A stretch of 64,000 bases of DNA from a virus. Lineage: Duplodnaviria > Caudoviricetes. Positions 1 through 64,000 of the stretch are shown here, piece after piece. A program made the position numbers and the translations under genes. The stretch spans positions 29,024-93,023 of the IMG/VR virus record IMGVR_UViG_3300029288_000005; one strand, written 5' to 3'. The number at the start of each line of letters is the position of its first letter. Position 1 is the first letter of the stretch. The notes under the pieces were generated by a model. The model did no database searches. It saw nothing but the letters and a program-made list of their open reading frames with translations, and was not told where the DNA came from.

Positions 1-186
1 CTTGCGATCTTTGTGGTAAAAAGTACAAGGAAGACAGAATAAAGCTTGTGGGTACAAGTTACATCTGTCTAAAGTGCTATGGGGGTAAGAAAAGACCACT
101 GAGAGCAATAAAGAACCAGCCGAGAAATTCTCTTTGTCAATGTGGCAGTGGAATGAAGTACAAGAACTGCTGTTTGAGGAAGCAAC

Positions 187-876
187 ATGGCTTGGCGAAC
201 ATCCAAAACTAATGCCAGACTTGCTGCTATGCAGCGGCGAGAAAATATAAGAGAGGATATCCTAAATGGACTTTCCAACCAGATAGCGTTAGCTGTACGA
301 CATGGTGTGAACCAGCAGACAGTGTCCCGGGACATCGCTATTATATTGGATGAGATGCGTGAGGAAGACAAGCAGATGGCCAAGGCCGAGTTGCTTGTTG
401 CTCTAAATAGGATTGAAGACAACTACAAAGAAGCTTCAAACGCGTGGCAGAGAAGTAAGAAGAACAAAGAGGAAATCACTACTGACTACTATAAGAAAAC
501 ATGCAAAGAGTGCAAAGGCACTGGTATGCTGGATGGTGATGCGGATACAAAAGAGTGGTGCCCAGTGTGTCAAGGGGATGGTTTTATACTACAAGAAAAA
601 GTCACCAGGAAGATAACAGGGCAAGCCGGAGATCCCACTTTTCTTAGGGAGCGTCGAGAACTAATTAAGTTTCGCTGTTTCCTACTGGGAATTGGTGCAC
701 CAAAAGAACCACAAGAACCGATCGTTCAGAACAATACGATCGTAAATCTGAATATGTCAAAAGTAAGCAGGGAAAAAGTAGTCCAGGCATTGAGAGCCAT
801 AGATCAGCTAAAAGAAGAGAAGCTCAAGGCGGAGGTTCTCAATGTCGAATCGGAAGCAGTGGGAGAACTCAGATAA
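187..876 (+). CDS. terS: Terminase small subunit (N-terminal HTH, inserted DnaJ-type Zn finger)
   Basis: Directly upstream of and overlapping TerL; HTH-like NQIALAVRHGVNQQTVSRDI; CKECKGTG...CPVCQGDG; GQAGDPTFL tail typical of this TerS type. Confidence 0.7.
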   Translation: MAWRTSKTNARLAAMQRRENIREDILNGLSNQIALAVRHGVNQQTVSRDIAIILDEMREEDKQMAKAELLVALNRIEDNYKEASNAWQRSKKNKEEITTDYYKKTCKECKGTGMLDGDADTKEWCPVCQGDGFILQEKVTRKITGQAGDPTFLRERRELIKFRCFLLGIGAPKEPQEPIVQNNTIVNLNMSKVSREKVVQALRAIDQLKEEKLKAEVLNVESEAVGELR

Positions 877-2428
877 TAATGAGTTGGCTCTTAGCGAAGA
901 AGAAATTCAGCAGATATATGAAGAGAAGTCAAAAACTGACTTCCTACTCTTTCTACAGGGATTGATAATCCCCAGTGCTACTGGTCCACAGAGGTTTGTC
1001 AGTTGTATGGCAGGCTTCCAGATGGATTTCTTTAATGCAGTAGCACCTTCTTTTGTTTCTGTACGAAATGGAACAGAGCCCACTTGTAAGAGGTTCTGGT
1101 TAGAGAGGACAAAGAAGTCCTCAAAAGACTCGGACATCGCAGCGTGCTTAATGTGGTTAATGGCGTTTCCCAGAAGACCTGTTAAGTGTCAGGTTGTTGC
1201 GTCAAACAGCAAACAAGCGAGGATTATAGAAGATAGGGCAGTCGAACTATTACACTATAATCCCTGGTTGAACAAGTATGTGGAAATAGTACAATCTCAG
1301 ATTAGAAACAAGAAAACACCTAAAGAAGTATGGGTGAGAATTGAAGCAACTTCAAGTGCAGGAAGTGCCCAAGGACAAACACCAGATCTGTTGATTCTAA
1401 ACGAATTGGTACACGTTGATAAATGGGCAGTGATGCAAGCCCATATGAACAACGCTGCTGGTGTTCCACGCAGTGTTGTAATTATATCTACAAATGCCGG
1501 TATTAAAGGAACACCTGCTGATGGTTGGAGAAATACAGCAATCAACAGCAAGCGTTGGAAAGTCTTTATCTGGAACAAACTGGCACCTTGGATTTCTCCA
1601 GAAGATATAAAAGAGGCAAAAGCACAAGATCCTATTGGGATGGAGTATGCTCGTCTCTGGGAGGGCAGGTGGATTAGTGGTGTTGGTAGTGCCCTAGATG
1701 AAGAAACCCTTGAAAGACGGTTTGTGTTGAAAGGTCCGCAGAGAAAACCACTAGAAGGCACAATGTATTATGGTGGACTGGACTTGGGCATTAGCCACGA
1801 CCACTGTGGTATTGTCATATTGGGAGCCTCTCCTGTGGAAAACAAAGTGCGTGTGGCTTATTTCCAGGCATACAAACCCTCGATTATGGTGGGAAAGAAA
1901 CTGGAGGTAGATCTAATTGAAGTGGAAGAGGCTTGCAAGCGGTTAGCAACCATCTACAATGTAGGGTGGTTTGGATATGATCCTGCTGCTGGTGGCTCGT
2001 TTATGGCACAACGACTGCGAACCTTCGGTGTGCCTATGATGGAGTATACTTTCTCTTCCCAGGTAAACAGGACAGAGATGGCAACAACATTCGTACAGTC
2101 GATGCAGGATGGAAAGTTGGATTGTTATGACAGAGACAGTATGTTGCACCGGGACTTTGGCAAATTCAACATCGAACACAAACCCCCCTCTGGTTATAGA
2201 CTCACAGCAGTTAGTGATGAGTTCGGACACGCTGATGTAGGCACAGCTCTGGTTATTGCATTGACGGAAGCAGTAAAGGGTTTGGGATGCTACTTTTTGG
2301 GTGGGAATGATCCAATGTCATATGATGAGCCCCCGCTGACAGAGAAGCAGATAAAACAGCTACCCAGAGAGTATAAAGAGTTGTGGGATATGATGGAGAA
2401 TCGCAGGCAGGATACCTATATGGACTAG
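842..2428 (+). CDS. terL: Terminase large subunit
   Basis: Walker A-like ERTKKSSKDS, VVASNSKQA, Walker B-like LLILNE, IISTNAG coupling motif, RNase H nuclease YYGGLDLG...HAD. Confidence 0.9.
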   Translation: MSNRKQWENSDNNELALSEEEIQQIYEEKSKTDFLLFLQGLIIPSATGPQRFVSCMAGFQMDFFNAVAPSFVSVRNGTEPTCKRFWLERTKKSSKDSDIAACLMWLMAFPRRPVKCQVVASNSKQARIIEDRAVELLHYNPWLNKYVEIVQSQIRNKKTPKEVWVRIEATSSAGSAQGQTPDLLILNELVHVDKWAVMQAHMNNAAGVPRSVVIISTNAGIKGTPADGWRNTAINSKRWKVFIWNKLAPWISPEDIKEAKAQDPIGMEYARLWEGRWISGVGSALDEETLERRFVLKGPQRKPLEGTMYYGGLDLGISHDHCGIVILGASPVENKVRVAYFQAYKPSIMVGKKLEVDLIEVEEACKRLATIYNVGWFGYDPAAGGSFMAQRLRTFGVPMMEYTFSSQVNRTEMATTFVQSMQDGKLDCYDRDSMLHRDFGKFNIEHKPPSGYRLTAVSDEFGHADVGTALVIALTEAVKGLGCYFLGGNDPMSYDEPPLTEKQIKQLPREYKELWDMMENRRQDTYMD

Positions 2429-2458
2429 AGATGGATTTCTATAAAATGGAATGTATGA

Positions 2459-2761
2459 ATGAACGAGACAGAAAAATTAAGAGTGGCAGTACATACGATC
2501 AACAACGAGCGGTCGATGTTTCCCGGAATGTTTGTCGATGCAATTCGACAAGCGTTGGAAGAAAATATCTCGGTAGAACAGCTGACTGCTATTATACTGT
2601 TGAGTGTGGGTGTGATGCGAACCAGGGATTTGGATGTTACTGATCTAATTAAGAGAGCTAGACAAGTATCAGACACACTGGTTAATTTTGAGAAGCATGA
2701 AGCAATCTATGAGAGAAAACGAAGGGAATTCGAAGAAAGTTTTTGCAAAGGAGATCTATAA
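2459..2761 (+). CDS. Hypothetical protein
   Basis: 100-aa ORF abutting the next gene. Confidence 0.6.
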   Translation: MNETEKLRVAVHTINNERSMFPGMFVDAIRQALEENISVEQLTAIILLSVGVMRTRDLDVTDLIKRARQVSDTLVNFEKHEAIYERKRREFEESFCKGDL

Positions 2762-3153
2762 TGGGAGTCAATTTTTTAACACTTCTGCAGTGGGTTCGTA
2801 AAGCGGTGGCTTTACTGCCACTACCTGAATGGACCAGTGCTGAGTCTGCCCGTGTTTGGGTACTACAGAAGTTGGTGCCTCTGTTGGAAGAAGTGGCCGA
2901 AACTACATCCAGTGATGTAGATAACAAACTGGTGGCTGGGTTGCAAACTCTTGCGTCCAATGTTGATACTTGGACAACATTCTATGAACTCGTCATAGAT
3001 TTTGTAACCCTGGTAGACGCTGGAGCCACTGTGGATGCAAAACATCCGATGGTACAAAAGCTATCAGACGATACCAAGATCGACCCATCAGTAATTATAA
3101 TGCTGATTCAATTGGCCATTCAAGTTATTGAGTGGTGGAAGAACCGTAAATAA
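2761..3153 (+). CDS. Hypothetical membrane-associated protein (holin-like candidate)
   Basis: AAGGAG before ATG 2761; C-terminal hydrophobic helix IDPSVIIMLIQLAIQVIEWW followed by basic KNRK. Confidence 0.5.
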   Translation: MGVNFLTLLQWVRKAVALLPLPEWTSAESARVWVLQKLVPLLEEVAETTSSDVDNKLVAGLQTLASNVDTWTTFYELVIDFVTLVDAGATVDAKHPMVQKLSDDTKIDPSVIIMLIQLAIQVIEWWKNRK

Positions 3154-3210
3154 GTGACCCAGAGTTGCAAGGGGCAATTACCTATGTTTACTTTTTCAGG
3201 AGATTAAGAA

Positions 3211-3672
3211 ATGCGATTTATAGTGTGTTTACTGGTTTGTTTTTTCTTGGCTGCCAATGTTGTGGCTAAGGAATGGACGGCATGTGAAAACTGTCCTAAC
3301 AAAGCTGCTTGTGCTGCCCCGCTGCCTGCAAAAAATGTTCTGGATAACAGAATACTAAAGCTGATACCTGACAAGAAAAAGGTTGAGGTGACTACGGAGG
3401 GTGGTGTCTATATTTTTGAGAAGGTGAATGGTGGTTGGACCACATCTACGAAGACGTGTGAAGGGGGCACTTGTATCACTCGTCAGTGGAGATTGTTCCC
3501 CTTGAAACCAAAAGTAGAACCCCAACCCACTGTAGCTCCTGCTAAGAAAGTTACCAAGGTCATTTCTGTTGAGAAACGCAAGACTTGGCGAAATAGAGCA
3601 GGTCGGCGGGGCTGGTTCCGTTTTTGGGGAAGGGTTCAGATAAGACGACGATCAGCCAGTTACTGTCAATAG
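3211..3672 (+). CDS. Secreted Cys-containing protein
   Basis: AGGAG RBS; signal peptide MRFIVCLLVCFFLAANVVA; Cys pairs; Arg-rich C-terminus. Confidence 0.6.
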   Translation: MRFIVCLLVCFFLAANVVAKEWTACENCPNKAACAAPLPAKNVLDNRILKLIPDKKKVEVTTEGGVYIFEKVNGGWTTSTKTCEGGTCITRQWRLFPLKPKVEPQPTVAPAKKVTKVISVEKRKTWRNRAGRRGWFRFWGRVQIRRRSASYCQ

Positions 3673-4014
3673 ATACCAAACTGCAGTAGGATTATCCAGA
3701 TGATATCGCGTAGCTGGAAAGAAGCAGCAGAGCATCGCAAGGTCAGTCCAAGCATGTGTCAGATACATAGTGTAAATGAGTTTGTTGGTGCTCTGCTGTC
3801 TGGAATGAGTATATTTATACAGGAGAAGGGCATTATTACGCGACAGAATTTCAGGAATGCCAAAGAGTTATCACAGAGGTGTGACAATGAGTCGTTATAG
3901 AATCACTGTCATAGATGTACTTGCTGCCATGTATCTTGTTTGTTGGGCAATCTGGCATGGTGGCATACATCTGTGCAAGGAACTGTGGTGGAAGATATTT
4001 CCCAGGAGTAAGAA

Positions 4015-4773
4015 ATGAAACAAAGAACTAGACTATATTTTGGTTTGGCTGTTGCTGTTTGTCTTCTGTATTCATGCTCACAGACTACACAAGCAGCCGA
4101 TACACCAGTTCCACAACCTGCGATAAAGATTGTTGGACCAACCCTAGTAGCTGTAGGTGACCTGGCCATTCTCAATGCAGAAGCACCAGAGGGAGCAGAT
4201 CTTAATTGGGCTGTATATCCTGCTGATAAAGCAAAGATATACGTCGACACCAACAAAAGAGCAGTGGTATTTGCCAGCCGATTAAAAGGCACTTACGTAT
4301 TTGCCTTGGCAGTATCTAATGAAGGTAAAGCAACTATCCTACTGCATGAGTTGGTCAACGGAGATGCTCCTGATCCCCCGGATCCCCCTGACCCTCCCGA
4401 TCCACCTGTACCTACTGGAAAATACCAGATTATGTTCTTCAGGGAATCTGATGACTTGGACAACTACAACAACGCTCAACGCGAGATGGTAAGTGGTCGG
4501 GCATTCCGGGAATTACTCGCCGCCCGAGGTCATATTTGGTTAGGCGCTTACGACCCCGATTCTATCGTAGAAGCTGTAACTCAATGTGATTCAACAACAG
4601 GGCGATGTCAGACAGTGAAAGTAGTTGCTCCTAATCTGAGACCTTGGTGGGAAACAGTGCAAAACAAAAAGCTGCCGAGGGTATGTATAGCCAAGCGAGA
4701 GGGTGATACAACAATCCATGATTACCCCATGCCTGAGACCATTGAAGATTTTATGAAGCTAATAGGAGAGTGA
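4015..4773 (+). CDS. Secreted/lipoprotein with Ig-like domain and (PDP)n linker
   Basis: Signal peptide with LLYSC; beta-rich domain; PDPPDPPDPPDPPVP linker. Confidence 0.65.
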   Translation: MKQRTRLYFGLAVAVCLLYSCSQTTQAADTPVPQPAIKIVGPTLVAVGDLAILNAEAPEGADLNWAVYPADKAKIYVDTNKRAVVFASRLKGTYVFALAVSNEGKATILLHELVNGDAPDPPDPPDPPDPPVPTGKYQIMFFRESDDLDNYNNAQREMVSGRAFRELLAARGHIWLGAYDPDSIVEAVTQCDSTTGRCQTVKVVAPNLRPWWETVQNKKLPRVCIAKREGDTTIHDYPMPETIEDFMKLIGE

Positions 4774-5582
4774 CAATGATAAAGCGATTCGATTGCGACC
4801 GGCAGTGGACAGATCTTCGGTTGGATATGGGCTCAAGGGGTGAAGATGGTTTGTTTGGGGCCATTCCCAGAAAGTCAGTCTATGGTTCTGCTCCTGGATT
4901 GATACCGTTTGGTGAGGCTTATCCTGACAAGCTAGTTGACCCTAAAGACTACAAAGAGGTTATACAGTTCTGTCATGACCAGAAGATATTTCCTATGTAC
5001 CATCAGAAAGCAACCTGGGGGCCAGATGGATTCAGATGGAATCAGAATGGACTAGGTTACTGCTGGACGTGGAGTGGTACGGGCGACGTGATGAATTGCC
5101 GAGCTTTGGAAGGCAAGCCCTCCGTGCTATTGTCTCCCGTTTCTATGGGATGGTTGGTAGGCTGGCGTAACCGGGGCAATTACCTCGAATCGTTTATCAA
5201 TGGAGTAATGGAGCGAGGAATCGCCCCGATGGAGTACACACCAGATCAACACTCCCTCAACTACAAGAAGTTCAAAGAAGGTTGGGAGGATGCCGCTCTC
5301 AACTACCGTATTCAAGAGGCTTGGGATTCCGATGCTCGAAAGATGATCCAACATGCAATCAGCATTCTGCGTTGTGGTGTGTCTGGGTATATTGCCTACA
5401 ATTGGTGGGGACATGCTTTGAGCTTGGTGGGTGTTCGTTGGGATGAGTCTGTGCTGAACAATATCGTGTGGATTATTCGCAACTCACATGATGAAGATGA
5501 CTTCATTGAGTTGACAGGAAGTCGTGGAGTGCCTGACGAGTTATATGGAATCAGATCAACAAGAACTCTATTAGCAGCATAA
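4770..5582 (+). CDS. Papain-like (C1A) cysteine peptidase, possible lysin
   Basis: WNQNGLGYCW (oxyanion Gln, catalytic Cys), WWGHAL (His), IIRNSH (Asn). Confidence 0.85.
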   Translation: MTMIKRFDCDRQWTDLRLDMGSRGEDGLFGAIPRKSVYGSAPGLIPFGEAYPDKLVDPKDYKEVIQFCHDQKIFPMYHQKATWGPDGFRWNQNGLGYCWTWSGTGDVMNCRALEGKPSVLLSPVSMGWLVGWRNRGNYLESFINGVMERGIAPMEYTPDQHSLNYKKFKEGWEDAALNYRIQEAWDSDARKMIQHAISILRCGVSGYIAYNWWGHALSLVGVRWDESVLNNIVWIIRNSHDEDDFIELTGSRGVPDELYGIRSTRTLLAA

Positions 5583-5659
5583 CAAGTTGTTCTTTCATTT
5601 TGTAGATTCACGGAGGAGGAAGTATATGACACAGTCTTGGTTTGCAGAGGGGACGTATT

Positions 5660-5926
5660 ATGGAAGATGAATTGCAAGTTAAGTTACCACTAACCGAATT
5701 TGTCAAAAACGTAGCCCGCGAAGCCGCATTAACGGTAATCAAGGAGCATATTGAATCATGCCCGGTTGCCAAAGAAGTTGTTGATCTTAAAAGCAACCAG
5801 AAAGAAACAATCAAAGATGTGAACAAGTTGAAGATTAAAACGGCAACGATGCTTGGCATTATCGTAGGTGCAGGTGGTGTTGGTGGACTTGCTGGTGGTG
5901 GGCTTGTGAGTTTATTGGGTGGATAA
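5660..5926 (+). CDS. Coiled-coil protein with C-terminal transmembrane helix (holin-like)
   Basis: Coiled coil followed by MLGIIVGAGGVGGLAGGGLVSLLGG. Confidence 0.5.
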   Translation: MEDELQVKLPLTEFVKNVAREAALTVIKEHIESCPVAKEVVDLKSNQKETIKDVNKLKIKTATMLGIIVGAGGVGGLAGGGLVSLLGG

Positions 5927-5935
5927 GGACTAAGG

Positions 5936-7054
5936 ATGGCCGCACCAAACGATTATTACATACACGCGACGGAGGGCAGCGATGCCACGGGCGATGGCTC
6001 GATTGGCAATCCGTTTGCTACACATATCGGAGCGTTGGCTGTCGTTACGCAAGATAGTACCGATGGCGACCGATTTAATATCACCGGAGACGTAACGGCA
6101 ACGGCAACAATAGCCGACAGTCTAGGCACATATGGTGTGCCCACCGCCAAAGCACCATTGATTTTTAACAGACTAACGGATGGCGGAATCAACGGTAATG
6201 GGACATATTCAATTAGTGGTGCCCCAACTAGTTTTGTCAACTATATTGGTTTGAAATTACACAACTGCGGATCGCAGATGATAATACAATTGCGATCCGC
6301 CAGTTGCATAAACTGCGAAGTATACGATGGGTCGTATGCTGGGGTGTATTCTCACTCTTATGGGAATGTGATTGGCTGCTATTTCCATAACGTGGGTGGA
6401 TCAGCATGGGATGCGCAGCCAATCAGACTTTACGTGCAGAGCAATGCTTACGGCAATTATGTCGTTCGCGGGCCGACTAATAATTTTGCCGGGAATGGCG
6501 GCATTTATGCACAAGAGTATAACAATGCGGTAATCAGCAACATTGTCGATTGCACGAACAGTACGGGTACCATTCGTGGCATTTATGCTCCAGGTGATAA
6601 TGCGATGGTCCTCAACAATTCCGTTATTGGCAATGGCAGTACGTCTGATGGCATAATGATTTATGCGTTTAACGCGAATCAAATGTTATTGAACAATCTC
6701 GTGGAAGGTTTCAATGGCGTTGGTGGTGTGGGGGTAAGGCTGTTGACGCATGCAAATACTGAATCGCAGGCAATCGTGGGGCACAATGCGGTTTATAATT
6801 GTGAGACTGCCTACAATTACGGTGATGATATTATTTACAACGCTGGTTTTGATGAAACGCTGACCGCTTCGCCATTCGCCAAAAAGGGCAGCAATACTTT
6901 TGCCAACCGCTTCGAATACTTCCGTCCCCTTAACGTGGGCAACGTTGTTCGTGGAGGATATCCGGCGGATAGTCGGATGTTTAAGGGTGCCGTGCCACCG
7001 AAAATTGCCGTTGTCATGCCACAAATAATACAAGCCGGAATAGGAGTGCTATAG
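5936..7054 (+). CDS. Parallel beta-helix (pectin-lyase-like) virion protein
   Basis: YYIHATEGSDATGDGSIGNPFAT start typical of beta-helix proteins; repeated N/G/I-rich beta-coil units. Confidence 0.75.
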   Translation: MAAPNDYYIHATEGSDATGDGSIGNPFATHIGALAVVTQDSTDGDRFNITGDVTATATIADSLGTYGVPTAKAPLIFNRLTDGGINGNGTYSISGAPTSFVNYIGLKLHNCGSQMIIQLRSASCINCEVYDGSYAGVYSHSYGNVIGCYFHNVGGSAWDAQPIRLYVQSNAYGNYVVRGPTNNFAGNGGIYAQEYNNAVISNIVDCTNSTGTIRGIYAPGDNAMVLNNSVIGNGSTSDGIMIYAFNANQMLLNNLVEGFNGVGGVGVRLLTHANTESQAIVGHNAVYNCETAYNYGDDIIYNAGFDETLTASPFAKKGSNTFANRFEYFRPLNVGNVVRGGYPADSRMFKGAVPPKIAVVMPQIIQAGIGVL

Positions 7055-8308
7055 ATGGCCGCAACTGATGCTAGACCGGTTCCGCGTAAGGGCGTTGCCT
7101 ATCGTCATTATTTTTCTATTCGCAATACAGCGGGCGAGCTAATCACAAGCTGGACTGGACAGGATAGTGAGGCGTCGTTAGACGGTGCGGCGTATGCAGA
7201 TTGTACGAACGAAGCTACGGAGATTGGAACGTCGGGGACAGGCTATATCGACCTAACCACGACCGAAATGAACGTGGATTGTTTGCTGTTAAAAATAACA
7301 GTGACAAACACTGATGCAGTGTTGCCGATATTTGCGATTTACCCAGAAGAGGCCGGGGACTATCGTGTCAGTGACTCACAGAAGGTTGATGTCAATACCA
7401 TCAAGACACAGTCTGTTACTTGTGCCGCAGCAGTAACAATCCATCCCGCCGTGGGCAGCGATTATAAGTTGGGAGTGGAGAATGATGGGGACTTGACCAA
7501 GGTAAATACCGTTGATGGAATCAGTGCTGCAAACTTTGGCAAGTTGGAAGACCTACTGGATGGCACTGGTGCTGTAGCTACTTTTAGTGGAGTAGAAGTC
7601 ATAGCCAGTGATGAGTATGCTGCGGCTTTTAGTATTGTAAACTTGGCTGGAGATGCAGTTTCCATCCAAGGACAACATGGATCAGGAATAGTCATTGAAT
7701 CTACAGAGAGCGACGGTTCCCATGCTTTGTGGATTAGAGTAGCTACAGGGAATCCAAGTGATGCCGTCAAACTGAATGCAACAACAGGTAGTGCTTATGT
7801 GCCTATCAATGTCGCTGCCATATGGCAAGCTCTGACCAGCGGATTAACAACCGTTGGAAGCATTGGTAAGAAGCTAGCAGATTGGGTATTGGGGACTGAT
7901 AATCTGGTCAAGGTATCTGCTGATGTACACACCTCTGGTCAAACTGTAAAGGCAATGACAGATGGGGTAGATTTGATAAAAATCGGGGGCAGTACTGATA
8001 GTTTAGCCAGTTTCAAAGCTAGTGTAGATGCTCTTACTGTAGCTCAGGTAGTTGCTGATGTTGGGAATACCGAAAGTGCTTTCCTTACAGATTTACCAGT
8101 AAAGAGTGTTTACTACTATGGTAGCTCCGATGGGGGTATGGTATTGGTATTTGTTTCTGGGACAACCAATGCTTTCCAGTCAAGGAGAGTGATAGCAAGT
8201 ATTACAAGTGATACTTCTACTTTGATAACTTTGGAAGAAGCTCTCGATAGTGTTCCCGCAGAGGGTGATACGTTTATAATTCTTGGTCGTATCACGGAGC
8301 TTAGCTAG
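7055..8308 (+). CDS. Virion structural protein
   Basis: T/S/G/D-rich beta composition; C-terminal ...VPAEGDTFIILG domain; structural context. Confidence 0.55.
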   Translation: MAATDARPVPRKGVAYRHYFSIRNTAGELITSWTGQDSEASLDGAAYADCTNEATEIGTSGTGYIDLTTTEMNVDCLLLKITVTNTDAVLPIFAIYPEEAGDYRVSDSQKVDVNTIKTQSVTCAAAVTIHPAVGSDYKLGVENDGDLTKVNTVDGISAANFGKLEDLLDGTGAVATFSGVEVIASDEYAAAFSIVNLAGDAVSIQGQHGSGIVIESTESDGSHALWIRVATGNPSDAVKLNATTGSAYVPINVAAIWQALTSGLTTVGSIGKKLADWVLGTDNLVKVSADVHTSGQTVKAMTDGVDLIKIGGSTDSLASFKASVDALTVAQVVADVGNTESAFLTDLPVKSVYYYGSSDGGMVLVFVSGTTNAFQSRRVIASITSDTSTLITLEEALDSVPAEGDTFIILGRITELS

Positions 8309-8309
8309 T

Positions 8310-8585
8310 GTGGTTGGTTTTTGGCAGTATTATTTTCAGAATGTTTATGTCACAGAGTCTTCAGGATCCTCTGTCAGTTCAACCAGTGCATCTAGTCTAT
8401 CAAGCATTTCAACAAGCTCTGCCAGTTCGATTAGTTCTTCTCAATCCACAGGAGTTATTGATTTTCCAGTAGGCAAAACAATAACAAATGTAGGACCAAG
8501 AAGTTCTACAATCAGTTCTCCATACACATTCCGAAAAACAATAACAAATGTAGGACCAAGAAGTTCTACAATCAGTTCTCCATAG
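8310..8585 (+). CDS. Small Ser-rich protein with duplicated C-terminal motif
   Basis: GTG start after GGAG; SSGSSVSSTSASSLSS tract; KTITNVGPRSSTISSP twice. Confidence 0.5.
   Translation: MVGFWQYYFQNVYVTESSGSSVSSTSASSLSSISTSSASSISSSQSTGVIDFPVGKTITNVGPRSSTISSPYTFRKTITNVGPRSSTISSP
8475..8584 (+). repeat. Perfect 50-bp direct repeat, 60-bp period
   Basis: aaaacaataacaaatgtaggaccaagaagttctacaatcagttctccata at 8475-8524 and 8535-8584. Confidence 0.95.
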
Positions 8586-8595
8586 GGTAATAGAC

Positions 8596-8934
8596 ATGAC
8601 ATTGATTTACGGTTATAAAGGCAGAGGTATTACGAAAGACATTGTAATACTTGATTCGAATGGAGACACAGTTACTCCTGGAGCAAATGACCTTGTAAGA
8701 GTTTCAATAGGCAGGGTTGAAGAAACTATGTTATTTACAGTTACCAGCGGAACAGTCTCAGTCAATGGGAGTTCAATTACGAAGGGGGCAACTAACAGAC
8801 TGCGGATTGATGCTTCTGATTTGGAGGAATTGCATCCCGGTACTTATACACTATTCGTCGATTATTTCGACAATGCAGATACACAAGAATGGAAGACAGT
8901 TGATCGCCAGGTATTTGTTCTGGAAGGTGGGTAA
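8596..8934 (+). CDS. Small Ig-like/BppU-like virion protein
   Basis: All-beta pattern with LRIDASDLEELHPGTYTLFVDY. Confidence 0.5.
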   Translation: MTLIYGYKGRGITKDIVILDSNGDTVTPGANDLVRVSIGRVEETMLFTVTSGTVSVNGSSITKGATNRLRIDASDLEELHPGTYTLFVDYFDNADTQEWKTVDRQVFVLEGG

Positions 8935-8936
8935 AG

Positions 8937-9095
8937 ATGAAAAAACAAACACTTATCACTGTACTAAAAGAAACAGCAGAAACTTTGAGGGGAATTAAGT
9001 TTAATCCTTACCACGACTCAGAAGGCAGGTTCTCTACTGGAGGCTCAGGTGGTCCTAAACTTGCTCCTGATACAGGTGGTGGTACAGGTGGAGGG
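8937..9095 (+). repeat. Dispersed leader cassette, copy 1 (full)
   Basis: High DNA and protein identity to the copies at 10976, 15145 and 32957. Confidence 0.95.
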
Positions 9096-9482
9096 GGTAA
9101 GTTGGGTGGATCCCCGGGAGATAAGGAGAGCTACAATGACAGAATTGAGGGTACACAGAAAGAAGCAGATAGGGAAGTAAAGAGGGCGGAAAAAGTAGTG
9201 GCTACAGTGAAAGCTGCTTTGAGCAAGTTAGAAGCAAAAACATCTAAAAAACAGGTTGCTACACTAAAGGCAAAGCACGAAGAATGTGTTAGTAAAATAT
9301 CAGAATTGAAGAAACAAAAAGAAGCAACTATGAAGCGGATAGAAGCGTTAAAAGCACAGTTAAAGAAATCAGTTCAGAAAGAACTAAATAAAGAAATACT
9401 CACACTGAAGGACATAATCAATAAGTTCAGAGTTGTTACGAAAGAACTCTATACATTGATGGACGAGGTATCAAAACTATGA
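8937..9482 (+). CDS. Leader-cassette protein 1: coiled-coil cargo
   Basis: Starts MKKQTLITVLKETAETLRGIKFNPYHDSEGRF...APDTGGGTGGG, then K/E-rich heptads. Confidence 0.85.
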   Translation: MKKQTLITVLKETAETLRGIKFNPYHDSEGRFSTGGSGGPKLAPDTGGGTGGGGKLGGSPGDKESYNDRIEGTQKEADREVKRAEKVVATVKAALSKLEAKTSKKQVATLKAKHEECVSKISELKKQKEATMKRIEALKAQLKKSVQKELNKEILTLKDIINKFRVVTKELYTLMDEVSKL

Positions 9483-10276
9483 GTATGGTAGATATTAGTG
9501 AAGTCCTGTTAGATTTGGGTCTCTCAGACTCAGTTACAGATGAGGAGCGGGCTATTGTTTCGACTTCTATCAGAAGAGCTGAAGCGGCTATTAAAAGGTT
9601 CCTGGGGTATGATCCATATTGGAAGACCAGGACTGAATACTATCCACAACGAGACTTCTCTATGAGTTATGGTGCCTATGTATGGGAGGTCAACGATACA
9701 CAAGCCTATCAAAGGCACTTATCTGAAGCTGTATCCGATGTACTGATAGTGCAGCACTTGCCTATAAGAAGCATCACTTCCCTATACATTGATTATGATG
9801 GTCGAGCAGGAGCGAGAACAGGATCGTTTTCAGAGGAATCGAAAAAGACTGAAGGTGTTGATTACTGGCCAGACTACAATATGGTGGACGATGATGGAAA
9901 TAATATGTGCTTAAGTGGTATGATAAGGAGTGAGGGGATGTGGCCCTCCAAGCCAGGAACCGTGAAGATCGTTTATACTTCAGGATATACAGCTAAGGAA
10001 TTGAGAGGGCAGTGTTCAGTGGTGGATACTACTGTATTACTGGAGGCAACTGTGGACGAGGCTGTTCGCAGAGCCAAGAAAGTCTTTCTGACAAAGAAAC
10101 AAACTGGTAGGGGATTCATTGCAGGAACCATGACCAGTGAGAGTTTGGGTGATTACAGTTATAGTATAGAGGGATCCTCAGCAGCCAGTCAGTTTGGTGG
10201 TCAGTATGATCTATTGGGATCAACCATGGAGAAACTCAATGACTTTGTGAATTGGGGATATAGAATTGCCGGTTGA
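9479..10276 (+). CDS. Head-tail connector/adaptor (gp6/gp15-like)
   Basis: AEAAIKRFLGY, PIRSITSL, VKIVYTSGY and SESLGDYSYS motifs. Confidence 0.75.
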   Translation: MSMVDISEVLLDLGLSDSVTDEERAIVSTSIRRAEAAIKRFLGYDPYWKTRTEYYPQRDFSMSYGAYVWEVNDTQAYQRHLSEAVSDVLIVQHLPIRSITSLYIDYDGRAGARTGSFSEESKKTEGVDYWPDYNMVDDDGNNMCLSGMIRSEGMWPSKPGTVKIVYTSGYTAKELRGQCSVVDTTVLLEATVDEAVRRAKKVFLTKKQTGRGFIAGTMTSESLGDYSYSIEGSSAASQFGGQYDLLGSTMEKLNDFVNWGYRIAG

Positions 10277-10979
10277 AATAAGATTTGGTATTGTTTTGAC
10301 GTATAAGTGCAACATGGCTTGCAAGGGCTGTAATAGGTTCTTGGATGTAAGGCCATGGGAAGACTCTGATATTACGTTGGATGGATTGGTTGAGGGATAT
10401 AATAGGGTACAGGCAACTGGATTGGTTATCCACAAGTGCCGGGTCTCGGGAGGGGAGCCTCTGCTACATCCCAGATTTGTTGATTGCATGACTATTATAC
10501 AATCAATGTGGAACCAGAACTATGGTGGGCGTACTTGTGTATTTACAAATGGAAAACTCAACAGACCAGAGCCAGCGGGATGGCGTTACAATGTGTCAAC
10601 CAGTGATGGGAAAAGTTACTACTTCCACCCTCCTATGATATCGCCGTATGATCTTGGTATGGAACCACTACAAGGTATGACAATAGCTTGTAGAAGGCAG
10701 TTGGGGTGTGGGAGATTGTTTGATGCCTTTGGTTTCTCTTTCTGCGTGTTTGCTGGAGCCATTGGTAGATTGTTGGGAGTAGATCCTTACAGTCCCACAC
10801 CAGTTGTAGAAGGCATATACGATATCTGTAAGCACTGCGTTTTCTCTCAGGGAATTAAGAAGGCGTTTGTGCTGTTTGATGCAGCAAACAATGGGGAAAT
10901 AGAGTATCCCACAAAGTCTTACCAGTCGGCACTGGAGAAAAAGCAAAATTTTCAGTTAAAGAGGTTTTTTGAAAGATGA
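10266..10979 (+). CDS. Radical SAM protein
   Basis: CNMACKGC (CxxxCxxC), SGGEPLLHP, FTNG, extra C-terminal Cys. Confidence 0.9.
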   Translation: MPVEIRFGIVLTYKCNMACKGCNRFLDVRPWEDSDITLDGLVEGYNRVQATGLVIHKCRVSGGEPLLHPRFVDCMTIIQSMWNQNYGGRTCVFTNGKLNRPEPAGWRYNVSTSDGKSYYFHPPMISPYDLGMEPLQGMTIACRRQLGCGRLFDAFGFSFCVFAGAIGRLLGVDPYSPTPVVEGIYDICKHCVFSQGIKKAFVLFDAANNGEIEYPTKSYQSALEKKQNFQLKRFFER

Positions 10980-11128
10980 AAAAACAAACACTCATTACTG
11001 TACTCAAAGAAACAGCAGAAACTTTAAGAGGAATAAAGTTTAATCCTTACCATGACTCCCTAGGACGTTTTGGAACTGGTGGAGGTGGTCCTAAGTTGGC
11101 TCCTGATACAGGAGGAGGTACTGGAGGT
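10976..11128 (+). repeat. Dispersed leader cassette, copy 2 (full)
   Basis: MKKQTLITVLKETAETLRGIKFNPYHDSLGRFGTGGGGPKLAPDTGGGTGG. Confidence 0.95.
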
Positions 11129-11799
11129 ACACGTTCAAATATAGTTGAATTGGAGCAAAAACAAATATCAGATGAACTTGAAGATCAAACTGATGAATGG
11201 GAGGAAATGCTTTTTGAAGATGCAAGAAAGGCCAATTTGAAACATGGTGTTCCTACTATGGCGGAATCGATAAATAAATGGGTGGGTATAGTAGAGCTTT
11301 TAGAAAACATATAGCCGAAGAGAATTTTGACGACGAAATAGGGGAGGAGGCAAAGCTATTTATGAAAGCCCTGAAGTTGGCCCCTGACTATAAAGGTGAG
11401 GTGTATAGAGGATTGAAAGCTGATTCTAACCAAGCAAACACTATATTGAAAGCCATAAAGTCTAAAGCTGAGTATTGGCAGGAGAAAGCTCCTATGTCTT
11501 GCTCTTTGGATCCTGAAATTGCAATAAAGTTTGCTGGTGCTCGCAAGGATAAACCGTCTGAGTATGAAGTTCTGCTCAAAATCAAAACTAAATCAGGCAA
11601 GTACCTGGGTTCTTTGAATGAAGGGGGGGAGGAAGAAATCATCGCTATGCCCAAAAAGTACAAAATCAAATCCGCGCTTAGGCAACAGGAGGCCAATATA
11701 CATGTTAGATCGGTTTATGGGGACGAAGAGGGAATTGAAAAACCTATTTTGAAGACAAAAGTAACTTTTGATTACATTATTGAACTGGAGGAAGTCTAA
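10976..11799 (+). pseudogene. Leader-cassette protein 2: ADP-ribosyltransferase, split by a -1 frameshift near 11280 (ORFs 10976-11314 and 11278-11799)
   Basis: Full leader; the second frame carries VYRGL, MSCSLD and GGEEEII (R-S-E ART motifs); the frames join at tgggtgggtat. Confidence 0.7.
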
Positions 11800-11942
11800 T
11801 GTCAAAGCAAAAACACAGAATGGACTTGACCATGGAGGAGGCCCTAGATACCGTAGAGCTACTTGACGAGGATGGCAACGTCATTGACTTGGGCACTGCC
11901 CAAGAGAAGACAGAGGAAACTAAGAAAACAGATGAAGAGTAA
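11799..11942 (+). CDS. 47-aa acidic peptide downstream of ART (putative inhibitor)
   Basis: TAATG overlap with the ART stop, GGAGG upstream; MSKQKHRMDLTMEEALDTVELLDEDGNVIDLG...; below the ORF-track length cutoff. Confidence 0.6.
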   Translation: MSKQKHRMDLTMEEALDTVELLDEDGNVIDLGTAQEKTEETKKTDEE

Positions 11943-11992
11943 TTGTGATGAAAAACAAACGCTCAGTGTTAGCAAACTAACAAAGGATGAGA

Positions 11993-12334
11993 ATGAGCAT
12001 ATTAGAAAACCTTCCACATAAATGTTCTGCCTATCTGAAGACCTGTACACAAGGATCTATGGGCGGGGGAAAGGATGCTCTATCTTTGGTCTTCTCGGAT
12101 CGAGACTGTTGGAGACAGCCTGCTGGGGACAGTGAACAGGAGTTGGCGTTAAAAAAGGGAATAGATATTACACACAAGGTGTATTTTGTTGAAAATCCAT
12201 CGTTGGACAACCGACATGTACTGGTATTTTCCGATGGGACGTACGATGTAACAAGCAGACCATTTCCTGATGCTACCCTAGGTCTTAGTATTGTGTGGAA
12301 GGTAATGGTCAACCACAACTCTGCAAAGGATTGA
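11993..12334 (+). CDS. Head closure/stopper protein (SPP1 gp16-like)
   Basis: About 113 aa beta-barrel pattern, GSMGG loop, ITHKVYF, GTYDV. Confidence 0.6.
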   Translation: MSILENLPHKCSAYLKTCTQGSMGGGKDALSLVFSDRDCWRQPAGDSEQELALKKGIDITHKVYFVENPSLDNRHVLVFSDGTYDVTSRPFPDATLGLSIVWKVMVNHNSAKD

Positions 12335-12339
12335 TTATT

Positions 12340-12693
12340 ATGAAAGTTGTCTGTAAAAATCTTGAAGCTTTTAAGAAGAACCTCACTAGTGCAAGAGATC
12401 TTATAGAAGACTCAATCTTTAACTCTACTGTATGGGTAGATACTAGTGAGGTTCTGCAAGGAGAGTTTGGGCAATCTGTCAAATACCTTATAATCTTACA
12501 AATGGGGGCAATAAAGATCTTCCCAAACGGAGGAGAGGCTTTGGTAGAATGTGGAATAGAGTGTGGTTATGACTTCAGAGACGCCACGCAAGATTATGAG
12601 GGAACTGAGAAGGCAGAAGACCTGAAGAAAGAGCTAACTGTATTCTGTGAAGAACAAGGCTTTACGTTGAAGCCTGGTATGTTGTATGAGTAA
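12340..12693 (+). CDS. Hypothetical protein
   Basis: ORF with AAGGA RBS. Confidence 0.6.
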   Translation: MKVVCKNLEAFKKNLTSARDLIEDSIFNSTVWVDTSEVLQGEFGQSVKYLIILQMGAIKIFPNGGEALVECGIECGYDFRDATQDYEGTEKAEDLKKELTVFCEEQGFTLKPGMLYE

Positions 12694-12713
12694 CCTAAAA
12701 GGAGAACCGAAAG

Positions 12714-13190
12714 ATGTTAGAACATCAAGACAAGAAACAAGCCACCACTCATTTTATTTCTGAGTTCAAAAAAAAGACTGAGAAGTGTGATGGTTTTTTA
12801 GGTTTCGTAGTTGTGCGAAACCAAGACAAGTTGGAGTTGTGTGTTCGAACAACTCACAACTTTATGCGAAACGACTTCGTTGCAGTGATTGCACTTCTTG
12901 CTGAGAATTTGCAATCTGAGTTGGTTGAGACTAGGGGCATTGGCATGGGTGTGCCCGGTGGGGAAACTCCACAGCCACCCAAACCTCTACCTAGAGTAGA
13001 TAGAGAAGAGCTTCTAAAGTCAATCTTTCCCACCCAACGTTTGCAGGAGAACGAGGCGCCTGGGTTCAACAAGAAACCTTTTGATATCCACGAGGGACCA
13101 ACAAGACTCCCTCAGCAGATTGACAATCCCTTTAACCAGCAGGAAGATAATACCCCTAAGCAAGAAGACAAACCGGGGGAAGTGCAATGA
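12714..13190 (+). CDS. Hypothetical protein
   Basis: AAGGAG RBS; Pro/Gln-rich disordered C-terminal half. Confidence 0.65.
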   Translation: MLEHQDKKQATTHFISEFKKKTEKCDGFLGFVVVRNQDKLELCVRTTHNFMRNDFVAVIALLAENLQSELVETRGIGMGVPGGETPQPPKPLPRVDREELLKSIFPTQRLQENEAPGFNKKPFDIHEGPTRLPQQIDNPFNQQEDNTPKQEDKPGEVQ

Positions 13191-13564
13191 AGTGGTTGGA
13201 ATATCTAGGAATACGTTTCAAGTTGCATAGAATCTCTAAAGCTCGACAGATGGCAGAAGCCTGGCAGAAAGAAGCAAAGTGTCTGCTAAGAAACTTAGAG
13301 AAAAAAGAAGAATTGTTGTTACTAGAGTCCTCAACTCTCAAACGTTTGGTTGAAGACGTAGAGAACAACATTCGAGAAATTAAGTCGTTAAGTGCCAAGT
13401 ATGAAGTGTCTCTGGAAGCGTTGAGGAATGAGAATAAGGTAATGGCTGAGGTGACCATACCAGCTCTAACTTCAGCGTGTCAACTGGGACTTGAGCGATG
13501 GAATGCGGAGACAGCAATACAAGTGAGAAGGCAAATACTGCCCGAGTCAAAAAGTAAGGAGTAG
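13187..13564 (+). CDS. Coiled-coil protein
   Basis: ATGA overlap; heptad pattern. Confidence 0.6.
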   Translation: MKWLEYLGIRFKLHRISKARQMAEAWQKEAKCLLRNLEKKEELLLLESSTLKRLVEDVENNIREIKSLSAKYEVSLEALRNENKVMAEVTIPALTSACQLGLERWNAETAIQVRRQILPESKSKE

Positions 13565-13569
13565 TGTGT

Positions 13570-15144
13570 ATGAACGCTCTAGTAGAATCACTCAACACAA
13601 GAAAAGCTTTTATTTCAACTGTAAGAAATCAAGCAATTGAAATGAAGGCTTCTGGTATTACACTAGATATTGGTGGGGAGGGTACCCTCAGTTCACTGAA
13701 CGAGTGGCAAAGCAGATCAAAGTACTCCCAACGATATGCTCTGTGTCGAGGCATTGTCTACTCAGCGGTAAATGCACTCGCTTCCGAAGGGGCTTCACAG
13801 CCCATAGAAGTAAAGCAACACACTAAGAAAAAGAAGCTACGTGGTACGAAGGCTGCTAAAGATGAGTTGGAAGTGTTGACTGAGCATGTACTAATAGACT
13901 GCTTTGAACGACCCAACCCTATACAGAACAAGTGGCAGTTCTTGTATTCGTTTATTGCAAATCTGGCACTCACTGGTTGGGCGTATATCATAGGAGAGGT
14001 AGACGAAGAGGACAAACCAGTCTTCTACAGCATCCCCACAACGTGGATAACACCAGACCATACAAAAGGACCGTTCGAATCTTTCAAACTACAAAATCCA
14101 CACAAGCCCGGATCTGCTTCAGAGATGTTGGATAAGCGGAACGTGGGATTTGCTTACTTGCCTGATCCGTCGGACATTATGGGAGCACTTTCTCCTGCTT
14201 CTACGCAGTTGCCCGCTATCCAGTCCAACGATAACATCTGGCAGAGTAGGTTGCAGTTTTTTAAGAACGGTATTTTTCCGGGATCTTTGGTTACAGTTGG
14301 ATCTAATCCACACCCGGGAGTTCCTGCTGGTATACGACCAAGGTTAACAGGTGTGCAGAGGCAACAAGTATACAGCATGGTTAAGAAGTTAATGTCTGGA
14401 ATTGCAAACTACGGGGATCCAGCAATACTTGATGGGTTGATTGAAAAGATTGAACCGTTATCGATGAATAGCAAGGAGATGGGTTGGGAGAAGTCAGAAC
14501 CAGCAACCAAGGCAGCAATCCTCAGTGCTTTTTGTGTACATCCCTACATATTGGGAGAAGCAGTGAGCGTGGGAGGTTATGCTCAAGTAGCAAACATAGA
14601 GAAGAGGTTCTATAAGAGGGTCAATACATACTTGTCGATGTTTGATACATTGATGACTTGGTTTGTGCAAGATCTACTAGAGGACACTTCGTTAAAAGTG
14701 TGTGTGAAAGAATGTAACGCTAGTGACCCCACGTTGGATTGGGCTAACTGGAAGTATGCTCGAAGTAATGGTGATATTACACAGAATGAACTTCGAGAAA
14801 AGTTGGGCTTGCCCCCTGATGAAGATGATAATCAGAGCGCCATTGCACCACAACTATTAACACCAATCGTACAACTGTTGGCACAGAAGGCATCTGGTGC
14901 TATTACTGTTGAGCAGATAGAGAATATATTGGTGGGTCTGGGTCTACCAACCGACCTAGCCAAGAAGGTGGCTGGAAAGGACATGCCTCCTCAACAACCT
15001 GTAGAAGGTATGGAAAAACCTGGGAAATCCCCAGAAGAGAAACCTACTGAAACAGAGTTACTCAAAGAAGCAGTAAATCAGTTTAAGAGTTTGCCCGATA
15101 AAGAGATGGGTCGGTTAAAGTCTTTGTTGGAGATAATTGCATAG
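13570..15144 (+). CDS. Portal protein (HK97 family)
   Basis: VYSAVNALA, ERPNPIQ, LALTGWAY, FFKNGIFPG, ILSAFCVHPYILG, ITQNELREKLGLPP. Confidence 0.92.
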   Translation: MNALVESLNTRKAFISTVRNQAIEMKASGITLDIGGEGTLSSLNEWQSRSKYSQRYALCRGIVYSAVNALASEGASQPIEVKQHTKKKKLRGTKAAKDELEVLTEHVLIDCFERPNPIQNKWQFLYSFIANLALTGWAYIIGEVDEEDKPVFYSIPTTWITPDHTKGPFESFKLQNPHKPGSASEMLDKRNVGFAYLPDPSDIMGALSPASTQLPAIQSNDNIWQSRLQFFKNGIFPGSLVTVGSNPHPGVPAGIRPRLTGVQRQQVYSMVKKLMSGIANYGDPAILDGLIEKIEPLSMNSKEMGWEKSEPATKAAILSAFCVHPYILGEAVSVGGYAQVANIEKRFYKRVNTYLSMFDTLMTWFVQDLLEDTSLKVCVKECNASDPTLDWANWKYARSNGDITQNELREKLGLPPDEDDNQSAIAPQLLTPIVQLLAQKASGAITVEQIENILVGLGLPTDLAKKVAGKDMPPQQPVEGMEKPGKSPEEKPTETELLKEAVNQFKSLPDKEMGRLKSLLEIIA

Positions 15145-15303
15145 ATGAAAAAACAAACACTTATCACTGTACTCAAAGAAACAGCAGAAACTTTGAGGGG
15201 AATAAAGTTCAACCCTTACCACGACTCAGAAGGTAGATTCTCTACAGGCTCGGGATCTGGTGCCCACATGGCTCCTGATACAGGAGGAGGCACTGGTGGT
15301 GGA
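15145..15303 (+). repeat. Dispersed leader cassette, copy 3 (full)
   Basis: MKKQTLITVLKETAETLRGIKFNPYHDSEGRFSTGSGSGAHMAPDTGGGTGGG. Confidence 0.95.
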
Positions 15304-16362
15304 AGTAAGTTGGAAGAAAGAAAATTCTCTGATGAACATGTTAATAAACTTGCAAAAGCATGGAAGAATCTGAGCAAGAAAAAGTCAGAGGCTGAATTGG
15401 CTAAGTTGGGGGAGGCTGATAGATTAGAGTTAGCAAAAAAAATCTCATGGGATTTTCATAGGTACAAACCAGAAAGAAAAGAAGAGGTGTGGAAAACTCT
15501 AGGTGATTTAGAAAAGAGTGAGATTATAAAAACACAATCTGCTTTTTGGAATGATCTTAGTGATGCAAAAAAATCAGAGCTACTGGGTGTAATGAACAAT
15601 AAAGAAAAAGAGGAGTTGATAAGTGGTGGAAAGCGTGTTAAAGAGGAGATGGAGAAGTTTAATCAAAAGATTCAAAATAAGGTGGATGTAATACATTCTC
15701 AGGAAGCACAACGAATTAAAGAATCAGAAGATAAATTGATGCCTAGTAAATCAGATTTACTAGATAGACAGAAGGCGAGGGTTCGAATAGATCCTGAAGA
15801 AGGCAGTTTTGATACGTTGGCGGTTTTGCAGAAAAGAAATTACACTAAGAATGTTAGTGATGCTGCTAAAAGTGGATTTACTGAATATTCAAGGAGTGAA
15901 CAAAGTAGAAAAATAAATGGTGCTCTGCGAAAGGGAAAATCTGTAGAAGAAATAAGTCCTGAGATTGCAGAGTTGCAAAAAGCATGTAAATCCCCACTAG
16001 AATCACCCATGATTGTTTATCGAGGAATTGATTCTAAGTTTGCGAGTGAAAATTTTAAGAAAAACACTGTGTATGAAGCCAAAGGATTTGTCTCAACATC
16101 AATGAATCTGGGACAAGCTGTTCGATTTGGAATGGAAGGACTAGCTAAAGAACCTGTAGGAAGCCAAAAAGCTGTTGCAGTCATGGAAATAAAAGCAAAG
16201 AGTGGGTTTTTGGCTGCTCCGGGAGCAGGTGTGCACTCTGGGGAATATGAGGTTTTACAGGCACATAATACACAATACAAGTTAATAGGCATTGATAATA
16301 GTGTTCCTTTACACAGGGGAAGCAGTGAAAATTTAGTAGTTTATATGTTCGAGGAGGTATAA
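15145..16362 (+). CDS. Leader-cassette protein 3: VIP2/Alt-like ADP-ribosyltransferase
   Basis: Full leader; INGALRKG, IVYRGID, FVSTSMN, GEYEVL (R-STS-ExE). Confidence 0.88.
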   Translation: MKKQTLITVLKETAETLRGIKFNPYHDSEGRFSTGSGSGAHMAPDTGGGTGGGSKLEERKFSDEHVNKLAKAWKNLSKKKSEAELAKLGEADRLELAKKISWDFHRYKPERKEEVWKTLGDLEKSEIIKTQSAFWNDLSDAKKSELLGVMNNKEKEELISGGKRVKEEMEKFNQKIQNKVDVIHSQEAQRIKESEDKLMPSKSDLLDRQKARVRIDPEEGSFDTLAVLQKRNYTKNVSDAAKSGFTEYSRSEQSRKINGALRKGKSVEEISPEIAELQKACKSPLESPMIVYRGIDSKFASENFKKNTVYEAKGFVSTSMNLGQAVRFGMEGLAKEPVGSQKAVAVMEIKAKSGFLAAPGAGVHSGEYEVLQAHNTQYKLIGIDNSVPLHRGSSENLVVYMFEEV

Positions 16363-16364
16363 AG

Positions 16365-16502
16365 ATGAAAAAAGACGAGAAAAAACCAGAGAATAACGAA
16401 GACAGGAAAGTGCGAGCAGAGAGGTTCTACGAAGACGAACCTGATGCGTTTGTTATAGTGAAGCCAAAGAAACAAGATGACAAGCAAAGAAACAAAAAGT
16501 AA
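16365..16502 (+). CDS. 45-aa charged peptide downstream of ART (putative inhibitor)
   Basis: GAGGAGG RBS; MKKDEKKPENNEDRKVRAERFYEDEPDAFVIVKPKK...; below the ORF-track length cutoff. Confidence 0.6.
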   Translation: MKKDEKKPENNEDRKVRAERFYEDEPDAFVIVKPKKQDDKQRNKK

Positions 16503-17514
16503 AATAGTTTCTACGTTAGTTGAAACTACTACTCTAGCATTGAAACTAAAGACCAACCTCCTGCAAAAACAGATACGCAGGAAGGTTACAGATAAGGTTC
16601 ACAAGTTACAGGTTGCTAAGGTGGAGAACAAGCTAGCGAAAGCCCTAGAACCAGTGTTCAAACAAGAGCTGCTAAAGTCTGCTGATAGGTTACGGGAGAT
16701 TGTACCACAAGAGAAAGCAAAAGCCAATCCCGTAGCAGAAGCCATAACAGCACAGGTTCTGTCCCATGACCAGGAATTGAAGAATAAGGTAGTCGATGCT
16801 GCTGTTCCCATTCTGGCAGTAGAGATGCTAAAGTCCATGAAGATGGTATTTGTGGAGAATGGTAGAAAAGACATCAGAAACATCCAACAGAAGTTCAACC
16901 CCCATCATGACTCTCTAGGTCGTTTTGCTACTGGTTCAGGCTCAGGCGCCCACATGGCTCCTGATACCGGCGGTGGTACGGGTGGAGGTTCCCTCTTGGT
17001 AGGATCCAGTCAAAGAAACAAAGACGAGCTGTATAAGGAATATCGGGAAGTTTATAAAGAGAAAAAGGGAACAGATCCTAAAAATAATGAAAATTTGGTA
17101 AAAATTGCAGGTGTGAAAATAGTTTGTCCTGGGAATATAAAAAGCACCGCAGAAAGAATGTTGGCCCATGTTATTGCAGACAGCAAAACTTTGATGGATG
17201 GGTTATCGGGAGTGACTGTAACTGTAAAAAACATGGGCCAGCTTTATGGCCAGAGCAAGGGAAACAATCTTTTTGTAGATGAGAAGGTGGTAAAGGAAAA
17301 GGGAGCTGGATTTGGAGCTTCAATTGTAAGGCATGAATTGGAGCATACTTTTCTTACAAGAAAAAAGGTACCATCAGGAAAACAAGAGCCCAGAGTACGT
17401 GCAGTAACAGGCATGTTTGCTGTTGCAAAGTATAGTAGTATGGCAAAAACAAATCCTGCTGATGCAGAAGGGTTTTTGGCAGCAGCAAAAGCTTCTGGAG
17501 TTAAGATAAGATGA
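16477..17514 (+). CDS. MuF-like N-terminal helical region + cassette + HExxH metallopeptidase cargo
   Basis: Helical ENKLAKALEPVFKQE region; internal KFNPHHDSLGRF...GGGTGGG at 16891-16989; C-terminal SIVRHELEHTFL...QE. Confidence 0.7.
   Translation: MTSKETKSKIVSTLVETTTLALKLKTNLLQKQIRRKVTDKVHKLQVAKVENKLAKALEPVFKQELLKSADRLREIVPQEKAKANPVAEAITAQVLSHDQELKNKVVDAAVPILAVEMLKSMKMVFVENGRKDIRNIQQKFNPHHDSLGRFATGSGSGAHMAPDTGGGTGGGSLLVGSSQRNKDELYKEYREVYKEKKGTDPKNNENLVKIAGVKIVCPGNIKSTAERMLAHVIADSKTLMDGLSGVTVTVKNMGQLYGQSKGNNLFVDEKVVKEKGAGFGASIVRHELEHTFLTRKKVPSGKQEPRVRAVTGMFAVAKYSSMAKTNPADAEGFLAAAKASGVKIR
16891..16989 (+). repeat. Dispersed cassette, copy 4 (internal, from K-FNP)
   Basis: KFNPHHDSLGRFATGSGSGAHMAPDTGGGTGGG. 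Confidence 0.95.
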
Positions 17515-18365
17515 GTTATAGTTGGCCTTGTTTATTTGCAGATCTTGATAAAGATTCCATCGAGTTACCAAATGGATGGAAGCCATTGAAACCGCTTGAT
17601 AAAGAGGGCGGTTCTATGTATACAAGAGCAGAAGAAAATGAAAAACAAACACTACTAAAAGCACTCAAAGAAACAGCTGAAACTCTGAGAACTATCAAGT
17701 TCAATCCTTACCACGATTCTTTAGGTAGATTCGCTACAGGTGGGTCGGGAGGAGCTGGTAGGAACTTACAACTATCTCGTGATATATTGGAGCAAACACA
17801 GAAGGATCTTAGGGAACGGAGTTTTCTAGTAGATCGAGATGGAAAAGTTGTATCTGATGTTAGTATTGGGGAAAAAGAAGAGAACGTACTAGAGTCAGGG
17901 GTGGATAGACCATATACAGAGAGTAACAATACCGAGGGGGCGGACTTAAATCTGATACATACACATCCCATTCATACTGATGAAGAAAACCCATATACGG
18001 GATTGGGTGTGGGGGATGTTCTGAGTCTCAAGAATTCTCCTGGTATAAACAGCATTACAGCCATTGATTTAGATGGTCGTGTTCATTCCATAACAAGGGC
18101 CAGTGATGATAAGGAGTTTTTGAAAAAGTACTGGCTTAGATCGGGGGAAATTGAATCGGATCTGCGGTCTAAGATAATCGACGAATTTATTGAGAACAAG
18201 ATAACAAAAGAAGAAGCCAATAGAAAGAAACGACTAATACCCAAAGATTTGATAAAGCAGCTTCTTAAAGAGGGTTTGTTATCAAAGGAAGAGGAATGGG
18301 ATTTGTTGGATGGGAATAAATCTTACAGTCTGAAGTTTAATAACAGTGGAACAGTAAATGCCTAG
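17511..18365 (+). CDS. Short N-terminal peptide fused to leader cassette + JAB/MPN-like cargo
   Basis: KQTLLKALKETAETLRTIKFNPYHDSLGRF at 17643; RERSFLV...LIHTHP...GLGVGD (E, HxH, D; the usual Ser is Gly). Confidence 0.6.
   Translation: MSYSWPCLFADLDKDSIELPNGWKPLKPLDKEGGSMYTRAEENEKQTLLKALKETAETLRTIKFNPYHDSLGRFATGGSGGAGRNLQLSRDILEQTQKDLRERSFLVDRDGKVVSDVSIGEKEENVLESGVDRPYTESNNTEGADLNLIHTHPIHTDEENPYTGLGVGDVLSLKNSPGINSITAIDLDGRVHSITRASDDKEFLKKYWLRSGEIESDLRSKIIDEFIENKITKEEANRKKRLIPKDLIKQLLKEGLLSKEEEWDLLDGNKSYSLKFNNSGTVNA
17643..17753 (+). repeat. Dispersed leader cassette, copy 5 (divergent)
   Basis: KQTLLKALKETAETLRTIKFNPYHDSLGRFATGGSGG. Confidence 0.9.
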
Positions 18366-19974
18366 TACAGCATCCGAGTGGTTGGCAAGTAACCCGAACC
18401 AAGTGGCAGAACTACGAGAAGTTCTGATTGCCAATGGTGTCTCTGTTGACTTTTTGACTGAGTATCCCGACTGGATGTTGGAAAACATAGCACAGCAGTT
18501 GACAGACACTTTCTCCCAAAGCTACTGGGACGACATCGAGAAGAGTTATGGAAACGACGTGAACGAGTTACTAAGAGCTGGTATTCGTAATGGAAAGTCA
18601 ATGGGTGACATCGCTCAAGAGATGACCGACCTCAGCGACGAGTATGCAGAGTCCCGGGCCATGAACATAGCCCGTACGGAATCAGGCCATGCACTGAACG
18701 GTGCCAGAAAAGCCTCTATGGATGAGATAGTAAATGATCCACAGCTAGTGGGCACATTACGGCCTACGTGGCAATCGGCCCTAGGAACCACCACCAGGGA
18801 TTCGCACGCAATACTGGACGGTGTACCGGCTGATAAAGAGGGAATGTGGACACTGTCAGGCTACAAGATTCCATGGCCTGCTCATTATAGTCTTCCACCA
18901 GGTGAGCGTTGCAACTGTCAGTGCACCATAGTCATAGAGTATGGGTTGCAGGACCTAGAAGCTCGGGATATGATAGAGCAATACAATCAGCGAGTGGAAG
19001 AATATAATAAGGATGTAAGGTTAAGGGAGAAATTCAATCCTTACCACGACTCTCTAGGTAGATTTTCTACTGGTTCAGGCTCTGGTGCTCATATGGCCCC
19101 AGACACTGGTGGGGGTACTGGTGGAGGTTCGTCAGATGGTGGAAAGATGCAAGAGGTGACATATGATAAGGACAGCAAGAAATGGTTATTAGGTAATGGA
19201 AAAGAACTACCTGACAACGTGCCCAGAATACCTCCCGCATGGACTGGTGTACGGGTAAACACCAGCAAGAATGCGGATCTGGTAGTAGTGGGTGTGGATG
19301 CCAAGGGAAGAAAACAGAGCATATACAGTGAAGCACATTGGACTAAGGCTGCGGAGGTTAAGTTTGCAAGGGTTAATGAGTTGCGGTCCAAAGTCAAGAA
19401 CATCGAAAAAGAAATCAAAGGGGACTTAAAAGTTCCTGAGCGTAAGGAACAAGCAGCCTGCTTGAGGTTGGTTCTGGAAACAGGTATTAGACCAGGCAGT
19501 GACTCAGATACGGGAGCCGCTAAAAAAGCATACGGGGCCACTACATTAGAAGGCAGACATGTAAAGGTGGTCAATGGTGAAGTTAGACTGCAGTTTGTTG
19601 GTAAGAAGGGTGTTGACATTGATATACCCGTAACAAACAAGGCGCTGGTGGCAGACCTGTTAAAGCGAAAGAAGAAGAGTGGTGATAGTGGTAAGTTATT
19701 TAACACAAGCAATAGAAAGCTGCTCCAATATACACACACTAAAGATGGTGGCTCTTTCAAAACAAAGGACTTCCGCACTGCCAAAGCCACAACCATGGCC
19801 ATTAAGTTGGTTAGTTCCATGTCCAAACCCAAAAACCCGAAAGAGTACAAAAAGTCGGTGAAAGAAGTAGCCACGGTTGTGTCACAGTCGTTGGGTAACA
19901 CACCCACCATTGCACTACAATCGTACATACACTCAGCAGTGTTTACCAAGTGGCGTGCCTCAGCAGGAGTATAG
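18358..19974 (+). CDS. MuF (SPP1 gp7-like) head morphogenesis domain fused via the cassette to type IB topoisomerase
   Basis: MuF: RAMNIARTE, W...TTRDSH, ERCNCQCT. TopIB: RIPPAWT, DAKGRKQSIY, GIRPG, FVGKKG, KDFRT, LGNT...SY (R-K-R-N-Y pentad). Confidence 0.92.
   Translation: MPSTASEWLASNPNQVAELREVLIANGVSVDFLTEYPDWMLENIAQQLTDTFSQSYWDDIEKSYGNDVNELLRAGIRNGKSMGDIAQEMTDLSDEYAESRAMNIARTESGHALNGARKASMDEIVNDPQLVGTLRPTWQSALGTTTRDSHAILDGVPADKEGMWTLSGYKIPWPAHYSLPPGERCNCQCTIVIEYGLQDLEARDMIEQYNQRVEEYNKDVRLREKFNPYHDSLGRFSTGSGSGAHMAPDTGGGTGGGSSDGGKMQEVTYDKDSKKWLLGNGKELPDNVPRIPPAWTGVRVNTSKNADLVVVGVDAKGRKQSIYSEAHWTKAAEVKFARVNELRSKVKNIEKEIKGDLKVPERKEQAACLRLVLETGIRPGSDSDTGAAKKAYGATTLEGRHVKVVNGEVRLQFVGKKGVDIDIPVTNKALVADLLKRKKKSGDSGKLFNTSNRKLLQYTHTKDGGSFKTKDFRTAKATTMAIKLVSSMSKPKNPKEYKKSVKEVATVVSQSLGNTPTIALQSYIHSAVFTKWRASAGV
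19030..19128 (+). repeat. Dispersed cassette, copy 6 (between MuF and TopIB)
   Basis: KFNPYHDSLGRFSTGSGSGAHMAPDTGGGTGGG. Confidence 0.95.
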
Positions 19975-19977
19975 ACT

Positions 19978-20154
19978 ATGGTAGAGATATTCGGAGACGA
20001 CCAGGACGTCAACTTTGGTGGGGTTGACAAGCCCGCTGTTGATTGGAGAAGCAATAACCAAGACGACGGGGACCCTGATGATGAGTTGTTGAGACCCACA
20101 CCATTGGATGTGATAGCAATTCTAGGTTTTGATCCACTGGAACTGGAAGAATGA
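19978..20154 (+). CDS. 58-aa highly acidic peptide downstream of TopIB (putative inhibitor/DNA mimic)
   Basis: AGGAG RBS; MVEIFGDDQDVNFGG...DDGDPDDELLRPTPLDVIAILGFDPLELEE; ATGA overlap with the next gene. Confidence 0.7.
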   Translation: MVEIFGDDQDVNFGGVDKPAVDWRSNNQDDGDPDDELLRPTPLDVIAILGFDPLELEE

Positions 20155-20465
20155 TACACCCCGACATACAACAAGCAGTTTTAGAATGTAAAGGCAAGAT
20201 GTCGCAGCAGGCAATATCTGCCAGGTTTCACATATCACGTCAAACCGTTAGGAGTATACTAAGACGTGGTTATGTAAAGTATCAACCACTTGGTTGTACT
20301 GAGTACGATATTGCTGAAAACAAAGAGTCAAAGGAATACACACTGAAAGCAGGATGGACGGGAGCAGTTGAACGTTGCCACAAGTGTGGTAGATTGGTAC
20401 AGTTACCTTGCTTGGCGTGTAGGATTGAAGAAATGGCAAAAAGGAAACGCGGTGTGTTAGTATGA
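20151..20465 (+). CDS. HTH + Zn-ribbon protein
   Basis: MSQQAISARFHISRQTVRSIL; CHKCG...CLAC. Confidence 0.7.
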   Translation: MIHPDIQQAVLECKGKMSQQAISARFHISRQTVRSILRRGYVKYQPLGCTEYDIAENKESKEYTLKAGWTGAVERCHKCGRLVQLPCLACRIEEMAKRKRGVLV

Positions 20466-20648
20466 TAAGGGTGAAAATAAGTGAGGACATCGCTGTACTA
20501 CATGAAGGAAAGTGGAAGTGCCCAAACAAACGGTTGGAATGGTTGTTAAATGAGTTGACCATAGCAGGTGAGTCTCAGAAAAGTTGTTCCTCCCGGTTAG
20601 CAGAGTTGTTTGAAGGCGAGATTCTAAACACATAAGAAAGAAGATCAA

Positions 20649-20963
20649 GTGAGTAAGTTCATACATAGAAACGTATTGATAAAGAGCTCTATTGATACGA
20701 TACAGCTAGGCCATGCTGTAGAAGTGAGGTTTGTGGAACTGACGGGAAGTTGGTTGCGAATAATGGGAGTAGAGCTTGTCCCACCACAAGACTTGGACAA
20801 GGACATGTTGTTGTGGAGGACCATGTCCTTGCGACACAAGAAAGCCGACTTCCGAAACTCATTGGAGGAGTTGCAAGCAACAAGGCGAATTGCACAGTGG
20901 ACAGTGAATATGAACTGTCAGTTGAGAAACCAGCCTATCAAGCAGGTAGAGTGGAGTCGGTAA
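20649..20963 (+). CDS. Hypothetical protein
   Basis: ORF in operon context. Confidence 0.5.
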   Translation: MSKFIHRNVLIKSSIDTIQLGHAVEVRFVELTGSWLRIMGVELVPPQDLDKDMLLWRTMSLRHKKADFRNSLEELQATRRIAQWTVNMNCQLRNQPIKQVEWSR

Positions 20964-20984
20964 ACATATAATAGGGAAGAACAG

Positions 20985-21587
20985 ATGTGGGTCACAAACA
21001 AAGAAGTTCTAAAGCAGATTGTAGAGCTGGGTTCTCTAGTTCAAAGGAAATCCGCTTTAGTTGAGGAAGCTCTAGTACAGCAGTATAAAAAACTACAGGA
21101 GTTGGAATCTGCTGTGAAGGGATTATCCTTTCGGCTAAGTATGGCCGAGAGAATGACAGTTAAAGTACTTCAACAAAAGGAGGAAGTAGTTATGGGGAGA
21201 GTTGTGAACGTGTTCACGTATCAAGTGAACTTGGCCGCAGTTCCTGAAGGTAATGATGCTGTAAAGCAGCATCTGACGTGTGATGGGTTGTTTCAAGATG
21301 CGAGCAACCCCAGTGTGGAAATGACTTATGAGTTTGGGAAGGAACCCCAAGTCATACAGATCAAGGCAGTTGAAGAGGAATTGGTTTCGTTGGCGTTGTC
21401 GTATGAAGACAAGAATGGCAACAAGCAGATTCCACGTGTGACCGAGTTTGTTTGCGTGGACAAAGTGGCACCAGATGTGCCCATCGACGCCTTGCAAGTT
21501 CAACAGCTACCCATCCAGGAAACCGTCGAGTTGGAAGATGAGGATCCTGTTTCTGAGGAAGAGGAAGCAGAAGATCCTGAAGAGTAA
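20985..21587 (+). CDS. Coiled-coil + beta-sandwich protein with acidic tail (possible internal start at 21192)
   Basis: AAGGAGG precedes the internal ATG 21192; DKVAPDVP motif. Confidence 0.55.
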   Translation: MWVTNKEVLKQIVELGSLVQRKSALVEEALVQQYKKLQELESAVKGLSFRLSMAERMTVKVLQQKEEVVMGRVVNVFTYQVNLAAVPEGNDAVKQHLTCDGLFQDASNPSVEMTYEFGKEPQVIQIKAVEEELVSLALSYEDKNGNKQIPRVTEFVCVDKVAPDVPIDALQVQQLPIQETVELEDEDPVSEEEEAEDPEE

Positions 21588-21676
21588 ACGTCTCCGTTGG
21601 AGGGGTGTGGTGGACTTGGTTTGTAAGAGTGACGAAGGCAGCCACACTCCTCTACTTTTTATAGAAAGAAATCGAA

Positions 21677-21904
21677 ATGGATGATTTTCAAAAGGCCAAT
21701 ATCAGAAGACAACAGCAGATGGATCAGCATGAAGAAGCCATACTGGAAACCCTGCCCAGGTTGTTGTATCGGCTGTATACGAAATTGCAAGAGCAGGGGT
21801 TCACGGAAGAACGTGCGTTTATCTTAATCAATACGTACATGTCGTCTGCTCTGGCCTCTGCAGCAATGTCTCGTGGGTTGGATAAGGACTCAAACGATGG
21901 ATAG
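21677..21904 (+). CDS. Hypothetical protein
   Basis: LYTKLQEQGFTEERAFIL small helical phage-type protein. Confidence 0.6.
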   Translation: MDDFQKANIRRQQQMDQHEEAILETLPRLLYRLYTKLQEQGFTEERAFILINTYMSSALASAAMSRGLDKDSNDG

Positions 21905-22325
21905 AATGCCCAGACTGGCAGACATAAACTGTACCAGGATACAGTTTCAACCAGGTGATAGGATCTTGGTTAGAACAAACTTCATGCCCACATCGGAGCA
22001 AGAAAAAAAGTTAAGAACACAGCTAAACAAGTGGGCGGGTGTAGAAGTAGAAGTCTTAATCTACTGCGGTCTAGCCATGGATATAAAGGTTGAGCAGAGC
22101 AATGAAGGAAGAACTATTCTGCCGAGACTGCCATCGGGCGATAGCAAGGTCTGACGCTATATTTCTTGACGAGTGCAACTGTAAAACAAAGTTGCCCATC
22201 TGTAGAGACTGCTATGAGCGGTTGGTCCGAAGAGCTGGATACAACTCTTATAATATAAATACGATCGAACATTTTACGGGTCGTAATTTTGACAGACGCA
22301 AGCAGTTTATTGGCGGAAAAAGAAA

Positions 22326-22949
22326 ATGAATGATTCTGAATTCTCTGAGGTGATAAGTGAGTTGAACTACTCTGAAGATGAGTTAAGAGAGCTGAGTTGG
22401 TTTATAGAGGCACAACCACGAGATGATATAGTGGGCGAAATGGATTATGCTAAAGATGAGTTGTTGATACGGGAATTGAATGAATCTGTACAGGCACGAG
22501 CACGAGCATATGCTATCGAAATGTACAGAATGTGTGATTATCCCGGAGGTGCTGCTTTCTCTACAGCTATGAGCATGGCTATATCAAACTCAAACAAGTA
22601 TCCAAACGTTGACAGCAAAAACGTAACTGAGCTAAAAGAAGACCTTGCCCAGATGAGAGAATATCTGGAGAATAAACTGGGAGTTCGAAAACCAAGCATC
22701 TACAAGACCTGTGAAGATTGTAAGTGTTCCATGCAAAACATAAGGGCTTACTCTCTGGAGATTAGAGGGTGTGTTATACGAAAGTGTGTTTGTTTCACTT
22801 GTTACGAGAAACTAGTGAAGGACATCATCGAGGGACTTCTGGATAAAACGATGGGTAACGTGGATAATAACACGAAGCGGTTGTTGGAGAAAGCCAGTGG
22901 TAAGAGAAAGAGCAAGCGGGCATTCGACTTCTCCCAAGAAAGGGAGTAG
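22326..22949 (+). CDS. Hypothetical Zn-finger protein
   Basis: CEDC...CFTC. Confidence 0.55.
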   Translation: MNDSEFSEVISELNYSEDELRELSWFIEAQPRDDIVGEMDYAKDELLIRELNESVQARARAYAIEMYRMCDYPGGAAFSTAMSMAISNSNKYPNVDSKNVTELKEDLAQMREYLENKLGVRKPSIYKTCEDCKCSMQNIRAYSLEIRGCVIRKCVCFTCYEKLVKDIIEGLLDKTMGNVDNNTKRLLEKASGKRKSKRAFDFSQERE

Positions 22950-22995
22950 TAAGGTATATAATAGGTATGAACAGCATATAAGGAGAGAAGAACAT

Positions 22996-23232
22996 ATGCC
23001 AAGACCCATAGCCATTGCAACAGACCGAGATGGTAGATTACTCAAAGTCTGCGTGCCCAAAAAGTGGTCTGACAAGAAAATAGTCGATTGGTGCAACAAA
23101 GAAAAACCGTCGGGAACTTCCCATGGATGGTCCGTTTGTAAAGAGGGCCATCCAACTCTTAACGACTATCCTGAGCGTGTACAATGTGAAGAGTACGAGA
23201 ACTTTGTTCATTTGGTTCTGGAGGCTTTATGA
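22996..23232 (+). CDS. Hypothetical protein
   Basis: AGGAG RBS; VCVPKKWSD...PSGTSHGW...RVQCEE. Confidence 0.6.
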   Translation: MPRPIAIATDRDGRLLKVCVPKKWSDKKIVDWCNKEKPSGTSHGWSVCKEGHPTLNDYPERVQCEEYENFVHLVLEAL

Positions 23233-23528
23233 GAACTGTAGAAGTACAAGGTGTTTATTTCGATTGCTATGATGGGAATCCCAGGGTCGTTGATATTTTA
23301 CTGGAGCTTGATTATAACAGTTCTGGTGATGTTGTAAGAGTAATCAAAGGAGGAATAACAGGATTCGAGGCATTCTGTGTTTCCCAAGTGGACCAGGATA
23401 AGTTGTTTAGAAAAGGCTGGTGGGCAAACGCGGGAACTCCTGGTGCATACCCAAGTCTATATATTCATGGACTGCAGATGAGGATGGCATTCGAGAAACT
23501 GGAAATACTGGAGTGTGAGAAGAGATGA
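23229..23528 (+). CDS. Hypothetical protein
   Basis: ATGA-coupled ORF. Confidence 0.55.
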   Translation: MRTVEVQGVYFDCYDGNPRVVDILLELDYNSSGDVVRVIKGGITGFEAFCVSQVDQDKLFRKGWWANAGTPGAYPSLYIHGLQMRMAFEKLEILECEKR

Positions 23529-24052
23529 AAAAGCGAAGAGTGGTTAGTAAATACGTCGTATCAGAAAATGGATGCTTTCTCCAAAACGGATTCCCATATG
23601 CTTGCATGGGTGGAATTAGAGCAGGAAATTTTCCTCCCGGAGCAGAAGTTGAGATTGCTGTTTATGAGGAGGTTGAAGAGTCTGAATTAGAACGCGAACT
23701 TGTGATACCTGATGATGCCTTTTGGATTACAAGCAAAGTAGAAACCCATAAGCATCAGCTAATTGTGCAGTCTGTTGTGGTTGCTCTTGTTGATGATGGC
23801 TATCAACCAGCATATAAAATCAGTGATGGAGTATGGCAAAATGCTGACGAATTTGATACTGCCAAGCGAGCTTGTTATATAGCATTGGCCAATGCTGATA
23901 AGGATGGCTTTGGTTGGAAAGAGAAAGAACCAACCAAACCAAAATGCTCGAGGTGCAATGGTTTTGGAGTTGTCTTGCAGCCATCTCAAACAACGTCAGG
24001 TACAGTACCTGCTACGTGTCCTGAGTGTAATGGAACATGTAAAGGAGAATAA
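23525..24052 (+). CDS. Hypothetical protein with C-terminal DnaJ-type Zn finger
   Basis: CSRCNGFG...CPECNGT. Confidence 0.6.
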   Translation: MKKRRVVSKYVVSENGCFLQNGFPYACMGGIRAGNFPPGAEVEIAVYEEVEESELERELVIPDDAFWITSKVETHKHQLIVQSVVVALVDDGYQPAYKISDGVWQNADEFDTAKRACYIALANADKDGFGWKEKEPTKPKCSRCNGFGVVLQPSQTTSGTVPATCPECNGTCKGE

Positions 24053-24056
24053 ACCT

Positions 24057-24413
24057 ATGAAACCATTTACAATCGAAACGCCAGTGATGCGATTGGGTAC
24101 AATTACAAAGTGGTCTCAACCATATTATCAATACCGACAATGCTGCGTCTGCCATGCCGTGCTGGCCAAAATGTTCAAGATAGATCGCCCGTCACTAATA
24201 TCACTTAAACTCTCAACTCGCCCGTCACGCGAGGCACAACAGGTAAAACTTTATTTAGTAAACGGATTTTTTGAGATTGAGAGCAAACCATTTGATAATA
24301 CTACTTGGTTACGTGGTCTCAGCACTGATGAGTGGCTTAGAAAAAATACCCCACTCGGCCAATTAAGACCCGGCGAATCGGCAACCGTTTATGTCACGCT
24401 TTTTGTACATTAG
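24057..24413 (+). CDS. Hypothetical protein, paralog of 25938-26324
   Basis: Shared MKxFxxETP, S(T/S)RP(S/T) and TL(F/Y)(V/I)H motifs. Confidence 0.6.
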   Translation: MKPFTIETPVMRLGTITKWSQPYYQYRQCCVCHAVLAKMFKIDRPSLISLKLSTRPSREAQQVKLYLVNGFFEIESKPFDNTTWLRGLSTDEWLRKNTPLGQLRPGESATVYVTLFVH

Positions 24414-24651
24414 GAGCGAGTGATGAGTGATAATTTATCAAAACCAAAGACTCCATATGTCCCACCAATATGTGACGTTTGTGGAAAACCGCGTGGAGAT
24501 TGCGAAGTGTGGGTATTTTATTCTGATGGATTCAAAGCACATGCAAAATGTGATGAAACGGTTAGCAGTAAATTTCAATCTCTGAATATGCGGTTGGATT
24601 TAGTTCTTACTGATGATTAACAGCTGCCGAAGCTGTGAAGAAAGATAATAA

Positions 24652-24951
24652 TTGGCGAGCGAAAGTTTTGAAAAGGATTCTGCAATGATAACAGACCTTC
24701 CCAACCAACTCCGGGACGTTGCTCGTGCGCTTAGAATTCAATGGAATCCCCCTGATAACTCAGAGAGTATATGCCGTCGGGCGGCGGATGAGATTGAGAC
24801 TTTGCGTGATGCTCTACGGCTTGCGGTTGGCGTGTCGTGTGGCATATCGTGGAAAGATGTAGATGTAGACGATCCTGGTGGATATGTTTCAAAAATAAAG
24901 AAACTGAAAAAAGCAGAAGCTGAAGCGGCGTGGGAGAAAAGTAATGACTAG
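24652..24951 (+). CDS. Small accessory protein (AADEIE type)
   Basis: RRAADEIETLR; ends AEAAWEKSND. Confidence 0.55.
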   Translation: MASESFEKDSAMITDLPNQLRDVARALRIQWNPPDNSESICRRAADEIETLRDALRLAVGVSCGISWKDVDVDDPGGYVSKIKKLKKAEAEAAWEKSND

Positions 24952-25309
24952 GAGTTTACACTGCAACACTGGTGATGAATGGCTGGACGGACATGTCAGC
25001 CGACCACAAGTTGAAGATTCAATAGCTGACAAAGTGATAACTTTACGGGCAGAAAACCAGCGGTTGCGTGAGGAAGTCGAACGGTTGCAAGTCGAAAACG
25101 AAGAACTAAAAAAACCGTCGTTCTATACGGATGAATACGGGGATATCCCGAAGGACACACTTGACGATTTGGTTATTTGCTACGCCGTGGGAACAATTAA
25201 CGAAGTTCATCCAGCACATGCTCTGCCAAAATTTTATGTGCTCATTACTGAGGATGGTTTTAACGAATTCGACACTTATGAAGCCGCAGAAGAAGCAAGT
25301 GAGAAATAA
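24944..25309 (+). CDS. Small accessory protein, paralog of 62001-62402
   Basis: Colinear with 62001: LQxEN...P..Y...P..Y....F(D/E)T.(E/A)AAE. Confidence 0.65.
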   Translation: MTRSLHCNTGDEWLDGHVSRPQVEDSIADKVITLRAENQRLREEVERLQVENEELKKPSFYTDEYGDIPKDTLDDLVICYAVGTINEVHPAHALPKFYVLITEDGFNEFDTYEAAEEASEK

Positions 25310-25315
25310 AACCTG

Positions 25316-25702
25316 ATGTTTACTTTAGCAGTTGATTTTGATGGTACTTGTGTAGAGCATGTATACCCAGAGACAGGACAGGATGTACCCGGTGCTGTGG
25401 AGTGCTTGAGAAAGTTGGATAGGGCTGGTGTACAGATAATACTGTGGACAATGCGAAGTGGCCAAGAACTGGAAAAAGCAGTAAATTGGTTCACAGAAAA
25501 AGGTATAAAGCTCTTCGGTGTAAACAGTAATCCAACTCAACAAGTTTGGACAAGCTCCCCGAAAGTATATGCTCATTACTATGTTGATGATGCTGCCATT
25601 GGCTGTCCACTTGCTAACAATCCATCTGGTGGTCGCCCTTGGGTTGACTGGAATAAGGTTGAGACAATTCTAGCACACAAAATAAATAATGAGTACCTAT
25701 GA
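25316..25702 (+). CDS. HAD-superfamily phosphatase (BT0820-like)
   Basis: AVDFDGT, ILWTMR, SPKVYAHYYVDD. Confidence 0.88.
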   Translation: MFTLAVDFDGTCVEHVYPETGQDVPGAVECLRKLDRAGVQIILWTMRSGQELEKAVNWFTEKGIKLFGVNSNPTQQVWTSSPKVYAHYYVDDAAIGCPLANNPSGGRPWVDWNKVETILAHKINNEYL

Positions 25703-25941
25703 GTGAAAAACCTTCATATAAAGATGTAATCAACAACGAAGAATCACTGGCTATTTTTCTGAGAGCCATGAAGAAGTTTGATTCTAGCTTCTGTGACGTT
25801 ATGGTTACAGGTGTTGACTTCAATCTGAAGATAGAGATTCATGGAAATAAAGGGGAGTTAATACACTGTCGAGTGTACAACGACTCTTTTGAAAGACCAA
25901 AGAAGTATCAAGGTAAAGAGATAAAGAGGAGACCAGAATGA
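25699..25941 (+). CDS. Hypothetical protein
   Basis: ATGA-coupled ORF. Confidence 0.6.
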   Translation: MSEKPSYKDVINNEESLAIFLRAMKKFDSSFCDVMVTGVDFNLKIEIHGNKGELIHCRVYNDSFERPKKYQGKEIKRRPE

Positions 25942-26324
25942 AGAACTTCAGATATGAAACCCCCATACTTTACAGAATAAAAAATACCAACTTATACCAG
26001 AATCATAAAGGAGAGTTGGTTATATCGGATTGGCAGTTGTTTTCTGTTTTCGAATTCGAAGAGATACTAGAGATTCCCAAGAGAATATCATTCTCAATTT
26101 CCAGCAGACCTACCAAACAGTCAATTCCTATTAAAATTAGGAGGGTTTGTGATAGTTTTTCCTGCGATGGTTTTTCTTTTGATGTAACTATTGGAAGAAG
26201 CAGAAATTCTTACAAAATTTATAGTGGGTTTAGATGGTTCTTGATGCAACATGAACCATTCAAGAGCGTTAGGTGTATGAAAGCAATTAAGGCACACCTA
26301 ACACTATACATACACTCCAAATAA
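25938..26324 (+). CDS. Hypothetical protein, paralog of 24057-24413
   Basis: See paralog motifs. Confidence 0.6.
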   Translation: MKNFRYETPILYRIKNTNLYQNHKGELVISDWQLFSVFEFEEILEIPKRISFSISSRPTKQSIPIKIRRVCDSFSCDGFSFDVTIGRSRNSYKIYSGFRWFLMQHEPFKSVRCMKAIKAHLTLYIHSK

Positions 26325-26340
26325 AATTACAAGATACCTA

Positions 26341-26369
26341 TTGTGACGAGATAACCGATTTCCTATATT
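26341..26369 (+). promoter_or_regulatory. Possible sigma70-type promoter for the head/tail operon
   Basis: TTGTGA-17 bp-TATATT in one of the few intergenic gaps. Confidence 0.35.
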
Positions 26370-26413
26370 TAGAAGTGTAAGGAATCGAGTACATCTAGGC
26401 GTTCGGTATCAAG

Positions 26414-26454
26414 AAGCTGCGATGGATAGATTTTCAGTCCATGGCAGCTTTTTT
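26414..26454 (+). terminator. Intrinsic terminator-like hairpin
   Basis: aagctgcgatgga / tccatggcagctt stem (1 mismatch), 11-nt loop, then T run. Confidence 0.6.
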
Positions 26455-26468
26455 ATTTGGAGAAACAA

Positions 26469-27197
26469 ATGTCAAAAAACGTTACGTTTGGTTTAGGCAT
26501 CGCAGTGGGATTGGCGACAAGACAGTTGACCATTACCCGCATGATGAAAGCGGGGGATGATACTGTTCCTACTGCAACACACGATGCTGATGCCGGAGCA
26601 ACATCGACTAGTGTGGTTGTGAATCTGGCAGACAATACCATATGGCAAGCAAAGCTGGTGGATACCAAGTCCACTGGTGAGGTATCAACACCCGACTACC
26701 TAAACTTCCATACTGGTTCGTTACAGTTTCCTGGTCCGTGTTCTGGGGACCGCTTGTGTATACTATCCATGGAGGATCTGTCAAGCAGCAGCTCCAGTAG
26801 TAGCTCCAGTGTTTCTAGCGCTTCCAGTGTTTCTAGCAGTAGCTCCAGTGCCTCCAGTGTTTCGAGTGGATCCAGTAGCAGTACCAGTAGTGCTAGTTCT
26901 TCTAGTTCTTCTAGCAGTTCCACTTCTTCCTCGCTCAGCTCCAGCAGTGCTTCAAGTACTAGCTCTAGCAGTGTATCGAGTGTTAGTAGTGCATCCAGCA
27001 TTTCCACTAGCACCTCGTCTACTAGTTCTGTTAGTAGTATTTCTACCAGCAGTAGCAGCCAAAGCAGTGTCAGCAGTTCCAGTTGGAGCAGTTTGTCAAC
27101 ATCTACTTCCAGTCAATCTGTTAGTAGTGTTAGTTCGATATCTACCAGCAGTGAGAGCAGTAGCCACAGCAGTTCCAGTGCGTCGTCACCTTGGTAA
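26469..27197 (+). CDS. Fn3/Ig-like virion protein with a poly-Ser tail of about 135 aa
   Basis: GGAG RBS; beta domain, then an almost pure Ser/Thr/Val/Ala tract ending SPW. Confidence 0.75.
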   Translation: MSKNVTFGLGIAVGLATRQLTITRMMKAGDDTVPTATHDADAGATSTSVVVNLADNTIWQAKLVDTKSTGEVSTPDYLNFHTGSLQFPGPCSGDRLCILSMEDLSSSSSSSSSSVSSASSVSSSSSSASSVSSGSSSSTSSASSSSSSSSSTSSSLSSSSASSTSSSSVSSVSSASSISTSTSSTSSVSSISTSSSSQSSVSSSSWSSLSTSTSSQSVSSVSSISTSSESSSHSSSSASSPW

Positions 27198-27215
27198 TTT
27201 GAAAGGACAAAAGAG

Positions 27216-27497
27216 ATGGAATTACCCAAGAACCAGTTCAACAATGTCATTAGGGTGTTGAAGACAGCCCCTATTGATAGAGTTAGACAAATACGTACAA
27301 TGACTTTCAAGACCATGAAAAGATTGGGAGTTGAAAGAGATTTTCTCTATGGTATTAGCAAAACACCGAAGGGAAGTGACCAGGTTGATGTTGGTGCCAT
27401 CGTTACTTGGTTGAATAAGATTCAGCCCAGTGACGAGGCAGCTATTCGACAACTACTTAGCATAGACGCGACTGCTTGCAAAAGGATTAACGAGTAA
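27216..27497 (+). CDS. Hypothetical protein
   Basis: AAGGA RBS. Confidence 0.6.
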   Translation: MELPKNQFNNVIRVLKTAPIDRVRQIRTMTFKTMKRLGVERDFLYGISKTPKGSDQVDVGAIVTWLNKIQPSDEAAIRQLLSIDATACKRINE

Positions 27498-27784
27498 TGT
27501 TTATAGGGTTTGAGCAAGTATCTGCGACCAACGCTGTCAAAACTGCCGACAGTTTGACAATTCCTGCAAATGCCACGGCAGTGGAGATACAATCTGATAC
27601 GCAGAATGTGCGATACACTATGGACAACGAAACGGATCCTACACAATCTGCGGGCATGTTGTTTTTGACAACTGATTGTCCTAAGGTGTTTGGTATTGAT
27701 GATCTTCTTAGAATCAAGTTCACCAGAGGGGCAGGAAGTGATGGAAATCTAAACTTTCACTACTCAGCAGGAAGGGATATCTAA
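27497..27784 (+). CDS. Small jelly-roll-like virion protein
   Basis: VRYTMDNETDPTQSAGM motif, all-beta pattern. Confidence 0.55.
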   Translation: MFIGFEQVSATNAVKTADSLTIPANATAVEIQSDTQNVRYTMDNETDPTQSAGMLFLTTDCPKVFGIDDLLRIKFTRGAGSDGNLNFHYSAGRDI

Positions 27785-29620
27785 GTGCCAATACCCAAGC
27801 CCAATACTGGTGAGAAGAAAGACGATTTTATAGCTCGTTGTATGTCGAACAGTATAATGAACGAAGATTATCCTGACAACAAACAACGAGCAGCAGTTTG
27901 TTATACCCAGTGGAAGGAGAAGTCGGTTAGCATGGACAACAATTGGCTGTTAAGTCAGATCCGAAACCGGAAAGAAAAGCTCACTAGTTTTGGTCGAGGA
28001 ATTACAACAGCAGACGCTTACGTAAAGACCCTTGCTGACGTGGCTGGTTTGGATGTTTGCTATAAGAGGCTCTCAACCAGAACTGTGAGTTTTGATGACA
28101 TACTTCAGAAAGCAGCTAAAACTCTGGTATACTCCAACGACCAGATGGATTTGGAAGCTAAAGCAGATTCTACTTACAAATACAAGGATCTGCTCAAAGG
28201 TCTCAAAGACGTAAAAATACCGAAAAACACCCTCATACTCTTTCGTCACAAGTTGACAACTTCTATAGAGGATCGGGACAAAGACATTCTTCACTCCGAA
28301 GGCATGGAACTCGACCCGAAAATGCTCCTCCTCTGGCAACACGTACACACCATGCCTATCGGTAAGTACGTACACACTGTTTCACAGGACGACAAGAGTG
28401 TGAGGGTTATTTCTGCTATTGTGGATATAAACGAGACATCCCATGATGCGGCTGTGATGATCGACAGTGGAATGGGGCGTTTCAGTCATGGTTTCAAAGC
28501 CACTGAGTTCCAAAAACGAAAGTCTCACAGTGGTAAGGAAACTGGTGGCTTTGAGATCCACCGTGCTGAGATCATGGAGGAGTCGTTGGTTTCCGTTCCT
28601 GCAAACCCGGGTGCTGAAACTGAGGAAATCATTCTCTCACTGGTTGAAGGGGGTAAGTTAACTTCTCCTGTAATGAAGTCAGTGGGTAGATCCATTCGAG
28701 AAAAACGACCTCTGCAGATGCAAGGCATTACCTATAGAGAAACAGTGGGGGATTCCACAAAAGAGCTCACATGCCAGTCTTTTGAGGATTTGAAGAAGCT
28801 GGCCGACCATGGTGTAATTGGTACTAAAAAGGAGAAAGAAGATGAGAACTTGTCAGGAACTGAACAAGATGAGGAAGGAAGAGAAGGCGCCGCATCAGAA
28901 GAAACCAATGACGATGCAGACAAAGCAGCAAATAACAAAACGAAAAACACCAGTGACTCACAAGTAGAGTCAGACAAGAGTGCAAAGATCACAACAAAAA
29001 ACATGCCTGAAGTTTCTAGCAAAGCCTATATTGACTTGCCCAATAGCTATGAAGTAGTAACCTCTTGTTTGTCCAAGTTAATCAATGAGAAGTTTGGTCA
29101 AAGTGCTTGGTTAATTGCTACTTTTACTGGTCGTGCTGTATTTGAAGACTTCAGAGCTGGTCAGAAGAAGTATTACAGTATCGAGTGGGAGAATGTTGAT
29201 GGGAAGATCAAACTCAAGGAAGTGGAGAAAGAAGTTGAGCTAAAAGTTGATGTCGTACAGAAATCAATGAAATTGTTCAATACACTCAACTCGCAAAAAC
29301 AAGGAAGAACACTATCCCGAGCAAATGAAACCAAAATACAGGACGCTAGAGATGATATAAAAGAAGCTTCCAAGATGGAAGGTCTTAGTAGAAGTTGTTT
29401 GGCCTTGTTAAGCAAGGCGTTTAACAGTCTGGGACAGGTGCTCAAGTCACTGGGATCAGAGCCGGAACCCGAAAAGGAAATTACTATCGAGGAAGCAAAG
29501 GTTGTTTTCTTGAAGAATTCAACAGTAGAAGACAGGCAGCAAATGGAAACCCTCCTAAGTGCTATGTCAACTGTGGACAGACGAGCGGAAACCACAAAGT
29601 GGTTCAAGTCTCTAAAATGA
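27785..29620 (+). CDS. Prohead maturation protease (HK97 gp4/S78-like) with N- and C-terminal extensions
   Basis: DRDKDI, LLWQHVHTMPIG (His), FSHGF (Ser), EESLVSVPANP; KQGRTLSRAN C-terminal motif. Confidence 0.9.
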   Translation: MPIPKPNTGEKKDDFIARCMSNSIMNEDYPDNKQRAAVCYTQWKEKSVSMDNNWLLSQIRNRKEKLTSFGRGITTADAYVKTLADVAGLDVCYKRLSTRTVSFDDILQKAAKTLVYSNDQMDLEAKADSTYKYKDLLKGLKDVKIPKNTLILFRHKLTTSIEDRDKDILHSEGMELDPKMLLLWQHVHTMPIGKYVHTVSQDDKSVRVISAIVDINETSHDAAVMIDSGMGRFSHGFKATEFQKRKSHSGKETGGFEIHRAEIMEESLVSVPANPGAETEEIILSLVEGGKLTSPVMKSVGRSIREKRPLQMQGITYRETVGDSTKELTCQSFEDLKKLADHGVIGTKKEKEDENLSGTEQDEEGREGAASEETNDDADKAANNKTKNTSDSQVESDKSAKITTKNMPEVSSKAYIDLPNSYEVVTSCLSKLINEKFGQSAWLIATFTGRAVFEDFRAGQKKYYSIEWENVDGKIKLKEVEKEVELKVDVVQKSMKLFNTLNSQKQGRTLSRANETKIQDARDDIKEASKMEGLSRSCLALLSKAFNSLGQVLKSLGSEPEPEKEITIEEAKVVFLKNSTVEDRQQMETLLSAMSTVDRRAETTKWFKSLK

Positions 29621-29641
29621 ACTGTGAAAGGAACATTTACT

Positions 29642-31282
29642 ATGTTAATCACAAAGAAACTCAAGAAGTGGGCACAAGCCAACTTGGATGTTGCCGCTGA
29701 CGCTGAAGATACTGTTATCAAAGCGGCCATTAGCAAAGCACTTGTCGAAGGTGAGCTTACTGCCAACAAGTATGTCGAACTCACAAAGAGTGAGGAAGAC
29801 GAAGAGGTTGAAGGCATTGCCAAGCAGTTTGGTCGCCTAGCAGACAACCTGGAGAAGGCCATCGAGGCGATTTCGAAGGAAGAGGGTACTGGGGAAACCA
29901 AAGAAACCAAGAAAGAAACCAAGGAAGAGCCTCTTCAAACCAAAGAAACCAAGACTGAAACAAAGGAAACCAAAAAGGAAACCAAGGAAACCAAAGTACT
30001 TTCCAAAATGGCGAAGATGATGGTTGAGTTGGGCGGTGTTTCCGAGGTCAATGAGGAAGAAAAGGCTATTGACATTCGTGTCAAGGAAGCAGTCGAATCC
30101 TATGACCGAACTCGAAAATCCCTCACTTATCCGCAGTTCACCAAAAACATGAAGCCCCATGTCCTTGCTGGTCAGGTTGTGGAGAATCTTGGGCGCCCGA
30201 TGAACGGGCCCAGTGCTTGCGATAAGGCACTGGCAGGAGTTTGGGCTAAGTTCCAGCTCTTGTCTGTCACACCTCGATTGGCAGGATCTCCTATTCGTGC
30301 GTGGGAACGCTTGTCCGAACACGAGAAATCCCTCTTGGCCCACTTGGCTGAGAAAGAAGATTGGGATGACTCGGTTGGTGGAAAGACAAAGACCTGCCAA
30401 GGTTATCCTGGAGGTATCAAAGCCCTCATCGACGATGCCACCAGTGGTGGAACAGAAGCGGCTCCTATCGTGTTTGACGATCAGGTGATCCAAGCCCCGT
30501 TGCTCAACGGTGAGTTGTACCCCTTGGTTACCGTCAAACCCTTGGATCGCGGTCGTCGGGTTGAAGGTGTGGCTACCGGAACGGTAACTAGCAGTTGGGG
30601 TGGTGTTGATGACACCGCTATCAGCCTGTTTGATACTACTTCCTACATTACTGCTTTCGACACCACGATCTTCAGGTGGGAAGGTTCGATTCGCCTCGGA
30701 CTGGATTTCCTCAGTGACACACCGATTGACTTCGGTGCTCATATCACTGCCCAGTACGGTGAGAGATTGCTGGAAGATCTGGATGATGTTATTGCTACAG
30801 GCAATGGCACCACCCAACCCGAAGGCATAATGAACAAGACAGGTGCCACTAGCGTTGCTTGGGGCGGCGCTACCAGCATAGGTAATTATGAATCACTGAG
30901 ATTCGGTGTTGCCAAAGCCGAGCACGGAGCTGCCGTCAAGTCTTCAGCAGTCTTCTGTGGTAACGAAACTTCCTATGCGAGGGCAAGAGCTTTGGCAGTG
31001 GGAACCACCGATGCTCGTAGACTGTTTGGTATGGACTATGACTCTTATTCTCTTATGGAACGACCCTATAAGATCAATGAGAGCATGGATAATACCTATG
31101 CGTTCTACGCAATCATGGCCCGCTACCGCATGTATCGTCGTAAGGGACTTACCGTTCGAACCAGCACCGAAGGCGATACACTTATGCGTCGTAATGAGAT
31201 GCTCATTATCGCCATGGCTCGTTATGGTGGTCAAATGGAACGGGGTGCCTGTGTTGCTTATACAACCTCAGCACCGGCCTAA
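29642..31282 (+). CDS. Major capsid protein (HK97 fold) with long N-terminal scaffold/delta region
   Basis: K-ALIDDATSGG..AAP, GNGTTQPEGI, ARYGG; follows the protease. Confidence 0.92.
   Translation: MLITKKLKKWAQANLDVAADAEDTVIKAAISKALVEGELTANKYVELTKSEEDEEVEGIAKQFGRLADNLEKAIEAISKEEGTGETKETKKETKEEPLQTKETKTETKETKKETKETKVLSKMAKMMVELGGVSEVNEEEKAIDIRVKEAVESYDRTRKSLTYPQFTKNMKPHVLAGQVVENLGRPMNGPSACDKALAGVWAKFQLLSVTPRLAGSPIRAWERLSEHEKSLLAHLAEKEDWDDSVGGKTKTCQGYPGGIKALIDDATSGGTEAAPIVFDDQVIQAPLLNGELYPLVTVKPLDRGRRVEGVATGTVTSSWGGVDDTAISLFDTTSYITAFDTTIFRWEGSIRLGLDFLSDTPIDFGAHITAQYGERLLEDLDDVIATGNGTTQPEGIMNKTGATSVAWGGATSIGNYESLRFGVAKAEHGAAVKSSAVFCGNETSYARARALAVGTTDARRLFGMDYDSYSLMERPYKINESMDNTYAFYAIMARYRMYRRKGLTVRTSTEGDTLMRRNEMLIIAMARYGGQMERGACVAYTTSAPA
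29893..29996 (+). repeat. Imperfect (K)ETK low-complexity repeat in the capsid scaffold region
   Basis: ETKETKKETKEEPLQTKETKTETKETKKETKETK. Confidence 0.8.
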
Positions 31283-31324
31283 GCAAAAGTTGTTTCGGTG
31301 AGCAATGGTGCTCATCATCGCAAA

Positions 31325-31361
31325 CCATCTTGGGAGGTCCGTTCTTCGCCTCCCAAGATGG
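31325..31361 (+). terminator. Stem-loop after the capsid gene (terminator or mRNA stabiliser)
   Basis: Perfect 13-bp stem ccatcttgggagg/cctcccaagatgg; weak U tract. Confidence 0.55.
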
Positions 31362-31403
31362 ATATTTACAAGGAAGAACAAACTCAATTAGGAGAACATA
31401 AAA

Positions 31404-32003
31404 ATGCCAGCAGTAAAAGAAATCGTTATTGCACCTTTCACCGTCGAAGCAGATCACCCACGTAACAGTGATCTGTTGTTACAGGCCATACCCAATTGTC
31501 GGTTGCGGTCGGCAATCACGGCTAGTCGAACAACAATCGTAAACAACCAGAGTCAAAACAACGAGCCGGTCATACCCAAGGATCAGGCTCGCCATTTGGG
31601 AGCATTGCCCCCTATCCCCGGCATGCGTTTGACAGTGAATCCCTCAAACCTTACGTATGAGGTTTCGGATCCTCTGCACGCAGATGAGGATATGTGCCGA
31701 CGAGTAGAAAGTGCACTCAAGTCAGATGATCGTCCCCTTGTGTTTGACAAGATCCGTGGTGTTCCCCCACGAAAAGGAGAGTTGGATGTTCATCGAATGA
31801 AGACGCTGTGCCGCGAAATCGTTTGGCTATTGAAAGAAAAGCATGTAAAGATGGTTAGTGGCCCAGAAATCAGTCTTGAGGACGTTGATGAACTCCCAGG
31901 CAAGTTCCTTTTGAATCCGGGTAGTCGGGTTCCCAATACTCAACCACACTTCGAAGAGGATGTTCCTGAGTATATCAATAATCTTCGAAAGACAGGTGGT
32001 TGA
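31404..32003 (+). CDS. Hypothetical protein
   Basis: AGGAG RBS; position after MCP. Confidence 0.7.
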   Translation: MPAVKEIVIAPFTVEADHPRNSDLLLQAIPNCRLRSAITASRTTIVNNQSQNNEPVIPKDQARHLGALPPIPGMRLTVNPSNLTYEVSDPLHADEDMCRRVESALKSDDRPLVFDKIRGVPPRKGELDVHRMKTLCREIVWLLKEKHVKMVSGPEISLEDVDELPGKFLLNPGSRVPNTQPHFEEDVPEYINNLRKTGG

Positions 32004-32472
32004 TAGTTTGGGCCCATTTTCCCCGCAAGTACAAGCTGCTTACGAACGAAGACGAAGAAATCAAGCAGCTAGTGGAGCTAGATTAGAATGGTTTATCAGC
32101 GAAGTCATGGAAAAGACAAGAATGACCCTGCGAAAGCGGGTCAATGTAGCAACACAGTACTTGCGGGATAAAGTGGTTAGAAACATAAGTGTTCCAGTTG
32201 TTAAAGAACAAATAAGAGGAAAAACAAGGGTTACAGAACGATCCAAAAAAGGAGAGTTCCCCAGAACCGATACAACACTGTTGAGAAAGACCATATTCTC
32301 CGAAGTGCGTGGAATTGGTGACATAGTGGATGGTTACATTGGAACTCCTTTGAAGTACGGATTGATTCTGGAAACAAGCAAGTTACTGGATCGCTCATAC
32401 TTGTTGAGGACTCTAAACGAAGAGCGACTTACAATCAGCAGGATGATTGACGGCCCAATAGTACGGGAGTAG
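31960..32472 (+). CDS. Tail completion/neck protein (HK97 gp10-like); true start probably further downstream
   Basis: SKKGEFPRTDTTLLRKTI, GTPLKYGLILE, RSYL. Confidence 0.7.
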   Translation: MFLSISIIFERQVVDSLGPFSPQVQAAYERRRRNQAASGARLEWFISEVMEKTRMTLRKRVNVATQYLRDKVVRNISVPVVKEQIRGKTRVTERSKKGEFPRTDTTLLRKTIFSEVRGIGDIVDGYIGTPLKYGLILETSKLLDRSYLLRTLNEERLTISRMIDGPIVRE

Positions 32473-32474
32473 AA

Positions 32475-32954
32475 GTGGTAGTAGCATCAGCAGACTTTCA
32501 GACAGCAATAGTAGAAGCCTGGAATGGTAGCGTGCTGAATGATGTCTTTGCTGCGCTAGGAGGAGAGACACCTTTGTTATGGGAAGGCATTGCTCCTCCG
32601 GGACAACCATTTCCTTACTGTGTAATGGAAGTTGCAGATAACAGTAGGGTTGCAAGGATGTCAGCTTCTTCGGGAACCCGAGAAGTCAGGAATGTTACAC
32701 ACAAGTTTAGTGTACTGGCAAAAGAAGTTGTTGGAGATAGTCGAACAGCAAAAGAGATAGCAGTATATTTGGCGGAAGAAATAATGAAGGTTTTTGGTGG
32801 ACACCCCACCCAAGCGCCATCAGAAATCACTTTGGACAATGGGAATCTTGTGACTGTTGACTTTGAAAATGACTTTGGGGTAAAAGTAGACGAACAGATT
32901 TACCAATGGGATATAAACTATATCTTCATGGTTGACGTCCCAGTAGCAGGGTAA
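32475..32954 (+). CDS. Tail terminator (DUF3168/gp17-like)
   Basis: APPGQPFPYCV motif; position before tail tube. Confidence 0.7.
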   Translation: MVVASADFQTAIVEAWNGSVLNDVFAALGGETPLLWEGIAPPGQPFPYCVMEVADNSRVARMSASSGTREVRNVTHKFSVLAKEVVGDSRTAKEIAVYLAEEIMKVFGGHPTQAPSEITLDNGNLVTVDFENDFGVKVDEQIYQWDINYIFMVDVPVAG

Positions 32955-32956
32955 AA

Positions 32957-33118
32957 ATGAATATGAAACAAACACTTATCACTGTCCTCAAAGAAACAGC
33001 AGAAACTTTGAGGGGAATAAAGTTCAACCCTTACCACGACTCCTCTGGTAGATTCTCTACAGGAGGCTCGGGTGGTCCTAAGTTAGCACCCGATACAGGG
33101 GGAGGCACTGGAGGTGGA
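32957..33118 (+). repeat. Dispersed leader cassette, copy 7 (full)
   Basis: MKQTLITVLKETAETLRGIKFNPYHDSSGRFSTGGSGGPKLAPDTGGGTGGG. Confidence 0.95.
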
Positions 33119-33571
33119 GGAAAACCTGCAAAAAAACCACCCAAGTTGATGGATATTGATGAGGACACTGGTTTGGTGGTTAAGCCTTCCAGTTCACCTC
33201 CCAAGTTTAACGCACCAACTGAGAGGGGAAGAACCTTACAGAAAAGTAGCTACTATTCTTCTAAATCCGCTATGGATTTAAGTTCAAAAACAAATAATAG
33301 TAGGGCGGTACAGTTATCAAACAAAGCTATGGAAGCCTCTACAAAAGCAGCTTCTTCTGGCAATAACCCCAAAATTGCCAGCAAATATCATAACAAGGCT
33401 GCTGAATTACATGAGCAAGCAGAGATGATACACGTGGAAGAGTATCCCGCAGCAAAGAATTCCAAGAAAAAACTGGCACACGCAAAAGCTGAGTCCGCTC
33501 ATAAAAAAGCGGCTGATCTACACAGACAAGCAGCAACTGCTTTGAGTAATACCATTGAGTACTTTGAATAA
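32957..33571 (+). CDS. Leader-cassette protein 7: His/Ala-rich helical cargo
   Basis: Full leader; HNKAAELH, HAKAESAH, HKKAADLH repeats. Confidence 0.85.
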   Translation: MNMKQTLITVLKETAETLRGIKFNPYHDSSGRFSTGGSGGPKLAPDTGGGTGGGGKPAKKPPKLMDIDEDTGLVVKPSSSPPKFNAPTERGRTLQKSSYYSSKSAMDLSSKTNNSRAVQLSNKAMEASTKAASSGNNPKIASKYHNKAAELHEQAEMIHVEEYPAAKNSKKKLAHAKAESAHKKAADLHRQAATALSNTIEYFE

Positions 33572-33585
33572 AATGGGTATATAAA

Positions 33586-34479
33586 ATGACACGAAGCGTA
33601 TCAGGACCAAAGATCAATGTCAAACTCTCAGGTACTTATCAGAATGCCCTAAATGATGCTGCCATTGTTTCAATCACACAGCCCACTCTAAACTATACCA
33701 AGACCTTAACGAACGGGGTTAGTGCAAGTCAGATCAATCGTATCTGGGAGAGTCGCAACAGGGTATTGGCTAATGCCACACAAGAAATAATTGATCTCTT
33801 CCACTTTACTGGTGTTGACATAGGAGCCGGTGATGGAAAAGATGCTTTGGGACTTGATTTAGAGATAGAAGAGATAGTAGCCATTGCTATCGTAAATGAG
33901 AATCTTGTTACTGATTCTGGACAGTTGGAAATACTCCCATCTAACTCAAGGGGTTGGCAAGGAATTGGGACACACACAGTGGCCACAGGAGGAGCTCTGC
34001 ATGGGCAAGGGTGTCTATTCAAGTCAGATGTTAGTGAAGCTGGTTTTGATATTGAAGGAATCAATAGTAGAATTACACTAAGAGCCAGTGGTGGTTCTGT
34101 AACATACTCAATTTATGTTATGGGCAGAAGTGATGATGAGGAATCCTCCTCATCCAGCAGTTCCACTTCTTCAATGAGTACATCTTCCACAAGTGGTAGC
34201 AGCTCATCGTCGTCTAGTGTATCTAGTATATCCACCAGTTCGGAAAGCTCTTCAAGTAGTAGTATATCTACCAGTAGTATATCTACTAGTAGTGCATCTA
34301 CCAGCATTTCTTCTCTTAGTAGCAAGTCGTCGAAGAGTTCTTCTAGCAGTAGTTTGTCAGGCAGTAGTTTGTCTTCAAGTAGTACTAGTAGCAAGTCGTC
34401 TGCCAGTTCATTGTCGGCAAGCTCTAATAGTAGTTCGTCACAGAGCGAATCCTCCAGCAGCATTTCATTAGGTATATGA
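33586..34479 (+). CDS. Virion protein with a poly-Ser tail of about 105 aa
   Basis: Beta-rich domain, then Ser tract from about 34144. Confidence 0.75.
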   Translation: MTRSVSGPKINVKLSGTYQNALNDAAIVSITQPTLNYTKTLTNGVSASQINRIWESRNRVLANATQEIIDLFHFTGVDIGAGDGKDALGLDLEIEEIVAIAIVNENLVTDSGQLEILPSNSRGWQGIGTHTVATGGALHGQGCLFKSDVSEAGFDIEGINSRITLRASGGSVTYSIYVMGRSDDEESSSSSSSTSSMSTSSTSGSSSSSSSVSSISTSSESSSSSSISTSSISTSSASTSISSLSSKSSKSSSSSSLSGSSLSSSSTSSKSSASSLSASSNSSSSQSESSSSISLGI

Positions 34480-34503
34480 AATTAGAAGGAAAGGAAATAC
34501 ACA

Positions 34504-34935
34504 ATGTCAGGTGAAAACACTCTATCAGGAAAAACTGGAAAGTTTGTAGTAGGTACTACACAAGTAGCCAGAACCACACAATGGGCGGTTAGCGAGAAGT
34601 TGGCTTCCACAAGTGAGTGGGGAGACAGTGACTCGGAAGGTTACACCAACCGATTGGGTGGTAGAAAAGACGCAACATTTACAACAGAAGGCAAGTTCGA
34701 TACCAATGATGAGGTATACGATCTGTTTGATATTGATGATATTGCGATTGCTGTGTTGTGGTTGAACGCCTCCGCACTATACTGGGACTTCCCTCGTGCG
34801 ATCTGTACCGACTTCGGTCTAACAGTAAACGTTGATACAGGTGAAGTAATTGGATGGACATCAAGTTGGGGAGCTGATGGCAAGTTCTATCACCCCGGAC
34901 AATCAGGTGCTACATCCCGTACATTGCCTTCGTAA
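34504..34935 (+). CDS. Major tail (tube) protein
   Basis: SGKTGKFVVG, GGRKDATFTTEG, TVNVDTGEVIGW; directly before the chaperone and tape measure. Confidence 0.8.
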   Translation: MSGENTLSGKTGKFVVGTTQVARTTQWAVSEKLASTSEWGDSDSEGYTNRLGGRKDATFTTEGKFDTNDEVYDLFDIDDIAIAVLWLNASALYWDFPRAICTDFGLTVNVDTGEVIGWTSSWGADGKFYHPGQSGATSRTLPS

Positions 34936-34974
34936 CTCACTTAATATCACCACCTGACTAAAAGGAGAAGAACT

Positions 34975-35610
34975 ATGTCAGAAGATACAGCTAGGGCGTT
35001 GAAAGCGCCTAGCCCACTAACGATTAAGTTTGGCAAAAAAGAATGCTCCGTTCGACCCCTGTCACTTGTAGAACTGGCAGAGGCTGAACGGATTTGCATT
35101 AACCAGTACCGACAAGACTACCTGAGGGTATGGCGAGAACAAACAAAAGATCTGCCTAACGGTATACACATATACTTGGACAAGGTGGAGATGGCTGCCA
35201 AGTGGGACGTCAGCGATCTTCCTCCAAAACAAGCGTTTGATGCAACATCGGTTAAGGTTACAGATGAGCTAAAGAGATATTTGGCTGAGGCATTTTCGCT
35301 AGACCAATCAGCTCTAATGGATGCCCGGGCGAGAGCATTGACTGTAACTTTACTGGACCAGAAGAATCTGACAGTGGAGCAGTACAAGAAACTAACAGGG
35401 CGATCCATTCAACCATTGAAGATTCCTTATGTGGGTTGGTGGGCGACTGGATCGTTTGATGGCTCAATTAGTTTTGTGTGGTTGTGTTTCCGTAAGTATG
35501 GAGTTACCAAGGAAGAAGTCATGCAGAAGATGTCAGAAGATCCCGCTTTGCTAGCAGAAGTTAGTAGGGAACTTGAAAGGATTAGCTCACCCGACTTAAA
35601 AAATGGATAG
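34975..35610 (+). CDS. Tail assembly chaperone (G-like)
   Basis: Between tail tube and tape measure; slippery site at its 3' end. Confidence 0.75.
   Translation: MSEDTARALKAPSPLTIKFGKKECSVRPLSLVELAEAERICINQYRQDYLRVWREQTKDLPNGIHIYLDKVEMAAKWDVSDLPPKQAFDATSVKVTDELKRYLAEAFSLDQSALMDARARALTVTLLDQKNLTVEQYKKLTGRSIQPLKIPYVGWWATGSFDGSISFVWLCFRKYGVTKEEVMQKMSEDPALLAEVSRELERISSPDLKNG
35598..35604 (+). other. Programmed -1 frameshift slippery heptamer A AAA AAT
   Basis: In frame just before the stop; the -1 frame is open from here through ORF 35664-36023. Confidence 0.75.
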
Positions 35611-36023
35611 GGCTCACCACACCAGAAGAAGAGGATGGTGAGCCTAGAGAACTGCCCATCGGTTTGCTTTACGGCATAGGTCCGAGAGAGATTCAAATAC
35701 TGTGCGACGATCCTTGGTATGGAGGGAAAGGAAAGAGCCTAGAAGAAGTATCTGCAATGTCTCTGGATCAAGTCTTTATGTTGTTGACCGACAGGAAAAA
35801 TCTTAGAGGGATACGTGGTAGAGTTAGAACAGACTCTCCAGTAGGCGTGTCCACAATGGCCAACCACAATGGTTTTATTTCAGGTATTGCGGCAGACGGT
35901 ACAAAGATGAAGGCAAAGATAGTGGGTAAGTCTTTGGCCAGCAGATTGAGGGAAGAGCAGGAGCAAAAGGAAAAGGAAAAGCGAGAAAAGAAGGGTGGAA
36001 GGAGACGCAGACATGGGTCTTGA
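35598..36023 (+). CDS. Tail assembly chaperone extension (T-like, made by frameshift)
   Basis: -1 frame KKWIGLTTPEEEDGEPRELPIGLLYGIGPREI...MSLDQV. Confidence 0.7.
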   Translation, partial: KKWIGLTTPEEEDGEPRELPIGLLYGIGPREIQILCDDPWYGGKGKSLEEVSAMSLDQVFMLLTDRKNLRGIRGRVRTDSPVGVSTMANHNGFISGIAADGTKMKAKIVGKSLASRLREEQEQKEKEKREKKGGRRRRHGS

Positions 36024-38277
36024 ACTTGGTAGAGCTTGGATACGTGTGCGTGGCGATTGTACGGGATTAAGAACCGATTTGAACGAGGGTCGGCGGGAAA
36101 CTGAGCAAGCAGTAGATGCTATGTCTTACTCAGTGAGTTCTTTGATTGCCCCGTTCGCAGCAGCAGCGGCTTCATTAGTTACACTGCGAAAGGCCCTGAT
36201 GGCAGCCGGCCAGTTTGAACAAACTACCATTGCTTTTGACACAATGTTGGGAAGTGCCAAAGCAACTAAAGAAACACTTGCAGATCTTACTGACTTCGCA
36301 GCAAAAACGCCATTTGAAATGCCTGAAATTCTCCAAGCTGCAAGAGGATTGATACAGTTTGGAGAGCGTGGTGATGATTTGATGGATTCTTTGAATCTCT
36401 TGGGTAATGCTGCTTCTGGTACAAGCACACCCTTTGGTTTTCTTGCTCTGGTATTCAACCAAGTTCGTGGTGTTGGTAAGCTACTCACTCAAGACTTTAG
36501 ACAGTTGAGTACTCGGGGTGTCTTGTCGTTACAAGATCTCGCCAAGTATTATGGTGTAACTACACAAGCAGCGCAAGAAATGCTTTCCAAGGGGAAAGTT
36601 TCTTTTGAGGATTTGAAAAACATTTTAAGAATGCTCAGCAGTGAAGGGGGTAGATTTGCCAACTTAATGGAAAAGCAATCCCAGTCCTTGTTGGGATTGT
36701 GGAGCACTTGGAAGGATGCTTTGGGAATTATTGTTCGGTACATGGGGGAGACTGTTGCTCCAGCTGCCAAGTCTGTGGTAGCTGTAATGATACAAGGGGC
36801 GGAGTTTCTTCGTGGATTCATCGAAGAGCACAAGGAATTGGTGGGTAATGTATTCCTTGCTGTCTCTGTTGTAACAGCATTAGGTGTAGCTTGGAAGGGT
36901 GTTGCTGTTGCTGCCTCCATGGCTGCAGCTGCTGAGGAAGCCGCTGCGACTGCAAGGGCACAGTCTGCACTGGGGCAAGGTTTGGGGGCATCTTCGGGTG
37001 CAGGAATTGGTGTTGGTATTCGTGCATTGCTGGTAGGGGGAGCCGCTGCCGCTGCCAAGTTCCTGGTAGTATTGGCTTTGATTACAGCAGCCATATGGGG
37101 AATTAAAAAAGTATGGGATTTTATGCAAGGGTCCACCAATGAAGAAAATAATGCTCTGGAGAAACAAAAAACGCAGTTAGATGATTTGATACTCAAAAGA
37201 AACGAGTTGAGGACATTAAAAGAAGAGGAAACAAAAACAGAAAAGCAGCAAACACAAGAACAATTCCAAATACTGCAACTAGACAAAGAGATTTCTAGAC
37301 TAAAGAGAATAAAGGAATTGGAAGAAGAAATAGCCAAAGAGATGGCCAGTAGGGAGAGTAGCAAGAAAACAGAATCTATGGTGGATTACAAGTATGTAGG
37401 TAAGGAACGGGATGCTATTTTTGAGCAGTTAAAACAACTAGAGAGGAGGAGAACAGAGGAACCTGCCAATGCTGCTGCTTATACCAGATTGATGGAGGTT
37501 GAGTATGCCAAGCTACGGATGACCACAGCATCTGAAGTGGCACTACAAATACAACGAACACAACAGTTGGAAAACCAGTTAAAACTATTGAGAGAAGGCA
37601 CTGCTCAACAACAAAAAGTCCAAGAGATGCAGCAAGCATACCGTGATAAATCAGCAAGAGAGTTTGCTTCAATGCGGAAAACATCATATGAGCATAGTGA
37701 TCAGTACTACAAGACACAGCAATTAACACCATTATTTGGTGAAAAGAATCCTTTCGGCGAAGCACGTAAGTTCATCTATGACATTACTGATTCTCCACTT
37801 AGGCAGTTCAACGAATTGGTAGCAAAGATACAAGCATGTACAAGGGCTGGTTTAGGGTTTGCTGATGCAAGCAGAATAATCAAAGAGGAATGGGAGAAGT
37901 CGCCCATGTATGCACCAACTAAACAACTGGAAGGGTTGAGACAAACGCTATGGGATCTACAGAATGGTACAAAGGACTGGGAAAAGCAAGTACGAGAGTT
38001 CAGCAAACAGCCCTTCGTTACCCAGGCGGATATTGAGGAGTTTTCTTCTTTATCAAAACAGGTTGCAGATTTCAAAGAAAAGGCAAAAGCCAAAAAACCA
38101 GAGAGTCTCATTTCTGCTGGTCGCTATGGTTTTTCAGACTTTTTTGGACAGATACAAGATGCTTTACTGAAGAAAGATGATCCTCAGAAGAAGCTGGTAG
38201 AACAAAGCAAGGCAACCAATAATTTGTTGACCTCGATCGAGAAAAACACACGGATGCAGATAGGAGCTCTGAAGTGA
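36013..38277 (+). CDS. Tape measure protein
   Basis: ELGRAWIRVRGD start; tape-measure domain FAAKTPFEMPEI...GLWSTWKD; long helical region. Confidence 0.9.
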   Translation: MGLELGRAWIRVRGDCTGLRTDLNEGRRETEQAVDAMSYSVSSLIAPFAAAAASLVTLRKALMAAGQFEQTTIAFDTMLGSAKATKETLADLTDFAAKTPFEMPEILQAARGLIQFGERGDDLMDSLNLLGNAASGTSTPFGFLALVFNQVRGVGKLLTQDFRQLSTRGVLSLQDLAKYYGVTTQAAQEMLSKGKVSFEDLKNILRMLSSEGGRFANLMEKQSQSLLGLWSTWKDALGIIVRYMGETVAPAAKSVVAVMIQGAEFLRGFIEEHKELVGNVFLAVSVVTALGVAWKGVAVAASMAAAAEEAAATARAQSALGQGLGASSGAGIGVGIRALLVGGAAAAAKFLVVLALITAAIWGIKKVWDFMQGSTNEENNALEKQKTQLDDLILKRNELRTLKEEETKTEKQQTQEQFQILQLDKEISRLKRIKELEEEIAKEMASRESSKKTESMVDYKYVGKERDAIFEQLKQLERRRTEEPANAAAYTRLMEVEYAKLRMTTASEVALQIQRTQQLENQLKLLREGTAQQQKVQEMQQAYRDKSAREFASMRKTSYEHSDQYYKTQQLTPLFGEKNPFGEARKFIYDITDSPLRQFNELVAKIQACTRAGLGFADASRIIKEEWEKSPMYAPTKQLEGLRQTLWDLQNGTKDWEKQVREFSKQPFVTQADIEEFSSLSKQVADFKEKAKAKKPESLISAGRYGFSDFFGQIQDALLKKDDPQKKLVEQSKATNNLLTSIEKNTRMQIGALK

Positions 38278-39248
38278 TAGACAAGTCTAGGTGGAGACTA
38301 TCAACAGCAGGTGGTATTAAAGTTAAGTTGCTGAAACGCTATGGCTCTGTTTCTCGGGAATCAGCAAGTGCTACAGAAGAGTATCTAATAGCGGCAGAAG
38401 ACCTGACTGATTTTATCAACGAGTTCTTGCCCAAGCCTGTTGCTGCACTTGGGGGTGTTCAGTATTTGTCGCGGGTCAACTTCACAGGGGTTCCCTCGCT
38501 TATTGTGGATGATATTAGGTTTGAATCTTTTACTGATACAAAGCCGATCGACCCATTCTCTCATGACCCGTCGGCACCTGACGGTACTTATGAGGTATAT
38601 CTAAAAGCCATTGTGAGTTACAAGCCCCGGTCCAAAACGAAAAACTCACAAGATTCGGATCCTAACGATCCCCGAACCTTCCTGGAGATTTCCAGCGACA
38701 TTAGTGGTGAGTATGTTTGTGACAACCTCGTGGGTAGATACTACTGGTACGATAACACTTACAATGCAAGTCTTGACAAGTGGGTAACAACAGAAGCTGC
38801 AACAGAAATAGACTCACCAGATACAACACAAACCATCGTCTCCCCAGTGAAAGAATGGTCAGTTACATGGCCACAAATTCCATACGAATACTTCTACAAT
38901 ACACTGGCTCCCAAGTTAGATGCTACTATTGGGTGTATCAATAGTAAGTCGGTTGATATCTTCCATGGGACCAAACTGCCCAGAACACTGTTGTTGGAAG
39001 GATACTCAACAAGAGAAGAGTTTACGTATGACACGGAAGATGTGAGATATCCTCTACTTTCTCTTACTATGAAGATTAAGGAGAAGGGATTTTGGTCAAC
39101 CAATACAGATGGAGCAGTGTTTGTCACCTGGAACCACTGTTATGTGAAGGGAAAAGGCTGGAGGGCAGTTTGCACTGGGAATCCATTGGTATCTGAGAGG
39201 GGAAAGTTACTGGTAGAGGAAGTGGATTTCAATAACATCTGGAGTTGA
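38274..39248 (+). CDS. Tail tip/distal tail protein
   Basis: Immediately after tape measure; beta-rich. Confidence 0.55.
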   Translation: MIDKSRWRLSTAGGIKVKLLKRYGSVSRESASATEEYLIAAEDLTDFINEFLPKPVAALGGVQYLSRVNFTGVPSLIVDDIRFESFTDTKPIDPFSHDPSAPDGTYEVYLKAIVSYKPRSKTKNSQDSDPNDPRTFLEISSDISGEYVCDNLVGRYYWYDNTYNASLDKWVTTEAATEIDSPDTTQTIVSPVKEWSVTWPQIPYEYFYNTLAPKLDATIGCINSKSVDIFHGTKLPRTLLLEGYSTREEFTYDTEDVRYPLLSLTMKIKEKGFWSTNTDGAVFVTWNHCYVKGKGWRAVCTGNPLVSERGKLLVEEVDFNNIWS

Positions 39249-39251
39249 GAT

Positions 39252-39914
39252 ATGGAACCAAAAGATCTGCCAGTGAAGAAACCTGGAGACTTTCTTGAGG
39301 CAGCACATGTGAATGTGCTTTCTGAGGCCGCCAAGCTCTCGGGTATAGTGATGTCTGGTGCTGGTCAAGCTGGCATGAAGATGGGAGGTAATTACCATAT
39401 CTCAAATATACCCTCTGTGCCCAGTGAGACGTTTCGGGTAACTCAGAGCTTGGGGGGAAGTCTCTACAAAGGGCATAGATTGTGGTACTCACAGGATGAT
39501 GAGGAATGGAAGCCAACGCTAAATGCTTGGTTGAATGGAGAGGTCAATAACTCAACTGATAAAGAGTGGACGATCGATGCTACTGGTATAAACATCTCTC
39601 TAGCAATTGGTTCTTATGTACATGTATCGTTCAACTCTCAGCGTGGTGCATACATTCCTGTGATGACAAACTTCCGTGAGTTTGTACTGGCCAATCTTCA
39701 AGAGTCTCTACAATCAGGAAGTTCAGCATTGGCCGTTGCTTACACAGGTTGGAGTGAAAGTCTTGGTCCAATTGCAGGAACATTAGCTGATAGATTTATG
39801 GTGTACGATTTTTTCCATAGAAGTTCCAGATTACATCTATCAGCCTATACTGATATACTAGCTATGTACTATATGCCCTTCAATCGCTATGTACTCATAA
39901 ATGCAGGGCCATAA
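39252..39914 (+). CDS. Tail tip protein
   Basis: KPGDFLEAAHVNVL motif; context. Confidence 0.5.
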   Translation: MEPKDLPVKKPGDFLEAAHVNVLSEAAKLSGIVMSGAGQAGMKMGGNYHISNIPSVPSETFRVTQSLGGSLYKGHRLWYSQDDEEWKPTLNAWLNGEVNNSTDKEWTIDATGINISLAIGSYVHVSFNSQRGAYIPVMTNFREFVLANLQESLQSGSSALAVAYTGWSESLGPIAGTLADRFMVYDFFHRSSRLHLSAYTDILAMYYMPFNRYVLINAGP

Positions 39915-39916
39915 GT

Positions 39917-42900
39917 ATGACTAGTCAACCTGATTGGTTTCTCAATCCTCCCGGAAAAAGAAGTTCTGGGGATACAGGAATTGTATTCTACGATGCTTTT
40001 TCAAACTACGATCCCGAGCAGAACTTTTCTTTTGGTACAAGCGCATGGGATCCTGGTCAGAAATGGGAAGTGGTTTCTGGTAATTGGAGATTGGTGGAAG
40101 CTTACCCAGGGGAAGTCTACTATACCAAGCAAGAGTATGTCTGGGGCACGCAATCACAAGCCCTTGTGGGTGGAGGTGGGTATAATATCGGACCACGTTG
40201 GTGGGACGTAAATTCTTACACTTACTTTGCGAAGGTTGTTAGTTGGGAAGTTTCTGCTGAGCCTCTACACTACTTTTTTAATAGATATAATGAGACAAGT
40301 TATACCCCAGAGAGTGCTATACTTGTAACACTTGATATGGGCACTGAAAACCATTTTTTGAGAAAAGGTGAGATACTACACACAAACTACCAGGACATCG
40401 AAGAACACAGTCAGATGACTTATTGGGGATCTGAGTACTCCCGCATATGGTCGGTCGATGGTCAATTTGTTACGATACTCTTACCTGATTACTTCTATTA
40501 CGAAACTTACTACTATTACAGATTATTAGTAACTTCGTACTATGGATATAATCCTAATCGTATTGGTGGTTTTGAATTAAAACCGGACAGATACTTGTCC
40601 AAAGGAAAGATAAGAAATATACACCCAGACAACTCAGTAGATATAGCACTAGAAGATGGTCATTATGTGCAGAGAAGAGGTAAGATATGGAAAGAGTACC
40701 CGGAGAAGAATTGGGTCAATGTAGGATTTCCATGGAAAGTAAACAAAAGCAATGAAACAAGACTACTTTCTAACTACAGTTGGTTTGTAGAGATAGAAAG
40801 GGATGTAGATCAGAATGATGGGACTTTCAAGGATGAGATCCATGTAGAGTGTCCTCCCACTTGGTATGAAACTGATTCTGAGTGGCACTTTTGGCCACCT
40901 GTTGGGTCTGAAGTATATGTTAGTTGCAGATTCTCGCCAGTTCCTGGAACGACTACCAAGTTGACTTTAACCAACTACAAAACATTCACAGTGTTACAGT
41001 TTCAGTGGCCCTATGGCTGGTTGTCATGTGATGGACATGATTTTGAAGTTGGTGAGATTCTCACAGTTGCCTTTACTGACCAAAGTATTTCGGGGTTGTG
41101 CAAAGTTGTTTCTGTTAGTGGCAACAATCTGGTAGTAGATGTAAGTGTAAATGATTTCTACATAGCTCCCACTTACTATGGAGAGTATTGGCATTGGGGA
41201 CACCACCAATCAAATTTCAATTTTCTACAGAGGGCCATTTATTCAAACAATAATTTTCAGGATGAGGAGACTAAACACTATTACAGAAAACCACTGTGGT
41301 TGTACTATGTTATTTCTGACTACAGAAATTTAGAAATACCCGCAAGTAGAAACACCTCTTTTACAACTTCTCACACACGACCCAATAATTTTCCACAAAT
41401 AGAGGGCACTTATGAAGGGCAACGGCTATTAAATCCTACTAGAAAACACAAGTTTTTAAGTGGAACAGGTGTAATCAAAGTCAAAACACCTGTTCTTGAC
41501 GAGAACATCAAAATTACAGTGGTTCTCCCCAGGGATAAGCAGCAGAATACAGTACATTTATATTTTGGATGTACTGAGAATATAAGTACGGGGTACTGTT
41601 TGGAGTATGAACCTTATCCCACTGGTGATTCTTTTTCTTATACAGGTGTTATTTCGAAAGTATCTATGGGAACAGATCCAGGTTATCCAGCTTTCTATGG
41701 CTTGATACTGGGTTATGAGATAACATTCGGTTTTCAACTGAGGACATACTATGAGAGTTTGGTAGATATCTCTTGGGAAGGGGGGATAAGAAGAGATATC
41801 TATATGCACCGATTTATTCCTGATCCCTGTGGGTCCACAACAACGATCTGGACTAATACAGACTACCATGGAATAGCGCCTTCTTTGGGTTGGGGAGATC
41901 CATTGCCTCCACTGGGTACAACAGTGACCGTAACCTCCAAACCCTGGGGATACATGCGATTATATGGTCCCAGTGGTTTGTGCGACCAAGTAGTCAGACA
42001 TTCTGGGGACACTCTGTCTTTGAACTTGTGGCGTGATGGTTCTGGAAATTTAATTGCAACAGCCTTCCGGGGAAATACAACTTCTTTTCTCACTTCCACA
42101 GACTATGGTTATTTGTCAACAAGTTCTGTTCCCTATGCCATCGAAGCATGTCTTGGTGATAGTAGTTATCACTTGCCTGGTAATTATATCGCTCTAGGAG
42201 GAGATGGGGTCAATATAGATGTAATTACAGTAGAGAAAATTGATGCTGAAGATTGTATAAAGCTGTCGGCGTTACGAAAAGGATATTATTCTTATGGAGC
42301 CATAGGAGTCACGTCAACCGCAGCTGACCAAGTATTTCTTCCTGGAACACTACCCAACTGTCTCAAGGTAGAAATAACAGGAAACCACGCAGATGGCTTG
42401 AACTACGGGGAGCCTGAGGTATATCCATGGAAGTTCTCTGACAGACTTGGTACTTTTTATCTACCACTGAGAAAGACAGGGGCAACCGGGGATGATCTAA
42501 CAGTAGGTGGTCCTTACTATGACAGAAGTTCAGCTTGGATCCTAGACAAGTCTGGTGGCCCCATCTGCACTCCCATAGCTGTTATACTAGCAGCAAAGTA
42601 TGAGAATACGCAAGAGTGTTTGTGGGGAATAACCGGATTAAATAATACTATGGGACCAGGAAACTATGATTATTCAGCCAATATATCTGGCTCCTGTAGA
42701 TCTTTTGATTTCTACTATACACCTGTTACAGAATGGTCTTCTAGCAGTGTGAGCTCTGAAAGTCAAACAAGTACATCAAAGAGTAGTAGATTATCTAGTT
42801 CTAGTTTGGAGCACAGCTATTCATCTCAAAGTAGTAGTTCCAGTGTATCCAGCCATTCCAGCTCAAGTTCAAAGTCAGAATCTTCTTCTGTAACTTCTGA

Positions 42901-44230
42901 ATCTGAAAAATCCAGCAGTTCTAAATCAAGTTCATCATCTTATAGTTCTTTGTCTTCAGAATCTTCCAGTTCAAACAGTTCATCTAGTGTTCTACTAGAC
43001 AATTTAATAGACGGTCGTAACTTCACAGTAGTAATCTCCTATGAGTACAGCTACTACACCAATGAGATAAATCCAAACTGTGGGTTCTGTCGGTGGGTAT
43101 GGGAAGACACTTGGATTGAGTATTCTGATGGTTCAACACTATATCTTCCTCCCATCTGGACTTTTCACCCAGAAATGTCTGAGTGTTCTACAGGTATTAT
43201 GGGATATGGCTTTGTGGGGCCTTGTGCGTGTACAGTAACAACACCCCCGTTTGATGGCTCTTACGTGGGACAGCAAGTTGAGTTCCCTTGTGTACAAACA
43301 TACTGGCCGGGGGAGGCCACTTCATTTATTGAGACTTGGACCATCACCCCAGCACACAACCACGCCCCCACTATAATAGATGATGCATGCTTCTGTGATG
43401 ACCAACCGTTGGAGAGTTCCAACTCGATGTCCTATAGTAGTATATCGGTTTCCAGTAAGTCAAGCAAATCAAGCAAATCCAGTGTATCTAGCAAGTCCAG
43501 TAAGAGTAGTTCAAGTGTTAGTGCCTTGAGTACTTCTAGTATGTCGAGTAGTGTTTCTGAAAGTAGTATATCTTTGTCAAGTGCAAGCAGTATATCTTTG
43601 TCAAGTGCAAGCAGTCAGAGTGTATCAAGTGCAAGCAGTATATCTTTGTCAAGTGCAAGCAGTCAGAGTGTATCAAGTGCAAGCAGTATATCTTTGTCAA
43701 GTGCAAGCAGTCAGAGTGTATCAAGTGCAAGCAGTATATCTTTGTCAAGTGCAAGCAGTCAGAGTGTATCAAGTGTTAGTTATACAAGTACTTCTAGCGG
43801 AGAATTGTTTCCACCTTGCAATAAATACATATACGTTACTTTTTCAGGTTGGACTACTTGTGTGGGAGGCACACCTTCAGATTGTTCTCTAGTAAATGGT
43901 ACCTACTACCCTTATTTTCATGATAAAACAGCATGCGACTATGTAAACGGAGGAGAGACCTGGGAGTATTGGTATAAATTTCAACTCTCAGTGGGATCGA
44001 CATTCTGTGGTGTGCCTGGAGGTGTTTTGTACTTTGATGTTATTATCACAGGAGATTGCACTCCAGGGGATGTGGAAACAAGTGATAATATGCATGCTCA
44101 AGTGTATTGTGTTACTTTAGGTCGTTGGGAAGCAGATGTGGTTTGTGGGGAGAACACTCTAACAATAAGTTGGAATGCTGGTACTTGTGATCCTTCAGGT
44201 GTGGTTTGTAAAATCTTCCTAAATGGGTAG
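39917..44230 (+). CDS. Large tail fibre/receptor-binding protein with two poly-Ser tracts and Cys-rich modules
   Basis: 1437 aa, Y/W-rich beta domains; Ser tracts at about 42736-42988 and 43414-43797. Confidence 0.7.
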   Translation: MTSQPDWFLNPPGKRSSGDTGIVFYDAFSNYDPEQNFSFGTSAWDPGQKWEVVSGNWRLVEAYPGEVYYTKQEYVWGTQSQALVGGGGYNIGPRWWDVNSYTYFAKVVSWEVSAEPLHYFFNRYNETSYTPESAILVTLDMGTENHFLRKGEILHTNYQDIEEHSQMTYWGSEYSRIWSVDGQFVTILLPDYFYYETYYYYRLLVTSYYGYNPNRIGGFELKPDRYLSKGKIRNIHPDNSVDIALEDGHYVQRRGKIWKEYPEKNWVNVGFPWKVNKSNETRLLSNYSWFVEIERDVDQNDGTFKDEIHVECPPTWYETDSEWHFWPPVGSEVYVSCRFSPVPGTTTKLTLTNYKTFTVLQFQWPYGWLSCDGHDFEVGEILTVAFTDQSISGLCKVVSVSGNNLVVDVSVNDFYIAPTYYGEYWHWGHHQSNFNFLQRAIYSNNNFQDEETKHYYRKPLWLYYVISDYRNLEIPASRNTSFTTSHTRPNNFPQIEGTYEGQRLLNPTRKHKFLSGTGVIKVKTPVLDENIKITVVLPRDKQQNTVHLYFGCTENISTGYCLEYEPYPTGDSFSYTGVISKVSMGTDPGYPAFYGLILGYEITFGFQLRTYYESLVDISWEGGIRRDIYMHRFIPDPCGSTTTIWTNTDYHGIAPSLGWGDPLPPLGTTVTVTSKPWGYMRLYGPSGLCDQVVRHSGDTLSLNLWRDGSGNLIATAFRGNTTSFLTSTDYGYLSTSSVPYAIEACLGDSSYHLPGNYIALGGDGVNIDVITVEKIDAEDCIKLSALRKGYYSYGAIGVTSTAADQVFLPGTLPNCLKVEITGNHADGLNYGEPEVYPWKFSDRLGTFYLPLRKTGATGDDLTVGGPYYDRSSAWILDKSGGPICTPIAVILAAKYENTQECLWGITGLNNTMGPGNYDYSANISGSCRSFDFYYTPVTEWSSSSVSSESQTSTSKSSRLSSSSLEHSYSSQSSSSSVSSHSSSSSKSESSSVTSESEKSSSSKSSSSSYSSLSSESSSSNSSSSVLLDNLIDGRNFTVVISYEYSYYTNEINPNCGFCRWVWEDTWIEYSDGSTLYLPPIWTFHPEMSECSTGIMGYGFVGPCACTVTTPPFDGSYVGQQVEFPCVQTYWPGEATSFIETWTITPAHNHAPTIIDDACFCDDQPLESSNSMSYSSISVSSKSSKSSKSSVSSKSSKSSSSVSALSTSSMSSSVSESSISLSSASSISLSSASSQSVSSASSISLSSASSQSVSSASSISLSSASSQSVSSASSISLSSASSQSVSSVSYTSTSSGELFPPCNKYIYVTFSGWTTCVGGTPSDCSLVNGTYYPYFHDKTACDYVNGGETWEYWYKFQLSVGSTFCGVPGGVLYFDVIITGDCTPGDVETSDNMHAQVYCVTLGRWEADVVCGENTLTISWNAGTCDPSGVVCKIFLNG
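43565..43780 (+). repeat. 24-bp tandem repeat (units A=SISLSSAS, B=SQSVSSAS; order AABABABAB)
   Basis: agtatatctttgtcaagtgcaagc / agtcagagtgtatcaagtgcaagc; last unit imperfect. Confidence 0.92.
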
Positions 44231-44239
44231 ATATTGTAA

Positions 44240-44665
44240 ATGTTACTTTGTGATTTTCAGAAACAGAAAGGGATATGTAAGTGTGTGCGGTGCGGGTTTC
44301 TGGATATAAGTGGAAGTGATATTTGTACTGATCTGTGGAGAAAGTGTGACGTGCAAGACACAACTTTTACTTCAAATAACAACACTAGTCCCAATATAGA
44401 GTTAGTAGAAGAAGCGGCAGAAAAATTAGGGATAATATGGCAAGATGCTGTTCATTACACAGCTGCTTTAATCGGATGGTCGTTGGCAGGTTTTCCCACA
44501 CGTGACAAAGATATTACTAAGCATATTGAAGAACAAATTTGCAAAACGTGTACAGAGTATTTGAAAGGGCGTTGCAAGGCTTGCCGTTGTAGAGTGAATA
44601 AAAGTATTGCGTTGGTGAACAAAATACGAATGGCTACAGAGAAATGTCCGAAGGATAAATGGTAG
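44240..44665 (+). CDS. Cys-rich protein (paralog A)
   Basis: CxxC...CxxCxC...NKIRMATEKCPKDKW. Confidence 0.75.
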   Translation: MLLCDFQKQKGICKCVRCGFLDISGSDICTDLWRKCDVQDTTFTSNNNTSPNIELVEEAAEKLGIIWQDAVHYTAALIGWSLAGFPTRDKDITKHIEEQICKTCTEYLKGRCKACRCRVNKSIALVNKIRMATEKCPKDKW

Positions 44666-44669
44666 AGAT

Positions 44670-45149
44670 ATGAGCAAGTGTAAGTGGCATAAAATACAAG
44701 AGGAAACATTACCCAGTCTACTAGCATGGCAGTGCTCAGTGTGTGGGCGGAAAATAGGGTTGACCAAGCAACAACTAATAGACGTGTTTGGTGACAGTGT
44801 AGAAAAGTTGTTTGAAAAGCAACCCGATTGCTTGGGACTGCAAGCTAAAAAAGAGCATGAAGAAAAGTATAAGGTACAAGAGCCTTGTGATGAAAGCAAG
44901 GAAGATGGTATCACCTGGGAGAAAACCAAACAGTGGCTTGATGCTGTGAAGAGGTGGACTCTTGCAGGTTTTCCTGCTAGATCTATGGAAGAAGTTGAGG
45001 AGATATACAATAACAAGTGTAGTGTCTGTGATGGTATGCTACCTACCGGTTCCTGTAGGTTTTGTGGTTGCAAGATCAACAAGAGCAAAATTGCGTTGCT
45101 TAACAAGATACGTATGAAAACCGAAAAATGTCCAAAGGATAAATGGTAG
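44670..45149 (+). CDS. Cys-rich protein (paralog B)
   Basis: LAGFP...CxxC...CRFCGC...NKIRMKTEKCPKDKW. Confidence 0.75.
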   Translation: MSKCKWHKIQEETLPSLLAWQCSVCGRKIGLTKQQLIDVFGDSVEKLFEKQPDCLGLQAKKEHEEKYKVQEPCDESKEDGITWEKTKQWLDAVKRWTLAGFPARSMEEVEEIYNNKCSVCDGMLPTGSCRFCGCKINKSKIALLNKIRMKTEKCPKDKW

Positions 45150-45153
45150 AGAT

Positions 45154-46227
45154 ATGAGCAATTGTGTGTACCAAGGAGAGGGTACTGGGGAGTTTGTTGC
45201 AGAGTGCTACCTAAAGAAAACCTGTAACAAAAAAGAAGAGCAAAAGTGTGGTGGGCGATTAGAGATGGAAGACCCGCAGTTTTTGACAAAGTGGGAAGAT
45301 CCTCTACTAATACTAGATCGCAAAAAGAACCCCACCACAGCCCTTCGTGGCTTGTTGGCTGGTGGGATAGGGTTTCTAGTGGGAGGGGGCCCCTCTACCA
45401 AAGCACAACCACTAGAATTGCTCAATAACCGGGGAATCTTTACATTGTCTGTAAATAACTCAGCCGCACACCCGAGATTTCGTTCATCTGCGTTTGTTTG
45501 CTCTGATCCACCACTAAAGTTCTCAAACTCCATATGGTTTGACCCCCACGTGATGAAATTCGTTCCCTCTCCCAAGATGTCAGGTAATAGGGAACGACTG
45601 CGGGAGAAGAGAAATGGTGTTTTTACTAGGTCAGAGCGGAAAGTAACCGATTGTCCAAACATCTGGGGATTCAAACGACTCAGTTGGTTATGGCCAGATG
45701 AGAGGTTTTTCTTAAGTGATGGTGCCTGCTGGGGAAACCACGATGTAGGAGTGCAAAAGACCAAAGAGCAGAAAACAGTATGTACCATGCTACTGGGTTT
45801 ACGGATACTCTATTATATGGGAGCGAGGACTATTTTCCTTGTTGGAGTGGACTTCTTTATGACACCATCGGGTGTATACTCATTCAACCAGAGCAAGAGT
45901 GAGGGGGGTTGTAATTCAAACAACAGACAGTTTGAGGTGGTAAATGGGTGGCTGTGTCGAATGCAAGAGAATGGTATATTTGACAAGTTTGGTGTGAAGT
46001 TGTTTAACTGTTGTGAGAATAGTGGTCTTCGCGCATTTCCACACGTATCATTCGAAACAGCAATCGAGTTGGCTACTGCGGATGTGGAGCAGGTTCCGGA
46101 CTTGTGTGGTTGGTATGAGAAAGGCCAGTGTGATGCTTGCAAATCGGAGCACTTACGTTGGGATGGCATTACCGCAATGTGCTTGGATTGTGGGGAGTCG
46201 ATACAAATAAGAAAAGTCATAGACTGA
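45154..46227 (+). CDS. Maf/DUF115-like (sialyltransferase-fold) glycosyltransferase
   Basis: FLVGGGPS, LSVNNS, YMGARTIFLVGVDF, LFNC...SGLRAF. Confidence 0.65.
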   Translation: MSNCVYQGEGTGEFVAECYLKKTCNKKEEQKCGGRLEMEDPQFLTKWEDPLLILDRKKNPTTALRGLLAGGIGFLVGGGPSTKAQPLELLNNRGIFTLSVNNSAAHPRFRSSAFVCSDPPLKFSNSIWFDPHVMKFVPSPKMSGNRERLREKRNGVFTRSERKVTDCPNIWGFKRLSWLWPDERFFLSDGACWGNHDVGVQKTKEQKTVCTMLLGLRILYYMGARTIFLVGVDFFMTPSGVYSFNQSKSEGGCNSNNRQFEVVNGWLCRMQENGIFDKFGVKLFNCCENSGLRAFPHVSFETAIELATADVEQVPDLCGWYEKGQCDACKSEHLRWDGITAMCLDCGESIQIRKVID

Positions 46228-46229
46228 TC

Positions 46230-46258
46230 TTGTAAGATAAAATGGTACATTATAAAAT
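46230..46258 (+). promoter_or_regulatory. Possible sigma70 promoter
   Basis: TTGTAA-17 bp-TAAAAT in an intergenic gap. Confidence 0.4.
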
Positions 46259-46300
46259 AAGGTAACAAGTTAACAAAACCCTATTTACAAGGAAGTAAAG

Positions 46301-46723
46301 ATGAAAACGGATTTTCAACCCTTCGTTAGCAATTGGATCAACTGTAAAGAAGAGTTACCCCCTCTTAATCTTGTTGTGTTCTTTACCAACGGCAAGTGTG
46401 TATGGATGGGAAAGATACTACAGGACGAGTATGGGGATCCTGTGTGGTACAGAAGTGAGTCATGCCCAATCTGGAACGTGGAAGAAAAGAAATGGGTATC
46501 TGACAATGTTCCTTGTATGAAAGAGCCTACACACTGGTGTATGATGCCTGTATCCCCAGTTGCCAAGAAAGCAAGAACGGCATTTCAAATCTTATTTCTC
46601 TCATTTCTCTTTTATGGATTTACTACACTCATTCTGCAGTACAATATGGGGGTGATCCAGGTGTTTCCTCTGATATCATTAGTTGTTAGTTCTTTCTTCT
46701 GTGGACACTTAGTAGATAAATAA
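46301..46723 (+). CDS. DUF551-like domain with C-terminal TM helices
   Basis: WINCKEELP...PTHWCMMP. Confidence 0.6.
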   Translation: MKTDFQPFVSNWINCKEELPPLNLVVFFTNGKCVWMGKILQDEYGDPVWYRSESCPIWNVEEKKWVSDNVPCMKEPTHWCMMPVSPVAKKARTAFQILFLSFLFYGFTTLILQYNMGVIQVFPLISLVVSSFFCGHLVDK

Positions 46724-46724
46724 A

Positions 46725-47105
46725 ATGCTCCCTACTTATAACATACCACCTATTGGACCCAGACAAGGAAAAATCTGGGGAAAGACTCAGTTGGTATTTG
46801 CACACAATTCAACTGAGACCCATATAATAGAAGCGAAGAGAGGTTTTAGGTGTAGCTGTCATAGTCATAGGTACAAGTGGAATCGTTTTGTTGTGATTTC
46901 TGGTAAACTTGAAGTGCGAGTATATCAGGATGACAAAGTAGTTGATGTTACCACTCTGGGACCATGGCAGGTGACAGATGTTCCCCCGGGAACCAGACAT
47001 GAGTTTGCTGCTGTGGAAGACACAACAGCAGTTGAACTTTACTGGGTTACACTTGATGCCCAAGACATTGATAGACATGGTACTATAGGAGGAAAAATAG
47101 AATGA
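46725..47105 (+). CDS. Cupin-domain protein (possible sugar isomerase)
   Basis: CSCHSHRYK..F.VISG, VPPGTRHEF. Confidence 0.8.
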   Translation: MLPTYNIPPIGPRQGKIWGKTQLVFAHNSTETHIIEAKRGFRCSCHSHRYKWNRFVVISGKLEVRVYQDDKVVDVTTLGPWQVTDVPPGTRHEFAAVEDTTAVELYWVTLDAQDIDRHGTIGGKIE

Positions 47106-47350
47106 ACACTAGGGAGGCCTTCCTCAAATTTTATAATTACGAAAAAGAAGTAAAAGAAGGACTACGAAAGATAGTAAGTACATCCCGTTTTGGGTTAAGT
47201 GCAGTGGTTGAAGTCTATGATCAAGTAAAAGACTTGAAATTGGTACAGGAAATAATCAAAACAGCGGATGAAAAAAACCTACCACCCATAAATGTCGTTT
47301 GTATGGGTTTAACTAGTGAGGAGAATAAATGTGAATGCCAAAGAAGCTAG
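47102..47350 (+). CDS. Hypothetical protein
   Basis: ATGA-coupled ORF. Confidence 0.55.
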   Translation: MNTREAFLKFYNYEKEVKEGLRKIVSTSRFGLSAVVEVYDQVKDLKLVQEIIKTADEKNLPPINVVCMGLTSEENKCECQRS

Positions 47351-47624
47351 AGAGATTACCATAAAGTGCTCAGAGCAACAGAGAAAAGAGCTTCAATTAC
47401 GGGCAAGAGAAATCTTAGCAGAAGCACAGAAAGAAATAGAGAAAGCAGCTGGAAAAGGTTTTTGTGCTACAACGTTAACAAATTGCTTTTTGATTGGAAC
47501 CTTTCCTTGTCAACAATTATCTGAGATGGTAATGGAGAAACTCAAAGAAGATGGTTTTATTTGTTGTCTCATGGAAGGGAATAATTCACTGGGCATTACT
47601 TGGTAATTTGAAAGGAGTAAATAG

Positions 47625-48191
47625 ATGCTATTTGACTATCAACCCAGTATACAGACACATACGGGCAGGATATTTCGACCTTTTGCTGATGAATGGTACG
47701 ATATCGACATACGTGACATTGCTCACTCACTATCCAACCTCTGTAGATTCAATGGTCATTGCAAGCAGTTCTACTCGATTGCACAACACTCTGTACTAGT
47801 GTCAAATCTGTTGGGGGATGGTAAAGAGTATTGTGATAAACAGTGCAAGCTACTGGCACAGTGGGGTTTGCTACATGATGCCCCAGAGGCTTACATGGGC
47901 GACATTCCCAGTCCCATAAAATCAGGAGAGCACCTGTTTCTGGAGTTGAGAATGCTGGAGGCAATTGGGCAGAAACTTGGTCTTCGTAAACTACGGGAGA
48001 TAGAGAAAAAGACAGTTTTAGTAGCTGATAAACAACTCCTAGCAACAGAAAAACGAGATCTGATGGAAGTAAACATACCATGGCCAGGACTAACAGGAAT
48101 CAAAGCACTTGGTTATACAATCGAACCTCTGCTATCTGATAGAGCCGAAGATTTGTTCTTGAAGCGCTATAGTGAGTTGTTTGGGGATTGA
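47625..48191 (+). CDS. HD-domain nucleotide phosphohydrolase (YfbR/DatZ-like)
   Basis: DIAHSLSNLCRFNGH, YSIAQHS, LLHDAPEAYMGD. Confidence 0.9.
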   Translation: MLFDYQPSIQTHTGRIFRPFADEWYDIDIRDIAHSLSNLCRFNGHCKQFYSIAQHSVLVSNLLGDGKEYCDKQCKLLAQWGLLHDAPEAYMGDIPSPIKSGEHLFLELRMLEAIGQKLGLRKLREIEKKTVLVADKQLLATEKRDLMEVNIPWPGLTGIKALGYTIEPLLSDRAEDLFLKRYSELFGD

Positions 48192-48193
48192 GC

Positions 48194-48973
48194 ATGCCTG
48201 TATTTACCGACTATACCCTTGTGTGCGGGGTGGATAGAAAACACCTAAACCAACTAAGGCTCACCTACCCAACATGGATCAAAACAAAGCCCTCATTATT
48301 GAAACAACCAATGCTGTTGTTCTATGATTGTAACCAGCTAACTCACTCTGAAGTTAGTCGCACCATCAACCACCCAGATATTACAATCACACCGTGGCCA
48401 CCTGCTGGTGTTACGTATGAAGGTGACAACAGCAAGTGGTATGATGCTCAAAGATATAAGATGCTGGCTGGATTTGTTCATATACCTGGTCAGCATGTAA
48501 AGACAAGTTACTGGTTGAAACTAGACACTGATGTAGTTGCCACTGGACAGGATGATTGGATAGATCCAAGTTGGTTTGATGACAGTCCTCTTATTGTATC
48601 ACACCCATGGTCGTTTACCAAGCCCGCCGACCAGATGATGATTCTGGATGAATGGTCTCGGAGGGATGAAGTTCTAAAAAACCACCCACCACTAAATCTG
48701 ATACCAAAACCTGGTGCGGATAGACTTGGACACAGGCGAATTATAAGTTGGTGTGCCTTTTTTGCCACTACCTTTACCGCCTTTTGTTCTGTTTGTACAG
48801 AAGACTCAAAACTGCCAGTGCCGTCGCAGGATGGCTATATGTGGTATTTAGCAACTCTATTGGGAGGTGTTGTAAAGAGGGTGCAAATGAAGACCAGAGG
48901 ATGGGAGCACTGGTGCACAGACAACAACATCAGATTGGCAGTAGAAAGAGTTATGGAACAGCAACGTGCATAG
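48194..48973 (+). CDS. GT-A fold glycosyltransferase
   Basis: YWLKLDTD (DxD), SQD motif. Confidence 0.65.
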   Translation: MPVFTDYTLVCGVDRKHLNQLRLTYPTWIKTKPSLLKQPMLLFYDCNQLTHSEVSRTINHPDITITPWPPAGVTYEGDNSKWYDAQRYKMLAGFVHIPGQHVKTSYWLKLDTDVVATGQDDWIDPSWFDDSPLIVSHPWSFTKPADQMMILDEWSRRDEVLKNHPPLNLIPKPGADRLGHRRIISWCAFFATTFTAFCSVCTEDSKLPVPSQDGYMWYLATLLGGVVKRVQMKTRGWEHWCTDNNIRLAVERVMEQQRA

Positions 48974-49634
48974 AAGTATTCTTGTACACATTCCCAGAAC
49001 TGGTGGTATGTCAGTTAGAACGTATATGGAGTCTAGGTATACTAGTTTTAACCTGGTATTCGAAAACAGAGACACTGTACTAACAATTCCCAAAGATGTG
49101 GAGTTTATTTCAACCAACCATGCAGCAATGAGAAAAGTTTTTGCTCGAGGTTTGATGAATAAAAGAGTATGGGACAACTCGTTCAAGTTCTGCTTCGTTC
49201 GAAATCCCTGGGATAGATTGGTTTCTGTTTACAAATACTACTGTGGTTTTCGTAGAAAGAAAAATTACAAGTCTAACTGTTTATTGGAAACATTTGATAT
49301 CTTTGTAAGTAGGGTTATCGGAAATGGTGAGTATTTAACAGGATTAAAAGTCAGGAATTCCCAACCCCACTTTAATCATGCTCTTCCCCAGACAAGTTGG
49401 ATAGAGGAAGGCGTAAACTACATTGGCAGATTCGAAAGGCTGGGAGAGGACTGGAAAGAGGTTTGTGATTTGATGTGTATAAAGTACGAGCCTTTGCCCG
49501 TAGTAAACAGATCGCAACATTTCCATTATAGCAGATACTATACAGCAGAATCTAAGAGGGTGGTTTCAAAGTTTTACGAGCAGGAAATTGAATTGTTTAA
49601 GTACAGATTTGAGGATAGTAGAAATGGCAAGTAA
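48966..49634 (+). CDS. Sulfotransferase (family 2)
   Basis: HIPRTGGMS (5'-PSB loop), FVRNPWDRLVSVY (3'-PB), IGRFERL. Confidence 0.9.
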   Translation: MHRSILVHIPRTGGMSVRTYMESRYTSFNLVFENRDTVLTIPKDVEFISTNHAAMRKVFARGLMNKRVWDNSFKFCFVRNPWDRLVSVYKYYCGFRRKKNYKSNCLLETFDIFVSRVIGNGEYLTGLKVRNSQPHFNHALPQTSWIEEGVNYIGRFERLGEDWKEVCDLMCIKYEPLPVVNRSQHFHYSRYYTAESKRVVSKFYEQEIELFKYRFEDSRNGK

Positions 49635-50364
49635 GTTCCTACGTAGATCGGGAATAGCTGTTGGTCTGATGATGGAGCAACTCAACTGGGTACCCGAACT
49701 AGTTGTGCAAGTGGGCATTGGTTTCTTCCATGAAGAGGTGTATGCCCTGCGTGACGAGTTTGAAATTATCTTGGGTGAAAAGTCCCGTTTGATGAAGCGG
49801 GAGTGGCCAAACACCACATTCTTGGGTTTTGAAGCACACCCAGATTCTGCTAAGAAAATCAAGGACTATCCAGGAGAGATTCGAAACAAGGCCATAAGCG
49901 ACAGAAGTGGAACTGTCAAGTTGTTCTCAAAAAGACGACACAAGGACGGATCATCATTGGAAATCTTTAATGCGGACATAGAGGATGTCCAGGAACTTGA
50001 AGTGGCTTGTAGTACGTTGGACAAAGAGGTAGAGTATGAGGGTAACAATGCTCTACTGTGGTTGGACTGTGAAGGCTCCGAATTGAAAGCCATGCAAGGA
50101 GGTTTGGATTTCCTCAAGCGGGTCAAGGTGATAAATATAGAGATGACACCCAACCCACCTTCTTCATGCTGGCCTTCTACAGTGGACTTGCATGAGTTTA
50201 TCTCGCAGCAAGGTTTCTATCGTCAGTGGATTCACACTTTACGAAATGGCCAGTATGACGCAATATACGTTAGACCAGATATATTCAAGGCCTCTTGCTG
50301 TTGTTGTCCTTATACTATTTTGGAATTCATGGGTGTTAAGAAAGGATATTTTGATGCGAAGTGA
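49624..50364 (+). CDS. FkbM-family methyltransferase
   Basis: VVQVGIG, GFEAHP, TLD, LWLDCEGSELKAMQG. Confidence 0.85.
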   Translation: MASKFLRRSGIAVGLMMEQLNWVPELVVQVGIGFFHEEVYALRDEFEIILGEKSRLMKREWPNTTFLGFEAHPDSAKKIKDYPGEIRNKAISDRSGTVKLFSKRRHKDGSSLEIFNADIEDVQELEVACSTLDKEVEYEGNNALLWLDCEGSELKAMQGGLDFLKRVKVINIEMTPNPPSSCWPSTVDLHEFISQQGFYRQWIHTLRNGQYDAIYVRPDIFKASCCCCPYTILEFMGVKKGYFDAK

Positions 50365-51265
50365 AAGAATTTTCTACTTGATGTCAGGTGCTGCACACCT
50401 TCCTTACTTGGTTTGTTCACTCTATACACTACGTGACCACTACGATGGTCCTGTATTTGTGTATGCTTGGTCTGAGTCGATCGATATTGTGGAAGAGATT
50501 GCAAAAGATCCAAGATTAAGAATTGAACCTCGTTATAGAGAACCTGCCCATAAGTCCAAGAATGCCCAATTTATGGACAAGATCCAGTTAGCACAAGATC
50601 AACAAGGAGCTGTGGATAAAGTTCTCTACTTAGATGCTGATACAACGATACACGGAAAACTTGACAAGTTGTTTGTTGCTGCTAAGAAGAAGGGTTTTGT
50701 GGCAACGCAGTTCTGTGATTGGAAAAGCAATCAGGGCATTCCTTCCAAGAGGATTGACAAGCTCAAGCAGTACCCAGAGATAAACCAGCAGGCGGTGGAC
50801 AGTTGTCTCAACAGCCCTTGGCCTAGTGTGAATGGTGGGGTCTGGGCGGCTAGGACGAATACAGCAATCTTACCATTCTGGTACAAATATACGAAGATAG
50901 CACAGAATGAGTTTATTGCAGATGAAGTTGTTTTACACACTCTGCTGCCTATTTTCTACTCTGCTGATGATTTAGTAGACAAAGATGGTCTAACTGTGAT
51001 AGAGGAGAAGGGCCGTTTCAATAATAGTGCCATAAAGAAGTTCCAGTGTAAGGATTTACGGGACGAAGACGTTGTGGTTATGCACTACCATGGAGACAGC
51101 AATGTACGTCCTGATAAGAGTGTGCGTGGATTTGAACTCTGGTGGCCACTGTTTCAGCATTGTGTGGAAGCAAACGTTGGTCGTATTGCTAACTGGATTG
51201 ATAAGATTGATAACAATTGGATGAAAAAAGTCCAACAGAACTTGGAAAAGGAGATTGAAAAATGA
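50354..51265 (+). CDS. GT8-like glycosyltransferase
   Basis: VLYLDADT, VNGGVW, ADEVVL, MHYHG. Confidence 0.8.
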   Translation: MRSERIFYLMSGAAHLPYLVCSLYTLRDHYDGPVFVYAWSESIDIVEEIAKDPRLRIEPRYREPAHKSKNAQFMDKIQLAQDQQGAVDKVLYLDADTTIHGKLDKLFVAAKKKGFVATQFCDWKSNQGIPSKRIDKLKQYPEINQQAVDSCLNSPWPSVNGGVWAARTNTAILPFWYKYTKIAQNEFIADEVVLHTLLPIFYSADDLVDKDGLTVIEEKGRFNNSAIKKFQCKDLRDEDVVVMHYHGDSNVRPDKSVRGFELWWPLFQHCVEANVGRIANWIDKIDNNWMKKVQQNLEKEIEK

Positions 51266-51921
51266 GAGAAAAAGATATCAAAAACAGAGAGAAATACCAA
51301 TTTACTCGAAACTGGTTCCTTAACAGGAACCTGGATACTTTTAGGAACTTTGTACTTCCTACATGGGAAAACAAACCAATTACTTACTTAGAAATTGGTG
51401 TGTTTGAAGGCATGTCCTTAACCTGGATGTTACAGTATGTACTTACACATCCAGATGCACGGGCGGTAGGTATTGATCCATGGTTGGTTACCACCAAACT
51501 CTCTGGGGATATTATGGAACAGGTCATGTCTAGGGCTTTATACAACGTAAGTACAGCTGGAAAAGCATGGGCCAGCCTGCCTGGAATAGAACATGTTGTC
51601 TACAAGGGTTCTCTGGTACGTGGCAACAGTGCTGAGGTATTGCGAATTATGAACTCCCGGGGTTTGTTGGGAATATCAAGAAACTCAGTAGACCTCTGTA
51701 TGATTGACGGAAACCACAACGACTATGCTGCATATGACGATGCTGAGCAATGTCTGCCATTGGTTAAACCTGGCGGATGGTTGTTGTTTGATGACGTGGA
51801 AAATCAGGTAACAAAGAAAAGACACGTCAAGCAGGGATTGGAAATGTTCGTCAAGGACTATAGGGACAAGGTCAATTTTATCTGGAAAGACAGATACATG
51901 GAGTGCTTTGAAGTACTATGA
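51262..51921 (+). CDS. Class I SAM methyltransferase (Methyltransf_24-like)
   Basis: YLEIGVFEG, IDPW, IDGNH, LVKPGGWLLFDD. Confidence 0.88.
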   Translation: MREKDIKNREKYQFTRNWFLNRNLDTFRNFVLPTWENKPITYLEIGVFEGMSLTWMLQYVLTHPDARAVGIDPWLVTTKLSGDIMEQVMSRALYNVSTAGKAWASLPGIEHVVYKGSLVRGNSAEVLRIMNSRGLLGISRNSVDLCMIDGNHNDYAAYDDAEQCLPLVKPGGWLLFDDVENQVTKKRHVKQGLEMFVKDYRDKVNFIWKDRYMECFEVL

Positions 51922-52985
51922 GTAGACGTGAGAAAACAAACTTACTAGTAGGTGATTTGATACAGAAGATAAACAGAAGATACCTGGTAGGCTGTGAAGT
52001 GGGGGTTTGCGAAGGTTGTCTTTCTTCTTACTTATTACAACGATTTCCCAAGTTGTTTCTCTATATGGTCGATTCCTATGAGGATAAGAATATCTGGGGA
52101 CGAGTGACCGCTGAGAAAGCCATACACACAGCGTACAAATCCACTTGTGCGTTTGTCAATCGTCGCTCAATAGTGGTATCACGGTCAGAACAGGCTGTAC
52201 AGAACATAGCAGACCAATCATTGGATTTTGTTTACATAGATGCAGATCATACTTACAAGCAAGTAAAGAATGATCTTTACTTATGGATGCCCAAAGTCAA
52301 GGATGGTGGCATTCTAATGGGGCATGACTACGACAGCCGAATGGAAAAGAAAGGTTTGTATATGGGTGTGAAGCGGGCAGTGGATGAATTCGCAAAACAC
52401 AATGGACTTTTAGTGCAGTCTGCTGGTATGTTGATCTGGTGTTGTTCAATTTACAACAAAACCGGTAGTTATGAGTCCTTGGCTTCCCAACTGCGGTCTT
52501 TTCGCTTTGACGAGAAGAAATACAAAGCTATAACATCTATAATAGGTGTAGAAGAGCCAATAATAGACCTGGGTGCGGGCATAGGCAAGTACGTAGCCAA
52601 GTTACGGTCGGATGGATGGTCTTGTGTAAACGGTATTGATGGTGCTGCTGACGTAGAGGAATTTACCAATGGCTTGATTAAACGACTCGACCTGACAACT
52701 CCAAACCTAAAAAACAAACTCAGAAAAGAATACGATTGGGCACTGTTTTTTGAAGTTGGGGAACACATATCTAGAAAGTATGAGCAAGTGCTGATTGACA
52801 ACGTTTGCTCAATTCCTCGTAAGGGAATTATCATGTCCTGGGGACTTCCCGGACAAAAGGGTTACAGGCATGTCAACTGCCAAAGCAGAAGTTATATAAT
52901 AAGACAGTTTCAAGCAAGGGGTTTTGCTCAAATTGAAATCAACACCGAGAGTAAAAACATTCTGGTGTTTAGGAGAAAACCATGA
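51918..52985 (+). CDS. Tandem double methyltransferase
   Basis: EVGVCEG...DFVYIDADH...GGILMGHDY, then IDLGAGIG...EVGEHI...GQKGYRHVNCQ. Confidence 0.85.
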   Translation: MSRREKTNLLVGDLIQKINRRYLVGCEVGVCEGCLSSYLLQRFPKLFLYMVDSYEDKNIWGRVTAEKAIHTAYKSTCAFVNRRSIVVSRSEQAVQNIADQSLDFVYIDADHTYKQVKNDLYLWMPKVKDGGILMGHDYDSRMEKKGLYMGVKRAVDEFAKHNGLLVQSAGMLIWCCSIYNKTGSYESLASQLRSFRFDEKKYKAITSIIGVEEPIIDLGAGIGKYVAKLRSDGWSCVNGIDGAADVEEFTNGLIKRLDLTTPNLKNKLRKEYDWALFFEVGEHISRKYEQVLIDNVCSIPRKGIIMSWGLPGQKGYRHVNCQSRSYIIRQFQARGFAQIEINTESKNILVFRRKP

Positions 52986-53470
52986 TTGACGTTGGGCCTT
53001 TTCAATTTGGTTGCTGCCCCTATACCAATACTGATTGGTATCTAGGTGCTCTAAGAATGGCAGGATTCGAATTTCCAGCAACAGTTACTGAAGAAGTTCC
53101 CAAACCAGAAGCTATTCCCGGTAAGTTGAAAGTGACTCTGATAAGCAACCCATTTAGAATGGCCTATCTATATTGGACACAGAACACATGCCAAGAGTAT
53201 TTTCGTTTTGTAGATTTTCTCGAGTGGTTGCCTGACAAAAAACCGGGTCTCTTTACAAGTATGGTCAATACTTTTCAAGCGGATGTTGTTCATCGAAGTG
53301 AAGATTGCCCATGGTGTCTCCTGGAGTTGTTGGCCTCTTTTGATATAAGACTAAACCTGGCAAGGTGTCTAAAAGGGCCTGTTGTGGTATTGCCCAGTCT
53401 TCCTGAGTGGGTTAAGAACAAGTTTAAGATGAGTGAGAAGGAGTTATTTGATAGATATGATTACTGGTAA
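52982..53470 (+). CDS. Degenerate sulfotransferase-like protein
   Basis: Weak echoes (PYTNTDW, ISNPF, RSED, ELFDRYDY) of the neighbouring sulfotransferases. Confidence 0.35.
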   Translation: MIDVGPFQFGCCPYTNTDWYLGALRMAGFEFPATVTEEVPKPEAIPGKLKVTLISNPFRMAYLYWTQNTCQEYFRFVDFLEWLPDKKPGLFTSMVNTFQADVVHRSEDCPWCLLELLASFDIRLNLARCLKGPVVVLPSLPEWVKNKFKMSEKELFDRYDYW

Positions 53471-54215
53471 GGTGGAGTTTGTTACTCACTGCTATGCAAC
53501 AAAATTGACCCACTTCGCAACTGCCCTATACTTGCAGTTGTCGTCGTTGGCTAATGCCGCGAATACGAGCAACAACAACATTAAGGTAACAGTATTCTAC
53601 AACCAAGAAGATTTACAAACAGCACACGTATTAAATCTGTTTGAGGATGACAAACGGCGAAAGAATCTAGAGTTGGTCAAGCAACATCTACCAGTAGATC
53701 AATTGGGCAGGCGTTCGATAGGTAGAAACATGGCTGCTAAGAACACTGATGCAGATATTGTGTGGTTCGCCGATGTTGACTATTGGTTTGGGGCTACTGT
53801 GACCAATGATCTACTGTCAATAGAGTGGAACAACAACACCACCATGGTATTTCCCGGAAAAATACAAATAAGTAAAAGCCATGAAGTGGGCGATAAGACC
53901 CTAAAATACTACTCCAGTATACTCACACCAGATCCATTGAACCGCCCCCCATTCACTCCACATATGCAAGTGAGGGATTACGACGAGAAGATTTATTACA
54001 AAGCAATTGGGGGTGTACAAATAGTCAGAGGTGATTTTGCTCGGGAGCATGGTTATGTTCCAAACAGTAAATGGCAGAAACCAGTGAAAATACCGTTTGG
54101 TGACTTCAGGGATGACATAGCATATAGAAGTTTCTGCCGCTCAGTGGGAACCATTTTACCGGTGGATTTAGATGGTGTTTTTAGAATAAGACACTCGGAG
54201 ACAAGTTATCAATAA
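53457..54215 (+). CDS. GT2-like glycosyltransferase
   Basis: RSIGRNMAAKNTDADIVWFADVD. Confidence 0.8.
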   Translation: MITGKVEFVTHCYATKLTHFATALYLQLSSLANAANTSNNNIKVTVFYNQEDLQTAHVLNLFEDDKRRKNLELVKQHLPVDQLGRRSIGRNMAAKNTDADIVWFADVDYWFGATVTNDLLSIEWNNNTTMVFPGKIQISKSHEVGDKTLKYYSSILTPDPLNRPPFTPHMQVRDYDEKIYYKAIGGVQIVRGDFAREHGYVPNSKWQKPVKIPFGDFRDDIAYRSFCRSVGTILPVDLDGVFRIRHSETSYQ

Positions 54216-54895
54216 TGGTGCGATTCCTTGTAGAGAAAAAAGCGTTGATGCTGCACATACCCAGGACTGGTGGCACCTGGTTTGAGAGGGCGTTGGATAA
54301 GACTGAAATACGGAGCAGTAGGTGGGTAAAAAAACAACCTGAGTTCTATCCAAAGAAACACTGTCTGTTATCCCACATGAGCAGAAAGGACATGGCCAAG
54401 GTTAACTTTGTCTTTGCCTTTGTTCGACATCCAATTGCATATTACGAGTCGGTGTGGAAGTGGATGAGTCGAAAGAATTACTCCCGATTGATAAGGAAGC
54501 GTTGGAGATGGCATCCCCACAGAACCGCTGTTATGCAGTATAGGCGGGCCAGTGGTTTTAACGACTGGGTGTGCAGAATGTTGAAAAACAGACCATGTTG
54601 GTATACTAGGTTGGTAGAACAATATGTGGGTCCAGAGGGGGGTGAATTCTGTGATTTCATTGGAAGAACAGAGACTCTAATTGAAGACTTTATGCTCCTA
54701 CTAAATGAGTTGGGTTATAATGAGCAAGTGCCCCCAGAGAATGAGCTCAGGTGTATGGAGAGGCACAACTCAATTGACATGCGAATTGTCTGGGACAGAA
54801 AATTACAGGCACAAGTGCTACAACAAGAAGTGTTAGTCTTGAACAGATTCTATGAAGGTACAAACTTAGAGCGCAGGTGGTACAACAATGTATAG
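54215..54895 (+). CDS. Sulfotransferase (family 2)
   Basis: LHIPRTGGTW, FVRHPIAYYES, IGRTETL. Confidence 0.88.
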   Translation: MVRFLVEKKALMLHIPRTGGTWFERALDKTEIRSSRWVKKQPEFYPKKHCLLSHMSRKDMAKVNFVFAFVRHPIAYYESVWKWMSRKNYSRLIRKRWRWHPHRTAVMQYRRASGFNDWVCRMLKNRPCWYTRLVEQYVGPEGGEFCDFIGRTETLIEDFMLLLNELGYNEQVPPENELRCMERHNSIDMRIVWDRKLQAQVLQQEVLVLNRFYEGTNLERRWYNNV

Positions 54896-55145
54896 GTTAC
54901 ACTCAATTCTTCTCAATTTTGAGGACTTCAAGAAACACTTTGGGCCAAGACTAGCCGCTGCTCGAAAAAATCGTGGATTTACACAAGAGGTGTTAGCCAA
55001 CAAATTGCATACTACACAAGAAACAATCTCATTCTATGAAACAGGAAAGTTATTGCCCGGTCGCAAAACCCTTGATCGAATAGCTTCTGTGTTGCAAATC
55101 GATCGTTTCTACTTCGAATCCGTTCAAACCACTAAGTGGTTCTAA
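54888..55145 (+). CDS. XRE-family HTH regulator
   Basis: RLAAARKNRGFTQEVLA...ISFYETGK. Confidence 0.9.
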   Translation: MYRLHSILLNFEDFKKHFGPRLAAARKNRGFTQEVLANKLHTTQETISFYETGKLLPGRKTLDRIASVLQIDRFYFESVQTTKWF

Positions 55146-55195
55146 AAATACTTCGAAAAGTTTCGTGTTTTCCTACTAGTTTCACATTTTCCCTA

Positions 55196-55223
55196 TTGAC
55201 AATATAGACAAAAACCCTATAAT
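55196..55223 (+). promoter_or_regulatory. sigma70 consensus promoter (early)
   Basis: TTGACA-16 bp-TATAAT, with AT-rich upstream sequence. Confidence 0.75.
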
Positions 55224-55472
55224 ATAATGTAGGGCAGGGGGAAATGGACCTAATAAGGAAACAAAATATCTGAAAGCGGCCATTGCAGTCTGGCCAAGAG
55301 TCAAAAACAGGTAGCATAACGCCCCTCAAAACAAGTCCTGTCACTCCCGTAGGCCAGTGAGTGATAGATTGGTTAGTCACCGTCCAAACACGTCTTCTCT
55401 TGCTATTGTAGCTTGAGAGGATGTGCCTGCATGGTGCAGAAAACAAACAATACTAAACAAGGAGAACTGAGA

Positions 55473-55826
55473 ATGATCGTCAAAATTGAAAACCATACTA
55501 ATTCTGGCAGACGTTCTGGTTGGACCAAACTGGTCACTGGGTGTGATCTGTCGAAGTCAAATGGGTTTGCTTTCGAAGGAAGATTTCTAAACGATGGCGA
55601 ACAAGAACTACAACCAGGTGATATACTGGTGCAGAAGAATCCAGAAGGAAGTGTGAAGAACCCCTGGAGTTCTGGTGTTTGCTTACGTGTATCAGATACA
55701 GGTGAGTTGATTAGAGTACAAGAAAGCACCTTTGTTTGGGAGAGGGAATTCTTGTCGTTTCGTAACTTAGTGGCTGCTGAATTACAGAAACAGAATCTAC
55801 GACGAAGAAATTGTCGAGGAGTTTAA
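55473..55826 (+). CDS. Hypothetical early protein
   Basis: AAGGAG RBS; SNGFAFEGRFL. Confidence 0.7.
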   Translation: MIVKIENHTNSGRRSGWTKLVTGCDLSKSNGFAFEGRFLNDGEQELQPGDILVQKNPEGSVKNPWSSGVCLRVSDTGELIRVQESTFVWEREFLSFRNLVAAELQKQNLRRRNCRGV

Positions 55827-55890
55827 GCGTAGGGGCTTACGTTAGTTTTACTGTTTTACTGTTCAATTGATTCCAGAAAGGAACTATACA

Positions 55891-56508
55891 ATGAACGCTT
55901 TAGATGTTATTCAGTTACCCATCAGTCGTGCCGATGTTTGTAAGCTACTCAGTAGTAGCTTTGTTCTCACTCCCCGGCAAGTATCCAAGATACGGGCCTC
56001 TATCAGATATGGGAAGTATCATGCAATGTTGGAGGAGTTGCGTGGTTTTCAGTGGAAGGGAGAGCAATTCACACTCAATCGGATGATGGATGAGAGGGAT
56101 ACTTATTTGCAGGAGAATCTGCTACGACAGATAGTCGGCCGTGCTTACTACGAATGGAGGGGGTTGGTGGACCTGGAGAGATCAACCAGCTTCGTTCTAG
56201 AAGGTGAGGTCACAGAGGAGATACTCAGTGTTTGGGATGTTGCCAAGAGGATGGATTGGTTGAAGATGTTTGCCTTGGAGAAGGCCGTTGCTGAGAAGGC
56301 AACAGATTTAAGAATCGCGATTCTTAACTACCAGTCCTACACAGGGAAGACATATTGGCTCCCCGATGAGTGGAAACATTACAACTCTATCGTGGGTAAG
56401 TCCACTGGGGGCACAGCAAAGAAGTCCAAGCACAAGAAAGGCAGTGATGATCTTGTGGGCCACCACAAGCCTTCCAAGCAACAGCTTTTGGAAGCGGCCA
56501 GCAAGTAA
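55891..56508 (+). CDS. Hypothetical early protein
   Basis: AAAGGA RBS. Confidence 0.65.
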   Translation: MNALDVIQLPISRADVCKLLSSSFVLTPRQVSKIRASIRYGKYHAMLEELRGFQWKGEQFTLNRMMDERDTYLQENLLRQIVGRAYYEWRGLVDLERSTSFVLEGEVTEEILSVWDVAKRMDWLKMFALEKAVAEKATDLRIAILNYQSYTGKTYWLPDEWKHYNSIVGKSTGGTAKKSKHKKGSDDLVGHHKPSKQQLLEAASK

Positions 56509-56519
56509 ACACCAAACGT

Positions 56520-56554
56520 TCCAAGCTTCTGGGTATGGTGCTCAGAAGCTTGGA
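56520..56554 (+). terminator. Intergenic stem-loop
   Basis: 16-bp stem tccaagcttctgggta/tgctcagaagcttgga with two G-U pairs. Confidence 0.55.
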
Positions 56555-56576
56555 CATCTTTCAAAGGAGAAATAAA

Positions 56577-56885
56577 ATGCCTTGCTACGAGGAAAGAATC
56601 ATTAGCGTCGAGTTCAAAGCCGGTAACTCGGCAGTGCTACTCAAAGCGATTGATTCCCTTGGCTACAATCATACAGTGCAAGGGAACACAGTCAGTATCA
56701 ACCAGGGAAGCATAGTAATCGACCTTGCCAAGGGCACAGCAGTATTCGCAGATTACTACCAAGCTTCAGTCAACAAACTCAAACAAGCCTACAGCCGTGA
56801 GGCCATCAAAGTAGCGGCAAAGAAGTTCGCCTGGACAACCAAAACCCAAGGCAACAACATCACAGTCAACAAGGTAAAGTGGTAA
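56577..56885 (+). CDS. Ycf35/DUF1257-like protein
   Basis: LLKAIDSLGY, KLKQAYSREAIK..AKK..W; linked to DUF2997- and Ycf46-like genes. Confidence 0.55.
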   Translation: MPCYEERIISVEFKAGNSAVLLKAIDSLGYNHTVQGNTVSINQGSIVIDLAKGTAVFADYYQASVNKLKQAYSREAIKVAAKKFAWTTKTQGNNITVNKVKW

Positions 56886-56886
56886 C

Positions 56887-57102
56887 ATGCCAAAGAACGC
56901 ATTCGATATAAAAATTCTCGAGGATGGAACCCTCAGTATCAACACAGACGACTTCAGCCCAGAAGTCCACAAGCAAGCGGACGACTTTATCAAGTACCTG
57001 GGCGAGATCATGGGTGGCGAAGTGGCTGTAAAAGAAAAGCACAGCCATGCCAAGCACCACCAACACTCGCACGACCACGGTAAAACCTTCCATACACACT
57101 AA
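56887..57102 (+). CDS. DUF2997-like protein with His-rich tail
   Basis: IKILEDGTLSI...LGEIMGG; HSHAKHHQHSHDH. Confidence 0.55.
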   Translation: MPKNAFDIKILEDGTLSINTDDFSPEVHKQADDFIKYLGEIMGGEVAVKEKHSHAKHHQHSHDHGKTFHTH

Positions 57103-57120
57103 ACACTAAGGAGAAATGAA

Positions 57121-57348
57121 ATGAATACATACAGAGTATGGTTTACAGATGGAAATGCCGTTCTTGTTAACGCACTGAGTCAGGATGAAGCTATGGCAGT
57201 TGCTTCAGCAGAAGCTTCCTTCTTAACCGGCAACAAGCGTTTCAAGAAAGTGAGCAAGGTGGAAAACCTTACTACAAGAATCAACAGTCAGAAAAATATA
57301 GTAAACGATCTTCCCAGTATGTTTATACCAGAGGTAAAGGAGAACTAA
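57121..57348 (+). CDS. Hypothetical protein
   Basis: AAGGAG RBS. Confidence 0.6.
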   Translation: MNTYRVWFTDGNAVLVNALSQDEAMAVASAEASFLTGNKRFKKVSKVENLTTRINSQKNIVNDLPSMFIPEVKEN

Positions 57349-57349
57349 A

Positions 57350-57988
57350 ATGGTAAGCTTTAATACCGAGGATGGCAAGAATCCTCAAACACAGACATAT
57401 AAGCAAGCCCAAGAAAAGTACAAGAAGTCTGTACGAAATCTAATAGAAAAAGCAAACAAGTTCAAGGGTAACAAAACGGAGATTCAGGATGCTTTAGAAG
57501 TGGGTTGTTATGTAAGTGCTTCAGTTTTCACCAACCCAGTTATTTCATTAGAAGAAATTGAGAGACTACGAGATTTGTTTGTTATTTGCTATGAAGCTGG
57601 GTTTACCTCAGGAGTGGAATCGAAGTTAAGTGAAGATGAGATTGCCACTGCAAACAACAAAGAAAGAATCCACAAAGAAATAGTCGCAAGCATGCACTCT
57701 ATTGGAAACAAATTATTTGAAATGCTCTCCAGTGGGGAAGTGTGGCATGCTTTGTCTGAGTCACAGATATTGCAGTTGGAATCCATAAACGAGCAACTCA
57801 CAAAAAAGGGAAGGACGTTTCCAATCTGGTACCTTTCTGGAGACCCAGCTGTGGTCCAACTGAGTAACATGGGTGTGTATCCAAAAGGGGATGAATTTGA
57901 TGCTCTTTACTTACCGGACTACCACCCTAAAGCAGCAAGGGTGGCAAAAGGAGGAGGAGCAATAGTACATCCCTGGGAGTGTGTATAG
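57350..57988 (+). CDS. Hypothetical protein
   Basis: AAGGAG RBS. Confidence 0.65.
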   Translation: MVSFNTEDGKNPQTQTYKQAQEKYKKSVRNLIEKANKFKGNKTEIQDALEVGCYVSASVFTNPVISLEEIERLRDLFVICYEAGFTSGVESKLSEDEIATANNKERIHKEIVASMHSIGNKLFEMLSSGEVWHALSESQILQLESINEQLTKKGRTFPIWYLSGDPAVVQLSNMGVYPKGDEFDALYLPDYHPKAARVAKGGGAIVHPWECV

Positions 57989-58018
57989 AAAATACAGCAC
58001 ATTTTATGTGTTTTGATA

Positions 58019-58048
58019 TTGACAGGTTATGGAGTAATACTATATAAT
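58019..58048 (+). promoter_or_regulatory. sigma70 consensus promoter
   Basis: TTGACA-18 bp-TATAAT upstream of the AAA ATPase. Confidence 0.7.
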
Positions 58049-58093
58049 TGATGTTATCGGGGAAACATCTACAAACCAAACGGAGAACAAGTA

Positions 58094-59599
58094 ATGAAAC
58101 TTATCGAGAGACTTAAACACGTGCGTCGGGCAGCGGTGCCTCTAGTTTCTATTGGTACACCAGATGCGGCGGCCACTATTCGATCTGTTGTAAGTGACAT
58201 TAACAGTTGCCCCATTGTGGTTTGGGACGTACAGAGAGGTGCTCGTCCGGCAAACGAGAAAGGGCAAGAAGCCCTCTCCCAAATTAACTCAGACGATACA
58301 ATTGGTAATCCTCTTGGTCTTCTGGACGAAGCACCTAAACTGCCTGAGAAGACTATTCTCTTTGTAATGAACGCTAACAAAGTGGCTGAAGCGGCAGGTC
58401 TGCCCTGGATTCAGGGTGTCTGGAACCTCCGAGATGAATACAAAACAGATGGTAGAACTCTCATTCTCTTGGCGAGGAATTCGACTGTGCCTCCCGAGTT
58501 GGAAGGCGACATCGTCTGCCTCGAGGAAGAACTTCCCAGTAATGAGGAACTTTTCGATATCGTACAGTCACTGGATACAGATGCTACTCTATCTGCAGGG
58601 GAGGACAAACGAAAACCCACCCCCAACTCAACAATTCAAAAAGCAGTAGACGCAGTTTCCGGACTCTCTGCTTTTGCTGCGGAGCAAGCAGTGTCCATGG
58701 CCATCAGAGCAAAGGGAATCGACCTCGATCTTCTCTGGGACATCAAACGCTCGATGATCGAAGAAACGCCTGGTTTGAGCTGCTGGCGGGGAGGTGAGTC
58801 ATTCGATGATATCGGGGGACTCAGCAACGTCAAAAACTACTGTCAATCACTTATCAACGGTCGCAAAAAGTATGGGGCGGTCGTCTTCATCGACGAAATC
58901 GAGAAGCTGCTAGCTGGGGCAACAGAAGGAACTGGAGATAGCTCTGGTGTTAGTCAAGGGTTTCTCCAAGTTCTACTCACATACATGCAAGACCATAACG
59001 TCTCTGGAATGATCTTCATTGGACATCCAGGAGCCGGTAAATCAATGGTCGCAAAGAGTATCGGAGCTGAGGTTGGAATCCCCACCATTGCTCTGGACGT
59101 TAACGCAATGAAGAGTTCCCTAGTGGGTTCGTCCGAGCAGCGCATCCGTGAGGCGATGAAAGTCGTTACAGCAGTCAGCAACGACAAACCGCTATTCGTT
59201 GCCACCTGTAACAAAATAGCCAACCTGCCCCCTGAGTTGCGACGACGTTTCACAGCGGGCACATTCTTTTTTGATCTGCCCGACGGCGAGGAACGAGAAG
59301 TAATCTGGAACTATTACCTCTCAAAACTGCTTCCCGATACAAACGATAAACTTCCCGACCATCGTGGTTGGACAGGGGCTGAGATACGAGCCTGCTGCCA
59401 AGGCGCTTGGGAACGGGGAGTCAGCCTCAAAGAAGCAGCTAAGTTCATCGTACCTGTAGCAAAAGCGGATCCTACTCGAATCGAGAAACTGCAAAGGGAA
59501 GCCTCGGGACGCTACATATCAGCATCCAGCGAGGGCATGTACAAACTCCCGGTCGAAACCGGCAAAACAAAGCGGGCCGTCAGCAGCAACCTCAACTAA
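58094..59599 (+). CDS. Ycf46-like AAA+ ATPase with rearranged motif order
   Basis: FDDIGGL, VFIDEIEK, GHPGAGKS, SLVGSSE, VATCN, LPPEL, WTGAEI. Confidence 0.88.
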   Translation: MKLIERLKHVRRAAVPLVSIGTPDAAATIRSVVSDINSCPIVVWDVQRGARPANEKGQEALSQINSDDTIGNPLGLLDEAPKLPEKTILFVMNANKVAEAAGLPWIQGVWNLRDEYKTDGRTLILLARNSTVPPELEGDIVCLEEELPSNEELFDIVQSLDTDATLSAGEDKRKPTPNSTIQKAVDAVSGLSAFAAEQAVSMAIRAKGIDLDLLWDIKRSMIEETPGLSCWRGGESFDDIGGLSNVKNYCQSLINGRKKYGAVVFIDEIEKLLAGATEGTGDSSGVSQGFLQVLLTYMQDHNVSGMIFIGHPGAGKSMVAKSIGAEVGIPTIALDVNAMKSSLVGSSEQRIREAMKVVTAVSNDKPLFVATCNKIANLPPELRRRFTAGTFFFDLPDGEEREVIWNYYLSKLLPDTNDKLPDHRGWTGAEIRACCQGAWERGVSLKEAAKFIVPVAKADPTRIEKLQREASGRYISASSEGMYKLPVETGKTKRAVSSNLN

Positions 59600-59639
59600 A
59601 TTTACACAACTTTTAACAACGTTAACAAGGAGAATCGAA

Positions 59640-60482
59640 ATGAGTAAGTTATTTGAAAAGACAGTTTGTCTGAGCGTCACCTTCCACATGGCTGGAGACT
59701 CTCGTATCGGGGACATCAATGAGATTGAGACGGACGCAAATCGTGGCCGGCTGAACCTTAGTAAGAAGATCTTCCGATCAGAGAACTACAAGGCCATGCA
59801 ACAGATCCAATGGAAAACCAAGGAATGGGTCCAAAAGAGAGCCCTGCCTTCGCCCCTGCGTCATGGTACGTTCTTGCTACCGAAGTCCATGATCGATGAG
59901 GTGATTTTGAAGCTGGACCAGCAAACTGAAGCGTATAACAAACTGGCTGATGCTTTCGTCGCTGAGTATCCTACTCTCATAAGTGAGTCGAAGAAACAAC
60001 TCAAGTCTCAGTTCAATGAAGCCAACTACCCAACTGCAAAAGAGATGCGGTCCCGTTTCTGGGTTTCCCGTATGTTTGTTAAGTTTGGAAACGTCTCTGG
60101 TGTTGACCAATCAAAAGAGATTCAAAGCGCCATCGATGACATCCAGTCAACTTTGAGAATGGGCATGCTTGAATTGGTTGACAAACTTCAAATCATGCTT
60201 GGGGAACGCAAAGATGGTCGAAAGGCTGCTGTTCGCAAGGATACGCTCGATGCGTTCAACGAGTGGTTGGAAATGCTGCCCAAAAAGAACATCCTCGAGG
60301 ATACTGAACTCGAGGAGTTGGCTAACAAAGCACGTCTGCTGCTTAAGGGAAACAAACAGAGCGACCTGCGGGATATTGACTCTGTCAGGTCCAAAGTCAA
60401 GAAGGAAATGAGTGTAATCAGCGACAAACTCAAATCGATGATCGTTGCCTGCCCCCGTCGCTCCTTCGATTTTGAGGAGTAG
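59640..60482 (+). CDS. DUF3150-like protein
   Basis: LSKKIF, GTFLLP, FVAEYP, QFNEANYP, RFW pattern. Confidence 0.55.
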   Translation: MSKLFEKTVCLSVTFHMAGDSRIGDINEIETDANRGRLNLSKKIFRSENYKAMQQIQWKTKEWVQKRALPSPLRHGTFLLPKSMIDEVILKLDQQTEAYNKLADAFVAEYPTLISESKKQLKSQFNEANYPTAKEMRSRFWVSRMFVKFGNVSGVDQSKEIQSAIDDIQSTLRMGMLELVDKLQIMLGERKDGRKAAVRKDTLDAFNEWLEMLPKKNILEDTELEELANKARLLLKGNKQSDLRDIDSVRSKVKKEMSVISDKLKSMIVACPRRSFDFEE

Positions 60483-60670
60483 ATTATAACAATGGAACGG
60501 GAGTGTGTCCTATCCCTTTTACTTTTTCACAGGAGTTAAAAAGATGTACGACGATTTGTTTGAACCGAAGAAGTTTCTAGCAATGACAATCGCCACTAGT
60601 GTACTGGCTTTTGTGGTGTTTGTATTGCCCAATCTCATTGAGAAGTTAATTGCCTTGCTTTGATAATACC

Positions 60671-60699
60671 TTGACCAAATCAAAGCAAGACATTATAAT
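60671..60699 (+). promoter_or_regulatory. sigma70 promoter
   Basis: TTGACC-17 bp-TATAAT. Confidence 0.65.
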
Positions 60700-60726
60700 G
60701 TCTCAATTCTAGGAAAGGAATTCCAT

Positions 60727-60909
60727 ATGAAATCTCTATTCTCTGCATCAGTGGTGGTCTACAAAACGGGCAAAACCACTGATGCAGATTCTACCGTCAA
60801 AATGAGGGTCATGGCTCATTCTGAGTCACAAGCCAGGAGGATTCTTATCAACAGAATTCTAGAGAAGGGATCCCTCGTTCGAAGATTCAAGTACTTATTA
60901 AAGAGTTAG
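60727..60909 (+). CDS. Hypothetical protein
   Basis: AAAGGA RBS after promoter. Confidence 0.55.
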   Translation: MKSLFSASVVVYKTGKTTDADSTVKMRVMAHSESQARRILINRILEKGSLVRRFKYLLKS

Positions 60910-60918
60910 GAGAACAAA

Positions 60919-61425
60919 ATGTGTACAGCTGTTGCTAAAGAAGATACCTACAGAGAAGTAGAGCGAATGCTCTACAAGATGTCATGGTCGTTTTGCAAAC
61001 GATATGGAGGGGAGTGGGAAGATTACATGGGTGCTGCTAATGAGGGGTTTGTGGATGCCTATGAAACGTACAACCCTAAGGAGATAGCTTCCTTTAGTAC
61101 ATGGGTGTATTGGTCTGCATTGGGCCGTCTCACAAGACTTGTGAGTGCAAAGATTTGTAGTAACAAATACACAACAGCTATTGATTTATCCATCTTTGAA
61201 TCGAAACCTCAATTTGAACTTGACCGTTTTCTGTTTGAGGTTTCGAAAGACGCAAAACAATTACTTAGTATCTTGTGGGATCTCAATGTAATTGAAGAAA
61301 CACTCAGTACAGAGATGATTGATTGCATCAAAAGTGGTTTGGTGTGCAAACTGAAAGAGTCTGGTTGGACTGTTGCACGAATAGTTGATACATTCTCTGA
61401 AATCAAAGAGGTATTACAATGCTGA
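60919..61425 (+). CDS. Sigma70 region-2-like protein (phage sigma-like factor)
   Basis: EDYMGAANEGFVDAYETYNP...SFSTWVYW matches sigma region 2. Confidence 0.75.
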   Translation: MCTAVAKEDTYREVERMLYKMSWSFCKRYGGEWEDYMGAANEGFVDAYETYNPKEIASFSTWVYWSALGRLTRLVSAKICSNKYTTAIDLSIFESKPQFELDRFLFEVSKDAKQLLSILWDLNVIEETLSTEMIDCIKSGLVCKLKESGWTVARIVDTFSEIKEVLQC

Positions 61426-61602
61426 CAGTAAAGAAGTTGGGAAAGCGTTGGTGGATATTGGGACTCATGGATGGTGACGAGGAATATGGTCCAGTGGGCC
61501 CATATAATAGTAGGAAAGAGGCGAACGAAAGCAGACACAATCTTATTGAGTTTGATAAGAAAAAAGACATACCAGGATTTCTAACTTCCGAGAAAATAGG
61601 AT

Positions 61603-62001
61603 ATGACTGAACAACAAAAAACAATGGTTTTGAAATCGTTACTGCATGGCTCTCTAAATGATGGCATTACCAAAGCAGAGTGCACCGATCTTCTACAGCA
61701 GATACTAAAGAGCCAAGATGCAACAAAACCCCCACTAACAGATGCCTATAACAGAAGGTGTGGGGTTTGTAACGTATCACCCATACATAAGAACAACAGT
61801 AGTGGAATATGCACTGACTGTGCTGTTTTTGCCCGAGCACAAGGGACTTACAGTGAATTGGTAATTAAAATGAGACGGCACAATCAATGGGCTGGAGACA
61901 TTAAGCCAACATGCTCACGCTGCGATGATCGCTGTATTGTCAACAACGGGCATGGTATGGAACCATGCCCAGTATGTGTAGGAAATGGGAGGAAAGCGTG
62001 A
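61603..62001 (+). CDS. Zn-finger protein
   Basis: CGVC, CTDC, CSRC, CPVC. Confidence 0.6.
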   Translation: MTEQQKTMVLKSLLHGSLNDGITKAECTDLLQQILKSQDATKPPLTDAYNRRCGVCNVSPIHKNNSSGICTDCAVFARAQGTYSELVIKMRRHNQWAGDIKPTCSRCDDRCIVNNGHGMEPCPVCVGNGRKA

Positions 62002-62402
62002 TGAGTGATAACAATCTTCCAGAAAAATTGCTAAATTCAATCGGGCGTCTTTTCCACCTAATTGACCTTTCAAATTCTGCTACTTACAGACAGGAAATCA
62101 TATCAACCGCGGCACAAACATGCCGAGAATCGGCGGCTAAGATGGAGCAGTTGCAAGCCGAAAATGTTTTGCTGGCGAACGAGATTGAGCGGCTGCAAAG
62201 ACCAACACATTACGTCGAACCCGAATCCGGCGAAACAGCAGAGACCATCGAAGAGTTGGCTGCAATGTGTTGTCTTGGTGAAGTAGTGGAACTAATACCA
62301 ATGCGTAAGTTTCCTGCAATTTACATTATTGTTTCTAAAGAAGACAAAGAGGTAAAAATTTTTGAAACCCAAGCAGCCGCCGAAGCGGCGAGGAGTAAGT
62401 GA
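62001..62402 (+). CDS. Small accessory protein, paralog of 24944-25309
   Basis: LANEIERLQ; ends AAAEAARSK. Confidence 0.65.
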   Translation: MSDNNLPEKLLNSIGRLFHLIDLSNSATYRQEIISTAAQTCRESAAKMEQLQAENVLLANEIERLQRPTHYVEPESGETAETIEELAAMCCLGEVVELIPMRKFPAIYIIVSKEDKEVKIFETQAAAEAARSK

Positions 62403-62424
62403 TGAAACTTAACGAAAAGCTATT

Positions 62425-62619
62425 ATGGCTAAAAACCAAGGATGTTTTCCGAGCATATATTTGCGAGGAGACGTGTGGCGTGCCCACGTCAATGCTAGTG
62501 GTTGCTACTGGGAAGAATCTGACACCCCACTAAAAGCACTTACATTGGCAATTGACACATGGGTGGCTGCTGGCAGACCCATGGATGGAATGGCCTCCGA
62601 AGTGGCAAAGGAGAAGTGA
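62425..62619 (+). CDS. Hypothetical protein
   Basis: Short ORF in array. Confidence 0.5.
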   Translation: MAKNQGCFPSIYLRGDVWRAHVNASGCYWEESDTPLKALTLAIDTWVAAGRPMDGMASEVAKEK

Positions 62620-62873
62620 TGAACTACACTAAACCAAAAACATTTGTTATCCACAAAAATGATGCTGGGACTGATGCTTTTCGAGATGAGTATGTACATG
62701 CTCTAGAAGCCGAGATTGAGAGATTGTGGACAATCGTGAACAAGTTGCCAAAGGCAGCAATTGAACCACTCAGTAAAGAATCATGTGTTAAAGCACATTT
62801 AGTGGCGCTTACATTCGCAGATGACAAAGAAGCTGCTGAGGCGGCGTGGGAGGAAAGTGATGAAAACAACTGA
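62619..62873 (+). CDS. Small accessory protein
   Basis: EAEIERL; ends AAEAAWEESD. Confidence 0.6.
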   Translation: MNYTKPKTFVIHKNDAGTDAFRDEYVHALEAEIERLWTIVNKLPKAAIEPLSKESCVKAHLVALTFADDKEAAEAAWEESDENN

Positions 62874-63471
62874 CATAATCAATAAACTGCGCAAATGTGC
62901 CAATGACCAAACACATGCAGCTCAGGCAAACATTATGTTTGCTGCGGCGAACGAAATCGAACGGCTGCAAGATTCGCTCGATTGGTGGTCCATCATCGAA
63001 CGCTTTCTACAAGCCGCCGGAATTGAACCGCTATCACCCAGCGAGACTGTACCAGAGCAAATTGAGCGGGGTATTCTTCGCGTGAGTGAAATGCGAAAGA
63101 TGGAGGAAAAATCATCTGATACATTGTCTCCCTCTAGTTTTTGTGGCAAAGTTAAATCGAAAGAGAAAGAGACGTCACGGGAGGACTATGCCGATTTAAC
63201 GCAGTCGATGGAAAATTACCGGGTGGCTTTCGCCAAGCTGCTCGACATGGCCGAGAACATAAAAAGCTCAATCTCCGCGAACGTCCAAATGGTTGAGAAC
63301 ATCAAAAGCGTTATTGCTGCGAATGAGGCGGACGAGAAGCCGTCTTACGGCTATATTGTTATGCTCGTGGAGGCTTTGAAGTCGCATAAAGATTACTTCG
63401 ATTCTCATGCAAAATTTCTACTACAGAATCAGAAAGAATTAACAGTTGCCGAAGCAGTGAGGAGAGAGTGA
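62860..63471 (+). CDS. Accessory protein (AANEIERL type)
   Basis: GGAGG RBS; ends TVAEAVRRE. Confidence 0.6.
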   Translation: MKTTDIINKLRKCANDQTHAAQANIMFAAANEIERLQDSLDWWSIIERFLQAAGIEPLSPSETVPEQIERGILRVSEMRKMEEKSSDTLSPSSFCGKVKSKEKETSREDYADLTQSMENYRVAFAKLLDMAENIKSSISANVQMVENIKSVIAANEADEKPSYGYIVMLVEALKSHKDYFDSHAKFLLQNQKELTVAEAVRRE

Positions 63472-63534
63472 TGTTGATCCAGCAATAACAAGCCAAACAG
63501 AAGGCTACTACAACCTCATCAAAGGAAAATCAAA

Positions 63535-63726
63535 ATGACAATTAACGAATTTATCGACAAAGTTAATGCAATGGAACAGGCGCATGGAAACATGACCATG
63601 AGGGTTCAGGCATTCGGTGGTTTGACAGGATATCCTACAGTTGTAGATGTTTGCTTGGGGTTTGATTGGAATACAAACTCTGTTGTTCTTATTCCCAGTT
63701 TCAACCTAACTTTGAAAACAAAATGA
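63535..63726 (+). CDS. Hypothetical protein
   Basis: AAGGA RBS; GFDW motif. Confidence 0.55.
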   Translation: MTINEFIDKVNAMEQAHGNMTMRVQAFGGLTGYPTVVDVCLGFDWNTNSVVLIPSFNLTLKTK

Positions 63727-64000
63727 AGTAGTGAGTGATATAGCAAAGGGATAAAATGGGAATTCCTGAAAACGTAGCGGCAAGAAAATCTGCAAAACTC
63801 TGCATGTCGTTGGTTGTTGAGGAGTCAGTAAAGCACCCAGAAGCACTAATGGTATTTTGGAAAGAGATATACACACAGATACCATCAAAGATAGTCTCAA
63901 AATTTGCGATATCCACACCAGAAATAAAACCATTTACTGATATAGAGGCCAAGCGTTTTGAAACACAAACATTTCCATATGGCCAGTACAACGGAGTAAA

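Follow-up and report, generated by a model that had tools for sequence, protein, structure and literature searches.

A conserved acidic protein is the likely cognate partner of a type IB topoisomerase in the head module of an uncultured tailed phage

Do the very small open reading frames (ORFs) that follow enzyme genes in a phage head module encode dedicated partners of those enzymes? The question is raised by a stretch of 64,000 nucleotides (the window; positions 29,024 to 93,023 of IMG/VR record IMGVR_UViG_3300029288_000005) from a 93-kb uncultured phage genome, which gave no megablast match to GenBank phages in the region concerned. The head module contains seven cargo genes with one linker motif common to all, and the region is best read as the portal-proximal cargo block of a tailed phage. 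The linker motif joins enzymes to a short helix, a MuF domain or another N-terminal domain, an arrangement that presumably serves their loading into the head. In temperate phages, MuF toxins are already known to be followed by small immunity ORFs (Jamet et al., 2017, PMC5576092; Alexei et al., 2024, PMC11699363), and in the Bxa-Bsi/BAH case an adjacent binding protein neutralises a prophage MuF-ART (PMC11699363). The original prediction, made from the sequence alone, held that four enzymatic cargoes are each followed by a tiny charged ORF whose product silences the enzyme during late expression and, lacking a leader, is not packaged.

Three of the four small ORFs, designated S1, S2 and S4, are present as predicted, on the plus strand like the cargo genes beside them. 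The fourth, a peptide said to start at 17511, is the first ∼35 residues of a 284-aa ORF (17511–18365) composed of a short N-terminal extension, the linker motif and a JAB-like cargo; because the frame runs without a stop through the linker motif into the cargo, the peptide is not a separate ORF, and gene callers also give 284 aa for this ORF in sister contigs. The preceding gene (16477–17514, 345 aa) encodes a 130-aa N-terminal domain, the linker motif and a HExxH peptidase-like cargo with a weak Tox-MPTase3 match; the same N-terminal domain carries ADP-ribosyltransferases (ARTs) instead in four relatives (L017, L023, L160 and L161). The non-enzymatic cargoes at 8937 and 32957 were correctly described as having no small partner, since large genes of 265 and 297 aa come next.

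All three small ORFs abut or overlap the upstream stop codon, as had been noted: the S1 ATG overlaps the stop of ART1 by 1 nt, S2 begins 2 nt past the stop of ART2, and S4 starts 3 nt past that of the MuF-TopIB gene. Gene spacing is tight throughout the genome, so this arrangement is not special in itself. A Shine-Dalgarno core precedes each of the three (it is found at 33 of 63 long genes and at 12% of random sites), and their codon-usage scores exceed those of every one of 69 off-frame control ORFs. None of them has a match in Pfam, PHROGs or NCBIfam. S2 (pN 0.044, pS 0.462 against L015) and S4 (pN/pS = 0.10/0.44) are under clear purifying selection and have distant homologs, which shows both to be real genes. 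Searches for S1 covered a 5.8-billion-protein index, viral contigs scanned with ART1, the genomes of four relatives and every locus retrieved, and yielded identical copies or nothing, which leaves no variation from which to measure selection on S1. That some of the small ORFs are untranslated chance frames would agree with this distribution and with the fate of the 17511 peptide, but is improbable in view of the selection on S2 and S4, the ribosome-binding core and codon score of S1 (0.334), and the 187-nt gap that the tightly packed operon would have without S1. S1 is thus probably a real gene as well.

The gene upstream of S4 (18358–19974) encodes a 538-aa protein in which a Phage_Mu_F domain (residues 67–191, Pfam E = 1.1e-11) is followed by the linker motif and a type IB topoisomerase (TopIB; Topoisom_I, residues 333–521, E = 9.7e-20), placing the enzymatic domain C-terminal to the head-trafficking MuF domain. 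The TopIB domain scored 71.3 bits against PF01028 (cut-off 23.7) and matched the Deinococcus and variola TopIB structures with a Z score of about 20. The catalytic residues R116, K154, R211, N252 and Y261 are invariant in the TopIB domain alignment and can be aligned with positions in the Deinococcus and variola enzymes. The phage domain ends ∼15 residues past the catalytic Tyr; the Deinococcus and variola enzymes have ∼45 and ∼25 more residues, respectively, beyond the aligned region. A TopIB is no obvious toxin. Among cultured GenBank phages, the TopIB domain search returned one distant match only, in a Bacteroides phage.

S4 (19978–20154) is a very acidic protein of 58 aa (pI 4.05; 17 Asp and Glu residues) and belongs to a large unnamed TopIB-linked family. 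A profile search at E ≤ 1e-3 recovered 754 cluster representatives, 124 of them at E ≤ 1e-10, and the ESM Atlas holds only unnamed clusters, at 0.75–0.76. In GenBank phages tblastn found no S4 homolog, and the profile gave nothing meaningful among PDB sequences, where no TopIB tail was found. The C-terminal half is conserved and carries the motif TP.DV...LGFDP.

Co-conservation of cargo and peptide had been proposed as a check on the original prediction, and for S4 it was borne out from both directions. In 63 of the 72 viral loci found through S4, a TopIB domain ends no more than 120 nt upstream; conversely, a search started from TopIB gave 30 close relatives (E < 1e-95), of which 28 have S4 directly downstream. 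Both close and distant S4 homologs directly follow TopIB in relatives of the phage (L013, L014 and L009), and beyond the close set several TopIBs have acidic, diverged S4-like segments after them. The domain to which TopIB is fused varies (portal in 19 of 37, otherwise MuF, NUDIX, DUF2213, ART or none), as does the gene after S4; only the TopIB-S4 pair is constant. A relative whose MuF is 96% identical (L008) lacks both TopIB and S4. S4 is a separate gene in the window and is fused in 24 of the 63 adjacent loci, in 4 to TopIB and in 20 to the next linker-plus-cargo polyprotein; two database proteins also hold TopIB and S4 in one ORF. In the natural TopIB-S4 fusions the linker motif is absent between the two and present after S4. 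S4, or its C-terminal half, is found in some loci that lack TopIB as well. It sits at the C-terminus of a portal in L071, remains in L046, L048 and L049 despite deletion of the TopIB body, and follows a tyrosine recombinase in L157; L155 and L158 provide further contexts.

Complex prediction, a further check that had been suggested, places S4 on the catalytic Lys/Asn/Tyr face of TopIB. The predicted complex scored an ipSAE of 0.62, against 0.00 for the best of three controls; 58 of 80 solved complexes attained the score mark, as did 2 of 110 mismatched pairs, counts that hold only roughly because our own alignments were used. Separate runs agreed in at least 51% of contacts, with a partner pLDDT of at least 50. 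The predicted interface is formed by S4 residues 34–57 and TopIB residues 154–155, 157, 236–243 and 250–271, and covers the equivalents of the catalytic Lys and Asn as mapped by alignment. An AlphaFold2 model of a natural TopIB-S4 fusion had a mean pLDDT of 90 (84–90 over the C-terminal motif of S4), and the N-terminal half of S4 was modeled with low confidence. Taken together, the reciprocal neighbourhood, the joint absence from a near-identical relative and a control-passing predicted complex on the catalytic residues give good support to S4 as the cognate partner of TopIB.

As a dedicated partner of the TopIB module, S4 would dock through its conserved C-terminal half on three helices at the C-terminal end of the catalytic domain, touching the hairpin of the catalytic Lys, the catalytic Asn and residues beside the active-site Tyr, with its acidic N-terminal half nearby. 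So placed, it would most likely keep the topoisomerase from reaching DNA in the cell that makes the phage, and probably also in the DNA-filled capsid; TopIB may be released when the proteins are ejected and separated. With its composition and its predicted position in the cleft, S4 might act by mimicking DNA. In this it resembles the acidic DNA mimics of the Ocr and ArdA type, being small, very acidic and predicted to sit in a DNA-binding catalytic cleft. It differs from them in having no sequence or fold relation to them and in that it would act on an enzyme of the phage itself rather than on host restriction. The idea that leaderless partners stay out of the particle suits S4 poorly and is doubtful. 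Its fusion to TopIB or to the next cargo in 24 of 63 loci means that S4 probably travels with the packaged material and behaves as one part of a packaged polyprotein, unlike a classical immunity gene, whose product is left out of the particle; if an immunity protein is taken to be a separate, unpackaged polypeptide, the S4 family lies outside that definition.

The fusions also bear on a different reading, in which S4, instead of inhibiting TopIB, would serve it as a C-terminal module, structural or positive-regulatory, encoded as a separate ORF in some phages and perhaps needed for folding, activity, choice of DNA site, or loading and ejection. The same-ORF fusions with a linker only after S4 are consistent with such a module, as are the short tail of the phage TopIB past the Tyr, the predicted docking on the helices around this residue and the retention of S4 where the TopIB body is deleted. 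Yet the structural alignment to solved TopIBs stops at model residue 286–288, before S4, and the S4 profile detects no TopIB tail in PDB sequences; among the predicted contacts are the catalytic Lys and Asn, to which DNA must have access, and the extreme acidity of S4 fits competition with DNA better than a structural role. We regard S4 as a non-inhibitory TopIB module as unlikely. A broader form of the inhibitor reading can be offered tentatively: S4 may found a widespread, unnamed family of TopIB-specific inhibitors, an acidic active-site plug that acts in trans or in cis to silence the packaged topoisomerase until ejection, with S2 acting likewise on packaged ARTs.

S2 (16365–16502) follows ART2 (15145–16362), a 405-aa leader-plus-ADP-ribosyltransferase cargo that belongs to the Pfam family ADPrib_exo_Tox (PF03496; E = 2.8e-11, 43.6 bits, cut-off 23.4). 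It encodes a lysine-rich, charged protein of 45 aa that is net basic rather than acidic (pI 9.3; 15 Lys and Arg against 12 Asp and Glu), and overlaps the next gene by 26 nt. Seven members of this conserved, ART-associated family were found, all with an invariant ERFYE core. An ART gene adjoins S2 in seven of eight contexts and lies upstream as often as downstream of it; S2 precedes the ART in four contexts. In L015, S2 travels with the 3′ end of a different ART. In G005, S2 stands beside the genome's only ART, and none precedes the N-terminal-domain gene, which carries a cargo other than an ART. A role for S2 as partner of that downstream gene was considered and rejected, since S2 precedes MuF in L015 and the gene occurs without S2 in G005. 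An apparent second S2 copy fused before ART2 in L017 lies at a 10-N scaffold gap and was treated as an assembly artefact; contig L018 is chimeric in its first 236 bases. In L023, what may be a truncated remnant of S2 behind a broken ART was below significance. The presence of PF03496 and of S2 agrees in five of five genomes, a concordance confounded by relatedness, as the S2-bearing genomes are all relatives.

ART1 is split in the window by a 1-nt deletion into a leader-only ORF of 112 aa (10976–11314), its 5′ part, and a catalytic part of 173 aa (11278–11799), a weak ART-like cargo. The deletion is shared with L022 and L016/L020, and the gene is intact as a single 274-aa ORF in the sister contig L021. 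ART1 has no Pfam match of its own; the intact form matches phrog_16619 ('minor head protein', E = 6.9e-8) and is 34% identical to a cargo in L163 that does match ADPrib_exo_Tox. S1 (11799–11942) encodes an acidic product of 47 aa (pI 4.3), the candidate ART1 partner. In L163 the ART1-like cargo is followed by a small acidic ORF in the position of S1, and L162 lacks both. The two small ORFs are not similar in sequence (E = 16). Nor is S1 supported as a diverged member of the S2 family: it scores 0.9 bits against the S2 HMM, a value reached by 375 of 1998 shuffles.

For S1 and S2, then, co-conservation with a cargo held in part: the ART1-like cargo and the small acidic ORF after it come and go together and S2 is mostly beside an ART, but S2 lies on either side of it and once has no ART. 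Both could be ordinary head-module genes, such as assembly accessories or cassette-boundary ORFs, that adjoin ARTs through inherited order or insertion sites and not through functional pairing. S2 occurs directly after the portal gene (L161), after a radical-SAM-like gene with no neighbouring ART (L162) and beside a leader-only stub without cargo (L023), with five different upstream and four different downstream neighbours. It is basic whereas typical antidotes are acidic, its known carriers are all related, and no small ORF follows the ARTs of L014 and L009 or those inside polyproteins (L023). Against this, an adjacent ART is the sole constant over seven of the eight S2 contexts, the G005 copy adjoins only the ART, S2 and the 3′ end of a different ART move as one in L015, and the ART1-like cargo and its small acidic ORF are gained or lost jointly. 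We consider the ordinary-gene explanation possible, if less than probable. The gene contexts lend moderate support to S2 as a cognate partner of ARTs, a real gene that tracks them on either side; it would most simply be a binding partner, antidote or chaperone, of ADPrib_exo_Tox-type cargo. S1 might play a similar part for ART1, as its joint presence and absence with ART1 weakly suggests. On balance we lean towards an overall account in which the region is a cargo block, S4 is the TopIB partner and would inhibit it, S2 and S1 are likely ART partners, and the 17511 peptide is part of the JAB-like cargo.

Phage T4 packages its internal proteins and Alt, enzymes including an ART, by means of a short N-terminal capsid-targeting sequence and injects them; to our knowledge no cognate small inhibitor of Alt has been described. 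The cargo block shares with that system an ART among enzymes that would be loaded through a short N-terminal signal, and differs in that its linker motif is also internal, between domains. MuF toxin/immunity pairs are closer in several respects: MuF with a C-terminal enzymatic domain is followed at once by a small ORF without a known domain, a close relative with a short MuF lacks the small ORF, and the predicted complex puts the small protein on the active site. The effector here, by contrast, is a type IB topoisomerase, an enzyme that PMC5576092 does not mention; in most relatives it hangs on portal or other domains rather than MuF, and cis fusions of S4 with TopIB or with the following cargo are frequent. 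The ART cargoes use a short leader in place of MuF, and S2 sometimes precedes the ART. The polyvalent proteins of phages and conjugative elements, thought to be delivered along with DNA (Iyer et al., 2017, PMC5512222), likewise have ART, zincin-like peptidase, JAB/RadC-like, NUDIX, InPase and MuF domains strung together or in a row in the head module, and a Pfam ART-PolyVal domain occurs in the TopIB protein of one relative. A term search of PMC5512222 brought up neither a TopIB module nor a dedicated small partner domain, and the domains here are often separate genes with a recurring linker motif.

A head-borne toxin with a small immunity ORF is an established theme; a TopIB cargo with its own conserved partner protein appears to be undescribed. 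The TopIB-S4 module is common in environmental phages, spanning hundreds of sequence clusters, and is most often attached to the portal protein. The link between S2 and ARTs provides a second testable pair. If S4 inhibits, TopIB would have a natural protein inhibitor whose short binding motif is defined, and how phages keep a DNA-active cargo harmless beside their own packaged genome would become testable.

Three of the four tiny ORFs that the original prediction placed behind enzymatic cargo genes are present. S1 (11799–11942, 47 aa), S2 (16365–16502, 45 aa) and S4 (19978–20154, 58 aa) lie on the plus strand beside the genes for the ADP-ribosyltransferases (ARTs) ART1 and ART2 and for MuF-TopIB (type IB topoisomerase), respectively, and each adjoins or overlaps the preceding stop codon. 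The fourth, a peptide starting at 17511 and assigned to the HExxH peptidase cargo, was rejected as a separate ORF; the frame from 17511 is open for 284 aa, runs through the linker motif and is the JAB-like cargo's own. Of the three products, S1 (pI 4.3) and S4 (pI 4.05) are acidic and S2 is basic (pI 9.3). A Shine-Dalgarno core precedes all three alike, against a background of 33/63 long genes and 12% of random sites. Their per-codon usage scores are 0.334 (S1), 0.246 (S2) and 0.340 (S4), whereas 69 off-frame control ORFs peak at 0.179. S4 is almost certainly a gene, S2 very probably so, and S1 is a likely one.

All genes of the window, which covers bases 29024–93023 of the 93,023-bp IMG/VR virus record, are carried on the plus strand; the record has direct terminal repeats. 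Seven copies of a linker motif, FNPYHD..GRF with a Gly-rich stretch after it, are present (0.04 expected by chance) and connect unrelated cargo domains to a short N-terminal helix, to MuF or to a 130-aa N-terminal domain. By Pfam, ART2 contains ADPrib_exo_Tox, the 538-aa protein contains both Phage_Mu_F and Topoisom_I (TopIB domain at 19144–19971), and the HExxH cargo has a weak Tox-MPTase3 match only. In relatives, the most frequent attachment point of TopIB-S4 is the portal protein's C-terminus (19 of the 37 long N-termini; L023–L094, for example L031, L057, L075 and L085), to which an E.HPR...G.F-type linker motif joins it. The 'leader' thus serves more generally to link modules and comes in several sequence variants, rather than being an N-terminal signal alone. 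On one relative's contig, a 60-aa ORF (L023:982–1185) made of leader helix, linker motif, Gly-rich stretch and 14 residues with nothing else looks, by its sequence, like a cargo cassette minus its cargo; an intact S2 homolog follows directly. The gene next after S4 in the window (20151–20465, plus strand) encodes a 104-aa HTH and zinc-ribbon protein, which is kept in the relatives L008, L013 and G005 with or without TopIB and S4.

A word-index search with S4 returned homologs of 84% and 66% identity, both directly 3' of a TopIB protein, and a fourth member follows a 53% identical TopIB in L009. The N-terminal parts of these four TopIB proteins differ, being MuF, ART-PolyVal, a long unassigned region and a bare linker. 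Compared with contig L013, the S4 frame has a pN of 0.10 and a pS of 0.44. In L008, a MuF 96% identical over residues 1–226 stops there, the next gene follows immediately, and TopIB and S4 are jointly absent. A profile built from the four sequences matched 754 of 1.84 billion cluster representatives at E ≤ 1e-3 (124 at E ≤ 1e-10), many of them 50–65 aa long and others the N-terminal domain of longer proteins; the family consensus comprises DWR, an acidic run and TP.DV...LGFDP.

Among 72 viral loci recovered via S4, a TopIB domain ends at most 120 nt upstream of S4 in 63, where S4 is a separate small ORF (39), a separate ORF running into another cargo (20) or part of the same ORF as TopIB (4). 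The reverse search found S4 downstream in 28 of 30 close TopIB relatives recovered via TopIB (E < 1e-95); in the remaining two, the locus ends before the TopIB frame closes. Downstream of more distant TopIBs the S4 HMM gives no match, yet several of them have divergent acidic segments next to their 3' end that share features with S4. TopIB is fused to portal (19/37), MuF (3), NUDIX, DUF2213, InPase or ART, and 19 further TopIB loci have a short N-terminus only; the genes after S4 include MuF, prohead protease, pentapeptide repeats, NUDIX, ART, InPase, GNAT and others. The TopIB-S4 pair is the sole constant amid these varying fusion partners and downstream genes.

Complex prediction, proposed originally for every pair, was run for S4 and TopIB. 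With alignments of S4 and the TopIB domain the score was 0.62, against 0.00 for the best of three controls; this mark was reached by 58/80 solved complexes and 2/110 mismatched pairs, counts that calibrate it only roughly because our own alignments fed the prediction. At least 51% of contacts agree between runs, and the partner pLDDT is at least 50. The predicted interface joins S4 residues 34–57 to TopIB residues 66–73, 154–155, 157, 236–243 and 250–271, a set that takes in K154 and N252. Aligned with the enzymes of variola and Deinococcus, these two correspond to the catalytic Lys and His/Asn, and Y261 to the nucleophile. For one naturally occurring TopIB-S4 fusion (L042), the AF2 model reaches a mean pLDDT of 90, with 84–90 in the S4 C-terminal motif. 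The modelling supports binding short of proof and has no bearing on inhibition. S4 probably binds TopIB; that it inhibits the enzyme is at best an even bet.

The original prediction held that the small ORFs lack the leader and hence are not packaged. For S4 this is contradicted by the natural fusions, in which the linker motif comes after S4 and none lies between TopIB and S4, so that S4 is part of the TopIB module of packaged polyproteins. S4 could be a detached tail of the phage TopIB, since the latter stops shortly after the Tyr helix and solved TopIB enzymes extend further; structural alignments to these enzymes reach model residue 286–288, short of S4. Some loci carry S4, or its C-terminal half, in the absence of TopIB: at a portal C-terminus in L071, and beside a deletion of the TopIB body in L046, L048 and L049. 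The C-terminal motif, fused to a zinc-ribbon, further follows a gene for a tyrosine recombinase (L157:2622–3689), an enzyme class whose catalytic fold is related to TopIB. At L027:3971–5581, directly 3' of a TopIB, S4 and then a linker are fused to a pentapeptide-repeat protein, whose fold is known to mimic DNA and to protect topoisomerases. On a deltaproteobacterial MAG contig (L153:1300–3720), an S4 homolog with no TopIB upstream directly follows evenly spaced direct repeats resembling a CRISPR array; chimeric binning or the remnant of a phage may account for this.

S2 differs from an 89% identical homolog (L015) at 16 nucleotides, 11 of them third codon positions (pN 0.044, pS 0.462), and an ERFYE core is invariant across more distant homologs. 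The gene lies between ART2 and the N-terminal domain with the HExxH cargo in the window, between ART2 and that domain with ART3 in L017, and between ART3 and MuF in L015. In L023 it is preceded by the leader-only stub and followed by the N-terminal domain, two ARTs and TopIB. The N-terminal domain with an ART follows it in L160 (after the contig end) and L161 (after portal), and a radical-SAM-like gene precedes it in L163 and L162, with a leader carrying an ART1-like cargo downstream in the former and a homolog of the 11987 gene in the latter. An ART gene, by Pfam, adjoins S2 in seven of these eight contexts. In G005, the genome containing L163, the N-terminal-domain gene bears a peptidase with no S2 before it, and S2 adjoins the only ART. 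Three genomes, close relatives of one another, contain PF03496 together with S2, and two have neither. Together these data link S2 to ARTs, though not always 3' of one as originally described; a role as ART partner is plausible, at slightly under even odds. An apparent second S2 copy fused before the ART2 leader (L017:1491–1626) stops where a stretch of 10 N begins; most likely it was created by scaffolding at the ATGAAAAAA start that is shared.

Homolog searches with S1 returned identical copies and nothing diverged. In L163, a 54-aa acidic ORF starts 1 nt after an ART1-like cargo (34% identical overall); this positional counterpart has no detectable similarity to S1, and L162 has neither such a cargo nor a small acidic ORF. 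The pattern would fit a fast-evolving partner, on thin evidence, and S1 as the partner of ART1 is rather doubtful. ART1 itself is interrupted in the window by a 1-nt deletion (11278–11290, GGGTGGGT-ATAG versus GGGTGGGTGATAG at L021:1100–1125) that splits the catalytic part off from its leader; in the sister contig L021 the gene is intact at 274 aa. Two other assemblies (ENA, Logan) share the break, which one JGI contig lacks. ART1 could be a pseudogene here, the break could be polymorphic in the population, or it could serve to make a leaderless ART.

Cargo and small-ORF pairs also lie just 5' of a short MuF in relatives: a DUF3626-like cargo with a 72-aa ORF (L008, 3–990) and an HExxH peptidase cargo with a 78-aa ORF (G005, L164:2165–3885). 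No such small ORF follows the ARTs of L009 and L014 or those inside the L023 polyprotein. ORFs below 150 aa follow 89.4% of 191 MuF toxin genes versus 25.5% of short MuF genes and were proposed to be immunity genes, in a text that leaves topoisomerase unmentioned (Jamet et al., PMC5576092). Bxa, a MuF-ART of a prophage, was shown to be neutralised in two ways, through a binding protein encoded next to it and through a hydrolase, and further small ORFs were modelled onto the active sites of toxins (Alexei et al., PMC11699363). The polyvalent-protein theme is described by Iyer et al. (PMC5512222), in whose text a term search found no TopIB partner. With these precedents the concept itself is already known; the original observation is partly confirmed and its interpretation partly supported. 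The TopIB-S4 pair is a new member of a known theme, as is the S2 family, and S4 is unusual in being frequently fused in cis.

Follow-up and report, generated by a model that had tools for sequence, protein, structure and literature searches.

Although MuF-fused toxins and polyvalent virion proteins have been described, how the phage head comes to recruit new cargo has not, to our knowledge, been explained. In phage T4, internal proteins and Alt carry a capsid-targeting sequence that is removed by the gp21 prohead protease.

SPP1 gp7 is brought to the procapsid by binding the portal, and a few copies are found inside the capsid (PMC6316719). MuF-fused toxins are thought to be delivered via a gp7-like procapsid route (PMC6316719, PMC5576092). 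The MuF polymorphic toxins are carried by temperate phages (Jamet et al., 2017, PMC5576092). In polyvalent virion proteins, chains of effectors (ADP-ribosyltransferase (ART), metallopeptidase and others) are fused to MuF/portal domains in phage head modules, and the embedded metallopeptidases have been proposed to act as processing enzymes (Iyer et al., 2017, PMC5512222).

Here we describe a MuF locus of an uncultured phage, represented by a 93-kb virus record with direct terminal repeats, of which a stretch of 64,000 nucleotides was analyzed (the window). The window system is a variation on the known MuF-effector fusions and polyvalent virion proteins. As in the MuF polymorphic toxins (Jamet et al., 2017, PMC5576092), the gene adjoins the portal and combines a MuF N-terminal carrier with a variable enzymatic C-terminal domain, small ORFs trail the cargo genes (16365-16502 and 19978-20154 in the window) and delivery through the capsid is proposed. 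Indeed, the MuF core of the window is followed by a linker and a PF01028 topoisomerase IB, and the cargo at this position varies among relatives. The window differs from these toxins in that MuF itself is found in two carriers, that a free 21-aa leader represents a third kind of carrier and that a conserved linker stands before every cargo, while relatives hold cargo inside two MuF loops. The strings ‘split’, ‘linker’ and ‘cleav’ are absent from the text of Jamet et al., 2017 (PMC5576092). Chains of the polyvalent type occur among the relatives, where two to six linker-separated units share one ORF (ORFs of L003, L004 7939-10617 and representative P0122), whereas the window proteins carry one effector per polypeptide. 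The text of Iyer et al., 2017 (PMC5512222) yielded no defined linker motifs, no insertion points within MuF and no carriers that consist of the leader only.

The T4 capsid-targeting sequence is alike in principle: a short N-terminal peptide shared by unrelated cargo, with a protease site behind it, directs enzymes, among them an ADP-ribosyltransferase, into the head for injection. It has no sequence relationship to the system described here, in which the protease is of the S78/HK97 type, the proposed cut is after Lys and not Glu, the carriers include MuF halves, and packaging and cleavage are proposed by analogy. SPP1 gp7 has a homologous MuF core and is likewise encoded beside the portal, but it is a single, cargo-free polypeptide (PMC6316719).

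Layout of the MuF locus

The locus comprises the following features.

13564..15144, + strand: portal protein (PF04860, E 1.5e-26)
15145..16362, + strand: cargo gene with 21-aa leader, linker and ADP-ribosyltransferase (leader/linker motifs; PF03496, E 2.8e-11)
16477..16893, + strand: MuF N-terminal domain (MuF-N), 139 aa, three helices, last residue Lys139 (alignment A2; profile; AF2)
16894..16992, + strand: linker copy with FNPHHD, GRF and a Gly-rich stretch (DNA repeat families D1 and D2)
16993..17514, + strand: cargo 1, probable zincin-type metallopeptidase with HExxH (Tox-MPTase3, E 0.01, below the Pfam cutoff)
17511..18365, + strand: intervening cargo gene with a leader-like segment, a partial linker and a domain without assigned function
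18358..19029, + strand: MuF core, the second half of MuF (PF04233; PHROG MuF profiles; alignment A1)
19030..19131, + strand: Lys, then a linker copy
19132..19974, + strand: cargo 2, type IB topoisomerase (PF01028, E 9.7e-20)

The helical region and the core of MuF are thus encoded by separate ORFs (16477 and 18358) and not by one polypeptide. ORF 16477-17514 (345 aa) runs from MuF-N through the linker into cargo 1. A reading of the sequence alone had described about 138 helical residues that switch at FNPHHD into a peptidase, and the ORF is organized in this way: residues 1-139 are predicted by AF2 to be helical (helices H4-75, H85-94 and H99-127), and FNPHHD directly follows the Lys139 codon (16891-16893). 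We call the peptidase probable only, because cargo 1 matches Tox-MPTase3 below the Pfam cutoff (E 0.01-0.02). The core had been placed about 1.4 kb downstream, in agreement with the 1,464 nt that separate the end of MuF-N from the start of ORF 18358-19974, in which PF04233 is found at aa 67-191 (45.9 bits, Pfam cutoff 29.6). The start of the intervening cargo gene overlaps the stop of the upstream gene (ATGA), and its own stop falls within codons 2-3 of the MuF core gene. In the window the leader-ART gene separates the portal gene from the MuF-N gene; MuF-N follows the portal directly in the relatives L002, L003, L004, L009 and L014.

MuF-N and core in single MuF proteins

We built a MuF-N profile from alignment A2 and searched it against cluster representatives of 1.8 billion proteins, which yielded 236 representatives at E <= 1e-3, of which 155 reach E <= 1e-10. 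Architectures were counted in the best 150 of the 236. A MuF core is present in the same ORF as MuF-N in 89 of these 150, and in 66 only a short Lys-rich loop separates MuF-N from the core (58 contiguous forms and 8 with an insert inside MuF-N). An in-frame insert at the N/core junction was seen in 22 of the 89. MuF-N stands alone in an ORF of ~130-160 aa in 25, and in 27 it carries an extension without a core, as in the window, although some of the representatives scored as lacking a core may be truncated by contig ends. The contiguous representatives exceed the Pfam MuF threshold, with the domain at ~aa 195-330. Given the 66 relatives with contiguous MuF-N and core among the best 150, the window locus is a split member of the PF04233 family rather than a non-member.

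In many relatives, the counterparts of the starts of ORFs 16477 and 18358 lie next to each other within a single MuF protein, which the sequence-only reading had named as support for a split. In PHROG MuF profiles, the alignment with ORF 18358 begins only at about position 145-200 of the profile, so that this ORF represents a core lacking roughly 85-130 N-terminal residues. An AF2 model of one contiguous member folds N and core as one confident unit (pLDDT 86, pTM 0.83), with low confidence exactly at the N/core junction. In an hhalign comparison, the contiguous family matched the MuF protein of Lactococcus phage P1045 with 98.4% probability over the end of N and the junction.

Pfam and PHROG scans with single MuF-N proteins from nine phages gave no meaningful match. 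MuF-N is therefore assigned to MuF by its co-occurrence with the core in one polypeptide and by profile comparisons rather than by a curated family. A tblastn search of MuF-N against 50,697 phage records gave no match, and a word-indexed protein search recovered the window’s own protein only. Core and N profiles gave only chance helical matches to the sequences of solved structures, and Foldseek of the contiguous-MuF model against the PDB returned nothing at E <= 0.001.

Taken together, ORF 16477 (in its first 139 residues) and ORF 18358 (in its first ~224) very probably hold the two halves of one MuF (SPP1 gp7-like) head protein, split by modules in the manner proposed below. Orphan helical ORFs beside portal genes can be explained as MuF N-domains in the same way, and an apparently ‘short’ MuF in an annotation may have its other half upstream.

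Cargo insertion and the proposed origin of the split

A search with the MuF-core alignment gave 14 loci from relatives; a single-sequence portal search gave one. The split layout of the window recurs in the independent metagenomic relatives L002, L003, L004, L009 and L014. A single ORF of 989 aa in L010 comprises N, linker, ART and core, and in L011 the core carries the second half of N, fused in frame. Additional cassettes lie within N in L003. The relatives have two insertion hot spots, the N/core loop and a second loop inside MuF-N, and both coincide with loops in the AF2 model. Cargo is exchanged among carriers: in L004 the topoisomerase IB follows N, in L003 it follows the second half of N, and in the window it comes after the core. 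BLASTP showed no homology between the window cargo behind MuF-N and its positional counterparts in L002 and L003; the cargo behind MuF-N is therefore polymorphic. The family thus displays cargo recruitment stepwise: the same enzymes follow a whole MuF, sit in two of its loops, or are attached to half a MuF or to a 21-aa leader.

Because the same two pieces form one protein in related phages, we conclude that MuF was broken up by inserted enzyme cassettes, and a split of MuF into two carriers by cargo-cassette insertion is strongly supported. In the mechanism that we propose, the usual MuF is a single protein of ~340-360 aa with a three-helix N domain, a short flexible Lys-rich loop and the Pfam core. 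Modules of ‘conserved linker plus enzyme’ would join a carrier behind a Lys at its C-terminal end; this carrier may be MuF-N, half of MuF-N, the MuF core, an earlier cargo or the free 21-aa leader. A module placed in the N/core loop would give an N-linker-cargo-core protein, and a stop codon behind the cargo would turn this one gene into two. The window then represents the split state, with three translationally coupled genes: MuF-N with the probable metallopeptidase, the leader-type cargo gene, and the MuF core with topoisomerase IB. By analogy with SPP1 gp7 and the T4 capsid-targeting sequence, the carriers would bring the cargo into the procapsid, the S78 prohead protease would cut behind the Lys that precedes each linker, and the enzymes would be ejected into the host along with the DNA.

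That the change was a fission and not a fusion we infer from the distribution of forms, not from a rooted tree. The N-domain and core genes might instead have been separate neighbours ancestrally, with the single-ORF forms as secondary fusions and the window as the original two-gene state to which cargo was added on each side. The stand-alone N ORFs among the best 150 representatives and the separate N genes of L008 and L013 fit such an origin, and the start of the core has a conserved stop-start overlap (AATGCCTAG), as one would expect of a settled two-gene arrangement. Separate genes without cassettes had been named as evidence that would speak against a split, and they do exist, both in these 25 representatives and in L008, where N and core are neighbouring overlapping ORFs and the cassette is absent. 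We nevertheless read the stand-alone N genes as derived, since contiguous forms dominate among distant relatives and a cultured-phage MuF is contiguous through the same N/core junction. Contiguous forms are also the largest class, the closest 30 representatives being mostly split and the more distant ones mostly contiguous. The PHROG MuF families have 145-200 profile positions ahead of the core, and the AF2 model treats N and core as one unit. Moreover, the N ORF of L008 ends two residues into the segment that is linker in its nearest relative L004, and judged by its sequence this end looks like a cassette-deletion scar. An ancestral two-gene state is thus improbable. The N-domain tree shows at least ~24 state changes.

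We also considered that the split might be an assembly or sequencing artefact, e.g. a frameshift in a single MuF gene, for which we found no support and which has a negligible chance of being correct. The N ORF stays in frame through a complete linker and into a cargo of 170 aa that ends in a stop of its own, an intact gene of 284 aa precedes the core, and the layout recurs in the five independent relatives. The proposal of the sequence-only reading that a single MuF was interrupted at an internal Lys is supported by the contiguous relatives, in which the junction is a short Lys-rich loop of low model confidence.

Linkers, leaders and head genes

Further genes of the window carry the leader and linker or encode head proteins.

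8937..9482, + strand: leader-linker gene with a coiled-coil, scaffold-like tail
10976..11314, + strand: leader-linker ORF, overlapping an ART-like ORF (11278-11799)
27785..29620, + strand: prohead serine protease (S78) with a long C-terminal extension (PF04586, 31.5 bits, cutoff 21)
29624..31282, + strand: major capsid protein (PF05065 from aa 281)
32957..33571, + strand: leader-linker gene, cargo without assigned function

The window holds seven copies of the NPxHDxxGRF / Gly-rich linker, each after an invariant Lys, and five copies of the shared leader. Each genome uses one linker type, with three mutually exclusive types overall, and cargo is always joined through the one conserved Lys-linker of its genome. 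A literature search for the linker motif strings returned nothing relevant.

The start of ORF 16477 had been reported to align without gaps to the leader, which was taken to derive from the MuF helix; the accompanying idea that this helix is the capsid- or portal-binding part of MuF is unsupported. The alignment is real but weak: residues 7-25 share 5/19 identical and 4 conservative positions with the leader. In a leader scoring matrix these residues are the best register (score 21.0, 99th percentile of control blocks 14.8), but genome-wide the helix ranks only 11th of 45,512 windows, or sixth once the five true leaders are counted. Among 20-mers other than leaders, the MuF-N helix scores highest in L002 (32.8, next 22.8) and in L008 (27.5, next 17.2), and in L004 it comes second, behind a genuine extra leader only. 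Leader-matrix scores exceed the 95th percentile of controls in 54% of 116 representatives, and the best leader match within the N domain is the first block in 42 of 77. The aligned register places the final Lys of the leader on the invariant Lys25 of MuF-N. The resemblance is thus specific to the register, and it is possible, though we hold this tentatively, that the leader is a minimal carrier that either was copied from the first helix of MuF-N or mimics it.

Several comparisons point the other way, and descent from the MuF helix is not established. Among 5,244 six-frame peptides, an HMM of helix 1 recovered MuF-N helices and no leader. Hhalign of 13 leaders against MuF-N was not significant and matched another segment (E 0.04, 1% probability), and within genomes leaders match their own helix no better than the helices of other genomes (p = 0.19). 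In the window the C-terminal tail of the portal scores as high as the MuF helix (22.0 versus 21.0), and the leaders of L004 show no resemblance to helix 1. Together with the low identity of 5/19, these results make it on balance probable that the leader is unrelated to MuF-N in origin, both being N-terminal, Lys-rich amphipathic helices that end in Lys and possibly converged on a partner or protease.

If the leader does come from the first MuF helix, it could serve as a portable tag for loading the capsid, docking on the same partner as that helix (portal or scaffold). Leader and genome-specific Lys-linker would then form a modular ‘address label plus release site’, MuF would have been dismantled into two such labels, and each of the three linker types would be matched to the phage’s own processing protease. 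We regard this larger scheme as speculative and rather doubtful; if true, leader and Lys-linker would let a phage load any enzyme into its head. The system offers concrete candidates for the signal that targets proteins to the capsid of HK97-type phages and for the release site, and by analogy the S78 prohead protease is a candidate enzyme for the cut after the pre-linker Lys. The major capsid protein carries a GIK motif just ahead of its HK97-fold domain.

A probably divided MuF gene and its neighbours

The virus record is complete, 93,023 bp long and carries direct terminal repeats; the window covers its right-hand 64 kb, in which every head gene lies on the plus strand. The genes from the portal to the MuF core are as follows.

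13564-15144, +, portal gene (PF04860)
15145-16362, +, cargo gene: 21-aa leader, conserved linker, ADP-ribosyltransferase (ART)
16477-17514, +, ORF 16477: helical N-terminal MuF domain (MuF-N), linker, HExxH domain
17511-18365, +, ORF 17511, between the MuF-N ORF and the MuF core ORF
18358-19974, +, ORF 18358: MuF core, linker, type IB topoisomerase

Residues 1-139 of ORF 16477 form three predicted helices in an AF2 model (H4-75, H85-94 and H99-127). An earlier sequence-only reading had described a helical start that changes at FNPHHD, with the MuF core downstream, and we confirmed this observation, Lys139 being the point where MuF-N gives way to the linker. The domain behind the linker carries an HExxH motif but matches a metallopeptidase toxin family only below threshold (E 0.01), and we therefore regard this cargo as a probable peptidase. 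Pfam MuF is found at aa 67-191 of ORF 18358, exceeding the curated cutoff, and is followed by the linker and the topoisomerase. PHROG MuF profiles match this ORF from profile position ~145-200 onward only, so that some 85-130 residues at the N-terminus of a normal MuF protein are absent from it. ORF 17511 begins in an overlap with the stop of the preceding ORF (ATGA) and terminates within codons 2-3 of the core gene; the three ORFs are tightly coupled. In all close relatives the core gene starts with ATGCCTAGY (window 18357-18365; locus L008 699-708; locus L004 11165-11173), so that the upstream ORF always stops at TAG within codons 2-3. Judged from sequence, this 8-nt overlap appears to be a conserved stop-start coupling signal.

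MuF-N and core in related phages

Single-sequence searches with the 139-aa piece as query gave no match. Relatives were therefore gathered via the MuF core and their metagenomic loci (L002-L015) were then inspected. Every close relative has a MuF-N homologue adjoining its portal gene, and the arrangements of MuF-N and core form a series. L008 carries them as adjacent overlapping ORFs with no cassette, and L010 encodes MuF-N, linker, ART and core in a single 989-aa ORF. The core of L011 is fused in frame to the second MuF-N half while the first half is a separate ORF. As in the window, MuF-N in L002, L004, L009 and L014 is followed by linker, cargo and a stop, with the core as separate next gene; L003 has cassettes inside MuF-N too.

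A profile of eight MuF-N domains (A2) was searched against 1.84 billion cluster representatives and yielded 236 matches at E <= 1e-3 (155 at E <= 1e-10), nearly all at the protein N-terminus. The best 150 of the 236 were scored with MuF-N and core profiles. In 89 of these 150 the core lies in the same polypeptide, supporting the proposal of the sequence-only reading that aa 1-138 of ORF 16477 and the start of ORF 18358 are halves of one MuF. As that reading had anticipated, the two pieces match adjacent parts of one protein: MuF-N directly abuts the core (gap <= 45 aa) in 58/150, for example in a protein of 341 aa (N 2-121, core 125-338). A further 8/150 are contiguous at the junction with an insert inside MuF-N, 22/150 have an in-frame insert at the junction, 25/150 are stand-alone N ORFs and 27/150 have MuF-N plus an extension without core, like the window. 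Four contiguous examples exceed the Pfam MuF threshold, with the domain at ~aa 195-330 of 340-360, and one representative is a single chain N1-ART-N2-core-topoisomerase IB.

Where the protein is contiguous, a short loop rich in Lys forms the junction between the last N helix and the conserved core start. The AF2 model of a contiguous member (pLDDT 86, pTM 0.83) suggests, by its high pTM, that N and core form one unit. Confidence falls to 47-69 exactly at the junction (residues ~121-160), and the second insert class sits in a loop (residues 66-73), so that each of the two insertion hot spots is a loop in the model. The core itself is broken by a large insert in L008 (701-2266), L009 (4424-6709), L013 (8738-11131) and L014 (6564-9407), after a conserved Cys-x-Cys motif or earlier. 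By the look of their sequence these inserts start in a putatively intein-like manner, with Cys and then a hydrophobic Hint-like start.

Of the 30 representatives nearest to the window most are split (22/30 without core), and more distant bins are mostly contiguous. The contiguous family aligned at 98.4% probability with the MuF of the cultured Lactococcus phage P1045, over the end of MuF-N and the junction, and the single-ORF MuF of L015, which is more distant, matches MuF-N weakly but colinearly (E 1.3e-3) directly ahead of its core. At least ~24 changes of the junction state are needed on the N-domain tree, a rough estimate given the short alignment. In L008 the N ORF stops two residues after the Lys, where its codons match the first linker codons of L004, and the core start follows directly; this end may be a cassette-deletion scar. 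Taken together, these observations lead us to favour the view that cassette insertion split a single gene, gain and loss being frequent, a direction of change that we infer, as the tree is unrooted.

Linkers and cargo

One linker is common to seven window ORFs. It consists of Lys, FNP(Y/H)HD, GRF and a Gly-rich stretch, stands after the leader in five, after the MuF core in one and after MuF-N in one, and with its Lys precedes every cargo. Across L002-L015 and the window we found three unrelated linker types, NPxHDxxGRF, HLxGxHxQxxHG and CPTGxGGG, the last with a second Cys motif behind it. No genome mixes types across its sites (up to 11, in L012), which argues that the linker would be recognised by a genome-specific factor rather than acting as a passive spacer. 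The linker DNA repeats of the window (53-103 nt, 63-87% identical) could also be recombination sites for cassette exchange. Topoisomerase IB follows MuF-N in L004, the second MuF-N half in L003 and the core in the window, which shows that cargo is exchanged among carriers. Between portal and MuF-N, L004 has a mini-ORF (7654-7833) of leader, variant linker and ~12 residues, an 'empty' cassette without cargo. Weak tblastn matches to the NPxHDxxGRF linker (E 0.3-0.5) lie within annotated portal genes of an uncultured Caudoviricetes record (MW202897.1, 16862-16930) and a Nitrososphaera provirus (FR725450.1, 5644-5697), a hint that this linker may be used far beyond this clade.

Origin of the leader and a possible loading route

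The sequence-only reading had also derived the leader from the MuF N-terminal helix. Four leaders of the window's type were turned into a scoring matrix, with which every 20-mer in the six reading frames of each locus was scored. MuF-N helix 1 was the best match after the true leaders in L002 (32.8 vs next 22.8; 10,868 windows) and L008 (27.5 vs next 17.2; 4,935 windows). In L004 it came second to a previously unnoticed mini-gene of leader and linker without cargo. In the window itself it scored only 21.0 (11th of 45,512 windows). Over 116 representatives the helix-1 block had a median of 10.1 vs -1.8 for control blocks and beat the control 95th percentile in 54%, the enrichment p-values not being independent evidence since the representatives are related. 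The best leader match inside MuF-N was the first block in 42/77 representatives, with a lesser peak where the first half ends, and in the register of the sequence-only reading the last Lys of the leader falls on Lys25, which is among the five invariant MuF-N columns. Several results speak against the derivation: the score in the window is low and is exceeded by that of the portal tail, a helix-1 HMM search matched no leader, hhalign of 13 leaders from seven phages with MuF-N was not significant and chose a different segment, and leaders matched the helix of their own genome no better than those of others (p = 0.19). We consider common origin or mimicry possible but somewhat improbable.

The helix in the portal C-terminal tail is repeatedly one of the segments that most resemble a leader in a given genome (window 15037-15096; L002 ~6192; L014 ~5251; L009 ~400; L003 ~3862; L008 ~55); its window score of 22.0 exceeds that of the MuF-N helix. 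It may be a third context of the leader motif or just a similar amphipathic helix.

SPP1 gp7 is brought into the procapsid by the portal, and MuF-fused toxins are thought to take the same route (PMC6316719, PMC5576092). Metallopeptidases within polyvalent virion proteins have been proposed as their processing enzymes (PMC5512222). Among the products of the window's genes are an S78 prohead protease and an HK97-type capsid protein with a GIK motif just ahead of the fold domain; the leader likewise ends in GIK. MuF-N, MuF core and leader would act as carriers that load enzymes into the procapsid, the protease would free the cargo at the Lys-linker boundary, and the enzymes would exit together with the DNA. 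We group this system with MuF polymorphic toxins and polyvalent virion proteins, and by analogy it would work like the T4 capsid-targeting sequence. In the papers on MuF toxins (PMC5576092) and polyvalent proteins (PMC5512222) we did not find a MuF divided into two carriers, cargo set into MuF at two defined loops, a linker conserved within each genome or leader-only carriers.

Amid the structural and cargo genes, a radical-SAM-like gene (window 10266-10979; PF04055, E 1e-5, below cutoff) is kept at the same place in L002. Next to it, a leader-linker ORF (10976-11314, 112 aa) overlaps an ART-like ORF (11278-11799, 173 aa) that matches a PHROG minor head protein (E 2.7e-7). Because the L002 homologue is a single 253-aa ORF (2212-2973), the window copy may be frameshifted or expressed by frameshifting.

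What the first reader, a model, noticed from the sequence alone, without database searches (positions are those of the whole stretch)
45154..54895. Sulfated and methylated glycan machinery paired with mucin-like poly-Ser virion proteins
Seen: directly after the tail genes lie about 4 glycosyltransferases (Maf-like, GT-A, GT8-like, GT2-like), 2-3 sulfotransferases, 4 methyltransferase domains and a cupin. Four structural-region genes (8310, 26469, 33586, 39917) carry 30-135 aa Ser/Thr tracts. Known: some mycobacteriophages glycosylate capsid and tail proteins with their own GTs; Maf proteins O-glycosylate flagellin Ser/Thr. Inference: the phage builds a sulfated, O-methylated glycan coat on dedicated Ser scaffolds, for shielding, host-surface mimicry or adhesion. 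Alternatives are DNA hypermodification or host surface conversion.
Basis: partly seen in the sequence, partly recalled or inferred. Interest (0 to 1): 0.8.

Follow-up and report, generated by a model that had tools for sequence, protein, structure and literature searches.

The report
Phage serine tails with sugar-coating genes
An uncultured 93-kb phage hangs long runs of serine on its particle proteins and encodes, right behind its tail genes, a conserved set of sugar-transferring, methylating and sulfating enzymes, so it probably sugar-coats its own particle, although no attached sugar has been measured.

Summary
Window 45154-54895 encodes, on one strand and mostly with overlapping stops and starts:
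- a Maf/sialyltransferase-fold enzyme;
- one clear GT-A glycosyltransferase and two weaker ones (GT8-like, TarP-like);
- two canonical carbohydrate-type sulfotransferases and one degenerate one;
- four SAM-methyltransferase domains;
- a WbuC-like cupin.

Only four plus-strand ORFs in the 93-kb genome carry Ser tracts (42-147 aa). Three lie in the particle-gene block.

In 13 fetched relatives, four transferases plus one methyltransferase always follow the tail genes. Across 36 informative records, the Ser tail on the tube-position protein and the Maf-like gene go together: 25 of 25 with both, 11 of 11 with neither. The tree needs only two changes, so shared descent is not excluded. Distant Maf-like genes in GC-rich phages directly abut Ser-rich proteins, which adds independent support.

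Canonical sulfotransferases are missing from 3 of 13 relatives. The HD phosphatase is not a conserved member. The genome has no thymidylate-synthase-like gene and no sugar-nucleotide or PAPS genes. This argues against DNA modification and means the host must supply the donors.

Most likely (about 0.6) this is cytoplasmic O-glycosylation of the Ser tails, decorated with methyl and sulfate groups. It is a new variant of virion glycosylation known from mycobacteriophages. This scan has already flagged the same system in other genomes.

The parts
26469..27197 (+). Head-block protein: a roughly 100-aa N-domain followed by a 147-aa poly-Ser tail. Candidate acceptor.
   Evidence: Translation, tract census. 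It lies upstream of the protease/scaffold gene 27785-29620 and the major capsid gene 29624-31282. Homologues with Ser tails are present in 12 of 13 related genomes. The Ig/FN3-like lead for the N-domain is weak (atlas score 0.77).
33586..34479 (+). Probable major tail (tube) protein, assigned by gene position. 176-aa N-domain plus a 121-aa poly-Ser C-terminal tail. Candidate acceptor.
   Evidence: It lies after four connector-size ORFs and before the chaperone-size ORFs and the tape measure gene 35995-38277. The tract is shown. In the wider family, 91 members have a Ser tail and 80 are tail-less proteins of at most 200 aa, some cut short by contig ends. No named family matched.
39917..44230 (+). 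1437-aa distal tail or fibre protein with two internal Ser tracts (98 and 133 aa). Candidate acceptor.
   Evidence: The second tract holds a perfect 48-bp x4.1 tandem repeat at 43577-43775. The homologue in the closest relative G001 has the same two tracts.
8310..8585 (+). Small ORF with a 42-aa Ser-rich tract and a duplicated 16-aa C-terminal unit. Its role is unknown.
   Evidence: Homologues were found only in G001 and G013. A structural role is not shown.
44240..45149 (+). Two paralogous Cys-rich (zinc-ribbon-like) proteins, 44240-44665 and 44670-45149. Possible accessory partners of the Maf-like enzyme.
   Evidence: They share a C-terminal Cys motif. The same domain is fused to the N-terminus of the Maf-like enzyme in relative G010.
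45154..46227 (+). Maf/sialyltransferase-fold glycosyltransferase (MptE-like/DUF115 superfamily). Candidate initiating O-glycosyltransferase.
   Evidence: The model has pLDDT 85. VIA-align: Maf 5mu5 Z 13.4 (200 aa, rmsd 3.9), MptE HPPK 10.8, CstII 10.3, sialyltransferases about 10. PF01973 is hit by 8 of 13 family members, best E 6e-5. The G-P-S of the GGGPS motif is invariant. The gene is present in all 13 Ser-tailed relatives.
46301..46723 (+). 140-aa protein with a hydrophobic C-terminus. Not a conserved member of the cluster.
   Evidence: Hydropathy maximum 2.02. A homologue was found only in G001.
46725..47105 (+). Small metal-binding cupin, WbuC-like. Possibly acts on a sugar.
   Evidence: Cupin_2 E 6e-6, TIGR04366 WbuC E 7e-6 and below its cut-off. 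Present in 11 of 13 relatives.
47625..48191 (+). HD-domain dNMP phosphatase. A passenger gene, not part of the conserved cluster.
   Evidence: phrog_318 E 5e-51. In G004, G007, G008 and G010 the homologue lies elsewhere in the genome.
48188..48973 (+). GT-A fold glycosyltransferase with a D-x-D motif. Core member.
   Evidence: The model has pLDDT 94. All top Foldseek hits are GT-A enzymes, down to E 7e-8. D113 and D115 are invariant. Present in 13 of 13 relatives.
48966..49634 (+). Carbohydrate-type sulfotransferase (Sulfotransfer_2). Accessory member.
   Evidence: PF03567 at 52.6 bits, phrog_3347 at 6e-20. Both PAPS motifs are visible in the translation. By blastp, close homologues are in only 3 of 13 relatives.
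49588..50364 (+). FkbM-family SAM methyltransferase.
   Evidence: PF05050 at 2.7e-11, TIGR01444 at 47.4 bits and above its cut-off. Present in 9 of 13 relatives.
50354..51265 (+). GT8-like GT-A glycosyltransferase. Core member. The start is probably the ATG at 50354 rather than 50192.
   Evidence: PF01501 at 18.1 bits, below the cut-off of 24.3. The family profile hits glycogenin at E 0.2. D148, A149 and D150 are invariant, and the family consensus begins at residue 55 of the long ORF. Present in 13 of 13 relatives.
51262..51921 (+). Methyltransf_24 class I SAM methyltransferase.
   Evidence: PF13578 at 8.8e-18. Present in 4 of 13 relatives.
51918..52985 (+). Two-domain methyltransferase (Methyltransf_24 plus Methyltransf_23). 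The first domain is a core member.
   Evidence: PF13578 at 1.2e-15 and PF13489 at 3.5e-6. A homologue is present in 13 of 13 relatives, mostly as the single first domain.
52982..53470 (+). Divergent sulfotransferase-fold protein. Its PAPS-binding loop is degenerate in this phage.
   Evidence: hhalign against the sulfotransferase family: probability 98%, E 2e-13. Present in 12 of 13 relatives. Alignment.
53433..54215 (+). GT2/TarP-like GT-A glycosyltransferase. Core member.
   Evidence: The family profile hits TarP 6h1j at E 1.1e-5. D114 and D116 are invariant. Present in 13 of 13 relatives. Pfam GT2 gives no hit.
54215..54895 (+). Second carbohydrate-type sulfotransferase (Sulfotransfer_2).
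   Evidence: PF03567 at 27.3 bits, above its cut-off. Canonical sulfotransferases are present in 10 of 13 relatives by HMM search.
54888..55145 (+). HTH_3 regulator that closes the operon. A consensus promoter follows it at 55196-55223.
   Evidence: PF01381 at 8.5e-12. TTGACA-16-TATAAT, 12 of 12 matches.

Best explanation
The cluster is a phage-encoded system, expressed late, that O-glycosylates the phage's own particle proteins in the host cytoplasm. The acceptors are the disordered poly-Ser tails on three proteins: a head-block protein, the probable major tail protein and the distal tail/fibre protein. The Maf/sialyltransferase-fold enzyme (45154-46227) is the best candidate for putting the first sugar on Ser. 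The three GT-A enzymes would extend the glycan. The FkbM and Methyltransf_24/23 enzymes would O-methylate it, and the two Sulfotransfer_2 enzymes would sulfate it. The host would supply the sugar nucleotides, SAM and PAPS.

Shown here: the enzyme folds and families, the Ser tracts, the conserved gene order behind the tail genes, and the co-distribution of tails and enzymes.

Inferred: which protein is the acceptor, which enzyme starts the chain, what the sugars are, whether sulfate and methyl groups end up on the glycan, and what the coat is for.
For: 1. The families and folds of all the enzymes are established.
2. None of the transferases, sulfotransferases or methyltransferases has a membrane-spanning segment of its own (hydropathy maxima; the highest among them, 1.72 in the GT-A enzyme, lies in a beta-strand of a pLDDT-94 globular model). 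None of the cluster's ORFs matched a flippase or polymerase family. The cluster's one hydrophobic ORF, 46301-46723, is not conserved. The enzymes should therefore act on a cytoplasmic target.
3. The cluster begins 10 nt after the fibre gene stop. Most of its genes overlap stop to start. The first perfect sigma-70 consensus promoter (12 of 12 matches) comes only after the cluster, at 55196.
4. Such Ser tracts occur in only four plus-strand ORFs of the genome, and all six Ser codons are used.
5. In 13 of 13 fetched relatives with Ser-tailed proteins, the Maf-like gene, three GT-A genes and one methyltransferase lie directly behind the tail genes.
6. In the family of the tube-position protein, 25 of 25 informative Ser-tailed records have the Maf-like gene. 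None of 11 tail-less records has it. The tail-less set includes a 100%-complete 51.6-kb genome and G012, which nests inside the Ser-tailed clade.
7. Independent recurrences exist. In GC-rich phages without this tube family, a Maf-like gene 30% identical to this one follows the tail genes and a methyltransferase, and is directly followed by a Ser/Gly-rich protein of about 500 aa. That happens in 10 loci, and about 17 of 25 informative distant loci have a Ser/Thr-rich ORF within 2 kb. Second Maf paralogues lie 1.4-1.7 kb from giant Ser proteins in G004 and L178.
8. The precedents are real. Maf enzymes O-glycosylate Ser/Thr of flagellin in the cytoplasm (established knowledge; PDB 5mu5). Mycobacteriophages glycosylate capsid and tail tube proteins with their own transferases (Freeman et al. 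2023, as summarised in PMC12363180).
Against: - No chemical evidence exists for any modification.
- The co-distribution needs only two changes on the tree, and only one is forced by well-supported branches. Joint inheritance without a functional link is therefore not excluded, and the sign test has no power.
- Homologues of the Maf-like enzyme in Planctomycetota and Verrucomicrobiota genomes often sit next to homologues of the GT-A and GT8-like genes. They have no Ser tracts within 10 kb, and in Verrucomicrobia they are fused to a polysaccharide pyruvyl transferase. The ancestral substrate may therefore be a glycan, not a protein.
- Eight distant phage loci with a Maf-like gene show no Ser-rich ORF in their flanks.
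- The window protein falls below Pfam's cut-off for PF01973 and lacks the flanking domains of true Maf proteins.
- The major capsid protein itself has no Ser tail.
- The phage encodes no donor-synthesis genes.
- Canonical sulfotransferases are missing in 3 of 13 relatives.
Confidence: 0.6

Rival explanations
1. The enzymes modify something other than the virion, such as a host envelope glycan or glycolipid, or a soluble or lipid-linked polysaccharide made during infection. The Ser tracts would be unmodified flexible linkers or 'hairs' that travel with the cluster only because both were inherited together.
For: Cellular homologues of the Maf-like, GT-A and GT8-like genes sit together in Planctomycetota genomes with no Ser tracts nearby. 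In Verrucomicrobia they are fused to a polysaccharide pyruvyl transferase. The cupin resembles WbuC of O-antigen clusters. Only two evolutionary changes underlie the co-distribution. Poly-Ser linkers without known glycosylation exist in bacterial carbohydrate-active enzymes (papers listed).
Against: None of the cluster's ORFs matched a flippase, polymerase, lipid-carrier transferase or other membrane-enzyme family. Apart from the non-conserved 46301-46723, none has a membrane-spanning segment. The cluster is fused to the late tail operon in every relative. Both features are lost together in G012. Maf-like genes directly abut Ser-rich genes in unrelated GC-rich phages.
Confidence: 0.22
2. The Ser tails are modified, but not by a built-up glycan. 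Possibilities are a single nonulosonic-acid-type sugar per Ser, as on flagellin, or direct O-sulfation or O-methylation. The GT-A enzymes would then serve another target.
For: Maf enzymes transfer single nonulosonic acids (established knowledge). The best structural match of 45154-46227 is Maf.
Against: Three GT-A enzymes are as strictly conserved as the Maf-like enzyme. The sulfotransferases belong to the carbohydrate-type family PF03567. No CMP-sugar synthetase is encoded.
Confidence: 0.1
3. The cluster hypermodifies phage DNA by glycosylating, methylating or sulfating modified bases.
For: An HD dNMP phosphatase lies inside the cluster. PHROGs labels the Methyltransf_24 family 'DNA methyltransferase'.
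Against: The genome has no thymidylate-synthase-like or hydroxymethylase gene. In relatives the HD gene lies elsewhere. The methyltransferases belong to the FkbM and Methyltransf_24 families. FkbM is an O-methyltransferase of a natural-product pathway, and one Methyltransf_24 protein also gives a borderline hit to the O-methyltransferase family PF01596 (21.7 bits, just under its 22-bit cut-off). The cluster tracks the Ser tails.
Confidence: 0.03

Closest known systems
Mycobacteriophage virion glycosylation (Che8, Corndog, Myrna; Freeman et al. 2023, Cell Host Microbe 31:1216, as summarised in PMC12363180)
   Same: Phage-encoded glycosyltransferases are proposed to glycosylate the phage's own particle proteins, including the tail tube, inside the host. 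In both cases a methyltransferase accompanies the transferases. For Corndog the methyltransferase is from my own knowledge and was not checked here.
   Different: The Maf-like enzyme has no tblastn match in 50,697 GenBank phage records. Here the acceptors are dedicated poly-Ser tails 42-147 aa long, and the major capsid protein has none. Here the cluster also holds three sulfotransferase-fold proteins and four methyltransferase domains. The hosts are unknown and probably not Actinobacteria. Glycosylation was measured there and is only inferred here.
Maf (motility accessory factor) flagellin O-glycosyltransferases, e.g. Magnetospirillum magneticum Maf, PDB 5mu5; Pfam PF01973 MptE-like/DUF115
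   Same: It is the best structural match of 45154-46227 (Z 13.4, 200 residues aligned). The G-x-G-P-S nucleotide-binding motif is shared. Both are cytoplasmic enzymes, and Maf acts on Ser/Thr of a protein that later assembles into an extracellular filament.
   Different: Only the central catalytic domain is shared (357 aa against 632 aa). The flanking Maf domains are absent, and Cys-rich zinc-ribbon-like ends take their place. The Pfam score is below the cut-off. No CMP-nonulosonic-acid pathway is encoded. Neither donor nor acceptor is known.
Serine-rich repeat glycoproteins (SRRPs) of Gram-positive cocci, with the GtfA/GtfB initiating pair and GT8-type extending enzymes
   Same: Long Ser-dominated tracts with interspersed Val, Ala and Thr serve as cytoplasmic O-glycosylation scaffolds. 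GT-A/GT8-type enzymes extend the glycan (established knowledge).
   Different: No GtfA/B pair or accessory Sec system is seen in the cluster, though I did not search for them specifically. The initiating candidate has a Maf fold. The products are virion parts, not adhesins. Sulfation is not known for SRRPs.
The same kind of system noted earlier by this scan in other uncultured phages (e1-5964296, e1-5965883, e1-5964305, e1-3260486, e1-5378218, e1-5378211)
   Same: Poly-Ser tails on particle-module proteins, with a Maf-like enzyme and helper enzymes directly behind the tail genes.
   Different: Those are AI notes on other genomes. This report adds four things: the tail-less relatives as negative controls, the count of evolutionary changes, the finding that the degenerate sulfotransferase-fold protein is nearly core while the canonical ones are accessory, and the Planctomycetota/Verrucomicrobiota homologues that lack Ser tracts.

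Membership tests
Maf / MptE-like (Pfam PF01973, DUF115) glycosyltransferases | Match to PF01973 above the curated cut-off of 34.6 bits | tested here: not met
   The window protein scores 12.2 bits (E 0.15). Eight of 13 family members hit the model, best E 6.1e-5. Cellular homologues score 20-23 bits.
Maf / MptE-like (Pfam PF01973, DUF115) glycosyltransferases | Fold of the central catalytic domain of Maf or the CstII-type sialyltransferases | tested here: met
   VIA-align: 5mu5 Z 13.4 (200 aa, rmsd 3.9), 8sd5 10.8, 1ro8 10.3, and about 25 sialyltransferase entries at Z 8.5-10.2. Unrelated folds score 4.2 or less. Foldseek ranks the same families on top.
Maf / MptE-like (Pfam PF01973, DUF115) glycosyltransferases | G-x-G-P-S nucleotide-binding motif at the first strand-helix turn | tested here: met
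   The motif reads GGGPS at residues 77-81. G79, P80 and S81 are invariant in 13 sequences.
Maf / MptE-like (Pfam PF01973, DUF115) glycosyltransferases | N- and C-terminal Maf domains flanking the catalytic domain | tested here: not met
   The protein is 357 aa. Only residues 57-313 align, to 5mu5 residues 254-517 out of 632. The ends are Cys-rich instead.
Maf / MptE-like (Pfam PF01973, DUF115) glycosyltransferases | Transfers a CMP-activated nonulosonic acid to Ser/Thr of a protein | not testable with these tools
   This needs an enzyme assay or glycoproteomics. The phage encodes no CMP-sugar synthetase.
Phage virion glycosylation of the mycobacteriophage type | Phage-encoded glycosyltransferases linked to the structural genes | tested here: met
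   The cluster starts 10 nt after the fibre gene stop. The arrangement is conserved in 13 of 13 relatives.
Phage virion glycosylation of the mycobacteriophage type | Acceptor extensions on the capsid and tail tube subunits | tested here: inconclusive
   A Ser tail sits on the protein in the tube position and on a head-block protein, but not on the major capsid protein. The tube identity rests on gene position only.
Phage virion glycosylation of the mycobacteriophage type | Homology of the transferases to those of Che8, Corndog or Myrna | tested here: not met
   tblastn of the Maf-like enzyme against 50,697 GenBank phage records gave no match. The other transferases were not searched.
Phage virion glycosylation of the mycobacteriophage type | Glycans detected on virion proteins | not testable with these tools
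   This needs virions or co-expression, followed by mass spectrometry.
Sulfotransfer_2 (Pfam PF03567) carbohydrate sulfotransferases | Match above the cut-off, with both PAPS-binding motifs present | tested here: met
   48966-49634 scores 52.6 bits and 54215-54895 scores 27.3 bits (cut-off 22). Both show the P-R-T-G-G loop and the R-x-P motif. P16, R17, T18, G19, R71 and P73 are invariant.
Sulfotransfer_2 (Pfam PF03567) carbohydrate sulfotransferases | The same features, for 52982-53470 | tested here: inconclusive
   hhalign against the sulfotransferase family gives 98%, E 2e-13. There is no Pfam hit, and the PAPS loop in this phage reads P-Y-T-N-T-D.
GT-A fold glycosyltransferases | GT-A Rossmann-like fold with a D-x-D motif (48188-48973) | tested here: met
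   The model has pLDDT 94. All 500 counted Foldseek matches have E at or below 0.001, and every listed one is a nucleotide-sugar GT-A-type transferase; the best has E 7e-8. D113 and D115 are invariant.
CAZy GT8 (Pfam PF01501) | Match above the 24.3-bit cut-off (50354-51265) | tested here: not met
   18.1 bits, E 2e-3. The family profile hits glycogenin at E 0.2-0.9. The D-A-D motif is invariant. It is GT8-like only.
CAZy GT2 (Pfam PF00535) | Match to PF00535 (53433-54215) | tested here: not met
   No PF00535 match anywhere in the genome at E 0.01 or better. The family profile does hit the GT2 enzyme TarP 6h1j at E 1.1e-5.
Phage DNA hypermodification (glycosylated hydroxymethyl-pyrimidines) | A thymidylate-synthase-like pyrimidine hydroxymethylase in the genome | tested here: not met
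   PF00303 has no match in the complete 93-kb genome. The control rang in 10 of 14 reference genomes.

The most novel reading that the evidence does not exclude
A whole uncultured phage lineage, with no representative among 50,697 deposited phage genomes, builds a mucin-like, methylated and sulfated glycocalyx on dedicated poly-Ser scaffolds along its tail and head. A Maf-fold enzyme borrowed from Planctomycetota/Verrucomicrobiota-type glycan machinery starts the chains. The acidic glycan coat would mimic the sulfated polysaccharides that such hosts bind and take up. On this reading the coat is part of adsorption, not only a shield.
Probability: 0.12. Interest if true: 0.85.

Novelty: new variant of a known kind. 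Interest (0 to 1): 0.62.

Why it matters
Virion glycosylation in phages has been shown only for a few mycobacteriophages. If this reading is right, at least 25 uncultured records of this 80-95-kb phage type, and by gene adjacency several unrelated lineages too, glycosylate themselves by a different route. That route uses dedicated serine scaffolds, a flagellin-glycosylase-like starter enzyme, and methyl and sulfate decorations. Sulfated glycoproteins are very rare in prokaryotic biology.

The system is compact and uses soluble enzymes. It could therefore be tested directly by co-expressing a Ser-tailed protein with the cluster. It would bear on phage adsorption, on how long particles persist in the environment, on recognition by defence or immune systems, and on engineering glycan-coated particles.

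Tried and rejected
I could not inspect the long contigs of the tail-less proteins P0031, P0035 and P0065. I used IMG/VR loci instead.
- **Complex prediction** on a Cys-rich protein (alignment A11) with the Maf-like enzyme (A2) returned no verdict, score 0.01. It counts neither for nor against binding.
- **A joint alignment of all tail-less tube homologues** was too diverse for a locus scan, so I split it.
- **Naming the tube-position protein failed.** The PDB profile search found nothing. PHROGs gave only an unnamed family. The atlas gave only unnamed viral clusters.
- **The head-block N-domain** gave only weak Ig/FN3-like leads, score 0.77.
- **Searches of GenBank phages.** Megablast with the cluster, and tblastn with the Maf-like enzyme and the tube-position protein, found nothing. 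The capsid protein has one remote hit, to a Bacillus phage.
- **No tRNA genes** were found that could hint at a host.
- **The close-relative scan with the fibre protein** found only one near-identical 8-kb contig.
- **The HD phosphatase as part of the system** was rejected, because its position is not conserved.
- **Sulfation as a strictly conserved feature** was rejected for the canonical enzymes, which are in 10 of 13 relatives.
- **Literature searches** found no description of poly-Ser phage proteins paired with a Maf-like enzyme or with sulfotransferases. Freeman et al. 2023 itself is not held in the library.

Full report
**Setting.** The window is bases 29024-93023 of a complete 93,023-bp IMG/VR phage genome with direct terminal repeats. 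Almost all long ORFs are on the plus strand. PHROGs identifies a large terminase (842-2428), a protease/scaffold protein (27785-29620), a major capsid protein (29624-31282) and a tape measure protein (35995-38277). The finding's span follows the 1437-aa distal tail protein (39917-44230).

Pfam, PHROGs and NCBIfam give:
- two Sulfotransfer_2 proteins, 48966-49634 (52.6 bits) and 54215-54895 (27.3 bits). Both are above the 22-bit cut-off, and both show the P-R-T-G-G and R-x-P PAPS motifs;
- an FkbM methyltransferase;
- a Methyltransf_24 protein;
- a Methyltransf_24 + Methyltransf_23 fusion;
- a small cupin that resembles WbuC of O-antigen clusters.

The four proposed glycosyltransferases had no or only weak Pfam hits. 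I therefore collected their homologues from related phages, built alignments A2-A5, and used profiles and structure prediction.
- **45154-46227** folds with confidence (pLDDT 85). Its best structural match is the Maf flagellin glycosyltransferase of Magnetospirillum (5mu5; Z 13.4, 200 residues, rmsd 3.9). The MptE kinase and about 25 sialyltransferase entries follow at Z 8.5-10.8, well clear of unrelated folds at Z 4.2 or less. Eight of 13 family members touch PF01973 (best E 6e-5). The G-P-S of a GGGPS motif is invariant.
- **48188-48973** is a confident GT-A fold (pLDDT 94) with an invariant D-x-D. All 500 counted Foldseek matches have E at or below 0.001, and the listed ones are nucleotide-sugar GT-A-type transferases.
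- **53433-54215** hits the phage-encoded GT2 enzyme TarP at E 1e-5 by profile.
- **The GT8-like gene** stays weak. Its real start is probably 50354.
- **52982-53470** is homologous to the sulfotransferases (hhalign 98%), but its PAPS loop is degenerate in this phage.

Ser tracts are found in exactly four plus-strand ORFs of the whole genome. They use all six Ser codons, so they are selected at the protein level. One perfect 48-bp x4 repeat in the fibre gene shows recent expansion.

**What the Ser-bearing proteins are.**
- 33586-34479 sits where a siphovirus keeps its major tail protein: after four connector-size ORFs and before the chaperone-size ORFs and the tape measure gene. No named family or solved structure matched it, so 'tail tube' rests on position alone.
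- 26469-27197 lies just upstream of the protease and capsid genes. Its N-domain gave only weak Ig/FN3-like leads.
- 39917-44230 is the large distal tail protein.
- 8310-8585 is a small ORF of unknown role. Calling it structural is not justified.

**The co-occurrence test.**
- Homologues of the N-domain of the tube-position protein almost always end in a poly-Ser tail that begins right after a conserved G-R-H-D-D-E-E motif.
- A scan of IMG/VR with this family gave 70 loci. Nearly all also contain a homologue of the head-block protein with a Ser tail about 6.5 kb upstream.
- I fetched 13 related genomes, 41-95 kb. In every one with Ser tails, the Maf-like gene, the GT-A gene, the GT8-like gene, the TarP-like gene and one Methyltransf_24 gene lie in the same order directly behind the tail genes.
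- The degenerate sulfotransferase-fold protein is in 12 of 13 and the cupin in 11. The FkbM gene is in 9, and canonical sulfotransferases are in 10. The HD phosphatase lies elsewhere or is absent.
- One relative, G012, has a tail-less tube homologue. It has no Ser tracts and none of the cluster genes, even at HMM sensitivity, although 60 kb of sequence follows its tube gene.

A search of 1.8 billion representative proteins showed that the family splits into 91 Ser-tailed and 80 tail-less members.

I then fetched loci of the tail-less kind and searched their whole records with the Maf-like profile. No tail-less record has a match. That covers 19 records in all, 11 of which have at least 14 kb of sequence downstream of the tube gene.

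Counting only informative records, the result is 25 of 25 against 0 of 11. On the tree this needs just two changes, only one of which is forced by well-supported branches. The independent-pairs test therefore has no power.

**Independent lines of support.**
- Scanning IMG/VR with the Maf-like family found distant members (about 30% identical) in GC-rich phages that lack this tube family. There the gene follows the tail genes and a methyltransferase, and it is directly followed by a Ser/Gly-rich protein of about 500 aa with a Hint-like core.
- Of 25 distant loci with usable flanks, about 17 have a Ser/Thr-rich ORF within 2 kb, and 12 of those lie within 13 nt of the Maf-like gene (11 of them directly abutting it). 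Eight have none.
- G004 and L178 carry a second Maf paralogue 1.4-1.7 kb from a giant Ser protein. G010 also has a second paralogue.
- In G010 the Cys-rich domain, which this phage encodes as two separate genes (44240-45149), is fused to the Maf-like enzyme. This ties those genes to the enzyme.

**Caveats from cellular genomes.** The same Maf-like subfamily occurs in Planctomycetota and Verrucomicrobiota metagenome-assembled genomes as larger multidomain proteins. These often sit next to homologues of the GT-A and GT8-like genes. They have no Ser tracts within 10 kb, and in Verrucomicrobia they are fused to a polysaccharide pyruvyl transferase. The cassette may therefore have started as glycan-building machinery. 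The same result gives a weak hint about the host.

**Alternatives.**
- DNA hypermodification is unlikely. The genome has no thymidylate-synthase-like gene, the HD gene is a passenger, and the methyltransferases belong to the FkbM and Methyltransf_24 families. FkbM is an O-methyltransferase of a natural-product pathway. One Methyltransf_24 protein also gives a borderline hit to the O-methyltransferase family PF01596 (21.7 bits, just under its 22-bit cut-off).
- Conversion of the host surface is not excluded, but three things weigh against it. None of the cluster's ORFs matched a flippase, polymerase or lipid-carrier transferase family, and apart from the non-conserved 46301-46723 none has a membrane-spanning segment. 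The cluster is fixed to the late tail operon. Tails and enzymes are lost together in G012.
- The phage encodes no APS kinase, no CMP-sugar synthetase, no sugar nucleotidyltransferase and no epimerase. All donors would have to come from the host.

**Operon structure.** The cluster starts 10 nt after the fibre gene stop, and most of its genes overlap stop to start. Weaker promoter-like matches are scattered through the span at about the rate seen in shuffled sequence. The only perfect sigma-70 consensus site (TTGACA-16-TATAAT) is at 55196-55223, just after the HTH gene that closes the cluster.

**Comparison with what is known.**
- The nearest described system is virion glycosylation in mycobacteriophages Che8, Corndog and Myrna (Freeman et al. 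2023, read through PMC12363180; the original paper is not held).
- The present system works like it in outline but differs in enzyme family, in its dedicated poly-Ser acceptor tails, and in its sulfotransferases.
- No GenBank phage carries the Maf-like enzyme or the tube-position protein.
- Literature searches found no description of such a pairing.
- This scan's own earlier notes report the same kind of system in six other uncultured phage genomes. I treated those as leads and re-derived the evidence here.

**Verdict.** Self-glycosylation of the Ser tails is the best explanation (about 0.6). It is a new variant of a known kind, it is still unmeasured, and the comparative support rests on few independent events.

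Noticed in passing
L250, L252, L254, L255 (e.g. L252:14844-15416, L255:14880-15434): GC-rich relatives with genomes of roughly 50 kb have a tail-less homologue of the tube-position protein. Downstream of their tail genes they carry proteins with long poly-Thr runs, yet the Maf-like gene is absent from the whole record. This may be a different acceptor/enzyme pairing, or the runs may be plain linkers.
   Followed up: partly
window 55196-55223: A perfect sigma-70 consensus promoter (TTGACA, 16 nt, TATAAT) lies directly after the HTH gene 54888-55145. It marks the start of the next transcription unit.
   Followed up: no
window 44240-45149; L121:131-1624: Two tandem paralogous Cys-rich proteins end in the same C-x-x-C ... 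C-P-x-x-K-W motif. In relative G010 this domain is fused to the N-terminus of the Maf-like enzyme.
   Followed up: partly
window 43577-43775: A perfect 48-bp tandem repeat (4.1 copies) lies inside the second Ser tract of the fibre gene. It points to recent expansion of the tract by slippage or recombination.
   Followed up: no
G001 90368-92746 (L077); G017 38211-40766 (L131/L132); G007 8554-10584 (L103): Some relatives encode giant proteins of 676-851 aa, of which 400 to more than 700 residues are Ser tract. This window has only the small ORF 8310-8585 as a possible counterpart.
   Followed up: no
L228:7994-11467, L230:4853-8344: In Verrucomicrobiota genomes (Prosthecobacter, Akkermansia), the homologous Maf-like domain is part of proteins of about 1160 aa that also carry a polysaccharide pyruvyl transferase domain.
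   Followed up: partly
L198:10729-12237: In a GC-rich phage, the Ser/Gly-rich protein that follows the distant Maf-like gene has a Hint-like (intein/hedgehog-type) core between its two low-complexity arms.
   Followed up: no
window 47625-48191: An HD-domain dNMP phosphatase (phrog_318, E 5e-51) is inserted in the glyco cluster of this phage only. Relatives keep it in other parts of the genome.
   Followed up: partly
window 8470-8585: The small Ser-rich ORF ends in two exact copies of a 16-residue unit, encoded by a direct DNA repeat.
   Followed up: no
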